Position numbers and translations under genes: made by a program
Part shown: in pieces, positions 1 through 64,000 of the stretch
How the letters are laid out: each line of letters begins with the position of its first letter
Numbering within the stretch: the first letter of the stretch is position 1
The notes under the pieces: generated by a model
Seen by the model: the letters and a program-made list of their open reading frames with translations, nothing else
Told to the model about the DNA's origin: nothing
Database searches by the model: none
From: Vermamoeba vermiformis
Lineage: Eukaryota
Assembly: GCA_045837725.1 (NCBI GenBank)
Contig: JBEWZL010000056.1
Location: forward strand, 1-64,000
Reading direction: 5' to 3'
DNA length: 64,000 nt

Positions 1-357
1 GACGTAAACGAAAGATTTATTCTCGAGCCTGTCGTGAGATCTGTTTCTGATTCAGGAGATGATTTGTTTAGCACTGGCAACAAATCAATTTCTGGCTCAA
101 GAAAGGATTTGTTGACCATTGACAGGTGATTCATCCCAAGACAAGATTTATTAACCACTGCTAATTCATTCGTTCCTGAATCAAGAAGGGATTAATCTAC
201 AAACACTAGCAAGTCCAATTCCTAAACAGATTTATTCCCAGGTATCCTTTTGTGGTTCAAAAAGGGATTTTATTTAAATCAAATTTTGCGGAGACCAACC
301 AGCCCTAAACCACCCTAATCTCAGACCCTAACCGTGGCTCGATCAGCGACAAATGTT

Positions 358-490
358 TGGGCACCTACGATTCCGTGGGCACCTAAATTTCCGTGGGCAC
401 CTAGGTTTCCGTGACTGGGCACCTAGAATTCCGGGCACCTAGAATTCCGTGACTGGGCACCTAGAATTCCGCGCACCTGGGATTCCGTGG
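358..490. repeat. Tandem array of ~7 copies of a 17-22 bp unit TGGGCACCTAGAATTCCG(TGAC)
   Basis: Units read directly at ~358, 376, 394, 416, 433, 454, 471; preceded by degenerate CCCTAA motifs at 301-332. Confidence 0.95.
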
Positions 491-2850
491 GTCAGGCCAG
501 GTCCACCAAATCGACTGGGGACTTTGAGGGGATATGCACAAGCTACCAGCGTATCTCCTGCATGATGATGGGGGAGAGGGGGCGGCGACCCGGGCGGCGG
601 GGGGGCGGGGGGAAAGCAAGGGGGGAGGGGGAGGGGGGGGCCAACGAGGGGGACAGGGGAAGCACGAGGTACCAGCGTATCCCCGGTGCGAAGAAAGGGG
701 TGGGTGAGGTGTCGAAGGAAGGTTGTGACCCGGTGGGTCCGGAGAGGGGTTTGATGGGGAAAGACGGGGGTCCGAGGGGGAAAGTACAGGGCTGGGGGCA
801 GACAAGGGGGTGGTCAGGGTGGGTCAACCAAATGGAGTGGGGACTTCAGGGGGGATATGCTGGAGGTACTGGGGTATCCCCTGCACGAAGAAAGGGGGAG
901 GTTGGTTGTCGGCCTGAGGTCAAGACCCAGGTCAGTCCCAGGAGGTTATGGGTTGATTCGATTGGACAAGGGGAGGTTCAATCAAGCAGATACATGGGAG
1001 GCACCAGGGTATCCCTGCAAAGAAAGGGGGAGGTTAGGCATTGGACCAAGGTGAAGACCTGGGACAGTCCCAAGAGGGGTCCTGATGGGAGCTGAGGGGT
1101 CTGGGTGGGAAATGCAAGGGGCAGGGGGGTTGGGAGGGGGGTCAGGGCATGTCAACCAAATTGAGTGGGGACTTCAAGGGGGATATGCATGAGGTACCAG
1201 CATATCCCCTGCATGAAGAAAGGGGGAGGTTAGGCGTTGGACCAAGGTTGTGACCTGGGTAGGACAGGAGAGGGGTTTGATGGGGAAAGAGGGGTCTGGG
1301 GGGGAAAGTATGGGGTGGGGGTGGGTCAGGAGGGTGGTCAGGGGTGGTTCAACCACATCAAGAGGGAATTTCAAGGGGATATGCATGAGGTACTTGCGTA
1401 TCCCCAATGTGAAGAAAGGGGTGGGTTAGGTGTTGAAGGAAGGTCATGACCCAGGTCAGTCCTGAGAGGGGTCATGGTGGGGAGCCAAGGGGTTCAGGTG
1501 GGGAGGTGCAAGGATCTGGGCAGGTTGGAAGGGTGCTCAGGGTGGCTCAACCAAATTGAGTGGAAACTTCAAGGGGTGAGGAACCAGGGTATCCCCTCCA
1601 TGAATACAGGGGAGGTTGGTTGTTGGCCTGAGGTCAAGACCCAGGTCAGTCCCAGGAGGTTAAGGGTTGATCAGATGAAGGGGAGGTTCAATTGAGCACA
1701 TGGGTGGAAAGAGGGGGAAGTCCCATGTCCAGGCAGGTCATCAGCTTGGGTCTGCGGCATGGGACCTTCAAGGGGGATATGCAGGGGGTGTTAGGGCATC
1801 CACGGAGTGAAAGATGGGGGAGTTAGGTTCCCACCCATCCTACCTTCTGCCCAGCCACGTCAAGGCCCATAAGGTCAAACCTACAGGGCAGGGCAGGACC
1901 AAGCTGAGGACTGTCTAGGGGGACTCACAGTGGGGAGAGGTGGCAGGTGTGGTGAATGTAGGCCTCTCACAGTGAACGAGGCAGAGGTTATGGACAGAGG
2001 TAAAATATTTGTGCGCCAGGTACTGGGACCTGAACCTCAAGGTCAAAACTTGAAAAGAGGGACAAATGCAATCTCACTTACCTGGTCTTCCACCAAGAGG
2101 TTGATTGTTATGCACAACAGTAGTTTGGGGGGTTAACCAAATTACATGGGACTTCAAGGCAAATCTGCACAAGGTGTTGGGGTATCCCTTGCACAAAGCA
2201 AGAGGGAGGTTGGGTGTTGGACCAAGACCTGGGTCAGTCCCAGGAAGTTGAGGGTTGACTTGATTAGATGAGCAGGAGGTTTGATTGAGAGGCCCAGGCA
2301 GCAAGGCTAGTATCTGGGTGGGTCAATGGGATCGAGAGATAGCTTTGAGAGGGGTGTGGGAGGTTCTGGGGTAACCCCTGCATGAAGAAAGGGGGTGTTA
2401 GGCAAAGAAATGTTGCCCAGGAAGAGTCAACTAGATTGAGCCAGAGAGAAGCAGGGAGAAGTCCAGATCCAGGGTGGCAGGTGGGTGATAGCTACAGAGT
2501 GGGCCAGTCCCAATCACAGGGTCACCCTTCAAAGCTGGGTTGAGCAGACAGGGTGGCTGAAGGTGGGATGTGATGGGTCAACAACTGTTTGAAGTGGGAT
2601 ACCCTGGCAACAAATAGACATGAAGTTAGTTCTATTGGGGATTGGAGTTACAGGCACTCAAAAAAGAGCAAGCAGAAATTTATCTACAGCTGCCAGGACT
2701 TTGTCCAGGTAGTAGTGCGCACATACAAAGGTCACCAGTGGTGCCTGAGGAGTGTGGTGGTCCTGGCCTGTAGCACCTTCAGACAGCCTTCATCATTCAA
2801 AGTAATTGTCTGACCCTTTGAAGAGGGAACAGAGCAAGAGATGTGCCAAG
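490..2850 (-). pseudogene. Decayed spliced gene built partly from a repeated exon (GI[RP]xYLxHIPLKSPLxLVD-like)
   Basis: Minus strand near 2820-2590 reads FE**RLSEGATGQDHHTPQAPLVTFVCAHYYLDKVLAAVDKFLLALF*VP, then GTAACT..CTAAC..CAG intron; TGA stops consistent with CGA>TGA; frameshifts among the repeat copies. Confidence 0.45.
540..2400 (-). repeat. Degenerate G-rich repeat, ~10 copies mostly 130-200 bp apart
   Basis: Core GTATCCCCTGCATGAAGAAAGGGG and variants at ~551, 677, 874, 1009, 1202, 1398, 1589, 1795, 2182, 2370. Confidence 0.85.
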
Positions 2851-4159
2851 GTCTCCATCAGGCAACTGTTGATAATTCCTCAAGGATCGCCCTTTTTGGT
2901 TCATACCTTGAAAAACAAGGGCCCAGACCCCTTGACCAGGTCAGACCTGGGAGTCTGATGGGATGGCCAGCTCTTGGCTGACAAGTCAGGGAACCAACGT
3001 GATAGGTTGCAAACCATTAACCAGACATGATAATTGAGCTTGGCAAAGTCCAGTACTTCCAGTTCAGCTCAGTTGACCTCCCTTCCTGAGTCATAAAGGG
3101 ATTAGAAAATGGCACGCACTCAAAAGGAGACCGAGTTCATACCTGTGTTTTTTATCAAATTGAAGGTTTCTTTTCTCCATGCTTTAACAAGTTCAAGATC
3201 TGGGTAGCTTGGGTAGATCACCTGTAAACTTGAATTAGAATCTCTTCTTGGGTCAGGAAAGGATTATCTCACTGAAACTTTAATCTTTCCCCTCTCTGAC
3301 TCAGGAAGGGATTTTCCCTCTCTGATTCAGGAAGGGATGCTTAATTGTGAATAACACTTAAAATTTACTGTTCCCTTCCCTATCTGCAAATATTGTACTT
3401 ATGACATCTTTGCAGATTTTCCTTTTACTGGGTAGCACCTGGGCTGTTTTCTTGTCGTCAAGCGTGGTGTTGTGTTTGTGGGGGTGAGCAAAATGAATTT
3501 CTTGCTTTCCAAACATTACTTTTGAATTTCCTCCCTTTTTATTTAGGGAGGATATTTTTTCCCTCCCTGGCTCATAGAGGGAAGGTTTTCTGCCAATTTT
3601 CATGTTGCTTCTCAAGTTGAAAATCCCTTACTGCTTAGCAATTTGTCTTGGAGGAATTGGGGGGAAACCCCCCCACAGCCCCCAGCAACATTTTTTCTTC
3701 ATAGCCCAGGATTTTTTCTTTGCTTTTGCCTTGCTGAAATTTTCCCCTTCAATCTCTGATTTTGTCCAGATTTTTCCTGATTTTTTGTTGTTTTTGCCTG
3801 ATTTTCCCTCAATTTTGGAATTTTCGCCTCAATTTCCTTCATTTTTCCCTTTGTTCTTTCGAAATCCCTTCCTGTCTCAGGGAGGGATTGCCTTGTAGGG
3901 GAAGGGATTTTCATCACTGCCTGTCTTTCTTCTTGAATTCCCTTCTTGAGCCAAAGAAGGATCGTCTTTCGAAAACAGCTTTCACAACCCTAACCCCGAT
4001 GTTTTTTGATATTTCTCATATAAATTCTGCACCGTGGTCTCGAGTACTTGCCAACAAGATGGAGTGTGTCTTGTTCATTCAGCCCAGTGCACTGCATTGC
4101 AAGTTGTACAATCAATACGTGCACTCTGGAAATGGACTCTACTATGGTACCGGTGAAAA

Positions 4160-4537
4160 ATGATATTACTTAAGCAAAAATTTACTTTGAAAACCGACAT
4201 GTTTTTACTTAAGCAAAAATTTGCTTTGAAAACAAAAAGTTTGAGAGAGAACTCAAGCAGACACCAAGAAACTCAAGGACAATGCCTTTGGAAAGGGCCA
4301 ATATCTCAAGTAGGCTGCTTTGGAGACGGTCAAGGAAAAGGCAGGTCAATGCCAAGGACTATGTTGCTAACAATTCCAAAAGAGCTAAGAAGGTGTTCGC
4401 ATTAAGGACCAAGTTGTTGAGGAGGTTGTTGATGTCAAGGTCTAAAGGACAAAGTTTTGGGTACTGAAACCACTCCAATGGAGAAACAACTGAAATCTTA
4501 CTAAGCAAAAAAATTGCTTAGCAAATGTTTGCTTAAC
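4160..4537. repeat. Cluster of near-palindromic TAAGCAAAAWTTTRCTT motifs
   Basis: Two ~33 bp direct copies at 4160-4233 and variants at 4498-4537; related copies at 12465-12480 and, inverted, at 16969-17003. Confidence 0.75.
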
Positions 4538-4628
4538 AAAAAAGGGATGAGGTACATCCAACACGAGTTACTCCAAACAGACGAAATCAAAGTGCGTATC
4601 AAGTACAATCAAAAGAAATGTAATTTAT

Positions 4629-6272
4629 TTATTTATTATTTAAACCTTTAATGATGACGGAATTCTCCATCTTCATTAATTTAACAATCGACATTAGCTC
4701 TTTAAGCCTCTCTTTTGAGACTTCTGTTTCGCTTTCATTCTCTCTTTGGTCGTCTTCAAGATTTGGAATTGGAGGAGGGAGGAGAATAGAGACCCTAAGC
4801 AAACATTAATAAATGCATGCAAAACATTTAAACCGGAACTTACACTTTTTTCACGCGGCGAATCAGCTTCAAATTCTCCAATGTTTTCATGGCCTTATTG
4901 ACCGTGTCCGGTGACATGCCTGTGTGCTTATGAATTTTTTGCGGAACACCTGAGCATTCGACAACGTCAAGAATTTCGCGTCCAAATTCAGCTGCCGAAC
5001 AAGTGAACTCTTTGAGCACAGAACCCTTGTACAAACCGTGGAAAACTAATATTAAATCGTTAGAATAAATTAATGACAATATTATCAATTTGTACTTACG
5101 AAGATGAACATACAAAAGAATCGGTGCAAAGGTACCGCGAGTACTTTGTGGGTCTGGATTAAAAATAGTGTTGTGCCAAACACCATTACTGAAAAAATAC
5201 TGCGTGGCATTGGCGACATTCTCTCTGCGACTCAAATCTATTGATATTTTAGCGATTTAGTAACAATATTCAGTTTTACTTACCGTCATCCTCTCTCTTC
5301 AAACGAGGCCACTCTGTTACTTCGACAAGGTTATCACAACTCGTCGGTGCTTTGTTTGAGGTTCGGCTGGCTGACCAGCGTTGCGCTTTCCGCGTAAGCG
5401 TCGTTTAGATCCTAAATTGATTGTTAACAAGAGTGAAAGTTAAGCCAGTAAAACTTACCTGACGTCATTGCGAACTCTTCCGAGACATTACCCTCTTCTT
5501 CTACTTCTACGGGTGTGACTTTCTGTTTTTTCTTGGGCCGCTCATTGTCGTCATTTGTGGCGCTTCGCTTCTTGGCCCTCCCACCAGGATTAGACTCCTT
5601 GCTTTGGCCTTCACCTTCGTCGGCTGCGAGAGACTTTTTCTTAGCGTAAGCGGCTGCTTTCTTTCCGGCGGGTGGCTTTTTCTTGGGCTTTTGCTTCTTC
5701 GCGGGGGCCTTCTTGGAAATCTTGCGCCCCTTGTTAGAGGACTCTTCGGCTTGAACGTCCTCGTCGGGCTCCTCAATAACCTCATCTATCTCCTCTTCGG
5801 ATCCTGAACCAAATTATTAGTTTTGCCGCCAGTAGTGATGATTGCCTTACTATCTCGTGCCAACGATTTACCAGTGCTAAAAATAAATTAGTAAAGCGAT
5901 AAACTCTCAACCGAAGGTATTCTTACCTTCCGATCAGATCGGATTCGTCACTGCCACTTTCTTCGCTTTAAAACCAGCAATTATTAAAATTGTCTATAAT
6001 AATAAACGTAACTACGTACTTGTCCTTCTCACCCCTGATTGAGAGGCTGAATAAAATTTATTTTTAGACATTATAGCGTCAAAAAATAAATAAAATAGCT
6101 TCACGCTTCACTATTTACTTACCGCCTCTTGGGCAAATAATTATCTCGGTTATTATCTATAAAATTTAAGTATTAAAAAAAAAGTTTCAGATTTATAAGA
6201 CAAAAATCATTACAGATATCGGGAATGAAGTCTTTTAATCTAAAAAACCTTACTATTTTTATTCGAGGCCAT
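4629..6272 (-). CDS. Multi-exon orphan: acidic and Lys-rich N-terminus, C-terminal winged helix (RPC34/TFIIIC-like); one apparent frame break near 5316-5400
   Basis: Splice path from ATG 6272 (MASNKNNNNRDNYLPKRR...) with canonical introns; exon ~5050-4845 encodes QKIHKHTGMSPDTVNKAMKTLENLKLIRRVKK; stop at 4629. Confidence 0.6.
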
Positions 6273-6421
6273 TATTGGCAACTCTGGTTACGCGTTGTGG
6301 TCTACACGATAGATTTGTTGTTTTTTTGATCGAAGTTCGCAACTTGAGAACTTGACGTTGTTGAAGGCCCACCACCACTATCCCATCTGCATGTTATTGC
6401 AGACCCTTCAACTACGACTCG

Positions 6422-9400
6422 TTAATTGGAGAAGTATTGCTTATACTTCGAAAGCCAAATCCCTTCATCCACGGGCAAGATCGGAGCACGCTTTCCATCT
6501 TGCTGAAAGAGTTGAGTGTTTAAGATGTCCTCGCGCTTAATGCCGTGATATCGAAGCGTAGATTCTGGGTTCGACTTCGTCAAATGAAAGATGCAAACAG
6601 CACGGAGTTCCGTTTTGTTTTTGCATGTTTTCACAAGCGTAGTAGATCTGATTATGTACTCGATAAGCTAATAATAATGCTTGGCGTTAGTAAATTATGC
6701 AAAGAAATGAAAAAGTCGCGCTCACCTTAATTTTCGCCTCTTGATCCAAGACGGAATCACTTTTGATTAGAACTGGCCCCGAAACGCCAAGAGCCATCAC
6801 AGCAGTCGGTTGCAACATCTCGGAAATGCGAACAAACTTGAAGACGCGAATGTCGCCATTTCCGGGGCTGGCCCAGAAAGAATCGTTCGAGATCAGAGGA
6901 AACATCTTCAAGCCAAGTCCCGCCAACAGCTGTTGAATTTTTCTCTTTAACCCAGCCACCGTAACGACATCTGCCGCGATATTGATGTTCGTTAAGTGTT
7001 GAATAGTTTGCAGAGATTTTGTCTTGCCAACTTTGATGTTTTTGTTGAGCTGCGCGATAACCTTTCTTTGCGCGAGTCGCCAGTGGTTGAAATAAACAAG
7101 AGTGATTGGACAACGCTTGAAGTGACGATTAAGATCGCTCGGAAATGCGCTCTCCAGTGCAGTTTCGATAGGGACAGCGTCTTTCACCCGCACCTGTTAG
7201 TGTCTATTAGAATCTATCGAATAGGCGAAGTAATTGACACTTACAATGCAATCAGGATGCTGAGCACTGAGCAAAGTATGAAGTGCATCACGTCCTTCAC
7301 GCAATGCGTTGACAAATTCTAGTTTCTGTGCAGTGCCGTGGAAGCCTGCCACCGCGCAAAGGGATGCAAACAAGCCGTTAACCAGATTCGCAGCAATTGT
7401 TCCACTGATTGACCTGTCACGCGGAACAACAATGCCACTGCAGGGGCGCAGGCAAAGTCGAATACGAGCGCTGAGCTCTTTCATTAGTTCCTTGTCGCTT
7501 GCGTGTTGAGGGAACAAGCTGTAAAGGAACTTCGGAGGCAAAGCCAGTATTAAGTCGTCGTTGACTTCCAAGTCAAGTAAATCGGCGTCGTGTTCGAGCT
7601 CTGCAGCGATGTCGTCCAAGGGCAATAAGCATTTCACCAGGTTGAAATTGTATGAGAAGTGCACGAAATCAGGGTTGAAATGAAGTCGCCCGTAAGTAAA
7701 GACACTCTCCCGAAGTTTGAAGCGGTTGAAAAGTTGCGGATGTGCCAGATTCACTGCCGCGCCACTCCAGATGAAGGTCAAGCAGTCTTGTAACAAGAAA
7801 GCAGCACGAAGTAAATCGTCGTTGTAGTCCAGTGCGTCCATATGGCGTGCTGTCAATATGGTTAGCGAGAAGATTACAAATACTGTATGTTTACCTTGGA
7901 CAACGTGATCCAAAAGAAGATAAAAGTAGTTAGCAATTCCCTCCGTGAATTTCTGTGGAAAAAGGCAGATCGTGTCGGTTAGCACAGTCTGAAGAGGGCT
8001 GCAACGCATCATTTCCAGAGGGATCAAGCCGCATTGATAAAGAGCTTTCAGCATGTTGAACAGTTCAGTCATGGCTTGACCAAGAGCTACCATCTCTTGG
8101 TACGCGAGAATTAATTGTTCCATCGTCGGGTTTTGTAGTGTAATTTCGATGCGCGGTCCATACGCCTTCTGCGGCATGATAGTAGAGTAAAGCTTTTGCG
8201 CACTTTTCCATTCTTTGCGCGAGCCGACGTCGTTAGCTTCCTCGTTAAGTCTAAAGCAATGTTAGCTAATACTACCAAAATTAAGGGCAAGAACCTACCG
8301 GGTGCGTAGTTTTTCGGAGATCCGAGCATCAGTACCAACGAGTTGCTTCACCTTTTCAACCGGGAAAGCTAATAACGCATGGTACGAGTTGGAGAATGGG
8401 ATGATATGACGATAATCATCGCTTCCTTTGTGGTACGCCTTAATGCACGACAGCAACAGATGTTCTTTGCCATACTCGATCATAGTACTGGCACAAGCGC
8501 CAATACCAAAGTTTGGATATTCGGTCGTTCTAAAAATAATAAATTAGATACTGGCATTCAGTCTAACCAAGCAATGCTTACTTTGGCCTGAGGTAGTCCT
8601 CCTCGTACTTGTTACTCCGCGCGCGCTGAAAGATGGTAGAGTTGCGTATCATTATGTTCTTTAGCGGAGAATTGATAGGATCGCTGAGAAGTGCGGTGAA
8701 GTTTCGCGTAAAGAACATTGTAACGTTGCTGTCATCGCCACACCTAACACATATGAATTGTGAGTGACACGTGTCAAATTGATTCTAAAAATAACTTACT
8801 TCAAATCCAGCCCGATATCTTGCATGTACGTTGCTTTGCTTCCCGGGGTGTGGTAGTACACCTTGTCTAAGTCGAACAATTCATTTAAATGTTCTCCCAA
8901 CAAACGTAGGTCTTCTTCAGATTTGATGGGATCTTTGCGACCAAAGTGCTGCAACACAAAGACAGGCTTGCACCTAAGTATTATATTAATAAAATATAAA
9001 ATGTTGTATCGTCAACGGTCATACCGCGGTTCTCTTTCGACAAGTTCCTCAATTCGGCGCTGGATGTAAGCAGATGTTTCGGGCAAAATCCTTGTTGTGG
9101 CTCCTGGATTCTTTGATTCGATAACAGCTTCATAAGGGAACGCAATTGGAGTTGTTCTGGCCTGCTCAGAATCGAGGACACCTGAGACGCGAGTTAATTA
9201 ACTTAGGTCTGAGATCTTGTTGTTGCAACGCTTACCAGCATACACGCATTCCTTAAAAAACTTCGTAATAACTTCACTAGATTGCTCCAAAGGGCAATCA
9301 GGAAATACCACGAACAACGGAATGTTACCGTCGACAAATCTGGTCCAATGAGTTAGTACTAACTCTCCTGTACTATTTAGAACTTACCCAAAACCAATAT

Positions 9401-10650
9401 TTGGGCATTTGTGCAATGCTTTGCCTTGGTGGCGCATCTTGCATGACGACAGGCGAACGCTGAAGTTTGGGCAAAATACCATCTCCCAGGAAACGCGAAT
9501 GAACTCGAGCGTATTGGTGTGGAAGCCAGTGAAATCCGTATCCAAGCAGAAAGACAGCTTGGTGTCCTTGGAGTTGGTCAGATAAAACCGAGGCCCGTAG
9601 TACGTGGATGACGTTAACCAATCAACGCTGTTGGTGAAGTCTTCACCAAAATCATCCCCATTCAGGATGATTCGCGCGTCATCGATCAAGTGCTGCGTGA
9701 ACAGATTTATCTTCAGAGCTCCGACCGATTGAGCCTGACGAATTTCGTCAAGAAGATTTTCGTCGTAAACAGTTCGCCCAGCATCATCTTGCAAAAGGTG
9801 CTCCCTAAATCGTAACATGTTAAAATCAATTTACGCGTGCCTAGCTGTTTAACTTACGATTCTATTTTCGGGAACAGCCGCATTTTTTCTTTTGGCGACA
9901 AAGCAAAGTACTCTTTCAAGTTTGCAAGTATTGCAACCACCCCGTCTCGCCTCAACAATCGCAGTAGCGCGTAGAACTCATCAGAAAAAACGTCAGGATT
10001 CTCGGGTCCCTCTTGTTCTTCTTCTGAAGAAGTTTCCAGCGCGGGAACGGGGCTGACGCACGCTGCATAGCGTCAGTTACGTACTAAAAGTGATAGATTA
10101 ACTCACCAGCAGAATCAGACGATACCGACGAAGGTGATGAGGGTGGCAAGGGTGAAGCACGAGAGGGAGGCGAATTCGGAGAGGTTTTTAAGTTATTTCT
10201 CGAACCTTGCGAAGGCATTAGTAAAATTGTAGACAAGCACACGGCATAAAATACTCACGCTGCGGCTTTGGGGTCACTAGCCAATCGTCCACGTCAAGTT
10301 CCGAGAGAGAGGAACCATGGCTGGGCGACGCGCAGTCCATAAAATCGTCGTGCACAAGTTGCGTGGGTTCTTCTGAGGAAAATTCCTCATAGACAGCGTG
10401 CGGGCACACGTTTTGGTCGTTAGACTCAAGGTCAAAGGCAGCGTTCAATAGTTTGTCGAATTTCTTGGTCGGCGAAAGAGCATCTGCGTTTATGATTAAT
10501 AAATAGCTATTTAGAAATAACTATTATTTACCATCGATCGAGCAGTTAAGAATTTGGTCGGTGATATCGCGCAAGCTAACTTTAGAAGCCTGTCGAAGGT
10601 TGGTCAATTCAACCAGTCTGGAAATTCTTCCGGATGCTTTCGAATATAAC
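6422..10650 (-). CDS. Large multi-exon orphan protein with Rep_trans-like motif triad (candidate tyrosine nickase/transposase)
   Basis: In-frame splice path through ORFs 10218-10448, 9384-9818, 8295-8483, 7197-8177, 6687-7193, 6422-6634; motifs QDIGLD (8805-8819), CIKAYHKG (YHK 8427-8435), PRIEITL (RIE 8145-8153). Confident it is a gene; function is inference. Confidence 0.65.
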
Positions 10651-13047
10651 TAAAAATCCGATTTGTTGTTTCTAAATCAGGAAACACTCTCGTCAAGTAC
10701 GAGAATGGCAAATTTGTGAAAATTAATTTCTTTTCAATGCAGCAAATTTCATAAAACTTTAGGATACGAAATTTCCATTTGCGAAAGAATTCGCGTCGAG
10801 CTGGAGAGGCGCCTGAATGACCCGTATCTTTCCCCTCGAAGTCGTCCGTCATTGCCGCAGCGAGCTTTGTAGCATTGAGATTGCCCAGTATTTTGAAAAG
10901 CTTGTCGTTGACTTCAATTTCAACCAGTCGGAGACCCAAGCCTAGCTTCTCCTGCACGATTGAAGCGCGAAAGTTGTTGCACAAAGTGCTGACGATTCCG
11001 CCAATGTGGAATAACTTGAGCTTCGTGATTATGTGAAGTTCCAATTGCGCTTGGCAGAAAACAGATAAGCCGTCCAAGCCATCTGCCAAGCTTTGTACCA
11101 ATGTGCCCTCGTCGACGAAAGCAAGGCTATGATCTGCGTTGAAGAACTTCAGGGCAGCAGAATCAGATCCTTCTTTGACACCCGGGATTTCAAGCTCCAT
11201 TGAATTGTTTACCAACTCGAATGAAGCAGCGGAGAACTCACAGTTACGAATTCCTGCGAGAATTTGGCTGGATGCTCCTGCAATAATGTTAGAATGGAGC
11301 TCTGACAAACAGAATTTTGGGTTGCGCATACCTGATTCGTGCATTATCAAAGTATCTCCAGTTGGCTTGGGCTTTAACTTGATATCAACCTTGACTCCAT
11401 CTCGTAGAGCGTATTGCTTGTTCTCAAAGGTCAGAGCGACGATTTTGACCCGATCACTGCGCGCATCCACATCAACACCAATGCCATGCACATGCAATCT
11501 CTCAAGATGCTCGCGCAAGGCAATGATGTATCGGTGGGTTCGCCTGGCAACGGAGTCGGGAGACATGTCGTGCTTGTCAAGAAATTTTTCTCGTCTTTCC
11601 AATTTTAGCAATTGTTCTAAATTTAGAAGTTAGACCGAAGAATGCAAAATTGTAACAAAATTGATGTTCCTTACCATCCATCCTTGACTTTCTTCCTGTC
11701 TTTCTTTTCTTGTGTTTTTTTTGTTTTTTCTTTGCCTTAGATCGAGTAGATTTTTTGGGGGTGTGTTCCGAACTTGAAGTTGGCGATTTCTCAATAACGA
11801 TGTCGGCTTTTCGATTCTTTTTGGGGGTGTGTTCGCTTTCTGTAAGAGTGTATTAATAAATTTTAAGCCTACTGGTTGAATTACTTACGGTTTTGGCTCT
11901 CATCTTCGTTTTCTTTACTTTCTGCACCGTCATTATGCCCTGATACACCTAATATATTAATATTAGCTCAGTGGATATTCGAATAAATGTACACAACTTA
12001 CGATCATCACTATGGGCAGATTTTGGGTCAGATTTTTCTTGATCTGAGTTTGGTTCGCGACGATGATCACCATTGCTGTTGCAATCGTCGATACCATCGC
12101 CAATGACGCTGTTCTCTTCCTCTTCGCCTTCTTCGTCCTCTTCGTCTTCGCTGTCGTCTTCTTCTTCTTCCTCCTCTTCTTGGAGGTCGTAGTCATTGTC
12201 ATCGGGAATAGGGACATCATCGGGGTCGAGGAACCTCATATCGTCAGAATCTGGCTCTTCATCCGGCTCGTGTAGATCAATCCAGTCTTGTAGCATGCCC
12301 TTGACGGACATTAAGGTTTCTTTCTCGCCCACAACCTCTTTTTCTCCGATTAGGCCGTCGGGCTCTGATGCATTCTTCTTTTGTGGGTCACTGACATCGT
12401 CGCACTCGTTGTCAGAGGCCTCACCGCTGCTAAGATCTAAAAAAAAAAATCACATCAGATATCGAAGCAAAATTTTGCTTAGGAAATTTTTAAGTACCTT
12501 TTATTTCATGTGTAGCTGCTCGCTTCGGCACGATTCTGGCTTTTTTAACTGTCTGTACGCAAGTTAGAATTTGGCGGGATGTAGTCTGCGTCGCTTACCT
12601 CACTGGCTGTGTTCGGTTCAGTAGAAACCGAAGTACCTTGAGCACCTTCTTGGCCTGAAGAGTTGGTTTCGGAATTATTCGGCGCGGATGATGTAGGTGC
12701 CTTCTTAGCGGAGGACTTAGGCTTCTTAGGCGAGGGCTTCTTGGGCGACGACTTCTTGGGCGAAGACTTCTTGGGCGAGGGCTTCTTAGGCGAGGGCTTC
12801 TTGGGCGAGGACTTCTTAGGCGAAGACTTCTTGGGCGAGGGCTTCTTAGGCGAAGGATTCTTAGGCGAGGACTTCTTAGGCGAAGACTTCTTGGGCGAGG
12901 GCTTCTTCGGTTCAAGTGTGGAACGCGTTGTGGCACGGGTGACTCGAGTCTTCGAATACAGGTCATTCATTACGGCAGCCATACAATCCAGGCTCGACTA
13001 TTCGCAAAATTAGTGCGATAAGTTTGCTCGGTAATGAGACTTACCAT
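10604..13047 (-). CDS. Orphan protein with 12 (P/S)SPKK-type repeats (histone H1-tail-like), acidic tract and ~330 aa globular exon; may be the N-terminal part of the 6422-10650 gene
   Basis: ATG|GTAAGT at 13047; ORFs 12545-12982, 11949-12332 and 10604-11611 flanked by canonical splice sites. Confidence 0.65.
12715..12908 (-). repeat. 15-bp coding tandem repeat with 60-bp higher-order period (SPKK array)
   Basis: GGCTTCTTAGGCGAG / GACTTCTTGGGCGAG units; translation [20 protein letters not shown]... Confidence 0.95.
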
Positions 13048-13196
13048 TTTAGTTGGAGGTTTGGGTTGGTGTTGGTGGAGTTACGTTTCGTATCTGTAGT
13101 AGTAACGATTTAAATTAAAATTACGCTAGCTTTAAAAAGAGCGGGCTTACGCGCCATTGGTCAAAAAAAGCCATTTTTTCTATATTTTTGTATCTT

Positions 13197-15772
13197 TTAC
13201 AAAGCAAAATTAGCGAAGTTTTCTTCCAGGGCTCGCTCAACGCTCTCTTCATCTTGCGTGTCGATAACCGAATCCTTGCGTGGAATGTAGTCGCGTTGGC
13301 CTGGTGTAAGCTGGTCAGGGATCACGGCAGGGTAGAAGTACGGTCCGTAAGTTCTTTCTAACTCAGCCGCTGAGGTTATCAGTAAGAACATTCCGTTGAC
13401 TTGCGAGGCGACCTGTACTCTCCATTCGCGCGAAAACAATGCTGGAGGATAAATAATCTGCGGGATGAGAGCTCGAGGGTGGAATCGAAATCTAATTTTT
13501 GTTAGTTTGATGTAATTACGAATTGAAATACTTACGGGCGGTGTGACAATATGTGTTGCATGATGTTGATCGTGTTGGGCAAACTTCGACCACCAACGTA
13601 CAACTTGGGACCAACAACACTAAGATTGATGGAGCGCGGATCCACCTCTTCGTGCAACTCAAGAGGAGAGATGAAAATGTTGACCAGGCATAGATGCCGC
13701 AAAGGTAGTTGATCGAGGTCGCGTAAGTCGATGTAGACTCCGGGGCAGTGTGATTCGAGTTCCAAAAGGAGAAATTCAGGCGGGAAGTTGACACCCGTCA
13801 GACAAATCTCCCAAGATGTTTTCGTATCGTCCTCTTTTGGAATTGGCAACCGCAAACCCATCAGGTTTGGTGCCAAGACAAAGAGCATATTGAGAACTTC
13901 GGCAACTGACGCGCCCATCGCTTGGAAAAGTGGCAGTACCCGTGCGTCGCTTGCCAAATGAAGAAATCGCAAGTTATGCCACTTGAAGGAGGGAAATGCG
14001 TAGACTGCCAGTGGCTGTACTATGCCCTTGATCGTCAAAGCGCGAAGAGAAGGGTAAAGTACAGGACATAGCTTTGCAACGAGTTCCGGATCCACGTCCT
14101 CGAAGCAAAGAACCCGTAAACGTTGAATGCTAGTGGTAACTATTAGTTATTATCATTGAATATTTGAATATAGTACTTACAACTGCACAGCATGTTTAGT
14201 CATGGACAAGCCCGTCGGGGCCAACTTCACGCGGACAAAGGAGAACTCTCGGCAAGCAAGTTGGTCGACAAGGTTGATTGTACCAAGCTCGGAGAGACTA
14301 ATAATACAATCCTCAGCTTGTAAACGACAAAATCGATCGCCTTGAGCATCCTGAAATAGGAGAGGTTTGCCTACTAAGCAAAGGCCGTGCACTAACGAAA
14401 ATTGGACTCGCGGGGTGACTGAACTTGGCGTTAGTAGGTTCAGTAATGAACTAAGCCTTACCTTTGAGCTGTATTGCGTGGGGAAGCGGTGGTTTAGCAG
14501 GGTTCGTGACGGTAGCAATCGTGTCTGTGAGTTGGATCGGCGAAGTGAGTTGGATGGGTGAAGCAGGATTGCTCGGGGAAGTCTGTTGAAGAATGGTCAG
14601 CCAAGGTCAAAGCCAGTGTGGAATACGTACCGGTATTTCGTCATTAAAAAATCCTGGACTTTGAATCGGCGATGCTGGTAAGGCGAACAAATCGAGCTCG
14701 ATCGCAGAATGACTGGATTCGTTGTCTGCGCTTGAGCCATCGCCGCCAACTTCTGTAGTTGCTTTCTCGGTTCGTCGCCGCTTAGTATCGGGCTGCGGCA
14801 GGTTTTCTCCACTTCTCTTATTTTTGTTGTGCACAGGATGTCGTGCTAAGAAGGAGGGAAGATGAAAGCACTCGTAGCCAACTCCGTTACAGCCAGGGAT
14901 GAAATCGATTTCCAGGTGTTTGTTCTGCTCGGGGACAGTCGCAGTTCCTATTGTTAACCGTAAGAAACTATTAGGCGAACAACGTTTGGATTTACCTTGG
15001 ATTGGCTCGACTGGGACTCGCACTATCGGTGTTTCCGCAGAGATGCATTGGGAGAAGAAAGGTACGTCGTATTGGCACTCGGCACAGCCAATTTCTTTGA
15101 GGAGCTCGTTTAAACTCTCCTGCGAAATCCAGTACTTTGGGTTGTACCGCATCGCGCACCAAAGTTTGGCACACTCTTCGTGAATACTTGACGTTGCGAT
15201 GTTGTTGACAATGCTCTTCGTGACGTTTGGCAGGCAAATGTTTTGTTGCGCAGACGCTAGGAGCTTCGGGAATCGCTGCATTAGCTCCATGAAGCCTTGC
15301 CACACCGGATTTGCTCCAACGACGGTACCAAGACCTTCGGCGACCAATTGGCGGTAGGATTTGAGCCACTTTGGATAAACCATGGTAGCTTCAGGGGTTG
15401 GGGGAAGCATACCGTGGAAGTCGAATACCACGTAGAAAAAAACGAAATCCGCTCGGTGACAAAACGGTGCATAGTACGGCAAGGACTTGAAGAGCTTCTG
15501 AACGTATTCGTTGACCGTTCTACTGGGCGTGGATCGATTACGAGCAAGAACCAAGAATTCTACGTAAGTTCTTATGTCCTCGATCACATTCGGGCTGAGT
15601 TGTTTCTTTTTCTCCTTGTAAAGCAAAAATTAGTACGGCGATAAATATACGATATATTCAATTTTTACAATATTATAAAGGCCAAGATTCGCTTGAGAAA
15701 GGGCGCTAAAGTGCAAAAATATTTTACCTTCTTTTTGATCGAATCCTCCGCCTTTCGGGAATTTCGATCCAT
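13197..15772 (-). CDS. Multi-exon orphan protein; C-terminal half leucine-rich-repeat (RNI-like)
   Basis: ATG 15772 (MDRNSRKAEDSIKKK), introns e.g. GTACGT..CTGAC..CAG at ~14630-14583; LRR-like segments LRVLCF, PSLRALTI, HNLRFLHL, PNLMGLRL, LRHLCL. Confidence 0.6.
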
Positions 15773-16477
15773 TATTAATGAGAACGAACGTAAAAAATAG
15801 GGGAAATATTATGGAGCGCGTTGAAGCCTCTTTTGGAGACCAACACGCCTATAAGAAGATCGACGCCGATTTTTGATCGGCGATCTAAAGCGTAATAGCG
15901 AGACTCGGTTGGACTCTCGCTATTACTAATATACGAACGTGCCAGTTGTGGTGACACGTTGATGCGGACTTGAATCAATACAGCAAATTGAAAACCGGAA
16001 AATTGACAAGCACGTGATCGTCACGTGACTCCCAAAAATAGCAATTGTCTTCACGGCGAAGGATTTTAACGTCGTTTTAAAAGGTAAGACCACATGCGTC
16101 AGTTTTAGCTTCCGTTTTATTAATATCGGTTAGTTTTAGGCAATTTCAAATCCGAAATAAGAGTTCGTTCGACGCTGCCGGCCTTTGTTAAAACGCGTGT
16201 AACACATAAGTAAAAATTAATTTCTTTTAATTTCTAAATTATTTATTTGTAATTTATTTTGTTGACGATCTGTCAAAAAATCCTTTTGATTCGCGGATCG
16301 AAAATTGACGGGCTATATTTTTATGTATAATAGTGAGACCCTCCAGTTTGTATTGGCAGTCTTGTTATTTTTACCTTTTTTTATTTAGTTAACGGATTCG
16401 TCTTCGCGCGCGGAGTGGACCTCAACGATTTCAGTTTTAACCATCTCCGTGCTGACATGACCAAGAGAAATGTTTGT

Positions 16478-16912
16478 ACGCGGAGACGACCAGCGAGACA
16501 TTCTTATTTTGTAGATCGTCTCCACGTGGAGACGACCTGTGAGACTTTATTTTTTTTTAGGATCGTCTCCACGCGGAGACGACCTGTAGGACATCGTAGT
16601 TTTTTTAGGATCGTCTCCACGCGGAGACAACCTGCGAGACTTTGTTTTTTTAGGATCGTCTCCACGTGGAGACGACCTGCGAGACTTCGTAGTTTTTTAG
16701 GATTGTCTCCGCGTGGAGACGACCTGCGAGACTTTGTTTTTTTAGGATCGTCTCCGCGTGGAGACGACCTGTAGGACTTTGTTTTTTAGGATCGTCTCCG
16801 CGTGGAGACGACCTGTAGGACTTTGTTTTTTTAGGATCGTCTCCACGTGGAGACGACCTGCGAGACTTTGCTTTTTTATGAGATCGTCTCCACGTGGAGA
16901 CGACCTGCAGGA
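16478..16912. repeat. Tandem array: 9 full + 1 partial ~44-48 bp units, each an 18-bp palindrome CGTCTCC(A/G)CG(T/C)GGAGACG plus a T-tract
   Basis: Units start at ~16514, 16561, 16609, 16654, 16701, 16746, 16790, 16835, 16882. Confidence 0.95.
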
Positions 16913-17257
16913 CTTAGTGTTTTTGAGCATGTCATTCGGGGCGAGACTTCTTTTTTTCCCGTGGATAATTTTCCAAAGTAAAATTTTGCTTAAGTAAAAA
17001 ATGATCGGGGTCAGAAAATTCTTTATTTTTTTGAGGGGGTGTCAGGGCTAGCCCTATATGGGCAAGCCCACTTACATATATGAATAATTGATACTGTGCG
17101 TTTGCAATACAAATATCAAAGATGATAACAACGATTGCTGGTTTTGCTTGGATTTTTTGACTGGCAAATGGTTTTGCCTACCAAAAATTCACTAGCACAT
17201 GTACCTAACTCGTCATCAAGCTCCTTGTTGATTCTTTGCACTAATCTGTAATGGGAC

Positions 17258-17600
17258 TGGATTCGATCGTGCACTAGTGCTGCAGCAGGCAGGCCTCTAT
17301 GGCCGGCCATAAAGAGAAAATAAAAAAATTGCCCACAACTGGATTCGAACCTGCTCCAGTGCTGCAGCAACTCTATGGCCGGCCATAGAGGGAAAATAAA
17401 AAAAAATTTGCCTGCAGCTGGATTCGAACCTGCGCCTTTGAGGCAAATAGCAGAACTCTATGGCCGGCCATAAAGGGAAAATAAAAAAAACTGCCTGCAC
17501 CCGGATTCGAACCTGCTCTGGTGCTTCGGCAACACTATGGCCGGCCATAAAGGTAAAATAAAAAAAGTACCCACACGCACGGGGAATTGAACCTCACTGG
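17258..17600 (-). repeat. Array 1 of tRNA-derived B-box/palindrome units (~4 units)
   Basis: Plus strand TATGGCCGGCCATA + A-tract + TGCC..CTGGATTCGAACCTG, i.e. the Pol III B box GGTTCGAATCC followed by a T-run on the minus strand. Confidence 0.9.
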
Positions 17601-17682
17601 ACCCTTGCAACGGATTTCAATAAGCTAAAGCAAATAAATTTTATATACTAGGCTGCAAACAAAAAAAGAGAACAACATCATA

Positions 17683-20600
17683 CTATTTGCCAGAGTCCAC
17701 TCTTCTCTTCTTCGGAGAATTCTGAGATCCTTCTTCCTCGTCGCCACCTTTTTTGCGCTTCTTGCTGTTGCTTGTTGAACCTTCCTCTTGGTTGTCTTCA
17801 CCACTTTTGGCATCCTCTGAAGATTCATCATCCGAAATGACGTGCTTTGCCTTTGGATCGCTCTTCTTTGCTTTCTCCTTTCCTCCACTTGTTTGACTGC
17901 CTTGGGTTCCTTTGATAGAGTCACTCTCCATTTCTTCATCACTTCCTTCCTTCTCACGAGCCGAATAGTCTTCGACAACAACCTCTTTGTCTGAATCCTC
18001 ACTTGCTGCACTGATTTCTTCAACAGAAGCTTGATTAGCTGCATCAGAAGGTTCATATTCTTGCTCCCCAGGAAATTTGATCTTGAAGCGTGTGTATAAA
18101 GTAGATGGTTTGTGATCAACAAACTGAAGGTCAGGAAGTGCAAAGACTTCGGATTCCTTTGTCTGGGCCAATCTTTCCTTTACTCTTTGCAAGCACTTAA
18201 ATGCATTAGTTTCATGCAGTTCATTTTCGAATTTGACTGCTGCAGAGAGTCTGGTGTGCGTGCTGCAAGAAAAATTAGGTGAACAGTTCTGAATTTTATA
18301 GCGTGCAAACTTACTTGATAATTGCATGAATAACATGCAAGGGGTTAACCCCCTTTAGAACACTCATTGCGTATCCATCATTTGAGGTTGAACTGACAAA
18401 AGTGCAGTAGAAGCACTTGATTGTGTCCAACGAGGAGCCAAAGCATGCTAGCATGATAAGACCGTGGCAGGTAGTGCACTCTGTGCAAGCCTCAAACTCT
18501 CCAAAATGTTCTGGGATTTCTTTGACCATAAATCTCTGGAAGCCAGGCAGAAGGATTTCTTTGATATTTTTTGAAACAGATTCCACGCTTCCAAATGAGT
18601 AGGTCCTTGTTTTAAGAAGGAACCAAAGAGAATCTTGATACGAGACTTGCCCTGCAACCCAAACAGCATAGAGAGTATGCCATTCAGCAAAGAGATATTC
18701 AATCAACATGCCACTCTTTGCAGTTTCCTCTACGGCAGATTTTGTGTCAAGCAGATGGTCAGGAATTACCCAGTAGCGGTAAGCGTAGTTAAAGGGAACA
18801 TAGAGGCTCTGTCCTGGTAGTTGCCGCACATAGATGAAAGGGTTAGCTTTTGCCTCTTCTTCATCGCTCGATAAATCCCCTGGTTAATGTTTAGTTTGGG
18901 TTCAAGGAATAGCGGGCTACATACATTTGGGAATTCTAAAAGTGAATTTCTTCTTGGAAAAACACGGGCTTAACACCCAATAAACAGATCCGCGGAAGTT
19001 GCTTCGCAAGTAAAAGAAGCGCTGACAAAGCTAAACAAAAATTAGATACGCTTGCAATGTGCAAATTACTTACTGAGTAAGGAATGTGCCAATCACTGTA
19101 GTAGTAGGCTGTTATTGCATAGCCACCAACGCAGTGTGCCCCAAATACTTCGTGCAAGCAATTTCTTTCAATTGAAATATCCTTGGGCATTGGAGCCCAG
19201 TAGTTTGCAGCATCAACGTTGGGGTTGAAGACCAATGGATTAAGGTGAACAGGATGCCGAACTGATATTGGTATTAATATCTGTGTATCTATTTCTTGAT
19301 CATCATTTTGTGTACTTACTTGAAGCCAATCCGAGACCACGTCGCACAATACTCTTTGCCAAAAGCTTCTTCTTTTTTTTCTCATTCCAGGTGAGATTTG
19401 GCGAAAGCACCATGACCATTTTATCTGCAGCCTTAAAAATCATGCTGCAGAAAGGTAAGAAAAAGCTTATGTAACCCTGTGCGAAATACTTACGAATGCT
19501 CGTGTTGGATCTGGTGCATTTGACTGCAAACTTCATTTGGTGGCTGAAACAAAGCAGGTTTTTTCACCTCATCAGCATTAGCTTGAAGCACTTTTGTTTC
19601 CCAAGTAAACTTCCATTGGGCAATTGCTTCTATTAGGCAACTATGCTCCAAAAACTTTTTCACTGGTCGTGCTGTCTTGTGGACTCTTGCGCTAAAGTCT
19701 TCACCAACATGATGAATAGTCAGAGGATACTTAAGCAACTCCACCATATCTGTGAGAGTTGAGATGCCAAAGAGCACTGTATTCTCGAACTCTTTTTCCT
19801 CGTCAAATTTGCTCACTAATTCAAAATACTTATTAAAAATTCAATCAAACATTGAGAGACCTACCAGCAGCCCTAATTGCCAACACCAACGAAATATTGT
19901 GCTGCTTGCCTTCCTGCAGGTGATGTATTGTTGCAGCCCAATGCACTGCTTCCAGCAGGAGATGCAACTCTTCTGGTTCATTTGGAGCAACCAACTTCTG
20001 AATGTTCCGAAAGCCAACACAGTAATAATCATCAATTATCATTGCAGAGTACAGTTGACGAATCTTCGCATTGTATGCAGCTTTGGGAGGAAGGATGGCT
20101 TAAATTTACTGATTAGCAAATGCTTTTAAAATAAAAAGACCTATTCTTACCAATGACTGGGCATTTGTTGGAGTCATTGTAAACCAATTTGAAGTTCGAT
20201 GGCGAAAGTTCATGAGAGTTGACAGTGATGATAACTCCACTACCCTTTTCCACCACTTTAACAGCCTCTTTGGCATTTGACAGTGAGTAGTTGGTGTAGC
20301 GCTCAACTACCCATTTCTTCACTGTTTCTTCCCAATTTGGCAACTGACTGAGGACTGCATTAAACTCTGCCTCATAGCAATAGTGCATGTCCTTCTGAAA
20401 CAGCTTCTCCTTCATGTGCACATCAAAAAACTTGGCGCATTCTTGCTTCAATGCTGTATCCCATTGGGAGATGGGCAGTTTCAATACCTTTGCACAGGCC
20501 TCGCCAAGCAGCATTGCACCACGCCAGATGATAATTTGATTCCTCCAATTTGGTTCTGGAGGCATGTCTGCAGAACTGAATTAAGAAATACTTTTGGAGA

Positions 20601-21907
20601 TGTTTCACATACCATGCATTTGCCCCTGCGATAGACGGACCTTTTTGTTAGTCCCAAGCACTTCTTTGCTCTTAGCCATCCCTGAAATTACCAGTTATTA
20701 GATAATTTTGTACAACTTTTCAGCATCCAAACAGTATACTTACACCACTGCTGGTATTTCACAGTGCTTTCAATCATTCCTTTTAGAAACATTAACTTGA
20801 CGTCGTTTGGAATTCCTTGAAGGGCAACTCCTAGCATGTTCTTCACTGTGAAGGGTTGCTTTTTACTATAGTAAAATATAACGGATTAACATGGATTCAT
20901 TTGATTAGTGGAATACTTACACATTTGAGAAGATTTTCGTCAGAGTGAAATGCGTCGTGAGGATGGAGGAAAGATCCTTGAAAGTTTCTCTAGGCAAATT
21001 TTTAAACAAAATAGTGCAATCCCCTGTTCACAAGCTGTGTTAGTGTTGCTCCTTGCATCAAAGTCAAAATTCTTACCAAGCTTGTGAACAGCAAGCAGTT
21101 GGGATGCCTCCTTGGAAAAAGCAGCCTTTTGTTCTTCTGAAGCTGTTTCATAAGTCACGTTGGCAGCTTTGGCTAGCAAGTCGCACATTTGATCAATCAA
21201 AATAACCTTGTCCATTAGGTTAAGCTCCAGAAAGTTCTCTGTGTCGTTTTTCTGCAAGTCCATGCCAACACGAAACAAATCCTGAATCAAAAGTTTAGAT
21301 CAAGCGGATCAAAACTATTTCTACTTACTGGTTCATCCTTGGGAACTAGCACTTTAACTTGAAATGCTTGCAGCAGCTCCCACAACATGAAGTAGTGCAC
21401 TACAACAGCACGGTGCTGCCCTAAAAGTTCAAAGGTTAATCAACATAAAACAAGGTTGTGATCGCATACCAATGCAAACAGCATAGCTGATTTCCCCTGT
21501 TTGCTTGTGCTGAACAGGCACAATTGTTGGTGCTCCTTGGCTAGTACTCCACGGAGTGCAGTTCACCATCAAATTTCGCACATGATCTAAGGACAGGGCA
21601 CGGATGTTGAGACTGCATCCAGAAAGTTAGTTAATACAAACAAATTGAATTAGCAACTTACGCTCGTCCTTTGACAATACTATCAGCAGCAAAGATTGGC
21701 TTTGACATTGTGACTGTTGTTGCACCGTTTTGCAAGTCCTCCTGACAAAATGCAACATTGAAGTGCGGCAACCTAAACAGATATTAATAATTAATTAAAG
21801 TTTTTCAATTTCACTTACTTGAAGCGATTAGGCCGGTTGCAACAAGGATTTGCACAGGGCTCTGTTGTTGGAGTAGTCAAAGTCGTCACCACAGAATAGT
21901 TCTCCAT
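17683..21907 (-). CDS. Multi-exon protein: ParB-like N-terminal domain, degenerate JmjC domain, Cys4 zinc finger, charged tail
   Basis: Spliced NIRALSLDHVRNL..PTIVPV..YAVCIGQHR (21612-21410); VFNPNVD..W..NCLHEVFGAH..SDWHIPYS|RFFYLRSNFRGSVYW..FIYVRQLPGQSLYVPFNYAY (19240-18780); CTTCHGLIMLAC..KCFYC (18480-18404). Central exons not fully resolved. Confidence 0.65.
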
Positions 21908-21976
21908 ATCCAGCTCAAAAGTCTGCAAAAAAAAAAAATGATTATCCGTGCATGGAATAAAATGACTATAGGTCGA

Positions 21977-22457
21977 GGCAGGACTCTATGGCCGGCCATA
22001 AAAGAAAAATTAAAAAAAAAAACTGCCCACACCTGGATTCGAACCTGCTCCAAGCACTGTAGCAGGCAGGACTCTATGGCCGGCCATAGAGGAAAAATAA
22101 AAAAAACTGCCTGGGAAAAAAACTGCCCGCACCTGGATTCGAACCTGCTCCAGTGCTTTGGAAGGTGGGCCTCTATGGCCGGCCATAAAGAAAATAAAAA
22201 AAATTGCCTGCAGCTGGATTCGAACCTGCGCCTTTGAGGCAAATAGCAGAACTCTATGGCCGGCCATAAAGAAAATAAAAAAAAACTGCCTGCACCTGGA
22301 TTCGAACCTGCTCCAAGAACTGCAGCAGCAGGACTCTATGGCCGGCCATAGAGGAAAAATAAAAAAAACTGCCCGCAGCTGGATTCGAACCACAATGACA
22401 GGTTCGAGTCCCACTGTGGCAATTGATTTTTTTTATTTTTGTTATGGCCGGCCATAA
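21977..22457 (-). repeat. Array 2 of B-box/palindrome units (5 units plus an inverted terminal half-unit)
   Basis: Palindromes at ~21988, 22075, 22174, 22255, 22338, 22443; B boxes at ~22035, 22135, 22216, 22298, 22381; opposite-strand B box at ~22401. Confidence 0.95.
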
Positions 22458-23066
22458 ATTTTGGTCTAAAAGTTGGTTCTCTGATCCGGACTTTTACGCA
22501 AGAAAGGCAAAAATTATAATTGATAGGCCATTTATCTTTATGATTAGATGTAAAATAAGTTAAAATTGCTGCATTTATTAAAAATAAATGTGCGTGATTT
22601 TTTCCGGACCAGATTTGATTTTAAAAAACCTTTTAATTTTATGCAGCAGGCAAAAATATGTTTAAAAAAATATTGCATAATATAATTAAGATATTTTAAT
22701 ATTATTTAAGCGCTTTGTTATAAAAATTACTTACATCCGTTGGTAAGTCCGGCAGCTTCTTTTGCACCAAAGTCTGTTGGTGTCGTGTTGCGGATTCTTC
22801 AGCCATGATGTGAGAGTTGTGGTTGCGAGGGTAAACAAGCTTAAAAAAAGAAAGAAATTTTTACCGTTACAAGTCGCGCAGATCAAAATTGAACAGCTGT
22901 AGAAACACAACAACACCTGCCTTTTACCCTAATTTTGGTAAGTAATATTAAATGTAAATGTTTTTTATTGATTGCTGGTGTCAGTTCACCAGCAGTTCGT
23001 TGTACATGCTTAAATCCGATCCAAAAACTAATTTTTATTTTCAAAATTCAGGACTGAGCCAAAAAT

Positions 23067-24287
23067 ATGAACTTTGCTGACAAAATAATTATGCTCTACG
23101 CAGGTGAGTATTATTATATTTTTGTTCTGTCATCTGTCTCGGTGAATCCTGACATCTGGCATTTTTCAGGCAAACCTCCAGGATATAAACCAACTGAGGA
23201 GGAGAGTATGTACTTATCTTGTTATTGACACCTGTTTTACTAATTCTACCTCCTGTAGTAAAGAGGGTGAATGCGCTTGCCCGTGCCAAGTCCAAATCAA
23301 AGAAGCAGTCTGAAGGTAATACTGTTGAAATCTTATCGTTCTTAGTCATTCTAACTGTTAATAATAGAAACTTCTTCTGAGAGTGACCTCAGTGACCGGT
23401 TTTCCCCACAAGGAGGTCCCACGAATGCTATTGATGTGGATGAGGTGCACGACACAGCTTCTATTCCCAACCCTCCAGCCTCCCCTGCGCAATCTCCTCC
23501 CCTCATTTTTACTGCAAATGTCAATAGCTCCAAATTAATTGCGGAAATGCAGAAAAAATTCACCAACTTGGAAGTTATTGACTTGCAGTAAGTACAAATA
23601 TTGTTAAATTGAATGTATGCTAATTGCTTGTTTTAGTGATCCAAATGGAATTTACCACGTACTGCAGCCATACGCTATGCAAAGCATTGTGCAAATTCCT
23701 GTAAGTATTTCTTTTAGTTTTTTAATGCAATGCAATAGACACAAGGCTAACCGCACAAATGACAGGTAATTAATTCTGCAAGGATTTCTGTTACTGTTCA
23801 AGGGCTTTATGAGTGCTTCAAGTTGTTTAAGCACAATCCAAACATCGACGTGGTTATGTTGCAAAAACATCAAGAAAAGATCGTGCGCAAAGAGCCAGCA
23901 AAAGATTTACTTGGTTGGCAATTGGTAAGTAACTTTATTTTTACTTCAAATATAAGCTTATATTTAAATTACATGACTTTACAGGGGGAAAAAAGCACAA
24001 CCTTAGTTTCTGCCGAGATTGCGCACCACCTGTTCCACATTTTGCCATACTTATGGGTGATGGAGAAATCAAAGCCAATTTGCTTGAAGTTTCTTCGTGA
24101 TTTTCTTAAGGATGGAAAAAGGCTCCTGCTACTTGACTCTGCCAACAATTTTGATATCAACGACTATTCCTCCCCTGTTTCCGTTGCGACTCTCGTTAAA
24201 TTAATTCTTGAAGATCAGGCACAAGCAATAATAGAGGATATCAAGAACACATATGACAATGTAGATCTGAGCATGTATTCTCTGTAA
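23067..24287 (+). CDS. Multi-exon orphan protein of unknown function
   Basis: Consistent in-frame path MNFADKIIMLYA|GKPPGYKPTEEE|IKRVNALARAKSKSKKQSE|ETSSESD..|..|..GEKSTTLVSAEIAHHLF..SMYSL* with canonical introns. Confidence 0.65.
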
Positions 24288-24514
24288 ATAAATGAAGTTC
24301 ATGCAAATTTCTTTTTGTTGGATCAGGCCTTTTTGGAACCTGTGGCAGTGCACAGGATAGAATAGAATATGATACAATAGAATATACATGAAGGGATAGC
24401 AATATTTGGCATTAACATGGTGAGAGTTTGAGAATTTGGAAGAGGCGGGATCTGCTCAGCAGAAATGTTAAGTTCAAGTTGCAAGAAGACAACCAAACAG
24501 CAAATTTCGAATAT

Positions 24515-24830
24515 TATGGCTGGTCATAAAGATAGACATTATGCCATGATAAACTTGCAATTGAACCCAGGACTTTGGCAGGAGTCAATTTATGGCTGGC
24601 CATAAAGTAAAAATAAGATATTTGCCCACACCTGGAATTGAACCTGCGCCAGTGTTGCAGCAACTCTATGGCCGGCCATAGAGGGAAAATAAAAAACTGC
24701 CCACACTTGGATTTGAACCTGCGCCTGGATTCAAACCACGATGACAGGTTCGAGTCCCACTGTGGCCATACATTTTTTTTATTTCTGTTATGGCTGGCCA
24801 TAGACAAACAACGAAATTGCCCACACCATG
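24515..24830. repeat. Array 3 of B-box/palindrome units, eroded
   Basis: Variants TATGGCTGGTCATA, TATGGCTGGCCATA, GGAATTGAACC, GGATTTGAACC, GGATTCAAACC; same inverted hub as at 22381-22457. Confidence 0.85.
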
Positions 24831-25108
24831 CTTCTCAGGCCTAATTTGTCACCACACCATTTACAAGCTTCATTTTAATGCAGCTTTTATTAGATGAAAA
24901 TCAAACCAACTACACTAAGGCAATATTAAACACTTTGCCTGCAACGCAGTCAATGCATCACTTGCGTAAGCCACAAAGCCATCTGCAAAAATCCATCAGC
25001 CCAATCACAGTATGTAAGTACTGTCAGAGCTCGCTTTGACACGGAATTCAAATTGGTCACTCCAGAACTACCCCAGTGCATCTGTGCCATGGTTGCAAAG
25101 TTAACCCC

Positions 25109-25356
25109 CTTGTTGACCAAGTTTGACCAGACCCCGTCCGCGCCACGGGGACGCCCCCTTGTTGACCAAGTTTGACCAGACCCCCGTCCGTGCCACGGGG
25201 ACGCCTCCTTGTTGACCAAGTTTGACCAGACCCCCGTCCGCGCCACGGGGACGCCTCCTTGTTGACCAAGTTTGACCAGACCCCGTCCGCGCCACGGGGA
25301 CGCCTCCTTGTTGACCAAGTTTGACCAGACCCCCGTCCGCGCCGCGGGGACGCCCC
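25109..25356. repeat. Five near-identical 49-50 bp tandem units with a GC hairpin
   Basis: CTTGTTGACCAAGTTTGACCAGACCCC(C)GTCCGCGCCACGGGGACGCC(T/C)C x5; CCCCGT/ACGGGG stem. Confidence 0.97.
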
Positions 25357-25729
25357 TGTAAAAAAAGTTAAAAAGTTAAACCCTAAAGTGGAAGTTAGCC
25401 CTACATAGTATACTAATGGGAATTGACATAGAAATTTCATGTACAACGTACTGTAACTGTAAAATAAACTTTATTTTTCAACATACTCTTGGTACAATTT
25501 TGTACTAATTAAGCGAACTCATGCGCATTATTAGAGAACTCATGCGCATTGTAATAGTAAAACTGGAGAAGGTTTTTAGGGTGATTCATCCGGATGGAGA
25601 ATATAACCCTAACCCTAAATCAGATCATGGAGTTGGATGAGCTCATTGACTTGAATCAACTCAACAACATGAACTACATCTCTCTTTCTGATGATGAAGA
25701 CAACTCTATGGATTTATTCTTTGACTAAT

Positions 25730-26230
25730 CTCTATCTTCCTTTGTATACGCCTCTTGTGAAGGCATTAAGAATGATATTGCATTCTATTGCTAACTTTGA
25801 TATTCAACAAAATAAAGACACTGCCTTAGTGTACTCTGCTATCTTGATTCTCTTTGTATACACCTGCTGAAAGATTAATGCTTAATTCTATTACAACTCT
25901 GATATTCAATAAATAGCATTATTCATCAGTTACTCTCTTTACTCTCTATGTATACGCCCCCTCTTTGGATACAAATAACATTGCATTCTAATTTGATATT
26001 CACTGCAATATCTCTCTTTGTATGCACCCTCTGATGGGTGCTAAGAATAATGATTAACACACTCAATCTCTAAATCAATCACTCTATGTATACACCCTCT
26101 AATCAGATTGAATCATCATTCTATTCTATGCACCCCAATCATCATTCTCCATAAGAATCATCAATGAAATCTCATTAAATGAACATCACTTCAACATATC
26201 AACATCACTTTCATCTTCCTTTCTATGCGG
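25730..26230. repeat. Highly degenerate AT-rich tandem repeat
   Basis: Recurring TCTCT(T/A)TGTAT(A/G)C(A/G)CC and CATTCTA..TGATATTCA at roughly 70-110 bp spacing. Confidence 0.6.
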
Positions 26231-27010
26231 GGGCTAACACCGCTAATATCATCATATTTTCGTACGCCTATCATTTGACATTAAAAAAACAGCTATAGAA
26301 ACTTTGTAGCTACTTTTTACAATATTTTATTTTTAACCCTCTCACCCCCAAACCCTAAAGCTATATTAATCAGTCTCAGAGGGAATTGCCCCTTTAGTGG
26401 GCTTTTACTTAATTCATCCAAAGGTTGTCCCTTCACTGGATAGCACTCTTTGTAAGTGTTTGTGATGCTTGTAATCATATGAGCAAAGAACATGGTGATG
26501 CAAGGGTAAGAACAGTGAAATTGATTTGTATCCAGGTCCAAACTAACTAATGATTTGTTTATAGCAGTCCATATTGCAAAGAATCTTGAAATTGCTGTTC
26601 AACCTCAAAGGAGCACATTCCTGTCATGATCAGGAACTCTCACTGTTGAGGGATCTATTTTGCTGGCACTACCCACTGGCTATGGCAAAATTACCAAATC
26701 AAGGGTTGAAGGTCAGACAATGTGTATTTGACTTGGAGTTCGACTGACGTCACTGAAAAGCAATTGTGGATTTGCTTTTTCTGTGGTCAATAAGGTCAAA
26801 GTCAAAAAAAAGACTAATCAAAGGTTATGAGAATGTGCAATGTGTTTTGCAGGATGTCAAAACTGCAGAGCAATCAGTCGAAACGCAGAAGATGAGGTAC
26901 ATCCAGCCTTCTTATCAAGGTGTGTTAGTTTGAAGATATTTGAAGCTTGTTGCCAATAGCTATACAGGCAATAGGAATAACAAGGAAAAGAAAGTGTTTA
27001 GATTACAAAT

Positions 27011-27859
27011 TTATTCACAAATTACATATGTCTTTATCACAGCGTTAGAAGAAGCTACCTCTTTTATTCTTCCCAAGTGCTGTAAAGTCAGCATTATTGC
27101 TCTGTTTGTTTGGTCCATTTTAAGGTTGAGCTCATTCTCTCCAAAGACTATTCAATTACTGTTATTATGCTGACATAACTAGTTTAGGAGTTAGCTAGTG
27201 CACTTACCATCTTGTCCTTTAGTATTTTCGGTGTACAACAATTTAATTGCACGATACCGTTGTAATTGTGACGGATCCATCTTGCTGATTGGAATTGCCA
27301 TTATAGCTGCGTGCTGAGTGAGTATTTTATTGATATTCCGAACCACGTCATTTATTCGCTCCAGACTTGCTCGGCCTTTGACATAACTACCATGCAACCG
27401 AGTTACTGCACGTCCAATATAAATACAGCGCTTGCAAAACGTACCTCGGGCATTGATCGAGCTCGAACTGTGTGACTATAGCGCAGCGATCGCCATTAGT
27501 TGTGGATTCGGAACTCGCGCAGTATTGACTTATTTCCTGCAATCTCTCGCGGTGCATATCGCTCGTCCTCTCTAATTCCTAATATTTCTGTACGTTGGTA
27601 TTTATCAATGAGCATTAGAATTGAATTACCTGCGCGAGTAATATATTTTTTTCGAGTTGTTCTGCGTATCGTTTTGGCTTGCGTATTTCATTTTCTAAAT
27701 TTGTGATTACTTGTTCTAACATTATTAATTTATCCTCGAATAACGTCCCGTCATCTAAAAATGATTTAAAAATTAATTGACGCTAGATTTGGATCACAAA
27801 GATATCCAATTACCTTCAATTAAATCTGCTTGAATCTTTAAGTCGGCAATATTAGCCAT
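27011..27859 (-). CDS. SKA1: Spindle and kinetochore-associated protein 1 homologue
   Basis: Spliced IVTQFELDQCP..YVKGRASLERINDVVRNIN..RYRAIK..|..RAIMLTLQHLGRIKEV..TYVICE* resembles the SKA1 microtubule-binding domain. Confidence 0.75.
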
Positions 27860-27987
27860 AAAATTGTCGACCAGTACGGCCAACGATGACGCTACTAACG
27901 GTTGGCTCATTTGTGTTACTGAATCAAAAAAATCGCTTTTTTGGCGCGCTTTGCCAAATCAAAATTAACAAATGTTTGAGTTTTATT

Positions 27988-30887
27988 TTAATCGTCAACA
28001 TCGCTACCATCATCGTCGTCATCACCTTCTGATGCCTCGCGGAGCCATGTCAAAAACTTCTCTGATTGTTTGTAGAAACGTTGATCGGCCTCATCTGCTC
28101 CCTTCATTTCGTCGGCCCACTGCAAAATAGAGTCTTCGTCTAATACTTCAGCATCAAATAGAGTATCCAAGATCAATTCAAAAGCTTTTGCTAATTTCTC
28201 GTTTCCTGCTTCTTCGCACAGATCTTGAATCTTGAAGATCAACTCGGTCTGATCTTCGGTGCTATCAATAAACTTGAGCAATAGAGGTGCCCACTTCTTG
28301 AGGATCTTGACCAACGATGAGTTGTAATTCTTCTGGTCCACCAACTTGACCAAAGTGGAGAAGATCGCAGTCAACGTATCCAAGAACGAGCTGTTGTAAG
28401 CGAACTTGAGGCCGTTAATTTCCAGCACTACGTTGTCGATCGAGTGGTTTTCCGCGACAGCACGTTCAACTGTTTCTTGCATTTCGTCGTTGAATCGTTG
28501 CAGATCTGACACGTACTCCACTGACTTGCCTCCACCAGCCTGCAAAACAGATTAGTTCAAGTTGATAAGAATCATAATCGCTAGTACCTTGAGCCGCTTG
28601 CTTTGAGTGCGCTTCAAGTTGGACCTTCGTTCAGCCTCATCACCCGAATCTTCCGCGCTCTTGTCATCGGCAGCATCACCGCTGTCAGCACTGTCTTGGT
28701 TGAAGTTGAAATCACCGTCGTCATCGCTAGGCTCGTAGCTGCCGTCCTCTTCCAGTTCTTCAGAGGAGATCGACGACTCGTCGGTTTCTTCTTGATCTTG
28801 CACGTCATTGTCTTCGTCGACTTGAGTAACGCGCTTGGTTGTAATGAATAGCTTGGTGACATCTTCTGAGAGCACGAGATCGGTGAATCTGAAACGAAAT
28901 TAGTTATTTTACTGTCAGAAACGAGTAAATCATGTCGACGTACCTCAGGGATTGAGTGAGATCAGCAGCGGGGTCGCGAGGAGTGTAGCTCTTCAACAAC
29001 AATTCACGTTCAACTTCGCACCACTTGTTGCCCTTGCCATCCTTGCCGAGGTTAATAGCCACAACGCGAGGAGGTTGTTGAGCAGCAGGGCTGACAGGCT
29101 TGCTGGTCAGCTTAGTGTACGGAGGCAAGCGCACGCCTTCACCAACAACGCAGTTGTATGCGAGCAAGCAGCCCTTCTCGATAACAGCTCCTTTCTTAAC
29201 GCAGCTGTTGGAGCAAATCAACGAATCGCTAATCTTCACATTGTCTTCAATTACTACATTGTCCCACAGGTAGCAGCCTTCAAGACGCACGTTTGCACCA
29301 ATCTTGCAGTTTTTGCCGATGACTGAATGCGAAATAAACGTGTTGTCACCAATGTCTGTGTTATTGCCAACAACAACGTCTTCTTCGAGAGTGGAAGACC
29401 GTGACAAGTTGACGTTGTTTTCTTTGTAGATCGAAGGTCTGCTCAATGAGTAGCTCGTGGAACCGCCCAACAACAGGTTGTTGTCGGGAACTAACGGGTA
29501 CGTCCATCGTGAAATAATGTCTCGTGAAATCAAGTTGTATGATCGCAAGCAGTTAGCGCGAGCAGCATAGTACTGGTTGGTAATAATGTGCGTGAAAATC
29601 TTGGCGTTGAAAATCTCTTGTTGCACGACACCTTGAATGAACTGCTCGAGTGTTAAGTAGTCAAAGTTGTCTTGGAACTGGAACAACACTTCAGTGCTGC
29701 AAATAGCAATGCGAGTGTCGACCAAGTCATTGCGGAACTGAATTCCCTCTGCAAAGTTAAGTGAGTATGTTAAATAGGCCTGGACGTGGCGGCCATCGTA
29801 TAAATTGGCCTTCGCAATTATAAGAACTTACTGGGGTGATCAGCAAACAATTGCAAGTCAATGGTGGCCTTCTTATCGACAGCCTTGTGTTCATAATAGA
29901 CCAGCTGACCAGACTCGGGGTTGATGGCAATGCACGTATCATCAGGATGAGTAACTAATTGACCGACTTTCATGGGCACGGGCTTGCTTGAGATTTCATA
30001 GCTCTCTTCGTCATTCGAATCAGCATCTTGATCCTCGTCGTCGTCTTCTGTTGCAACAGTAGCTGCGGCGTCGGTGTTGAATCGCTTGAGCACGCGACCA
30101 ATCTTGGCAGAAGCAGCACCTCGACGGTTTTGCTTGAACAAGAGTGTCATAATGGCCTCCTTGTCCTTCTCCTTGCGTGCCTGGTGAGCAGCTAACAAAG
30201 CACGAATGTTGACGTTGCTGACGACGTCGGAAGTGACCAAAATGAAGTCTGAGCGCAATAATTGATTCTCGTACATTTCACGCATGCACGCGCCAATATT
30301 GTTAGCTTGGCGAGTGACGCACTTCACTGACATGTGTTGTTTGGACCAGTTGCTTTGGCTGCACGCATGCATTAATATAGAGATGTAAATTGACAGATCG
30401 TCTCGACTTACTCGATATATTTTTGGATCTGATCAGAATGGGACGAGCAAAATACAAACACTTCCTCTACACCACCACTGGCAAGAAATTCGAGCGTATA
30501 CTCGATCATTGGCACGTTGACCAACGGAAATAAGGCCTGATCAAATAAAATATTTTAATACTCTGACAGATTATCGTAAGATTAGCACCAAAATTTGAAA
30601 ATAATTATATTGTCAATAATTTAATTAGATTGGGCGGTAAGAAGCAATTATTACGTTGCACAAAGGACGAATCTGATTTTTTTTCCAAAACACGAACAAT
30701 TGGCAACACAAAGGCATGGAATATTATTTTAAAAATGAATAAATAACTAAATATATTTTGCAGATTAAATACATACTCTTGGAGCATCCAGTGAGATCGG
30801 ACGATAAAATTCATCAAAGCTATCAGCAATGACCAACGCTTGAATCTTCTGCGTTGCTTTAATTGACTCCTTAGTTTTCTTGGCCAT
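27988..30887 (-). CDS. EIF2B5: Translation initiation factor eIF2B epsilon subunit
   Basis: QALVIADSF..RPISLDAPR nucleotidyltransferase-like domain, hexapeptide beta-helix, SRDIISRWTYPLVPD, C-terminal W2 domain (LEINGLKFAYN; FLTWLREA). Confidence 0.95.
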
Positions 30888-31240
30888 GATTAATATGTGG
30901 GTGTCAATAATAGTCTGGAACAAAAAAAGCCGCTGCTTTTTGATCCGCCAAAAAACCAAAAATTCTTGCACACACCGTTTCATTCATTTTCAATTTGAAT
31001 TCAAGGGAAACACGAAGGTGAGTACTGCGGAGACAACAAGTTAAGCGAACTATCTATTGTGGGGGAGTCATTTCGCGATCGTCACTTGGATGTGGTGTGC
31101 CGCGATTTCCCATAGTTCTTAATAATATCTGCCACAATTCCACCTTTATAATAATATTTAATTACGTGATAATACTTAAATTCGACTATGTTAGCGCTGT
31201 ACTAACTTTATAATTTTCCTTCAGAGATCTGAATTCGAAA

Positions 31241-33091
31241 ATGAGCAAAACCTTCACTAAAGAGGAAGTCGCCAAGCACAATAAGGCCGAAGACTGTTGG
31301 ATTATTGTCCACAATAAAGTCTACGATGTAACAAAGTTTTTGAGCGAGCATCCTGGAGGAAAGAAAGGTACCGGTCATTTCGCTCAAATTACCCTTTCAC
31401 ATATGAAAAAAATCGACCATATAATGAAGTAATATTGTCGAGGATATTGCAATTTGTAGTTCCCATTTTTGATCGGATTTACTCAAATATATTTATTTTT
31501 AGTCTTGGTCAATGTCGCTGGTAAAGACGCCACAAAGCAATTTGACCAATTCCACAAGGGAGATATCTTGACCAAATACGGCCCTCAATTGTTGATTGGT
31601 GAGATCGGAGCTGCCGCTCACGAGACCAAGCAAGCCAGCCCTGCCGCTGGTCGCACTTTTGGTGATATGGTTCCTTATGGTGATCCCAACTGGTACCAAA
31701 ACTGGCACTCCGCGTACTACAACGAGTCGCACAAGAAATTCCGCGCTGCTGTGCGTGCCTTCGTTGACAAGGAAATCACTCCTTTCTGCCACGAGTGGGA
31801 CGAGAACAGAAAGATGCCGCAAGACATCTACCGCAGATTGTACGAGGCTGGTATCTTGCCCGGCACTGTCGGCATGGTGCCTTGTAAGTAATGCGAGACA
31901 CGCTTGCCCGGGCAACTTACTAACAGTTGTGACTAAAGGGCCCACTGATTACGTCGGCACCAACATTGCTGGTGGCATTAAGCCCGAAGAATGGGACTCG
32001 TTCCACGAATTGATTTTGTTGGACGAAATGTGCCGCTGCGGTTCTGGTGGTGTTATCTGGGGTACGTTGCTAATGTTCCTAGCTGAAAAGATTCTGACAT
32101 TACTGCTCCAGGTCTGTTCGGTGGTCTCGCTATTGGTTTGCCTCCTGTCTTGCACTTTGGCTCCAAGTACTTGCGTGACAAGGTCGCCGGTCCTTGCATG
32201 CGCGGTGAAAAGACCATCTGTCTCGCCATTACTGAGCCCTACGCCGGCAGTGACGTCGCTGGTCTTCGCACTGAAGCCAAGAAGACTGCCGATGGCAAGC
32301 ACTACATTCTCAACGGTGAGAAGAAGTGGATCACCAACGGTGTCTTCTCTGACTTCTTCACCGTCGCTGTTCGTACCGGTGGTCCTGGTATGGGTGGTGT
32401 CTCGTTGTTGTTGGTCGAGCGCAACATGCCTGGCGTCACCACTCGTCAAATGAAGTGCACTGGTGTCTGGCCCTCGGGTACAACGTACATCACCTTCGAA
32501 GACGTCAAGGTTCCTGTTGAGAACTTGGTGGGCAAAGAGAACGAAGGCTTCAAATATATAATGAGTAACTTTAACCATGAGGTACGTGCTTCGTTTCAAA
32601 GAGCAATAGGTTAATTTTATCTTCAGCGTTGGGGTATTGTCGTTCACGCCACTCGTTTCTCGCGCATCTGCGTTGAAGAATCCTTCGCTTATGCCCACAA
32701 GCGCAAAGCCTTCGGCAAGCGTTTGATCGATCAGCCTGTCATCCGCTACAAGTTGGCTCAAATGACTCGTCACGTTGAGGCCACGCAATCTTGGTTGGAA
32801 GCTGTCACTTACCAAATGACCAAGATGACCCACAAGGAACAAGCTGCTAACTTGGCCGGTCCCATTGCCTTGTTGAAGGCCCAAGCCACTCAAACCTTCG
32901 AGTACTGCGCTCGTGAAGCCTGTCAAATCTTTGGTGGTCTCGCTTACACCCGTGGTGGTCAAGGTGAGAAGGTCGAACGTCTCAGCAGAGAAGTGCGTGC
33001 CTACTCTATTCCGGGCGGTTCTGAAGAGATTATGTTGGACCTGGGTGTGCGTCAAGCCATGAAGCAATACGAACAAGTGGCCAAGTTGTAA
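31241..33091 (+). CDS. Cytochrome b5 domain - acyl-CoA dehydrogenase fusion
   Basis: [63 protein letters not shown]. Confidence 0.95.
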
Positions 33092-33245
33092 ACTGCGTAG
33101 TAAAGAGCTGTCATTTATTGTCGAAGCGTGCAGATAGATGAGTGTGAAGTGTTGGGGCCAGTAACTGAACGGAAAATAATATGCGAGTGCGCCCTGACCA
33201 GACTTCTTCTCGTGGTATTGTTTGTGAAAGCAACGTTCTCCTTTC

Positions 33246-35028
33246 TTACGGCTCGCCGGACATCGTCGTTAGCTCGGCATTGGATTCGTTGCGTGGAATC
33301 TGTTGATGCTTGCCATGAACGGCTTTCTCGTGATCAACTGGTCTGTGAGTTGCGAGGAAGAATACTAGCGCAACGACACCCAAGACACCCGTGCCTGATT
33401 ATTGTTGTTAGCCGTATATAACGCTCGTGTAGCTACTCCTAGTACTTACCGAAAAACAGCACGTACGGTCCAGAGGTCTGATACACTATGCCGCCAATAA
33501 GAGCACCAATGCCTTGGCCAAGTCCCGAGAATGAGGCATTGAAGACACCTTGCGCAGTGGCTTCTAATCCAGGTGGTGCAATATCTGACGCGTATTGTAC
33601 GCCTGCAGTCCAGAAGGAAGCGAACATCAAGCCGTGGAACAACTCGAAGGGGAGAACCCACCACGCGGTGGGAATGATGCAGTAGCCGAACGAACGAACT
33701 GAATGAGAGTCAGTACTGACCCGACTAATTAAAAATGGACTTACTGATGAGACTAGCTGCTGCTGCGACCATCATCCAACGAATTCCAACCTTTTCGAGC
33801 AGTTGTTTGCCAAAGAAAAAGAACGGCAGTTCGAGCAATATCGTGAAAATCATGTCGACGCCCAGTAGAAGTCCCGAGGCATTCAAATCTTGGCGCAAGA
33901 AGATGAACAGGAAATTTCCGATGATAGCAGCACCCATGCCGATCATCATAACGGTGATATTGAATAATACGAATTGAAGTGATAGCAAGCTCTTGAACGA
34001 CGTCCAAAATGATGGCACGACAATAATCTCATTTGCTTCGAATGGAATGTCTACGTAAGGTTATTATTGTAAATGCTTTAGATAACCACTTACCAACGAG
34101 CGTGGAGGGCTCTGAAGCTGAAGAGGCATCATCGGCAACTTTTGGTGAAGCGTCTTTGTCCATTTCTCTGCACGATCCACAAATTAGTAAATTGAACAAA
34201 TTGGCTTTTGTATAACTTACTTCATGGTCTCACTATCGCTCTTTAGAATTGAATTCAAGTCATTGTACTTCAACATGAGAAGAACAATTAAGAATGAAGC
34301 GACGTAGCCGAGAGCACCCGCGTAGAAAATAAACTCGATTGGCCAGTGATCAATGATGATTCCGGATAGAAAAGAGCATATGCCCCAACTAATGGCAGCC
34401 CATAGGCGTTGTTGGCCGTACAATTCCTTCTCGTTGTTCATTCCTTCAAAAAATTGTGAGTAGATCGAGGGAAGGGAATCACACGCGGGCGTACCTAATA
34501 TTGCTAATACGAATGAATCGACTATTGATGAGATAGGGCTCGAAAAGAACGACAGAATCAAGTGCAATATGAGCAACATGGCAAAGTTCTTGACAAGTGG
34601 GTGGATCGTGTAGAAGATCAGGATAAATACCGTGCAAGCCATCAAAACCAACAATATTGTGCGGTGTCTGCGCTGTTTGTCCGCGATACCGGGCCAGAAC
34701 ATGGTGCCAAGCATTGATACAAACGGATATAGCGACGTCAGCACTCCGATCTGGACAGCTAAGCGAAGGAAATAGGTATTGTTAGTATCATTTAAATTAT
34801 TATTTATATTAATGAATTATCGTGCGTTAAATGTTGTAGAATGACGGTTTGGGGTTGGATCCAGGTATGAAAGTCACACCTGTCTAATTTAATAACGTAT
34901 TTTTGTGAGAACTTACTGCTAAATCCAAGATATCTGAAAAACACTGCTAAATAAGGTGTATAGAAGGCAGAAGCAGCGAAAATAACAAAGTGCATCGCTT
35001 TCGGGAGGATGTAGAGACTTTTGGCCAT
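33246..35028 (-). CDS. Major facilitator superfamily transporter (MFSD6-like)
   Basis: Multiple TM helices; YGQQRLWAAISWG; PPGLEATAQGVF..GLGQGIGALIGG. Confidence 0.9.
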
Positions 35029-35294
35029 CTTGGTCTTGATATTATTAACCAAAAATCTTCTTGCGTTTGAATACTATTTTTTGACGAGTTTTTTACGTCA
35101 GTTAGGCCAAAAATAACAGATGTGAACGAAGATCGCGATGGTTCGATAGCTTCCAGAAGCAAACAAGCTATTCTTTCGCTCTATTAAACATACAATTATA
35201 ATGAAAATAAATAATCAACGGAATAGTCGCCGACTTTCGTGTTCAATGCACGAGAACCAGAATAAAACTGCGTTTCAGATCGTTTCAAATTTTT

Positions 35295-36865
35295 ATGTTC
35301 TCCAACACACTTGCTTCGGGCTTTTCACCCTTGATTAAATCAATCAGAGGTGTATTAAAGAGAAAAAATCCCGTTACATACCCTGCACGCACTAACCACT
35401 CAAGAAAATTCCTCTTTTCAACTACGAAGTTTCAGATGTCGACCAATAACACTTTCAAATTTGCTGCCATTCAATTAGCCGTTACAGCTGATAAAGAACA
35501 TAATTTAAAAAATGCCGCCGACAAAATTAAAGAAGCTGCAAGCAACGGAGCTAAAGTGATCTCTCTTCCCGTAAGTACCACGCATATATTTAGCTACGAG
35601 CTCTTCAATATCGATCTACCTATTTAATAATACAATATCCACATATTTCTACGCGGAAAGTGACGTTCTTCTCGATAAAGATTTTTCGATCCAAAAAAAA
35701 AATTCATTGGACAGTCAATTTAATCGCTCTAATTGTCCATTATGTGAAATTATTATTGATTTCAATAAATGATATTAGGAATGCTTCAATTGTCCCTATG
35801 GCAATCAATATTTCCCGACTTACGCGGAGTCCATTGGCGAAGGTCCCACCGCTAAAATGTTGGCCCAAGCAGCTATCGACAACAAAGTATACCTTGTAGG
35901 AGGTAAGATTACACGATATTCATTCGCTCACATTAAACCATATTAAACTCGAGATCTAATTTATTAACGTTCAATTATAGGTTCATTCCCCGAGCGTGAA
36001 GGCGACAAATTATACAACACGAGCTTAACTTTCTCACCTGAGGGCAAAGTGCTCACAAAACACCGCAAGGTACGTGCATGCGACTGCAGCCCAATAATTT
36101 CATATCATGTAACACCGTTGCTCCAAAGGTCCATTTGTTCGACATTAATATTCCGGGCAAGATGGTGTTCAAAGAGTCTGAAACTCTCTCGCCAGGCAAC
36201 ACATTGTCGTACTTTGATACGGGTAAGTGGCAAGTTGAGTGAATGAAGCGATGTATTCTTAATGCTTCTCGACTAGAATTCTGTCGCATTGGTGTCGCCA
36301 TTTGTTACGACGTTCGTTTTGCTGAATTGGCGCAATTGTCCGCGCAGAAGGCTGGTACGTACCTTACTTGTCGCGTACACTAGTGTCACAGTTCATTATG
36401 TCTGACTCTTATTTAGGCTGCAAAGTGCTGTGCTACCCAGGTGCATTCAATATGACCACTGGTCCCGCTCATTGGGAATTGCTTCTGCGTGCCAGGTGAG
36501 AACAGATCCGTTACTAGGATAATGATAAATGACCCGTTAATAACCTTATTCATCTTAAGAGCTCTTGACAATCAAGTCTACGTTGCCGGTGTATCTCCCG
36601 CGCGAGATGAAAAGGCTACATACATCGCTTGGGGTCACTCGACGATTGTAAATCCGTGGGGTGAAGTTGTAGCAAAGGCTAGTGCTGAAGCTGCTATTAT
36701 TTATGCTGACATCGGTATGTTTACAATATACGACGTACTCATAACAATAATATCTAATGTAATGGCGCAGATCTTGCTCGCTTGGATGAGATCCGAAGCC
36801 AAATTCCTATTACCTTCCAAAGACGCAGCGATATGTACGAAGTTATCGACAAAACTCAGAAATAG
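35295..36865 (+). CDS. NIT2: Omega-amidase, nitrilase family (NIT2-like); alternative ATG at 35436
   Basis: [26 protein letters not shown] (E-K-C triad), [27 protein letters not shown]. Confidence 0.92.
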
Positions 36866-37035
36866 ACTGCGCAATCGTAGCTCTAACGCAAATAAACCTT
36901 TAAAAGAAACAAAAAAAGTCTGCGTATTTTTTTTGGCGTTACTACCCTTATTAACACGAGCTAAACACAGCTCGCTGTTTAATGTAAATATATTGTATAT
37001 AGAAAAGTGTTGCTAATTGAATGTATGAATAACAA

Positions 37036-40000
37036 ATGGACTTTGACTTGGATCTGTCAGAAGTTCTGCGTAAGTCCGAAAATCCATCTAAATGGCTTTA
37101 AAAAATTAGCAAAAATATGTATTACAATAATCTAGCATTAAACTCAGAATTGAATTTTTTATTCGCAAGTTTTAATTGCCACGTTGATCCACGTTAAACG
37201 GCATTTTATAATAAATCAAACAATTGTGTAATATTGATTGATTTATTAACTTCTTTTTTTAGCATTAAATTATGGCAAAGAAAACGAAATGGAAGTGGAT
37301 TCAGTCCCGCTACTACCATCACCGACTCCAACGCAACTGGAAAATTTAAATAACACTCAAGAAATTTTATCCAGCCAGGCTACAGTCGAGGAAAATAATA
37401 CTGGAAATTTGGCGTCAAGTCAGACTCAAATTGAGAGTAATAATAAGCCTTAATTTGTGACCAACTTATTAACCTTATTAATAATATTTTATAGAATCTA
37501 TACTAGCGAGTAGTACTGATTCGGCGAACTCTGAAACTAGCCGTGCAAAGCATCGTAAGTTCGTTTCAATTTTGACATTTGAATCAGCCTTACTAATCTC
37601 GCAAAAGGCTGCAGTATTTGTGGCATGGTCGGTCACACAGCTGGAAACAAAAAATTTCATCATGGAGGACGCACTGAAGACGAAGAAGTGCTCGAAGATA
37701 TTTTGCCGAGTGACGTTGACTTGACATTAATCACGAGGAGTAAGCAGAGAATTGTAATATAGTGCTTAAATCATAATATTGACGTTCATATTCGCGCAAT
37801 AGTTGAAGGCAAAAGAGGAGCAAATGTTGCAACTAAATTGTTAAAATGGGCCAAAAATGAACTGGGTTACGTGCCCAGAGAATTAGCTGCCTCAATGAAA
37901 CGACACGACCGATATAGGCTGTTGGTCAATACTACTGAGGGTACTATATTTAAACTAAGGCAAAATAATTAATTGTTTTTATTTAATGTTGATTTTCCAG
38001 ATTTGGAAAAAATAGCAAATAAGGAATTTGAATACGAAGACCTGAAATTTACTTTCAAACCAGCGAGCGACATTTTTACAATTCATAAGAGGCGGCAAGA
38101 ACTCGTCGACAGTCTTTCAAAACAAAACGATGGCTTGGAATACAATTGTCGCTGTGGCAGTACGACACCTACTGTAGCCTTGGCTGGTGATCCTGTGGAC
38201 TTGCGATGTGCTGTGTGCAACAAAATGTTTCATCAGAGGTGCACTGAATGCAATTTGGTGGATTCGCCTTTACCTGGTACATATCTATCGCATTGCTATA
38301 GTAATATCGATCGTTAATTGAGATCTTTTAGGTGATTGGGCCTATGAATTTTTGTGTAAACGGTGCAATTTTCTTGAGAATAGGATTCTGGTACGAAAGA
38401 TAATCCATAATATATGTGGCTAACCCTTTAATAGACAGATGCATTTTCATTTCAACTCAAGGACTCTGAGAGTATTTTGCTGGTAGCGTTGTATAATATG
38501 CACTTGGAAGCGATTAAAGAACGAAGATTGGATACGGATTTCTTCCACGAAAACGAAATTTCAGATTTTATCGAAGAACATTTTGACGCACTGTGCTATT
38601 ACAAGCCGAAGAAATCGTACATCGGAAAACCAATGCCAGAGCCCTTGAGACAGTGCTTTCAAAACACTGAGTTATTTAAAGCGGGACAACCAGAGTGCTG
38701 GAGTCTGGTGAGCTATGAAAATCCTTTGTTGACACATTCATCACCGAGGAAAAAGCCGAAAAGGTACGGTTACAAGCCATTTGACACTTTGACATTTTTG
38801 ACACTTTGACAGGCAACGAGCTGCAAGGGAGGCTAAAGCCGAGGAAAATCCCGCGAAGACAAGGTAAATGCATGAAACATCTTTTTGAAGGATTATTCGC
38901 TAATGGTTCAACTGCAGTCGTGGTGAAAAACGTAAATTATCAGAATTGTCTACAAGTCCTCCATCACAATCAAAAGTCTCACCGCCAGGCACACCGTCAG
39001 CACAATCAACTTCGCCAACCTCAAGTTCAGCACCTTCAAGACCTCCGCTAACACTCGGCAACTCATTTTCAAGTGTCACAACATTCCCTGTGCCACGGAC
39101 ATTGAGATCAAAAGACGCACCATCGACAAGTAATAATAGCAATGCAGCCACAGATCTGAACGACAACTTTGAAAACGATCGAGTGTTCAGCGCCTCAAAA
39201 GTGATCAAAAAGCGAAAAACGAACGGCAAAGTGCAGTACTTAATTCAACTGTAAGTAGTATTTCTGGAATATCATCGATTGACGCAAGTTATTTACGTTT
39301 ACGCTGCAGGCGCGAAGAAGGCAAAAAAGAAACAATCCGCATGTGGTTCAGCAGCGAGCAGCTGTCAATATTGCAGAACGAGGAAGAGACCGTTGTTATT
39401 AACCCTCCGCCTCCGCCACCCCCGCCTCCTCCTCCAAAGCCTCAAAGTACGCCATACATCCTATCATTTCCTCCCGTATTAACTTTCTTGTAGCCGAGGA
39501 TGACTTGGAGGAGATCTCAGCCGCAAAAATGATCGAAGGGCAATTGAATTTTCTCGTAAAATGGAAAGGCCACGAAACACATACATTTGTGCCTGCTTCA
39601 ATATTGAACAAGTAAGAACGGACTATTTTAAATAACAATGTCCTAACATAACGCAGAGTTGCTCCAATGGCTGTCATTAAGTTCTACGAAAGTCGAGTTA
39701 GTTTTGATAAGCCAAAGCGACAAAGCAACGGAACTTCGGATGAGAAGGAAAAAGAAAAGAAGAAAATGGCTCAAGATGAAATTACGACAAATTTGGCACT
39801 GCAGCTCGTACAACAACAGAAACTGCAGCAACAAATCATATCACAATTATTACAGAGCAGGCCACCGTTGAAGAATAACAACGACAAGGCAACGACCTCT
39901 AAAGTCGTGCCGTGCACTGGCTGCAATGTTCTGTTGCAGTATCACGCCAATGCGAGACAAATTCAGTGCCCGCGATGTAAGACAACAATGACGTTAGAAA

Positions 40001-40038
40001 ATTCGACTGTAACAGTCATCGATGTAGAAAAGATCTAA
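37036..40038 (+). CDS. Chromatin protein: ASH2-type PHD + winged helix, chromodomain, chromo-shadow domain, LSD1-type zinc finger
   Basis: CRCG..CAVCNKMFHQRC..PLPGDWAYEFLCKRC; VALYNMH..ISDFIEEHFD; SKVIKKRKTNGKVQYLI; LNFLVKWKG..APMAVIKFYESR; CTGCNVLLQY..IQCPRCKT. Confidence 0.8.
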
Positions 40039-40130
40039 TAAAACCAAAAATTTAATTGTAAAACAAACGCTCTTAGTAATTACAGTTCTAATACTAATCG
40101 CAGAGTCCGAAAAAAGCAAAGCAAAATCTT

Positions 40131-42549
40131 TTAGAAATTTTCTTTGTGATAAACGAAGCGAGTGCGAGAGCGCACATCAGTGAACTTCAAGCAAGCCTTG
40201 TCGAGCTGATTGGAGATCAAAGGATGACCACAGAAGAAGCAGCCGATGTCTGCAATAGCCTTATTAGTATCATGCCATTATCTGGTATAGTGTTACGTAC
40301 TTTGACCGGCGTATTTCTGACCCAATTCACCGAAGATCTTGTCCATGTTGGGACGGTTGAAGAAAGTTTTGGCATTAGCGAGACCAGTAATACCGTCGCG
40401 ACCTTCGTTGGCACCATAGATAGCGGTTCTATAAGGGAATTGTTAATACTTGTCAAACTTCGACACGCGATCTAGATCCGTACCTGATGTCATCAGCAGT
40501 GGCTTGAGTAATGAACAAGTTGATTTCCAAGAACGGGCATCGTTCTTCAAGGGCTGCACGAACTGATTAGCACTATGCTTAACACTACTGATCGATAAGA
40601 CTTACTGGCAAGGAGATCCAAGAACCACTCGAAAGAAGCAGTGTCACGGGTGATCCAGAAGAAGTGGACCTTGCGAATAGGGCAGCCATCAGGATCAGTG
40701 TCGATCTTGTACTTAATGAACTTCAAAATTGAGGCCATAGGAGTAACACCAATACCAGCGGCCCAGAGCAAGACAGTGTTGAACTTGAAGACGTCTTCGG
40801 AAGCAGCTCCGTAAGGACCGTCGACTTGGAGAATAGGAGCGCCGTTAGGAGCAGAAGTGACACCACGTTGAACGAGACCGAGTTTTCTGTTGGGGTTGAA
40901 CAAGTTGTGCAAGGCACCAGTCCAGTCACCAGCGTTCTTGACGTGAATGCTCAAGAAGTCCTCGTCAGGGCTGGAGGAGATAGTGAAAGGATGCCACTCT
41001 TGGCTGGCAATGTAAGGGCAGTTGACGAAGACGTATTGGCCCGGCTAAAGTGGTCAAGTTAGTGCGTGCAACATGGCCATAACTGATGACTAAATCTACT
41101 TACGACGTAGTTGAAAGTCTCCTTCTTAATGCGCAACTCAATGACACCAGAGGGGTGAGCAATAGCCTCAGACACGACGGCATTTTGCGAGCCTCTGAAT
41201 TGAATATTAGTCGTTGAAAGGGCGAGGGTCACGTGACTTGACTGACCTGACACGACGCAAGATACGCTCCATCAAATATAACATAGCAGGTCCGGCCCAC
41301 CACATCCAGAAGTTAGCAGGCTCGAGAATGCCGAGACCTCCATGAATGCAAATGCAGACGAAGAACACAATGAACAAGTGGTGCGTGTACCAGAACAACT
41401 CGAAGTGCTTTCTGCGCACACTGGAGACCGCAGTGGTGTACATAAGAATCATGCACAGAATGATAATGTGACCAGTGACGCCTGGCAGGGTGCCCCACAA
41501 CTGAAGTGAAGTGATGCGTGAGGTGATGTTCTACGCGTGTTATTAAAGTACGTACCATGTGGTAAGCGCTGGGAGTCTCAGTGCTGCCAGGAGGCAAGAC
41601 CTTCAAGCTAACTAAGAGAGCAGGCTCTTCTAGACTCAAACGGTAGAAGTTGACGTAGTGAGCCATGCTGCAGGTAAAATTAGTTGAAGTTCGACAAAAA
41701 TAGGTTTGTAACGTACCTATGACCAGTAGCATAGAGAGCAAGCATCCAAGCAATAGCCTTGTGCCATTCAATGTGCTTGTCGAAGATGGGCAGGTATGTT
41801 CCAACCCATGTTTCTCTCACACTATGGAAAAAACGAAAATCAGCGATCCACGGGTTTAAAAAAATCCAAAAAATCCAATTGATACGCCTTAGTAACTGTC
41901 GTTAATGTACTTACATCGACAAAAAATTTCTAAGCATAGTAATCATAATAGCACTACCGCACAGCTTGATAGCGGCACCACAGGATCTAGCCCAACTTAC
42001 ACCGTGGCCAAGAAGGCCAAAGACGTCTGGTCGTTGAAATGTATAATCTGCATGAATATGTTATTAGCCATTGCTCCACATCCGTGGTTTACAAATTTAA
42101 ATGACATTTTCTGTGGAATTAAGGAATAAACGCTAAAATGCGCTATTGGTAGCTATAAAACATTCGTATAGTTTATGAGCAATAATTTGTTCAAAGCAAA
42201 CGTTCCCCAACGTTCATGAAATTGGATGAGGATCAACGTCAAAATGAAACTTCAACAGAAAATTAACAGTGAGTTGCATTTAAACAAGTGTCGTCAATAA
42301 ATTAAAAGGCTTCTTTGTATAAATTAGCCACAATTAAGCAAGTTGACAGCTCGTAGCCAATATACAAAATCCATCATCTAACTTACATAAATATCTCTCC
42401 ACGAAGACTCCGACGTTTGCCAATAAAAAGATTATAATAACTAGCAACGAGAGGCCTTGGTTAGTAAGCCATGCTCGTGCACGCTCGCCGGAGGTTGGAG
42501 GTGCCTTTTTAGCAGGAGCAGAGCGAGGGATCAATCTCTCGTTGTCCAT
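40131..42549 (-). CDS. NADPH oxidase catalytic subunit (NoxA/gp91phox type, no EF-hands)
   Basis: FELFWYTHHLF, WHPFTISS, VDGPYGAAS, AGIGVTP, FFCG, C-terminal HKENF*. Confidence 0.95.
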
Positions 42550-42961
42550 TCCTGCTGATAACAATAAATAAATATAGACCTTCGATGTGGCTTCTAGGTC
42601 CTTGACGTATCGAATGTTCGAGAAATTGACAAGGTTGGTTTTCAAGAAAGAGCGGGACTGACGACTTGACATGTGGATTTTTTGAAAATAATTAATCTCA
42701 ATTTTACCACATCTTACAGCACTACAGAAATCATATTCTTGCTTGCTTACTATGATCTGTAAAAGGATGGATGTGACTGAAAAGTCTACGTTACGCTTGT
42801 TCGTCATTACGGTCGTTCCAATTATGCATGATAGGGCCATATCAATTTAGGAATAATTTCGACGAAATTACAATAAGTTGAGAAAAGGCGTCAGACCACG
42901 TTGGTTCAAAAGTGTCTCTCGTCTAAATTCATTTATTTTTTCTTTTACAGCGAGTCACACC

Positions 42962-44129
42962 ATGTCATTAGCAGACCAGCTCGCGCAACGCAAAGCGCGA
43001 TTGTCCAAGACAGAGACCATGGTCCGCGATGAGAATGGACAAATATACCGCGAGATCATCACAGACACTGGCGAAATAAAGAAAGAGGCAATCTCGAAGG
43101 AAATATTGAACCGTTTCGATCCTAATGCTAGTGCTGTATTACTTCCAATGTTTTATGACCGCCATGAGCACAATTGGGTCAATGCACACGCTAACAAGAC
43201 AGATCGACCAGCAACAAAGACTCAAAAATTATCTTTTATCACCTACAATGTATGGTTCGATGAAAGGCACCAAAAAGAACGCGCAGAAGCATTATTCAAA
43301 ATTATAGAAAAATACGAACCAGATTTCGTTTGTCTCCAAGAGTGTACAAAGATTTTCTTGGATATTCTAAAAGAACAAAAGTGGGCACAAAAGCATTATC
43401 ATGTGTCTGATGCAGAAGGAGTTACCATTATTCCGTATGGAACCTTGATCCTCTCGAAGCATGGATTTTCCCAGCTCAAGATCCATTCGCTGCCCAGCAA
43501 TCAAGGAAGGAGATTTTTAGTGGCAGAAGTTAATATACGCGTAGGAGATAATGCTACGGAAACAGTTAGAGTCTCAACGGTGCATCTGGAAAGTCTTTTA
43601 AACCAAGGTAGATTTGCAGCGCTTCCTTTTGGATGCTTGACGACTAACGAGTTAATAGACTATAGGATAGAACAACTCAAGCAAATATTTACAATTCTCG
43701 AAGAGGGCAAGCATAATTTCTTTATGGGCGATATGAACTTTGGTGACAACAAGATGGTGAACAAAGAACACGACTCAATACCCAGTACATACACGGATTC
43801 ATGGATAGAACTATCAGGACGCGAGCCCAAGCTAAAAATGGAGTATAAAGAAGGCTGGACAATTGCAGGTTTGTTTCTCGTTTATTCGGGGTTGAAATCT
43901 CCCGAATGTGAGATTTAAATTGTACTGTACTCTCGGACTAATTTATATTATAATTATAGGACAGCGATATGATCGGTTATTTTATCGATCGCCATTGTTC
44001 AAAACGTCCAAATTTAAAATTATTGGCAGAGATCCTATTCTTGTCGTCAACAAAGAAGAGATCTTTCCGTCGGATCATTTTGGTTTATATGTAGAATTAG
44101 AGGCAGAGCATTCGTTTAGGATAGTCTAA
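42962..44129 (+). CDS. Endonuclease/exonuclease/phosphatase protein, TDP2-like
   Basis: TYNVWF, DFVCLQE, TVHLES, MGDMNF, RYDR, PSDHFG. Confidence 0.88.
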
Positions 44130-44537
44130 TTTAAATACAAGGCCCTGTTATTAATTAAATTGTACTTTTAAAACAGTCCCTTCAAGTTTTAGATGCAAGG
44201 CAGTCGAAGATTTTGTCTTAGCGTAAGTATTACTTTATTTATAAATTCAAAAGGCTGCGGCCAAATTAAGGAAAATTAATCCTTGACAAGCATTATTTCC
44301 TTTTAAAGAAAATCATTGAAGTTAATTAATACGTATTGCCAACACTGCCACGCATATTGCTCGAACTAACGCATTGCATTATATCTTAGGTTATTCCTTG
44401 ATCTAAAGAGGCTTGCATCAACGGTTCAACGGCGTAGCTTTACTTGACTAATAAGGAAAGGAGGTAAATTTAACCCGTTTTTTCACGCCAAAGAAAGCTA
44501 AAATTGAACCGAACACCACAAGTCGTTCGCCAAAAAG

Positions 44538-47500
44538 ATGAGAAGGGCAATCATATTTACCCTTCTCGGATTTATATTCATTTTGCCAGCCATTGTAACT
44601 GCCGGTAGGATCTTTATTTTGAAGTCATTTAACCCTTTGGTGCTCTATTAATCGTAAAATATTATTATAGTCGCTCCTAAGGTGGTTAAGGCAACGTATG
44701 AGGTAAGTTTTTTGCCAAAGTTCAATTTGCCAAAGTTAACAGTGGATGATACTCCTAGATCAAAGACGCCGTTGTATCTGATACTGCATACGAAGTTGCG
44801 ATTTTCAGTGTTGATTTCGACCAAGAGTTATATTTAATGGAAAATTTTCCTTGCCCCTGCGCGAGTTGTTCTTCCGTAAATTATCCGCCTGCCAATGAAA
44901 CTGGGTACAACATTACCTCCATAGCGACTAATACTTGGGAAGAAGTAAGCTGGATTACGCAGTTGGCAGTTTTTTATTGATGATTGCAAAAATTAGGCAG
45001 AACTTTATGGACCTGGCTCGATCAAGTACTACAAAATCGATTTGGACAATTCCTTCTCGTGCTCCAATATCTACGTTGAGGTGGAGATTCTTCATGGTTT
45101 TATTGCGGTTTACGGCGCTAACTCAAGGTAACTTTTTGACCTCGGATTTGTCTCCGTCCGAAAATAAATTTAAATTCTATTTTTAGAGTGCCAACTGCTA
45201 GCGACTATGATTGGTATAGGCCTGTTTCAGGACGAAGATACTTGCCAATTTGCAATGCTCATCGCAGATTCGGCTTGGGCACGCTGTACATCGGAGTTCG
45301 AACTAACCAGCCTTTAAACGAGTACAACCGCTACCAAATTCGCGTAATTTCTCAACCGACTGGAACTTGTCCTACACCGCGCACTATGCCTACTATAACC
45401 TCTGGTAAGCCAACACAAATTTTAGCTCGAAGATCTGGATGTAACTGTTGATCTAGACTTTCCCGCTGGTTTCCAATGGTTGCAAGACTCAATCCCCACC
45501 AATAACTTTGCCGAACCCGGAGTTTATAACCATTATGGTTATTTAGTGGAGACTGAGTGCGTACGTTTCGCTGCTTCGTTGCACAAAAACTCCAGCGTTG
45601 GTGATGTGGATCTCTTCGTCTCAACCATTGCTCCTCCCACTGGATATGACCAACAACTCGACCCTCGCGAAGATTGGGTGTCGGCGCTGGACGGTGAAGA
45701 CGCTGTGTCGTTCTACCACTGCTCGAAGACAGTCCCCTTCACGATCTGGCTCGCAGTTACTGCTTACGATCTGCCCACTGGCTACGATATCATCGGTACT
45801 ACTCGTAAGTTTCTGATCAAAGATATCACGTGGATACTAATCATTCGCATAGAGGATTCAACTTTTATGTACAATCCACTGAGCACAATTGCCTTGAACT
45901 CCCCTGGCAATGAGCTTACTCGTAAGTTCTGTGTCCGCTTATAAATGATTTAATACTTTGCTAACTGTAGGTCATTTCCGCATGGAGTGCACGAATCCTG
46001 ACAACTCTGCCGAGGTCGAGCGCTTTTATTGCGAGTTCCCTGGCTTCCCGAACTGCGTCTCCGAAGAAATCAATTGCTGCTTCCCAATGTACCCTATTGC
46101 GCCCACCAAGACCTCGAATCCTTTGTGGCCTTGGAATGCAGCGATATCCCAATTAGCTCCTCTAGCGGCCGTCTCTTGGTAACGCACATCCAACCATCAC
46201 TTTTGTATCTAATAACTCATCATAGGGAGGACCAAGACTACAATACTGAACGTATTTCTAACCGCGTCTCGGTTGCTTTGATGCGCACCATTCATCACGA
46301 CGAACAACACTTCCATTACACCCACACTGAAGATTTTGGTAACTGCAAGCTCTCGTGGCTTGGTCGCATTACCAACAAAGATGGAGAGGTATGATAAACA
46401 AGAGCTATCGGCAGCTACTTATGCCATATCGTTTAGGCATTCCTTGAAGACACCACTTTTGAGCCCAAGGAACTCAAATGCACAGAAGGAATTGCCACTC
46501 TCGTGAAAGACACGACCGATCTCATCGATCAGCTCAGTCTTAGCACGGACTACTCGCAGCTTACTAAGGTGCACTATAAACTCATCTTCGAGTACTTGAG
46601 CGACGACTGGTTTGGATGCCGAGACATGGTCATGGGACTCGCTAGTACTACGCAGATCCCTGGCTCGACTGACTTTGTCCGAGTTTGTCAACATTATCCT
46701 GTAAGTTATTTATAGTTATGGACTTGCAGTTCACTTACCATTCAATTTAGGGAACGCTTGCTTACGATGACGATCCGTGCTGTAACATTGCGTAAGTGTC
46801 CTGGAATCCTGTAAAACGTGCGTTACTAACACGTTGTAGCTTACTTTCCGAGCAATGCTGCCCTGAGACTCCTTCGCAAGAGTTCATCGATGTGCTCGAC
46901 AAGCCTTTGGAGGCTGAAATCAACGCGCAGTGCTCATCGCCTCAGTGCACGATGAAGCAATTGACCTACTTGAGTGCTGCTCAAAAGCGAGCATTTGATC
47001 GCGACAATGGTAACAAGGAATAGGTCAATGACTGGGTCGTATTAACAGTTCATCTACAGGCTGCACTGCCGTATTGACTCGTGACGCAGACCCCCACAGT
47101 ATCAACTACTTGTCTACTTTCATTCACGACTGTCAGAAACAAATCTATGGTGAACAGCTCGAAGGTATCAAGTGCACGAAAGACAGTGACTGCGCTAGCA
47201 ACTCGTGCAACAAGACAATCGGCTTTTGTGCCCAAGGCATCGAAGAAACTTTGTCATGCTTGGCAGCGAGTATTGATCCTGCCGTGGCAAGATTCTTGTT
47301 CAACGCTTGGAAGATCCTTGACGACGCCACTCTGCAACGTATGAAAGACGAGTTCCGTAGCCGATTCGTGAAGTCAAATCAGTGCGTCGGATCTTCCTCG
47401 ATCAACTATCGGTACGTACATTTCTATTACACTGAGTTACTAATCAATCGCGCAGTGATCATTATCTGTGGGGCAGAGAGGAAGTCACATGCTCTGATGA

Positions 47501-50500
47501 CTGCTTGGCCAATGATTTGGAAACGCGTTGCTTGGACACCTCGTGTGCCGTCGATCCGTTCTGCAATTATTACGAGCTTGGTCTGTGCCACAGAAACTAC
47601 GTAAGTCGTCTTAAGCGGTGCTCGTACCAAACTTAACGTGCGTTTAGTACTTCACACGTGGCGATCCTTCTGGATGCTTGAAAGACAAGAGATGCAATTG
47701 GTTGAGCTGCGCTGGCATGACAGATGCTGAGTGCGAGACTGCCTGCAACACCTTTGCTACCGATCATTTTTGCGCTGATTGCCGTGCGGGCAACTATCCT
47801 TATTGCGAGGAGGTCACTTCACGCACCTCCGAGAACGAGTGTAATGCTGGCATTTGCGATATAGAAGGCGTTGATCCTAGCCAGGTATGAACTATTGTTG
47901 TCGTTTATAACTGTTCGAACCTAATCTTTCTTGTAGTGCGAGGCTACACAATCGTGCACAGCTAAGTGCAATGGAGTTACTTGCCCCAACCAACCTGCTT
48001 GTGAAAACAGTGGCGTGTGTTCGGACCTCCAAGTCTTTGCCAAGTTTATCGAAGCCACTGGTTCCACTGATGGTGTTTGTCTCTCGCTTCTTGAGTTGAA
48101 CAGCGATGGATTTGTTACGTGCAGCATTGACACCCACATGTCCACGGCTGTTGGTTGCGCTGATTTTACGCGATTGAATGAGAACACGTGCACTGCGTCA
48201 GGCCAACGATGGTGGAAGTTCGCTACAACACAAGCTGAATGTGAAGCATTCGATGTTTGTCACGAGACTTTCGCCGACAAGCAATTCGTCACGTGGAAGA
48301 CGCCGCAACAATGTACCAATCTTTGCGATGCTGTGCACGACACTGCGTTCACTTGGACTAAAGTAAGTACTTACTCGGACACAGGTCTTAGTAGCCCATA
48401 CTCACATTACATTGCAGGGTGTTTGGTTCACGGGCACATTGTTACCTCTCGTTTGGACGCCTCGCCAATACGTCTCCATCAACTCAATCGGCGATACTTT
48501 TGACTTCATGGAATTCCGAAAAGAGGTTAGAAACGCCATTGCCTTGAAGTTGAACTACGCTTTCACTACTGAATCTTTGTGCCGATACGAATCGCTCGTG
48601 AAAATGGTCGGCTTTACTGCTTGTGATTGCGGAGGTGGATTTAACATGAATTGCGCCGACAATCTCATTTCTGACTCGCTGATTGGTGCTACATTAGCCT
48701 GTCCTTACATCGAGTCCTCAGTGACGGTACGTTAGTTCATGAACCAAAAAAATCCTGCTGTAACTAATGGAGTATTTAGGCCCCTCCTGCTTTCATTACC
48801 ATCTTCGACAATACTGTGTCGCGCAATTCTTTCTGCACCGTTGTGCACATTCACAGAACCCCTGCCTTGTCCTTCGAATTGGAGAACACACTCGCGCTAT
48901 CCTCAGAGATTTACACTCGAAAGCAAGTAGTGCCGTTGTATTAACTATTATCTAACCTTCATTAGGTTATTCAACACCTTCTCCGTTGTTAAGAACGATA
49001 AGGGCGCCACAATTGGTCAAATTGTCAGTGACGCTATTGAATTGCAACTCGAGTTCGATGACCCGAGCACGACGATCTCCAATCCATTTGAACTTTGCAT
49101 TGCGATCGACACTAACATTGGTGTGTACTCTGCTTACACGGAGTACGGCTTTGGTGTCTTAAAGTACGTCGTAAATATTATCTCCAACCCGCTAATTAAT
49201 TATGTCAGTGTGGACACGAATGTCGTCACAGCTTCTGACACGCCAGTCACTCGCAAAGGTGATCAAGTTTGCGCGAAGGTGGTCCCTGGGCACTACGTTA
49301 TCGTTGCTCATTTGCCTGACGGTGAGTGGCAAGAGGTCGAGCCGTTTGACGAAGCACAAGCGCAAATGAAATGGGTCGGAGTTGCTTTCTACTTTGCTGG
49401 CGTAGGCTTTGGTCTGTTCCAAATCATTATTATTGCTCTGAATCGCGAGAGCCTTCGACACTCATTCAACAAGAAGATCTTGTTTGCTGTCATTACCGTC
49501 GTTTTCTTGCTGCGTAAGTTAAATTCAAATTTGCGCTTGCTTTACTAATGACACGCACTTAGTTCGTGGCATTTACTTCACCTTCCCTCCTCAATTGTTG
49601 TCCGAACAGTTCGTAATCCAATATCTCCTCTTCGAGTTGCCGACATTCATGTTCTTCTCGCTGTACACAATCGTGTTGTTCTTGTGGAATCAAGTGCTGA
49701 TCAAGCAGTCAGTCATGGCTAGAGGCCGCTCGAGAATTTTGATCAAGAAGGCATTCATTGGCTATTTGATCGCTAACTGGGTCATGTACGCGATCTTCGT
49801 GGCCTTCGTGCTCATTTATCGCTTCTGGGTCGGCACTGCGGTCGCTTGCGCCAACGAGATCAACACCAGCACTTCGCAGGATCGCTTCTACATTACGTTG
49901 GCTTACAGAATTTTCATTGCTGTCGTGTGCTTCGGTGTCAGCGTCGCGTTCATGGTGCAAGGCATCAAATTCATTATTGTAAGTTATTAATAGCCCAATA
50001 TAAGCGATCATTGCTGACCTCTGTTCAGGTCTTCCGCAAGTACAAAATGGTCAATACTTCAGGCAAAAAGGCTCGCATTAGAGTTTTGGTAGGTTTTGCG
50101 GCTATTTATTGGATGTTCCTTTCTAATGGTCTTCGTAGATCACATTCATCGCAGTGCTGTGCACGGGCCTGTTCATTGGTCGTACAATCGTGTTCTTGTA
50201 CGCAGCTGTGACTGGCAATCAAGTCGTGGTCGTTATTTTCGTCTTGTTCGAAGCACTGCCTTCTTACGGTAAGTTCAACACTGCAGTGGCCACATTGATG
50301 TAACATTTCTAACTCTTTGGTTGTCAGCACTCTTGTATTACTTGCGACCGTTCAACTCGAAAGAAATCTTCGGCGTCAGCACAGATTCGACGGGTACCAA
50401 CGGCAGCTCGCATCGTTCAGCCTCGGCTAACTCTCAACGTGACCCGGGATCAAGCGCACATCCAGCCACCAGCAGCGTTACGAATAACGACGATGACAAC

Positions 50501-50680
50501 GAAGATAATTATCCTGAGAGCGACGATGAAAGCTCTGAAAAGGGAATTACAATCGCCGAAATCAAGCCTGAAGGACCTGTGGCTGAAAGCTCTACCTCAT
50601 CGTCAGATTCAGAATCTGAAGTTAAAGGAGAAAGTCCAACTTCGGCTTCAAGCGCTGGCGAACCCAATCTTGAGCCTTAA
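44538..50680 (+). CDS. Large cysteine-rich surface protein with signal peptide and C-terminal multi-pass domain (about 7 TM, THH1/TOM1/GPR137-like)
   Basis: MRRAIIFTLLGFIFILPAIVTA signal peptide; many Cys-rich exons; LFELPTFMFFSLYTIVLFLW motif; acidic/Ser tail. Confidence 0.75.
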
Positions 50681-51031
50681 TTCATTCACCACTATAAAAC
50701 TTCGCTTGTATTATTAGCAGTGTAAATAAAATTAATTTAAATATCGGAAGCAAGCTTTGCGAGCATTTATTGCAAAATTGCGACAACGAGTGCACGAGCC
50801 AATCACAAACCTGGCACTACTGCCCACAGCATTGCACGAAGCGTGCAATTTCTCGAACCATTTATGTGAGCTGCCAAAAAGACGTATAAAACATTTGTGC
50901 TGCATTATTAATAATTTAAGCTCAACCTATACATTTGCATGGACTACGGGTCCGTAGTATACTATAATTAATTTCCATAGATACATTAAGCGTGATAATG
51001 AAGTAAATTAAATAAAACACTATTGAACGCT

Positions 51032-52800
51032 TTATGAGAACTGGAACAAGCTCGAAACAGACTCCTCGTTGTGAATGCGACGAATAGCCTCGCCCATCAA
51101 ATGTGCCACGCTCAGCACGGTGATTTTGGGTGAAAATTTGGGCATGTTTTGAATGGGAATCGAGTCTGTTAATATCACTTCAATCAACGGACTGTCGTTT
51201 ATCCTTTCAATTGCATTGCCTGACAACACTCCTGCAATAAAATAACACGTTAAAATCAATTTTGTACGGCACAAATTGAAAAAAATATCTGCGAGTTAAA
51301 ATTTCACGGCCGAAATATTATTACTATATTTGGTAATAACAGCTATGATTGGTCGGTTTTCTTACCGTGCGTGACAGCAGCATAAACTCGCTTGACGCCG
51401 TGTCGCACTAATATCTCGGCTGCTTTGACGACCGTGTCAGCAGTGTCAATCATGTCATCGACAATCACGGCATTCTCCGCCACGTCACCGATCACACTGT
51501 CCCTGGTACATATTAAACATTAATATTCCCGTCGATATATTGCGAAAAATCTCTTCGTTGGATCCAACAAAAACGCGAAATTTTTTTGTAGCTGTTTGAA
51601 AACATAGTATAATATCATTATTATTATTATAGTATAGTCTTACTTGTCTTCAAAATCACGACGATCAATCATTGCAATTCTGCTGCAGCCCATTAACTCG
51701 GCCATTCGTCGCGCTCGTTTGGCACTGCCCTCGTCAGGTGCCACCACGACCAAACTGTTGAATATTTCTCGCTTGTCTCTGCGGCGAATTAAATATGAGA
51801 ATTTATTCTAAGAAATTTGAATGGAATTAATCAAAATAATTACCGTAAGTAATTAACGATCACTGGATCTGCCTTTAAATTATCTACAGGTGTGTTAAAG
51901 AAGCCCTATAAGAGGTAAATATCAATATATAGGCACTATAATATTGTATTTTAATAATAAATTAATTTCTTACTTGAATTTGACCGGCGTGTAAATCTAA
52001 AGTTAAAACTCTGTGCGGACCAGCAGCCGAAATTAGATCTGCAACCTGGCAACAAAATAATTACTATTAATAACGATAATAATATATATAGTACTAATAT
52101 CATTATTATTTATGCACGTACGAGTTTGGCGGTGATTGGCGCTCTCGCTTCAATTTTTCTGTCTTGTCTGCCGTAGCCATAATAAGGAATAACTGCTGTA
52201 ATTCTACCCGCTGAAATAATATTAAATTAATTATAAGAATATTATTATTAATTAATATTGTTATAATTGAGTAATATTGCGGTGTTGAGATCTCGCTCAA
52301 GATACCTGAAGCTCGTTTTAGCGCATCCAAAACTAAAAGCAACTCCATTAAGTTATCATTGACGGGTGGGCATGTTGGTTGAATAACCTAAATATAATAT
52401 TAGGAAGATGATACTTTAAGAACTAACTTTGTGTTTTCATGATCGGATCTGATTTTCCTCCAACGCTCAAAAATTGGTATTAAAATATTACTTACGAATA
52501 CATCTGCTCCTCTAACATTTGTTTCTAATGATACTTTGATTTCACCTATTTAAATAATGTTAAAATAAAATTATTGAAATACTATCTCTTTTGTACGCGA
52601 GTAAAAATCAATTTAATAATGATTATTTACCATTTAAAAATACAGCAAATATTTTGGTAATTTTTATAGGGCATTTAAAGCTTACCATCGCGAAATCTTG
52701 ATATATCAATTTTTGACATCTGTGTGCCCAAGTAGCCTGCAATAGCACTGGCAAGCTGCTGATTTGCAGTGCCTGAGAATAATCTTAATGAATGCGACAT
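51032..52800 (-). CDS. PRPS: Ribose-phosphate pyrophosphokinase
   Basis: [60 protein letters not shown]. Confidence 0.95.
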
Positions 52801-53061
52801 TAAATATAGTTGTGTTGCCTTGTTGTTCTGCACAAAAAAATGTGATCGAACAGGATCCAAACACACCTACGCGGGGGACTGTCAATTGCAATAGAAATAC
52901 CACCAAGAACACTACACATAATAAATACACTCGGTAGCTCAACACATATTGCAATTTTTCTAGATTCGTTTTTAACTAACTACTTGTCACCTAAATCCAA
53001 AAAACTACACCGTTTTATTCCTTAAATATCGCATTAGAGACCTAAAAAAATAGGATCGTAT

Positions 53062-55313
53062 TTATTTTTTCTCTGGCTTGACGTCACCTAATTGAGTTGG
53101 TTCGATGAACATCCACAAAACATCGCTTTCTTGAATAATCTTGGCGCTCAAAATATGTTCCATATATTTGTTCAATTGGGCAAACCTTTCTATGGCGAGC
53201 TGATTCTTCTCTTCGGTATTCAAAAACATTTTCTTGCTCGGTAGCCACGCATCGTCACTCGGCAATAACTTCTTGCTTTTCAACTAAAAATAGCGTTATT
53301 ATAAGGAATCATTATATTAATACTATGCACGAACCTTTTTATCGAACTCGAAGAACTGATCGTAACGGCGATAAATCGTCCAAGAAATTCCTCCTTTTGT
53401 AACGGCAATCTTGTACATCTATCAACACCAATTATATTAGAAATAATGTTACAAAAATAATCACTACGGAGCTTACTTTAACTTTCTTTTTCTTCGAGTC
53501 CATCAAATCACCTCGCTCTTCAATTTCAACAATTTGAGCAGCGTAACCACCCTTCACTTTGTCCTATTATAGTCATTAGTATAAATAAACCGTATAAATA
53601 GCACTTACTGTTCTAATTTCATCGACTACTTCGTAAATTGAATGGATCTTGTGAGGCGAATGAGGTTTATCAGCACCAGTCGATGACTTGCGCGGGATTT
53701 TAACGTCGTTGGTGGACTTATTGTAGGTCGAATCGACGAGCTCTACTTTTGTTCCGCTTTCTTTTTGAGGCACAGCGACGTAAGTGTACGGAGAAGCAAT
53801 TGCTACGGGCGACGAAGAATTGTAAGGTTGAGGACTTTCATCGTTCCTCGTCAAACGATTGTTATCACTGACGGGACGTGCGGGCAAAGGAGGAGCTGAT
53901 GAGTCTTCTTTAACGGCGTCTAATTTAATTGTGGGCACTATAACTGACGGTGCATCTCCTGTCGACGTTGACCTTGGTCGCGTGACAGGCGGTGGACCGA
54001 GCAGTTGACTCGTCTTAGGCTGACCACTATATGATTCGACATTAGTAAGATCTATATAGTAGATAGTAGGTGTCAAGTACTTACGCGATGATTGGTTGTT
54101 TCTTCACTGCGCCCTTTGGAGGTCCGCCCGTAGGTTGACCTTTCGGCACTGAAACGCTTTGTCTCTTTGGCTGTGCAGGCATTATAATTGTCGTAGTAGT
54201 CGCAGTCTCGCCACTAAGTTGTGCCGGTCGCGATGAAGGAACAGCTTCACTGTCGGGCTGTGATTGCGGGAAGTTAGGATTGACCATTCCGGGTAGTGGC
54301 ACGGAGGCACGTGGCGACACGCGGGGAGGAGCGTCATTTGCTGGAGTTGGCTGAGCTAATCCCGGCAACGGTCTCGGACTCGTGCCATTGCCGCCGCTCA
54401 TCGTATTTGGTTGCTGTGGCTGTGCTGGCATCTTTGGTGGCATTTTCTTCGGTGCTATTGGCAACGCGACTCCTCCCTTAGGTGGCTGATTTGGCATCGA
54501 CACACTAGCACGATGCGCTGTAGGTGGCGGTGCCGTATTATTCATATTATTTACATTGAGGTTATTGTTGGGGTATGGTGCGGGCATGGCGTTCGGTGGT
54601 GGGTTCTGCATTGGTAACTGTGGCTGTACGTAAGGCGCTTGATACGAATTGTTTTGCATCGGATTGTAATCACCAATTATAGGTGTGTTCATGATAACTT
54701 GCTGCTGAGGCATAGCCACGTGAGGTGGGATTGGTGGCGGATGTTGCTGCGCAGGGATCGCAGTTGGAAAATTGTTTGGTGGAGGTTGATTATGATATGG
54801 GATTTGTGGTGGCATATTATTAAATTGTGGTGCATTTTGATATGGTACTGGAGCTGCATTATGTACATTGTTGTGATACGGAATTGGCGGAGGAGTATTT
54901 TGGTACCCCACGCCGCCATTATAATTATTGGTATATGGCGCTACGTTATTATAGGCATTATATTGAAGTTGATTATATACATTTGGGTCATGAGGGCGTT
55001 GAGGTAAAGGTGGTGGAGCAGATCCAAAATCAGGTCTTGGTGCGTCAAAACTTGGACTTCGATTTTGACGAGAAGGAAGTGGTGGAGGTGCTATAAAAAT
55101 ATTTTTAGAATTATTCTTTCGAATAAATGACGATAAGGAAGAACATGCTTATTCGAAAAATTAAAATTTACGGCGACAGTTATTTCCCTGCCTTAAATTC
55201 ACGATAATATTGGTCTATTTAATATTAAAAATACTGGTGTTGTTGTTGCTACAAAAGAATTTCAGTACGGGTAGTCCAAGCTTGTACAACAAAGATCACC
55301 TACCCAAATCCAT
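53062..55313 (-). CDS. Proline-rich protein with C-terminal PX domain
   Basis: Long Pro/Asn-rich region; WTIYRRYDQFFEFD..LPSKK..ERFAQLNKYM. Confidence 0.85.
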
Positions 55314-55704
55314 CTTTATCTTGGTCAAACTAAAGGTACGTGTTGTTGTAATAAATAAATAAATAAATTTATGAGGTTAGACTTTTGAGATTCGAAAATC
55401 GGTGAGTTGTGAAATTCATCAGGGCGTTCGCGAAAAAATGAAAATTAGCCGACAACTCCCCTGCAAACAGGAAAGATTTTCAAGCTTTACTACGAACTGA
55501 GATCGATACATTGGTCTATCTATTAGAGTGACAAAGTGCTCGCGTTTCCAGAGAGTGAAACCGCAAGCTTTCCAACCAAAAACCCGAAAATTCTTTTGGT
55601 TATTTCAGTTTCTCGCAACGAAGCGTAATTAAGCACAACAATAATGCGACATACCACATCATTTGTCTTCGTCAATGTAAAATAGTGTTCAAGCAGAAAC
55701 AAAG

Positions 55705-58251
55705 ATGTTACGAAGATCGACAACGTTGCACGACAAAAAGAAAGAAAATAAAAGGCAGCTTAAATTAGCCATCGAAAATAATAGGAAAAAAATAGAGGAA
55801 TTAGACAAACAATATTCATTAAAACAGTCTTTGGGACTGCCTGCGGAATTGAAAGGTTCCGTGGAGGTGGATGCTGAGCACTCACGCCAAGTGGAACAAC
55901 TTAGCAACGAGCTAAACAAGGTATTCATACTACACCTTATTATTTTAAATTTTTCCCTATTTTTGTAACGAAAATCAAGTCTACGTACTTTGGATCCCGC
56001 GTTAATTTTTCCATTAGCTTAAAACAGACCTCGATAACGCATATTGCGAAGAAGACAACTTTCAAGTATGGGTCAAAGGCGCAGAAAAGATGCTTCTGAT
56101 CTCAGATCAAAGCCAGATCTTTATCTACGACTTAATCACGAGCGATAATCCTACTGCACCATCAAATATGAATGGCGTTATTGATTTAAGGTATAATATA
56201 GCGAATAATGCGAATACAAAACTAAGTCTCTATTCTAATTTATTTATCATTATTATTTTGGTTGGAAAATTTCATATTATTTCATATTAATAGAAATATT
56301 ATTAGAATGGAATTACTGGAATCGAATGGAGGCCCTCCAAAGTATTTGCTGAAAATAGCACGAACAGTACGATACATTGACGAGCTGAAGTTAATTAAAC
56401 CAGTCCAAGCTAAAGCCTCTTGGCTGACAGGTGCATTTAGAAGGTCTTCAGAGTACGTATTAACGCGCACTAATACTACACTCATATTCAGAAAAATTTG
56501 CACGATCCAAAGAAAAAGTGCTCAACTCTTTCGAGTTATTTACGCTTAATGCGAACTCCAATACATTTTAATATTATATGTATAGTATACTATTTCTGAT
56601 ACAATATTGATATTTTACTTTGTTCCAGGTCGAGGCTGCAGTATCGTCTCGAATTTCATAGCAAACCTAAAATAGACATCTCGACGAACGAAACTGATTT
56701 GGACGAAGTTCTTGGCGCGCATTTGAAGAGATTTAACGCGACAAAAATCAAACAGGTAATAATTACGTTCAGTAATTTAAGAGCGATCCCGATCCAACTC
56801 GATCCCGAGCTCACTTGCTTTCTTGACACTTGTTAGGGTAAATGTATTAATAGGCTCATATTGTAGGTGAACTACGTGAAAAAGTTGTTCACTTGCGCAC
56901 AAACATCGTTCTCGCACGACAATCAAGAACACGAAGCGCTGTTAATTCGGTTGTGGAACTTAGTTTATCCGAATGAGATTTGTCAAGGCACTGTACATTC
57001 ACAATGGACCAAGTTAGGATTTCAGGTGAGTTCGTTTAAACTCCCATAATATTTTTTGAAGAGTTTTTCAGACCGCGACAAAATTGGATCTGGTTCTAAT
57101 TTGATGCGTTATGATCAAACGAAAGTTTAAATGTGATGAATTAACCTTCAGAAACTCGTTTTGAATAACAACGTTGAAACCACATTCGGTTCTGATTTAA
57201 ACTTTCTTTTTTTGATCGCCGATCGGATCGCGTTTTCAATTCATCCAGCTAGCCGCGATCCATTCTAATTACTAATCTTTTATTCAGAGTAATGACCCTG
57301 CCCGAGACTTCCGAGGCATGGGTTTATTAGCGCTGGAGAATTTGATCTACTTAGCCCAGCATTATGCACCTCAGATGCGCCACATTTTGAACGACGTAAG
57401 CCCTAATTTCCATATAGCAAATATAACGGTCACCTAACTATTGGGTTTTATGCAGACAAAGGATTATCCGTTCGCGTCAGTCGGGATCAACATTACGAAC
57501 ATGCTTTTTACGCTGCTAAACATCAAGCAACATGCACTATTGAACGAGCCGTATTATTCTCCTGCATGGAATAGTCCGCTCATATTATTCTTTTGTCAGT
57601 GCAGTATTTTCTATCATACCCATCACCAGCAAAAAGAGGCGGATCTGATTAATAGCAACGGTAATAATAATAGCCTTAATAATAGTGCCTCGGCGCATAA
57701 TAGTCCTAAACATGTAAATAACAAGTCCCATAATAACAATAACACTGTAAATACCATCAATTTCAGTCCGATCGACTTAACGCTGGACGAGGATCACGTT
57801 ATAATATTGGATGAAGACAGTCCTCCGCCAAAATATGATAGTCCACTTAATAACTCAACTAGGAGCAATGATAGCAATAATAACAGCAATATTGGTGACG
57901 ATAACGAAGCACGCGAAGAAAAATTTCCGTTTGAAGAGATGTTCTGCTACTTAATGTTCTTATTGGACTCGCTATGGGACAATATGGAGGCAAAGTATAT
58001 GGTAAGCTCTTTTATATTCGATAGCTGAGCGATTTTCGAATGAACGGATGCGATCCACGATCGGATCCACTAAATTTTGTTACTAAATTGATAGATTGTT
58101 TCCCAACGCTATTGCACCATAGGACTTCCCTAAAGTGTCTGCAAATTTGAAGCAGCGCATCACTTCTTTGTTAGACAGACGACCCATAAGTTTCTCACAG
58201 CTGAAGACATGGATCCAACAAGAAATCGTCGCGCTCTTAAATACTGAATAA
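55705..58251 (+). CDS. ELMO/CED-12 domain protein
   Basis: HEALLIRLW, WTKLGFQ|SNDPARDFRGMGLLALENL, YPFASVGINIT, W..MEAKYMDF. Confidence 0.9.
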
Positions 58252-58759
58252 ATTAGTGAAATTTAGCTTCATTTTGCTCGTGCAGTAACTTCACGGCGCA
58301 AGTGATTCAGCTACGTATTGCTTATGATGACCAAACCTTTACTTCATTAATCTGTCAATCCTCTGATACACCATGAGTTGACAACGAAGGTCTGACCGCA
58401 ACTATTAATTTTTTTAGCGCACGTATCAATGCCACAAAGATTTGGAGCAGTTGAGACCACAAGGCAACCAACTTTTTGTGTTTCGCGACGAACACAAATA
58501 ATGATGCAGCACATTCCAAGTGTAGGAAAAACTAGCGACTGTGCTATGTGATCGAGGCTCAAATAGATATTGCGGCTGAGAACAAACACGAAAGAATTTC
58601 GATGAGATCTGGCTATTCTAGGTGAGTTTTCTATCGATGATACGCGCCCTTGTGGGGAATTTGAGACCCGCATTACAGAAATCAGTTTTTGCTATTATTT
58701 TACATTTTATTCAATTTTTTAAACAACAGAACAATACCTTTCGAGCTCATCTCGCATAA

Positions 58760-61137
58760 ATGGCTACTAAAACAGCTTCTAATGCCGCAAAACAGCAAGA
58801 AGAAATTGTAGATCAAAGCGGATATGAGTCTGACACTGAAGAGTACGTGCCTGAGGAAGAAACTAATCCGATCAAGCTCAAAAATAACGAGAGTATGGAG
58901 CAGCTTCAAGAAAGGTAAGAATGCAATCAATATTTATTTTATTCATATGTAATTACATATGTGCCTCTCAGTAATCACTTCAATCGCATTTTTCTTGAAT
59001 TTGCAATTTGTTGACACCTTGATCTAGACTCATGAAAACTCCGGCTGCCGAGCAGTGGAAGAAGATTGGAGTGCGACATCATCATGGCGTCGTTGTTCCT
59101 GTATTCTCATTAAAAGGAAAAGATAGCAGTGGTGTTGGTAAGTATAAAATCGGAACGCAAACCTAGCGACCCGCTCGAAAATTTTTCAAATGCCGTCGCG
59201 CTTTCAAAAGTTTATAAAAGCCAAGAGAAATAATTTTTATTATTAATTAGGTGAGTTTTTGGATCTAATTCCGTTCATGGACTGGTGCAAGCAAAACAAA
59301 TTTGAAATTATTCAGCTCCTGCCACTGAACCACACCAATCTCGACAATAGTCCATTCTCGCCAATTTCTAGTTTTGCACTTAATATTTACTTGCTCTCTC
59401 TCCGCCATGTAAGCTGCACAAGATCCGGATTCATTTATGCGCGGACTAATTTATTGCTAGCTTCCCGCTGCTACCTATGAGCGATCAACTCCTCGAATGG
59501 TCGAAATTATGGACGAGTTGATTAGCTTGAACAGCTGCGAATACGTCAATTGGAAGAAAGGTAATTTCTGCTACTTCGAAATTGTTTTCGGATCTTTAAC
59601 CAAGCTGGACTTAAACTAATAATTTAACTATCATTAGTGAGGCCCTTGAAGCACGAGTGGTTGCGCGAGTACTATAATCTTGAGCGCGACGGTCTTACTG
59701 GCAGCTTGGAGTTTATTAACTTTGTTGCAACCAATCAATATTGGTTGTCCGATTACGCTTTGTTCTGCGTTCTGAAAGAAATGTAAGCGTTATTATTTCC
59801 TAGCAAATTATTATGATTTATTTCTGGAACTAAATTTGACGCGTGTAGCAATGATTGGAAGTACTGGGAAGAGTGGACCATCGACTCAAGCCCCGAAGGC
59901 ATTAAAAAGTTGCGCGAGCAATATAAGTAAGAGCTTTAAATATCAATGTCGATTTTAATTAATACCAATTCACCGTTATGTTTCAGGGACGACATCCAGT
60001 TTTACGAATTTTTGCAATTCTTGTGTCATCAACAAATGTCGCACGTTCGAAGCCACGCGGATAAAAATGGCATGTACTTGAAAGGCGACGTGCCATTCTT
60101 AGTCAGCAAAGACAGCGCGGACGTGTGGATGAACAAAAATCTGTTCAAATTGGAGTGCAATGCTGGTGCTCCGCCAGATATGTACAGCGCGACTGGTCAA
60201 GACTGGGGATTGCCTACTTATAATTGGCCCGCTATGGAGAATGACGGCTATAAATGGTGGAAGGCAAGTCATTGCGAAAATTTTATCAATTTTATTTTCT
60301 AATCGGATCTTCAGGTTCGCCTATCGCTCGCTCAACAGTACTTCCATTTGTATCGCATTGATCATATTGTTGGATTTTTCCGTATATGGGCAGTGCCTAA
60401 GGGCAAGCCCGCGACTAAAGGCTCGTTCGATCCTAAAGAACGCGACAGCTGGATCCCGCAAGGCGAGAAGTTGTTGCGCATGTTGTTAGCTAACTCGAAT
60501 ATGCTTCCTATTGGTGAAGACTTGGGAACTGTTCCCTCTGACGTTCGTGACTGCTTGCAACGATTGGTAAGTCTAACACACTCAGATCTTGTTATCTCAA
60601 TACGCGGCTCTTAATATTCTTTTTTCTAATATTATAATATCTAACTATTGTTATTAGGGTATTTCTGGTACCAAAGTCATTCGTTGGGAACGTCAATGGA
60701 AGTTGAAAGAGGAAGGACAGCCGTTCATTCCTTACTCCGAGTACAACGGCGACAGCATGACCACGGTCTCCACGCACGACTCCACGCCGTTAGCGCTGTG
60801 GTGGAACGAGCAGCCTGAAGAAGCCAAAGCATTTTGTGCCTTCAAAGAAGGTTGGAAACACACGCCTGAAAAGCCGATGCCTATTGATTACCGCATGGAT
60901 ATTCTGCGTGACTCACACGCCACGCCGAGTCTGTTCCATATCAACTTGTTGCAAGAGTATTTGGCGCTAGTGCCCGCTATGATGCACAACGAGCCTGCGT
61001 TGGAACGCATTAATATTCCTGGCAAATTGTTGGAGTCTAATTGGAGCTACAGAATGCGACCGACACTCGAAGAAATCACTGATAATGCCGAATTAAGAGA
61101 CCTTATCAATCGTGTCATTACCACACCTCAGTCTTAA
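58760..61137 (+). CDS. malQ: 4-alpha-glucanotransferase (amylomaltase, GH77)
   Basis: GEFLDL, IQLLPL, LKGDVP, GAPPDMYS..GQDWGLPTYNW, YRIDHIVGFFRIW, GEDLG, STHD, RINIPG; includes a GC-AG intron at ~60263. Confidence 0.93.
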
Positions 61138-61349
61138 TGTGGATTCGTTTCAATAAACTTTTTGTAAGACGCCGGTCCTTCACGATTCCCTTATTAACTT
61201 CCAAACTAATAATAAATTTTAAGCGTTCTCAGAATAAAGGTGTTCGCTTTTCAAAGTATACAGCTTTTCGGTTAAAGTACTTCTAAATCTGGAAAGATTT
61301 TATTTTTAAAAAGGTTGAAACTTTTGTCGCCAGTATCATATACAACAAA

Positions 61350-61753
61350 ATGGTAAGCTCCACAAATGTCTACTTACGCGATAGGTAACGTACTTAAGAC
61401 GGAATCCGCAGGGAAACGACGTTAAAGTATTGGCTGCAGCGGTAAAAGAGCCGACGAATAAGAGCAAAATGCAAAAAGTATTTGAAGAATATGATGCAGA
61501 TAAAAGTGGCTATTTGGACCTAGACGAGTTTCGAAAGTTCGCGATCACCTTCGTTAAGATCCTTGGCAAAACCTCACGCGTAGCAATGAACACGCCTGAA
61601 ACACAATGGAAATTCCCAGATGAATTATTTAAAATGGCTGACACGGACGGGAATGGTCAAATCTCCTTTGAAGAACTCTCCGCTCTTCTGCAGATTCGGG
61701 ACTTTTGGGAGCTTGCTGAGAAGTTGCATGATTTTAATCCCGAAAAATATTAA
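61350..61753 (+). CDS. Small two-EF-hand calcium-binding protein, possibly N-myristoylated
   Basis: ATG|intron|GNDVKVLAAAVKE..; DADKSGYLDLDEF and DTDGNGQISFEEL loops. Confidence 0.85.
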
Positions 61754-62251
61754 TGTCTTAGCAAGATTCTGCCCTGTTGGACTTGTGGTGGCTGTAAATA
61801 CAATTTTAAAATAAAAATCAAAATTTACTACCGGGAAAATCTGTTAAACGCAACACAAGTGAGACCAAATAAACATAAACGCAGAGCAAGTACGTAGGTA
61901 CGTAATAATAACGTATAATTAACTGTCTGGAATCTTAAACGATCTAAATTGCTTTGTTTCATCAAAAATTTTTTGTATTATTCGTTCGTTAATTTTGGAT
62001 ACATCTCCCGCCTACTGTTATTGTGGAACCAGAAAACAATTTATTATAATTAATAAAATAATTAATTGTAAGGTCTCGATGACGTGAATTCGCCCAGAAA
62101 AAGCGACGAACGTACTTACACTTCTGCTAAGAACTTCATTATATCAACGCCATTTTGCGTGCTTGCATGGTTCATGAGATATCAAAGTTGACCGTGTTTG
62201 ACCAAACATGAAATTGCACGAAGATAAAATTTTCCATTTCAATCCTCCACG

Positions 62252-63238
62252 ATGAAGAAAGCACAAACTACCGAAGTAAACGGAACTAAAACGAAATCTG
62301 GACCCATTGACCATATTAGAAGACGCAACAGGCTTTGGGCGACCAGTAAGTAGCGGATGTTGTCTCGAATTTCATTCAAACTCGCCACACAAAATTTTTA
62401 AAAGGAGTAAAATTTGCATCAAACTTTACAATGCTACTCAGATTATTTTACGTATTTTTTCGATATTATTTGTGGCAGAGCAATTTCATTTCATGAACAA
62501 ACCAAAAATATTCCATTTTTCGGAAGTGCCTCCGATGTCTCACTAACACATTGTCATCAAGTCCTCGCTGCCTCAGCAGCCGGAGTAGGATACGCACTGC
62601 CCCATTCTTCAATTCTCAATCACTACTCCGTACCTCAGCTTCACTTGATCCAATTCGTCGTCGCGCTCTTATGGACTGGCTTTGTTCTCGCCATTTCCTT
62701 CATGGAAGCACCTGTTAAGTTTAGAGCACAATCTTTGCCAAAGAATATCGCTGTAGATGTTGGCCGAACCGTGTTCTGGGCTTTGAACAGGTCAGATCCG
62801 ATTAGAATGCTTTAAATCCCGTTATAACTAATGTAATTTTATATGCAGAGTTGAATTGGTCTTCGCTACCGCTGTTGCATTTATTTGTTTCGTAGAGAAT
62901 GGTAAATTCACCGTAGAATGATTCGAATCTGACTTACTGACAATACTTTCTTTCAGTCTACCGCATCCAATTATTAGTCCCTGTTGGGTTATTAATTCTT
63001 CAAGTCTTATTATTGCAACCGATCCTTGATAACAGAGCTATTCATTACAATCTCAACGGTACGTCTTACTTAGTCTTATATCGACTCTAAAGTGCTAAAA
63101 TACGCTCAATTATCAGGCGCTCCGCCATCTTCTGGTCATATAATTCATACTGCCTATGTTTTGATCGAAACCACGAAAGTTGCAATGCTGTCTTGGTTCG
63201 CTTGGACTTTCAGCCAACAAATTGTCCAAAAGCTGTAA
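62252..63238 (+). CDS. Small membrane protein (DUF4149/TMEM205-like)
   Basis: LWTGFVLAISFMEAPVKFRA..AVDVGRTVFWALNR|VE; canonical introns; family call from motif memory. Confidence 0.7.
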
Positions 63239-64000
63239 CTCCTCGTATAAATACGAATCCTATTAGCATAATAAGACCTTTACTCTTGAGCTAACGATAA
63301 AATAGATAAAATTTTGGCCAAGCAAAATTCTTTAGTTTTTGACCGTTACAAATGAATCAGCAATTAATGACGCAGCAACAGTATCATGCCACATGTGTGT
63401 TTTATTATCGAAAGATACGCGTCGTTGAAAGTTGCAATGCTTTCAAGATTTGCAAGGATGTCTACCGTTGCGCGGTGAGGGTCCTCTCGCTCGTGCAAAC
63501 CGTGTAACACGTTGGACAACGATGGTGGAATATTAACACAGTTATCTAACCAGCTCTTACATTGCTAGGTAAGGCAGTTTTGACTCTAAACCAATCAGCT
63601 TTTTTATCTTTCTTACAAAATTTACAAGGCTAATATTCTTAGCGAAATAATGTTTTTGTGCATGTTTATCAACGCGCACGGGGTGAGAGGAATTTTTTTG
63701 AAGCAAATGTGGACTTTGAGACTCTCACAAGATGCGATCTGCAATGCTAAGCCCGTGCTCACCAATTTTGTCGTTCCGATCGTCAATTACCCATGAAATG
63801 TCGCGATGTTGATGCAGCCGTTATTCCTGACAGGCGAATTTTGCTGGACGAGGCCTCGATCTCGATGAATTTTCTTACAGTTTCCTTCCATATGAACATT
63901 GACAATGTTTGGCACCTGCAACATATAAAAGCCTTCGTTTGTTGCAACATTCATTATTTTATTACATAGCAAATACAAACAACATGTTGGCGACTTCAAT

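Follow-up and report, generated by a model that had tools for sequence, protein, structure and literature searches.

What do the short units that flank and separate two divergent genes in this 64-kb stretch of DNA (hereafter the window) represent: genes for small RNAs, binding sites for TFIIIC at gene borders, or the traces of a spreading repeat? The units are marked by a palindrome, TATGGCCGGCCATA. When up to 2 mismatches were allowed, all 14 of its matches in the window fell within three arrays (confined to 17298-17549, 21987-22456 and 24515-24802), against a chance expectation of 0.11 and with 0 of 100 shuffles reaching 14. The B box (GGTTCRANNCC) has the same distribution, with 13 of 13 window matches inside the arrays compared with 0.85 expected; 11 of these lie on the minus strand and 2 on the plus strand (22401 and 24747), and 8 are exact copies of GGTTCGAATCC. 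These counts bear out the three same-strand arrays of palindrome/B-box units described in the first-pass annotation. Repeat periods of 77-99 bp were reported by Tandem Repeats Finder, and the units themselves (76-99 bp) share one order: a perfect palindrome comes first, then roughly 20 bases of diverged sequence, GCAGGTTCGAATCC, the acceptor-like TGYRGGCA and finally a T-run. The palindrome reaches 20 nt (CTCTATGGCCGGCCATAGAG) in several units. The T-run (7-11 nt) starts 12-13 nt past the B box in all eight exact-B-box units, which belong to arrays 1 and 2, and the proposed unit layout, with B box, acceptor-like stretch and T-run at the spacing of a tRNA gene, is supported. A run of six T remains in unit 3a of array 3, and the T-run is lost in units 3b and 3c.

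Array 1 (17230..17610, minus strand) is separated by 75-100 bp from the gene A stop codon, on the 3' side. It opens, in minus-strand reading, with a degenerate unit (1a, 17550-17610) whose B box is GGTTCAATTCC, continues through three canonical units (1b, 17473-17549; 1c, 17388-17472; 1d, 17312-17387), and ends in a decayed unit without a terminator (1e, 17230-17311). Array 2 (21950..22456, minus strand) contains an inverted foldback module (2a, 22351-22456), four canonical units (2b, 22269-22350; 2c, 22188-22268; 2d, 22089-22187; 2e, 22001-22088) and a truncated last unit (2f) whose palindrome occupies 21987-22000. Array 3 (24515..24840, minus strand) lies about 230 bp 3' of the gene B stop, antisense to gene B, and consists of an inverted module (3a, 24681-24802), unit 3b (24605-24680) and two decayed units, 3c and 3d. 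A remnant acceptor-like stretch is present upstream of 24803. Arrays 2 and 3 are both opened by an inverted foldback module. In array 2 this module (22372..22456) carries a plus-strand B box (GGTTCGAGTCC), an acceptor-like stretch, a T-run and a palindrome, its plus-strand parts facing the first minus-strand B box of the array, and when folded it forms a long hairpin (-34.3 kcal/mol, z -4.6 versus shuffles). Its counterpart at the start of array 3 (24718..24802) is 88% identical to it. Other minisatellites are abundant in the left 26 kb of the window, and one array made of a palindrome and a T-run directly adjoins array 1.

Gene A (17683..22806, minus strand, stop codon at 17683-17685) is an orphan gene with several exons, about 1200 codons and GT..AG introns of about 50-60 nt; the model is approximate, and some of its exons are mis-spliced. 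Its start may lie in a putative exon 1 (22735-22806, minus strand) or at an ATG at 21905-21907 (minus strand). Compared with proteins of nearly its own length (104-333 aa), a 190-aa exon of gene A matched one 99%-identical sequence and nothing else. The same exon gave no Pfam match and no PDB sequence match below an E value of 0.69, and its weak JmjC/cupin lead scored 0.82, where the tool draws its line at 0.9. Gene B (23071..24287, plus strand) is divergent from gene A, contains introns and encodes a C-terminal DUF6939 domain (E 8.6e-10). The two cDNA runs available (paired-end Illumina RNA-Seq, sharing the species label only) placed 17 and 5 reads on the genes and arrays of the locus, of which 16 and 5 matched only partly, and these gave no joints, read starts or read ends; over genes A and B, almost every bin had zero depth. 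The arrays had been proposed to bracket two divergent genes. The bracketing stands, with array 1 on the 3' side of gene A and array 3 on that of gene B, but array 2 is not simply placed between the genes. It falls within a putative 812-nt intron 1 of gene A (21923-22734) or in the 5'/upstream region of that gene, between the gene A body and the divergent promoter region. This placement of the three arrays fits a role at gene borders. That the whole two-gene block is itself a mobile element was considered and rejected, as Pfam scans covering 36 open frames of the window turned up neither a transposase nor a recombinase.

The stretch between palindrome and B box had been taken for a free variable segment within a constant scaffold. 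That reading did not survive alignment: the middle segments align across units as diverged homologous sequence rich in CTG/CAG, and some of them are common to different arrays. For the same reasons, homology and sharing between arrays, an interpretation as CRISPR-like spacers was rejected. Unit identities between arrays (94% for 1c and 2c, 86% for 1d and 3b, 77% for 2a and 3a) compare with 57-88% for neighbouring canonical units within one array. Together with the aligned and shared middle segments, this pattern of sequence identity indicates block copying of a single ancestral array, with at least five already diverged units and an inverted foldback head, to three sites within 7.6 kb. The hairpin variant GCCTCAAAGGC, previously noted as identical in arrays 1 and 2, does occur in both, and the units that carry it are 94% identical.

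Conservation is distributed very unevenly along the unit. Among the seven canonical units of arrays 1 and 2, neither the palindrome nor GCAGGTTCGAATCC varies (100% identity), compared with 47% identity in the middle segment, and two invariant runs of 15 and 14 positions were reproduced in 0 of 100000 column shuffles. Throughout arrays 1 and 2, no substitution was found in 10 palindromes, nor in 8 of 9 B-box blocks, in units whose identity is otherwise 60-88%. This difference argues for constraint on the palindrome and the B box in these two arrays, and a B box and palindrome far better conserved than the middle segment are as expected for binding sites. Array 3 shows partial decay, with mutations in palindromes and B boxes mainly at CpG, so any such constraint does not act on every array. 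The conservation could also stem from a slippage-prone CTG/CAG-rich middle or from the repeat's own spread.

The segment formed by GCAGGTTCGAATCC, 3 nt, a 7-nt acceptor-like stretch, a purine and the T-run can be aligned with the Rfam tRNA model over its T arm and 3' acceptor, and we take the T arm of the units to resemble that of class II (Ser-type) tRNAs. The description of the units as tRNA-3'-half cassettes in the first-pass annotation holds for the B box, the acceptor-like stretch and the T-run, but fails at the T stem: in 8/8 exact-B-box units GCAGG/CCAGN opposes A to A at 51:63 and cannot pair, and the T stem is absent from the consensus predicted by RNAalifold. tRNA detection on the arrays also came out negative. 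ARAGORN found 0 tRNA genes in the 64-kb window, no Rfam family reached its gathering score, and the best unit scored 11.6 bits with the Rfam tRNA model against a threshold of 29, even with a search space of 111 bases. With a permissive threshold, Rfam returned for 8.1 kb and one unit only unrelated families at chance level (lactis-plasmid, mir-1789 and Plastid-ycf2). The units differ from tRNA genes, tRNA pseudogene clusters and tRNA-derived SINEs in being without a 5' acceptor, a D arm, an anticodon arm and an A box, in their mismatched T stem, in scoring below every detector threshold and in having no A-rich SINE tail on the B-box strand. They are neither tRNA genes nor joinable tRNA halves. 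Very probably they form a lineage-specific tandem repeat family, in which a perfect palindrome of 14-20 nt is fused to the tail of a tRNA gene, its final ~22 bases from T loop to discriminator, together with the oligo-T terminator that follows them.

The A box was looked for with motifs drawn from PMC5391098 and, in addition, with TRGCNNANNGG. Within 75 bp upstream of the B box, TRRYNNARYNG or TRGCNNANNGG occurred in 0 of 8 units, and a permissive A box, TNNNNNANNNG, was present at 30-60 bp in 1 of 8. Of the elements of a type 2 (tRNA-type) Pol III promoter, the B box is thus present and the A box 30-60 bp upstream is absent, which weakens the reading of the units as plain tRNA-type Pol III genes. 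The eight exact-B-box units do show what a Pol III unit should have at its end, namely an oligo-T just past the coding-like part, and the arrays also show the pattern of extra-TFIIIC (ETC) sites, B boxes without an A box and outside any Pol III gene.

Transcription by Pol III may nevertheless be what the units are for. In this account, which we consider unlikely, each unit is a small Pol III gene making an RNA of 50-80 nt: the B box recruits TFIIIC, the T/A-rich tract TTTTTTTTATTTT of the preceding unit, rather than an A box, acts as a TATA-like TFIIIB site, and the transcript runs from around the palindrome to the T-run, folding at its 5' end into a palindrome hairpin and after that into an imperfect hairpin that has the B box in its loop. 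The geometry of an exact B box and a T-run 12-13 nt further on, found in every one of the eight units, is that of a tRNA-gene end, and the start of the palindrome, TGGCCG, would correspond to the opening half of the A box in class II tRNAs. Folding speaks on both sides. In minimum free energy folds of nine units, the left arm from the middle segment pairs with the acceptor-like right arm in most cases, 3 of 14 pairs in the RNAalifold consensus of eight closely related units hold through changes on both sides, and the foldback module folds far beyond its shuffles. That consensus is weak (-7.62 kcal/mol), however, with an unfavourable covariation term (+0.47), and 7 of 8 ordinary units fold no better than shuffles (z -0.40 to +1.14; unit 1d, z -1.70). 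Besides the missing A box, the variable arms are shared between arrays, and the targets sought for them did not emerge: with up to 3 mismatches each segment had 0-2 matches outside the arrays in the window, no more than shuffled queries. A further account, split tRNA genes of the Nanoarchaeum type, would make the units 3' halves whose palindromic leaders pair with 5' halves encoded at other loci. The 3'-half-like layout, the GC-rich self-complementary leader and the one unit type with a hairpin at the place of a long variable arm would suit it. We rejected it as exceedingly improbable on the strength of the unpairable T stem, a palindrome-to-T-arm distance that is not fixed (19-26 nt), the lack of any palindrome outside the arrays in 64 kb that could serve a 5' half, and the 11.6-bit tRNA score; moreover, the acceptor-like ends of the units are only 1-3 bases apart, so different tRNAs would not be specified.

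In the other account that has to be weighed, the arrays would be copies of a selfish or neutral composite repeat of about 450-500 bp with internal tandem units, foldback- or MITE-like, each unit lying between the inverted arms GGCCATAGAG and CTCTATGGCC. Local duplication or transposition would have spread this repeat, unequal exchange would enlarge it, and its B box would be a mere fossil of a tRNA gene. We regard this as somewhat improbable. Speaking for it are the three block copies with their common unit order and common foldback end module, the decay of array 3, the slippage-prone CTG/CAG-rich middle and the minisatellite-rich left 26 kb with the palindrome and T-run array next to array 1. 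In addition, metagenome contigs from two runs that match part of array 2 continue into unrelated sequence at 22268 and 22280, and units therefore also adjoin other sequence in those genomes. What neutral decay does not predict is the invariance of palindromes and B boxes, unless these are needed for the propagation of the element. Nor is there a transposase or recombinase among the scanned open frames, the sole domain of a mobile-element type in the 36 frames being a LINE-type endonuclease domain 18 kb away (42857-43918). The viral and metagenome collections yielded no copies either: the palindrome plus B-box pattern had 0 matches in metagenome_contigs and in viral_contigs, and the pattern of B box, acceptor and T-run had 0 matches in metagenome_contigs.

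Overall, we tentatively favour, at a probability of roughly 0.4, the reading of the solo-B-box arrays as a boundary or organising element of the extra-TFIIIC type at gene borders, any Pol III transcription there being weak at most. Chromatin boundaries and genome organisers made of TFIIIC sites without Pol III are known chiefly from yeasts and animals, and to our knowledge the sequence grammar of such sites beyond the B box is poorly defined. Each unit would be a solo B box acting as a high-affinity TFIIIC site without an A box, the poly(dA:dT) tract beside it would disfavour nucleosomes, and the palindrome would probably be bound by a dimeric factor. A row of four to six of these units would then keep an open, TFIIIC-occupied stretch at the ends of, and between, genes A and B, and this open stretch would act as the boundary or organising element. 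Some observations count against the boundary reading, which is drawn from one locus. The T-run at 12-13 nt looks like a Pol III terminator and would be superfluous for a pure TFIIIC site, array 2 would be intronic, an odd site for a boundary, if exon 1 of gene A is real, and array 3 is decaying. A more specific version sees in the arrays modular gene-by-gene insulators of a free-living protist, derived from a tRNA-gene tail and made of regular tandem solo B boxes, each with a perfect palindrome for a second, dimeric factor and a poly(dA:dT) tract; this we think improbable. Its bolder variant makes the units Pol III hairpin-RNA genes whose diverged stem arms define a family of small guide-like RNAs.

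A full-text literature search found no description of tandem palindrome plus B-box units, and several known systems share part of the arrangement. In S. pombe, PMC7474672 describes the IR-L and IR-R boundaries as having five B boxes each, bound by TFIIIC without Pol III. The arrays here are similar in that a small gene domain has, on either side, four to six closely spaced B boxes. They differ in being direct rather than inverted, 350-500 bp long and composed of regular tandem units, in that every unit adds to its B box a perfect palindrome together with an acceptor-like stretch and a T-run, and in having a third array between the two genes; the S. pombe IR elements are inverted repeats of 2.1 kb. 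[quoted passage not shown] Like the ETC sites or solo B boxes of yeasts and the Dictyostelium loci, the units have a B-box consensus outside any tRNA gene. Unlike the ETC sites, which are single, they are tandem; unlike the targeted Dictyostelium loci, they are without an A box at 30-60 bp; and their palindrome is absent from both. The tRNA-linked hairpin RNA genes of murine gammaherpesvirus 68, which have a complete tRNA-like cloverleaf, A and B boxes and demonstrated transcripts, resemble the arrays as clustered short units of Pol III type that combine a B box and hairpins with a T-run terminator, whereas the units here are without the cloverleaf and the A box.

What the arrays mean depends on which of these readings holds. 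If they are a decaying selfish repeat, they are merely a new repeat family. What sets them apart is the regularity of B-box arrays at each end of two genes together with two further strictly conserved parts, the palindrome and the T-tract, of which the palindrome points to a candidate binding factor. If the insulator reading were true, they would amount to a TFIIIC boundary system outside fungi and animals that is dedicated and encoded in repeats, and this compact protist locus would offer a testable model of how TFIIIC elements are built, and evolve, from tRNA genes.

Three minus-strand arrays, at 17230-17610 (array 1), 21950-22456 (array 2) and 24515-24840 (array 3), consist of a tandem repeat derived from the tail of a tRNA and duplicated in blocks, and each of their units combines a solo B box, a T-run and a perfect palindrome. 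The palindrome TATGGCCGGCCATA has 14 matches in the 64 kb (up to 2 mismatches; 0.11 expected by chance), all of them inside the clusters 17298-17549, 21987-22456 and 24515-24802. Likewise, all 13 matches to the B-box consensus GGTTCRANNCC in the window (0.85 expected by chance) fall within the three arrays, eight of them being exact copies of GGTTCGAATCC on the minus strand. The array periods given by Tandem Repeats Finder are 77-99 bp. On the minus strand, a canonical unit reads (CTC)TATGGCCGGCCATA(GAG), 16-23 diverged bases, GCAGGTTCGAATCC and then 3 bases, TGYRGGCA with a purine, and T7-11 followed by ATTTTYYCTY. Since the repeat signals are confined to the arrays and the unit layout can be read out in this way, the first-pass annotation described the unit correctly (palindrome, variable segment, B box, TGYRGGCA and T-run on the minus strand).

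The B box and the palindrome are conserved far above the remainder of the unit. Arrays 1 and 2 have seven canonical units, whose pairwise identity is 100% for the palindrome and for GCAGGTTCGAATCC, 82% for the acceptor-like part and 47% for the middle segment; the two invariant runs (15 and 14 columns) were matched in 0 of 100000 column shuffles. This column conservation is the strongest argument that palindrome and B box would be of importance, whether for the host or for the repeat, with the caveats that the middle segment is slippage-prone and that array 3 is decaying. In array 3, changes that chiefly turn CG into CA or TG affect three of the four palindromes and the B boxes, and one T-run has disappeared; every CpG is kept in arrays 1 and 2. 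The CG changes of array 3 (24515-24802) fall within the palindrome's CCGG and the B box's TCGA, a pattern that would be expected from deamination of methylated cytosine.

One of the two proposed readings made the middle segments the variable part of a constant scaffold, a view that is not supported, because they are homologous and the same variants occur in different arrays. They are alignable (consensus ...TnCTGCnTGCTGCAGCACTGGA) and have diverged by substitutions and indels in a CTG/CAG-rich stretch. Units 1c and 2c (named by array and position) are 94% identical and share the hairpin GCCTCAAAGGC, which bears out the reported identity of this variant in arrays 1 and 2; for units 1d and 3b the identity is 86%, for end modules 2a and 3a it is 77%, and for adjacent canonical units within one array it is 57-88%. 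Read on the minus strand, arrays 2 and 3 have in common an 85-nt inverted start module (88%), in which plus-strand B box, acceptor-like stretch, T-run and palindrome face the first minus-strand B box. Because variants recur between arrays and the inverted start module is common to two of them, what was copied, as a block, was one array whose units had diverged beforehand. It is also evident from the inverted module that the building block that is conserved begins with the B box, continues through the T-run and ends with the palindrome, while the diverged stretch joins one block to the next. Independently acquired spacers are rejected on the same homology and recurrence of variants, and the targets proposed for the middle segments did not appear, as no matches elsewhere in the window exceeded those of shuffled queries.

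The units are not tRNA genes. The suggested tRNA detection gave no ARAGORN gene and no Rfam family at threshold in the window, and the Rfam tRNA model scored 11.6 bits against a threshold of 29 on one unit searched alone, nearly all of it from the T loop and 3' acceptor side. Their T stem, GCAGG/CCAGN, contains an A:A clash in all eight units with an exact B box. As for an A box, neither the stringent Dictyostelium form TRRYNNARYNG (PMC5391098) nor the general form TRGCNNANNGG was found within 75 bp upstream (0/8 units), and a permissive motif (PMC5391098) at 30-60 bp occurred in one unit of eight only. Split-tRNA halves are rejected on the same structural grounds, and no palindrome copy outside the arrays in the 64 kb could belong to a 5' half. 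Folds of single units contain the palindrome hairpin and, in most cases, a second imperfect hairpin that pairs the left arm with the acceptor-like right arm and holds the B-box sequence in its loop. Seven of eight ordinary units show no folding advantage over shuffles (z -0.40 to +1.14), the eighth, 1d, has z -1.70, and the foldback module alone stands out (z -4.6). The alignment fold is weak (-7.62 kcal/mol, covariation term +0.47), with pairing kept through double changes in 3 of 14 pairs.

The arrays flank two divergent genes in a eukaryotic window whose genes contain many GT..AG introns of ~50-60 nt. Gene A (minus strand, 17683-22806) is an orphan of ~1200 codons with an acidic, Ser/Lys-rich tail ending in KKRR; its stop codon (17683-17685) lies 75-100 bp before array 1. 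When the 190-aa exon of gene A was compared with proteins of near length, a single sequence, 99% identical, was returned, and a language-model search gave a weak JmjC/cupin lead (0.82, under the reliability line). A JmjC protein acts together with TFIIIC sites at fission yeast boundaries (PMC4502379, in excerpt), a coincidence with this weak lead. Gene B (plus strand, ~23071-24287) encodes a DUF6939 domain (E 8.6e-10), whose family belongs predominantly to phages and bacteria; tailed phages and bacteria also supply most of the nearest feature-clusters of the gene, one of which co-occurs with NADAR-DarT1. Given these relatives and its spliceosomal-type introns, gene B may have been transferred into this eukaryote long ago. 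Array 3 starts ~230 bp past the gene B stop codon and is antisense to it, and array 2 lies between the gene A body and the divergent promoter region. If the putative exon at 22735-22806 (72 nt, open, consensus GTAAGT donor, with a strong acceptor at 21923) is real, array 2 would sit in an 812-nt first intron of gene A, whose other modelled introns are all <100 nt; alternatively, the ATG at 21905-21907 is the start of gene A, which would place array 2 upstream.

The left 26 kb of the window (1-26000) holds orphan genes or open frames and many minisatellites (e.g., 358-489, 1020-1481 and 12720-12907). The right 38 kb (26000-64000) holds ordinary housekeeping genes (eIF2B-epsilon, MFS transporter, acyl-CoA dehydrogenase, ferric reductase/NOX-type, GH77 and ELMO), almost no arrays and only one LINE-type endonuclease fragment (42857-43918); for the housekeeping protein at 28904-29827 the best named relative is from Dictyostelium purpureum (44% identity). 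Directly adjoining array 1, a 45-bp minisatellite of ~10 copies (16478-16924) combines a near-perfect 24-nt palindrome, GGATCGTCTCCACGTGGAGACGACC, centred on CACGTG, with ~12 nt and a plus-strand T-run. It shares the palindrome and T-run grammar of the tRNA-like units, lacks the B box and is oriented oppositely, so that the two arrays converge. Just beyond array 3, a 50-bp tandem repeat (25108-25356; 5 copies, 96% matches) contains a GC-rich hairpin, CCCCGT...ACGGGG. The two-gene block therefore has a tRNA-like array and an unrelated minisatellite on each side.

In two RNA-Seq runs that carry the same species label, 17 and 5 reads matched 8.1 kb, almost all of them over part of their length and within or close to array 2, and none formed splice joints or pile-ups, numbers that bear neither on small RNAs nor on silence of genes A and B relative to their neighbours. 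In contigs from aquifer and water metagenome runs (two studies), most of the locus is covered at ~99% identity. These contigs keep the same unit number across array 3, break at arrays 1 and 2, and run into unrelated sequence past 22268 and 22280; thus the units also stand beside other sequence in those genomes.

We tentatively favour TFIIIC docking without productive Pol III transcription (probability about 0.4). On this reading, the arrays would form open stretches at gene borders with factors bound to them, and the strict T-run fits either a poly(dA:dT) tract that excludes nucleosomes or a true terminator. The closest parallel is with the S. pombe IR boundaries and their clusters of five B boxes (PMC7474672), and solo-B-box ETC sites (PMC5391098) are a further precedent. 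Almost as probable as TFIIIC docking is a composite repeat, selfish or neutral, given that copying went by blocks, that array 3 is decaying, that units also stand beside other sequence and that other minisatellites of palindrome and T-run abound next door. That the units are Pol III small-RNA genes is somewhat less likely again, and this reading stays alive because the T-run also fits a terminator.

A full-text literature search of limited reach found no description of tandem palindrome and B-box units. Known here from one locus, the element falls within known kinds, namely tRNA-derived repeats and extra-TFIIIC sites, and what is unusual in it is the regular three-part grammar and the gene-flanking layout.

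Follow-up and report, generated by a model that had tools for sequence, protein, structure and literature searches.

In the KDM6 proteins (UTX and JMJD3), a JmjC domain is followed by a helical linker and a C-terminal zinc-binding domain. Other JmjC proteins depart from the canonical ligand set: PHF2 and Epe1 have tyrosine at the distal position, and JARID2 is inactive. In S. pombe, Epe1 can suppress ectopic heterochromatin for the most part without recourse to its JmjC domain (PMC6576747). The main text of a 2025 survey of ParB-fold fusions (PMC12704722) describes the ParB-CTPase/sulfiredoxin fold as fused to many lineage-specific domains and as present in eukaryotes in the form of sulfiredoxin; the words JmjC, cupin, and dioxygenase do not occur in that main text. 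Phage thymine dioxygenases of the TET/JBP family need a ParB-like activator (PMC13229309). Beyond this phage pairing, we found no other functional link between ParB-like and JmjC-like folds in the literature, as far as its accessible text goes, and no paper describing a ParB-JmjC fusion.

A preliminary description of a locus in Vermamoeba vermiformis proposed such a fusion: a ParB-like domain joined to a catalytically degenerate JmjC domain and a zinc finger. The locus lies in a 64,000-nucleotide stretch of contig JBEWZL010000056.1 (assembly GCA_045837725.1), here called the window. What our analysis firmly establishes is a single-copy gene, well formed and restricted in its taxonomic range, with a product that sequence methods do not assign to a family. 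Structure prediction could profitably be tried out on the spliced protein, but the locus is not yet a discovery.

Gene structure and distribution

The coding region occupies positions 17683..21907 of the window on the minus strand and was resolved by by-eye reading, a splice path search, and a codon-usage frame test into 16 exons encoding 1156 aa. Exons 1 to 4 lie at 21907-21819, 21772-21662, 21612-21470, and 21420-21329; exons 5 to 8 at 21281-21077, 21023-20921, 20865-20744, and 20681-20613; exons 9 to 12 at 20567-20151, 20098-19865, 19815-19494, and 19444-19320; and exons 13 to 16 at 19261-19074, 19030-18925, 18879-18315, and 18262-17683 (stop included). The frame runs from an ATG at 21907-21905 to a TAG at 17685-17683, in exact agreement with the interval first delimited for the gene, and its 3471 nt are open over all 16 exons, the single stop being terminal. 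All 15 introns are GT-AG and measure 43 to 62 nt; the path search took in 16 donor-like sites, and the model uses every strong donor (15/15). The codon-usage log-likelihood was +0.16 bits per codon in frame versus −0.38 and −0.44 out of frame, with the model frame scoring best in 15 of the 16 exons, exon 1 being the exception; the GC content is 0.44 in exons and 0.31 in introns. The locus is an intact single protein-coding gene with a structure far beyond chance, and its codon usage is host-like. In three RNA-seq runs that carry this species name, 1, 0, and 0 reads fell on 4401 bases, counts that do not bear on expression because the organism may be absent from those runs.

Two alternative splice models were rejected on the quality of their sites. 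One skips the intron at 19319-19262 by way of another acceptor, a frame-preserving path around exon 12 that leaves a strong GTAAGT donor unused; the other splices past the stop codon and relies on a weak donor overlapping it.

Every string quoted in the preliminary description was found in the exon translations. NIRALSLDHVRNL and YAVCIG belong to exon 3 (21612-21470); VFNPNVD..W, NCLHEVFG, and the WHIP site to exon 13; NFRGSVYW to exon 14; and VRQLPGQSLYVP to exon 15. YAVCIGQHR exists only after removal of a 49-nt GT-AG intron, YAVCIG ending exon 3 and QHR opening exon 4. The two halves had also been placed in one gene, and this was borne out: the 16-exon model is continuous and phase consistent between the "ParB" and "JmjC" ends, and since no intron between them exceeds 62 nt, there is no room for a second promoter.

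The gene looks like a lineage-restricted orphan. A phmmer search with exon 15 against 1,835,955,588 representatives returned 1 match, the gene's own ORF P0001, whose cluster has 1 member, and none of 340 candidates among longer proteins was related to this exon. With exon 9, 1 of 4 candidates matched, again the gene's own ORF (P0002), and no relatives were found in the genome contigs searched. Metagenome contigs yielded none by protein search or exact 27-mer search, viral contigs yielded none, and the 64-kb window holds no second copy. A mobile element was considered and rejected because the locus lacks terminal inverted repeats (the flanking arrays are direct), a second copy in the window, and a PHROG match, because the protein collection searched contains no further member of its family, and because it carries 15 spliceosomal introns.

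Between the two segments discussed below lies a central stretch of some 480 aa, in exons 5 to 11 (19494..21239, minus strand), with no recognizable domain. Searched exon by exon, it gave no family matches in Pfam, NCBIfam, or PADLOC; AlphaFold2 modeled exon 9 alone, with no alignment, as mostly helical at low confidence (pLDDT 41.4). PHROGs searches with single exons returned neither ParB nor JmjC, and weak Pfam and library lines for DnaB_bind (0.16), TMEM40 (0.059), TfoX_N (0.053), ArsC (0.12), and RacA (0.04) were set aside as chance. For a TET/JBP profile (Pfam PF12851), 401 genomes supplied 3 matches, of which 2 sequences were usable; in this underpowered test, 2000 of 3000 shuffles scored as well as the protein.

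The JmjC-like segment, cysteine cluster, and tail

The candidate JmjC/cupin-like core spans aa 735-812 in exons 13 to 15 (18770..19091, minus strand) and was delimited by a nonsignificant hhalign alignment and a protein-language-model look-up. W735-H736-I737-P738 occupies the expected H-x-D/E position, G754-S-V756-Y-W758 the G-x-K-x-W position, and L796-P-G-Q-S together with V803-P-F-N-Y-A-Y809 the distal-His block. The hhalign comparison with 28 bacterial JmjC domains covered 178 columns at P 0.079, which is not significant (10/116 shuffles as good), and laid the blocks down in order with plausible spacing: WHIP on H-x-D, GSVYW on G-x-K-x-W, and VPFNYAY on the distal-His block. The Fe(II) triad positions in this nonsignificant alignment hold H736, P738, and Y809 in place of an H-x-D/E...H triad, and V756 aligns with K28, the 2-oxoglutarate (2OG)-binding lysine, which is invariant among the bacterial domains. 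If this alignment is right, the metal and 2OG ligand positions read H736, P738, V756, and Y809, in line with the proposal that the Fe ligands are broken, with HIP at the first site and tyrosine at the distal one. Agreement falls on structural positions (G, W, P, G, L, and P), and the ligand positions are replaced; kept structural and lost ligand residues would be the pattern expected of a pseudoenzyme.

A JmjC likeness beyond chance was not confirmed by comparison with composition-preserving shuffles, which served as the null for the JmjC, Cupin_8, and ParB profile tests. In hmmsearch against the spliced aa 641-870, a homemade JmjC profile scored −0.9 bits (323/3000 shuffles as good) and a homemade Cupin_8 profile −1.2 bits (371/3000), and both aligned only the PG..L.VP block; with the hhalign shuffles included, the P values are ∼0.09 to 0.12. 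Since the motifs had been chosen by eye, the shuffle P values for both JmjC and ParB are optimistic. The JmjC profile was built from bacterial domains, with KDM-type eukaryotic sequences outside it; as a control on the PDB, it found JMJD5, FIH, JMJD6, JMJD7, KDM7, PHF8, PHF2, NO66, and MINA at E values of 1e-29 to 7e-7. Exons 13, 14, and 15, searched separately, gave no JmjC, Cupin_8, or JmjC_2 in Pfam hmmscan at E up to 10 and no JmjC chain in phmmer against the PDB, where the block-bearing 59 aa drew 18 weak matches, to terpene/prenyl synthases and antibody chains. The look-up with exon 15 returned JmjC, Cupin_8, or JmjC_2 clusters as all ten of its best family-bearing matches; the top score of 0.82 is a lead only, since one shuffled protein in three attains scores in this range, and the recognition value of 1659 is below the tool's mark. 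This look-up may key on the same PG..L.VP motif that was noticed by eye. AlphaFold2 run on exon 15 alone, with no alignment, gave a mean pLDDT of 33.7, with zero residues above 50. On these sequence comparisons we regard a dead JmjC domain as plausible, the chances for and against it being about equal.

About 100 aa after the core, still in exon 15, is a Cys6-His cluster (18404..18487, minus strand) with the spacing C907-x2-C910-x2-C913-H914-x6-C921-x9-C931-x2-C934. We infer metal binding from this sequence and treat the cluster as a candidate zinc-binding module; Pfam zinc-finger models did not match its exon. Two CxxC pairs in a Cys-rich cluster at this distance from the JmjC-like core recall the KDM6 layout, to which the preliminary description had drawn attention. 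Unlike that of KDM6, however, the cluster is Cys6-His rather than four Cys, and it is similar to no PDB chain, KDM6 included. The protein ends in an acidic, Ser-rich, and probably disordered tail (17686..18096, minus strand), as judged from composition in 100-aa blocks and motif positions: aa 1001-1100 contain 24 D+E per 100, and two basic clusters, KKRKK (1131-1135) and KKRR (1148-1151), follow, which resemble nuclear localization signals. The protein is probably nuclear.

The resemblance to Epe1, PHF2, and JARID2 lies in the order and spacing of the candidate JmjC blocks, with the first histidine (H736) kept and Y809 at the place of the distal histidine, and in the probable nuclear location. 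The differences are that the acidic ligand (P738) and the 2OG lysine position (V756) would also be lost here, that PHD, ARID, chromo, and other reader domains are absent from the exon-by-exon Pfam searches, and that the protein has no relatives. Moreover, PHF2 is found by the general JmjC profile at an E value of 5e-7, whereas the present protein is not found.

The ParB-like N-terminal segment

The candidate ParB/Srx-like segment, delimited by hhalign and hmmsearch, covers aa 57-159 (21240..21693, minus strand); it has three introns inside and is split over four exons of 30 to 68 aa (exons 2 to 5). It contains HVRN (aa 77-80) and G115-Q-H-R118. A homemade ParB_N profile, made from 58 of 61 fetched prokaryotic domains, was run on the spliced aa 40-150 and gave a core match at aa 97-119 of 2.5 bits (51/5000 shuffles as good); on the whole protein, 101/2000 shuffles did as well. 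An hhalign comparison with the same 58 domains produced 87 colinear columns at P 0.04 (7/150 shuffles as good). At the predicted place, then, the homemade profile gives a P of ∼0.01 to 0.05; three ParB-clan profiles were tried, so that the ∼0.01 becomes ∼0.03, and the motif had been picked out by eye. The G-x-x-R of Box II is present after a strand, G115 and R118 falling on G56 and R59, both invariant among the prokaryotic domains, although this four-residue motif is weak alone.

Other searches of this segment did not return ParB. Exons 2 to 5, searched singly, had no ParB match in Pfam, NCBIfam, PADLOC, or the PDB, and exon 3 by itself reached a probability of 0.25% when compared with the ParB profile in hhalign. 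The look-up with exon 3 led to clusters without a name from bacteria and phages and to domains of primase or relaxase type, with no ParB and with a family shared by only 2 of the 10 best family-bearing matches. DndB and GmrSD_N, ParB-clan families with a D-G-Q-H/Q-R motif, were no better: the DndB profile (11 of 12 fetched sequences) was equaled by 1463/3000 shuffles, with only GQHR aligned, and the GmrSD_N profile (15 of 17 fetched) by 2054/3000, with nothing beyond the four-residue motif. In a control with 26 of the 58 profile sequences, the ParB profile was strong on ParB, Noc, KorB, SerK, SbnI, and plant Srx; human sulfiredoxin scored 14 to 16 bits, far above the present protein. The sole sub-threshold Pfam line for exon 3, DUF5545 (E 0.13 to 0.15), was set aside as noise, with 0/101 genomes and 0/14 controls matching, and we found no mention of this family in the literature.

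Relative to the ParB/sulfiredoxin family (PF02195), the segment is alike in its G-x-x-R after strand-turn-strand and in the weak colinear alignment over ∼87 columns, and unlike it in giving no significant profile match; no HTH or dimerization domain was recognized here. Our estimate is that a ParB fold here is doubtful. The quoted strings and the gene are confirmed; a likeness to ParB and JmjC beyond chance is not.

Explanations for the gene product and its surroundings

The explanation we prefer, though tentatively and with less than even confidence, is that this intact 16-exon gene encodes a lineage-restricted 1156-aa nuclear protein, noncatalytic and with a JmjC-type barrel. Residues ∼680 to 830 would form a JmjC/cupin-type β-barrel in which the structural glycines, prolines, and aromatics are kept and in which, of the metal and 2OG ligands, only the first histidine (H736) is retained, the others having become P738, V756, and Y809. 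The barrel would be followed by the Cys6-His zinc module and by the acidic tail with its two basic nuclear-import clusters, and the protein would act as a reader or scaffold, binding a partner such as a histone tail or some other component of chromatin and performing no demethylation. Epe1 is a precedent for a JmjC protein that works independently of catalysis (PMC6576747). The ParB/Srx-like look of the N terminus (GQHR and the preceding strand) is unproven and not needed for this explanation. Against the barrel count the blank curated models on exons 13 to 15, the missing JmjC chain in the PDB, the −0.9 bits from a general JmjC profile that is otherwise competent, and the exon 15 values, a look-up score within the range of shuffled proteins and a low pLDDT. 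These same blanks in curated libraries and the PDB, found for both families with single exons, favor a fast-evolving, lineage-specific protein unrelated to ParB and JmjC, in which GQHR, WH.., PG..L.VP, and the CxxC pairs arose by chance in 1156 residues. None of the targeted JmjC-clan tests reached a P below 0.05, the protein has no relatives at all, none of the 6 neighboring ORFs at 6.6 to 15.6 kb has a Pfam family over the cutoff, and the locus may be close to a chromosome end, a frequent setting for genes of this kind. We nevertheless hold it to be somewhat unlikely: the exon 15 look-up returned JmjC, the family that had been named in advance, and the best local matches of four independent homemade profile runs were the predicted blocks in the predicted order.

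The full architecture originally proposed, in which an N-terminal ParB-CTPase/Srx module, the ∼480-aa linker, a dead JmjC domain, and a zinc module make up a nucleotide-gated chromatin binder, appears improbable. In its favor are the ParB_N match falling exactly on the strand, turn, strand, and G-x-x-R of aa 97-119, the colinear hhalign alignment over the whole ParB domain, the invariant G and R of Box II, the two JmjC leads (exon 15 look-up and hhalign), and the functional link, known in phages, of ParB-like proteins to Fe/2OG dioxygenases on DNA (PMC13229309); against it stand the unmatched exons 2 to 5, the exon 3 results from hhalign and look-up, the DndB and GmrSD_N shuffles, the far higher score of human sulfiredoxin, and the correction of P to ∼0.03. 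Less probable again, by a little, is a version in which a eukaryotic nuclear protein joins a ParB-CTPase/Srx nucleotide switch to a JmjC barrel stripped of its ligands and to a zinc module, as an NTP-gated chromatin reader or clamp, which has no described counterpart. Such a reader would unite within one chain what phages divide between a ParB-like activator and an Fe/2OG dioxygenase acting on DNA. It would sit in a structurally unstable and possibly subtelomeric region, a setting that would suit an anti-silencing or boundary role. With the phage pairing (PMC13229309), the likeness is of a ParB-like nucleotide-binding domain joined with a jelly-roll Fe/2OG dioxygenase on chromatin or DNA, and the difference is that the phage proteins are two and the dioxygenase is active, whereas here the two would be fused and the barrel without ligands. 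If the two-domain reading were true, it would be the first fusion of a ParB fold with a JmjC fold that we have found in print; it would bring the ParB nucleotide switch into the chromatin biology of eukaryotes and add a new kind of pseudo-demethylase. Least probable, in our estimate, is a gene that is silent or decaying behind an intact frame, or whose true transcript differs by another first exon or an alternative exon 12. Exon 1 is the sole exon in which codon usage does not prefer the model frame, there is the second frame-preserving path around exon 12, and one DNA run joins telomere-type repeats within exon 9 with a change in depth (see below); but a decayed gene would not be expected to keep 3471 nt free of stops across 16 exons, all 15 strong donors are used, and codon usage is host-like.

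The anti-silencing decoy function suggested in the preliminary description is purely conjectural. Downstream of the gene lies a tandem array of a 77-nt unit (17295..17566) that carries the palindrome ATGGCCGGCCAT, the tRNA-T-arm-like GGTTCGAATCC (minus strand), and a T-run; upstream, the same satellite recurs in the same orientation with units of 81 to 99 nt (21976..22457), beginning 69 nt upstream of the ATG. The flanking satellite contains no tRNA gene and matches no Rfam family. The locus may lie near a chromosome end, where lineage-specific genes are common. One DNA run contains a contig in which telomere-type repeats are fused to position 20558, within exon 9; across this position the summed contig depth rises from 687 to 898.

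Structure of the split gene

The preliminary description had delimited a gene at 17683-21907, and these ends match the reading frame exactly on the minus strand, with the ATG at 21907-21905 and the TAG at 17685-17683. An ORF search found no long bacterial-type ORF spanning the region; its layout is that of a eukaryotic gene split by introns. Starting at the ATG, a path search that considered every donor-like site (n = 16) and allowed introns of 40 to 99 nt gave a 16-exon solution; the final model was checked by hand, splices at each of the 15 strong donors, and runs to the natural stop. The coding sequence of 3471 nt specifies 1156 aa, and the 15 introns, 43 to 62 nt in length, are GT-AG without exception and in most cases of the GTAAGT type. 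Codon usage was scored with a table derived from eight other ORF stretches of the window, of which five cover Pfam-matched genes (eIF2B-epsilon, acyl-CoA dehydrogenase, and an endonuclease/exonuclease/phosphatase-family protein). In the model frame the score was +0.16 bits per codon, and in the two alternative frames -0.38 and -0.44; the model frame was the best in 15 of the 16 exons, the exception being exon 1. GC content is 44% in exons and 31% in introns. On the strength of the open 16-exon model, the codon usage, and the exon and intron GC values, we conclude that, by all sequence-internal criteria, the gene is real and its splicing and codon habits are those of the host.

All of the strings quoted in the preliminary description were found in translations of the gene. 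YAVCIGQHR is present in the spliced product, although it becomes contiguous only once the intron that separates exons 3 and 4 (49 nt) is spliced out. The consistent phases and the introns of at most 62 nt argue from gene structure that the two halves of the protein would lie in one transcript. In three RNA-seq runs assigned to the same species, 1, 0, and 0 reads fell on the locus, counts that are no measure of expression, since the organism may be missing from those runs.

JmjC-like and ParB-like readings of the product

The product had been described, from motifs picked by eye, as a ParB-like domain fused to a catalytically degenerate JmjC domain and a zinc finger. Both the quoted motifs and the gene are real, and of the two putative domains the JmjC-like one is more likely than the ParB-like one. 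Searched exon by exon, the protein gave no JmjC-type family in Pfam at E values up to 10 and none in NCBIfam, PADLOC, or PHROGs, and PDB sequence searches with exons 13, 14, and 15 returned no JmjC chain. In an ESM Atlas look-up with exon 15 (18879-18315), the best clusters were JmjC, Cupin_8, or JmjC_2, and all 10 of the top 10 family-bearing matches fell in that clan; since the top score was 0.82 and the recognition value 1659, the tool graded this signal as a lead only. AlphaFold2 gave no usable model of exon 15 alone (pLDDT 33.7).

Family profiles were built from fetched prokaryotic members and compared with the spliced protein and its shuffles. Of 30 JmjC loci found in 301 genomes, 28 made up the profile, two having been dropped for internal stops; the Cupin_8 profile comprised 25 of 30 loci. 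Against aa 641-870, hmmsearch gave -0.9 bits for JmjC (score equalled by 323 of 3000 shuffles) and -1.2 bits for Cupin_8 (371 of 3000), the PG..L.VP block being the only part matched in either run. With the same 28 domains and the same segment, hhalign produced a colinear alignment of 178 columns (P 0.079, probability 0.7%; equalled by 10 of 116 shuffles), which placed W-H736-I-P738 onto the H-x-D block, G-S-V756-Y-W onto the G-x-K-x-W block, and V-P-F-N-Y-A-Y809 onto the block bearing the distal His. A control search of the PDB with a 20-sequence JmjC profile recovered JMJD5, FIH, TYW5-like, JMJD7, JMJD6, KDM7, PHF8, MINA, NO66, and PHF2 with E values of 7e-29 to 7e-7. The prokaryotic JmjC profile is therefore competent, and the gene product stands much further from those families than they do from one another. 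KDM4/5/6-type eukaryotic domains would be a fairer yardstick of JmjC kinship than the prokaryotic domains of the profile. We consider the chances that the product contains a JmjC/cupin-like barrel to be about even. If present, the candidate barrel would not be an oxygenase, because of the usual ligand set only the first His is kept.

The ParB_N profile was built from 58 of 61 fetched domains, three being dropped for ambiguous strand. Its top hmmsearch match within aa 40-150, a strand, turn, strand, and G-Q-H-R at aa 97-119, sits at the place predicted for the ParB-like module and scored 2.5 bits, a value equalled by 51 of 5000 shuffles; for the whole protein, 101 of 2000 shuffles equalled the score. 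With the same 58 domains, hhalign aligned 87 colinear columns within aa 40-200 (P 0.04; 7 of 150 shuffles), and exon 3 alone (21612-21470) reached a probability of 0.25%. In a control, a 26-sequence sub-alignment of the profile gave strong matches to ParB, Noc, Spo0J, SerK, KorB, SbnI, and plant sulfiredoxin and scored human sulfiredoxin at 14 to 16 bits. Related families fitted aa 40-215 no better than chance: the score of GmrSD_N (15 of 17 fetched) was equalled by 2054 of 3000 shuffles, and that of DndB (11 of 12 fetched), for which GQHR only was aligned, by 1463 of 3000. Against the predicted module, there was no ParB among the ESM Atlas matches of exon 3; unnamed bacterial and phage clusters (0.91 and 0.88) were followed by DUF6371, DUF3991, TraI_C, and primase N-terminal domains, with family agreement in only 2 of 10 matches. 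A ParB fold in the product seems rather unlikely.

Elsewhere the protein carries four Cys within aa 18-39, a central region of ∼480 aa without any match in the searches, a Cys6-His cluster spanning aa 907-934, and an acidic, Ser-rich tail with two basic clusters, KKRKK and KKRR, at its end. From these features we infer that the product is probably nuclear.

Relatives and known systems

Exon 15 (187 aa, with the JmjC-like end and the Cys cluster) gave one match in a phmmer search of 1.84 billion representative proteins: P0001, a 172-aa ORF called from this very gene (99% identity), which forms a cluster of one. A word-index search for exon 15 among longer proteins yielded none of 340 candidates. 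Exon 9 (20567-20151) recovered only its own ORF call, P0002 (1 of 4 candidates), and had no match in prokaryotic genomes. No relatives were found in JGI metagenome contigs or IMG/VR, and no further copy of the gene in the window. The neighboring ORF 14607-15629 has a relative with 32% identity (P0004) in the protein collection, which therefore does include some kin or paralogue of the host genome's genes. A transposon gene was ruled out, since the gene is single-copy, rich in introns, and without terminal inverted repeats.

A literature search judged by title and abstract found no relevant publication on a ParB-JmjC fusion in eukaryotes. The ParB-CTPase fold is described as widely fused to lineage-specific domains, with sulfiredoxin as its eukaryotic form, and the main text of the same 2025 survey mentions no JmjC, cupin, or dioxygenase partners (PMC12704722). 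We found a single described connection between ParB and an Fe/2OG dioxygenase, in phage thymine dioxygenases of the TET/JBP family, for which a separate ParB-like activator can be needed (PMC13229309); a TET/JBP profile, itself underpowered, was negative against the gene product. Epe1 is given as an example of a JmjC protein that acts independently of catalysis (PMC6576747).

Chromosomal surroundings

The Pfam-recognizable genes show the window to be ordinary nuclear DNA of a short-intron eukaryote. DUF6939 lies at 23763-24287 (plus strand), and ordinary housekeeping genes begin at about 28 kb, with eIF2B-epsilon at 27988-30432 (minus; LbH_EIF2B, 1.6e-39), acyl-CoA dehydrogenase at 31460-33091 (plus; 1.9e-32), and an endonuclease/exonuclease/phosphatase-family protein at 42857-43918 (plus). 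On the lower-coordinate side of the gene, large ORFs that lack known domains form a block on the minus strand (6687-15629, pieces of 148 to 354 aa; none of six over the Pfam cut-off, and no PHROG), in which the only Pfam match was a BEN domain below threshold in ORF 14607-15629 (E 0.0015). The block includes, on the minus strand, an acidic stretch (11949-12449) and a Ser-Pro-Lys-Lys repeat stretch (12545-12997), and its ORFs could be further lineage-specific nuclear proteins.

The gene sits between two direct arrays of one 77-99-nt satellite, at 17295-17566 and 21976-22457, which recurs in direct orientation 2.2 kb further on at 24580-24834. Each unit contains the palindrome ATGGCCGGCCAT and, on the minus strand, a tRNA T-arm-like GGTTCGAATCC followed by a T-run, and so resembles tRNA-derived, Pol III-type units; neither a tRNA (ARAGORN) nor an Rfam family was detected in it. 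For the 15-mer holding the palindrome, 0 occurrences were expected and 12 sites were observed, with 23 matches when both strands are counted. A second tandem array, at 16478-16924 between the gene and its downstream neighbor, has a unit of 45/92 nt in ∼10 copies with 86% matches and is organized around the inverted repeat GGAGACGA..TCGTCTCC.

In X1, a DNA sequencing run containing the locus, one contig begins at 20558, inside exon 9, with a loose end of 26 letters in front of it that consists of telomere-type repeat (CCCTAA x4). Across 20558, the summed contig depth in this run rises from 687 to 898; it reaches ∼1018 past another loose end, at 21043, and 1557-2124 further on, beyond 21392. Some chromosome copies may end inside the gene at 20558, healed by a telomere; alternatively, the contig joining the repeat to 20558 may be chimeric, as two further loose ends in the same analysis consist of sequencing adapter. 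Degenerate copies of the telomere-type repeat also occur at 303-333, and after them come short 'gggcacctag..ttccgtg' repeats and a repeated G-rich block longer than 1 kb (GC 0.55, GC skew +0.33), all within 300-2000; a perfect telomere array was absent from the window. This composition suggests that the left end of the window is subtelomere-like. Together with the telomere-type junction and the depth step at 20558, it suggests, and does not show, that the gene lies in a chromosome-end neighborhood with structural variants. One X1 contig (depth 606 of 2166) carries a one-base length variant at 21927, in the T-run that lies 20 nt ahead of the start codon. In metagenome runs from water, aquifer, soil, biofilm, and sludge (X3-X16), 5 to 30% of the gene's sampled 31-mers were present, a hint that the host organism, or strains close to it, may be widely distributed in soil and fresh water.
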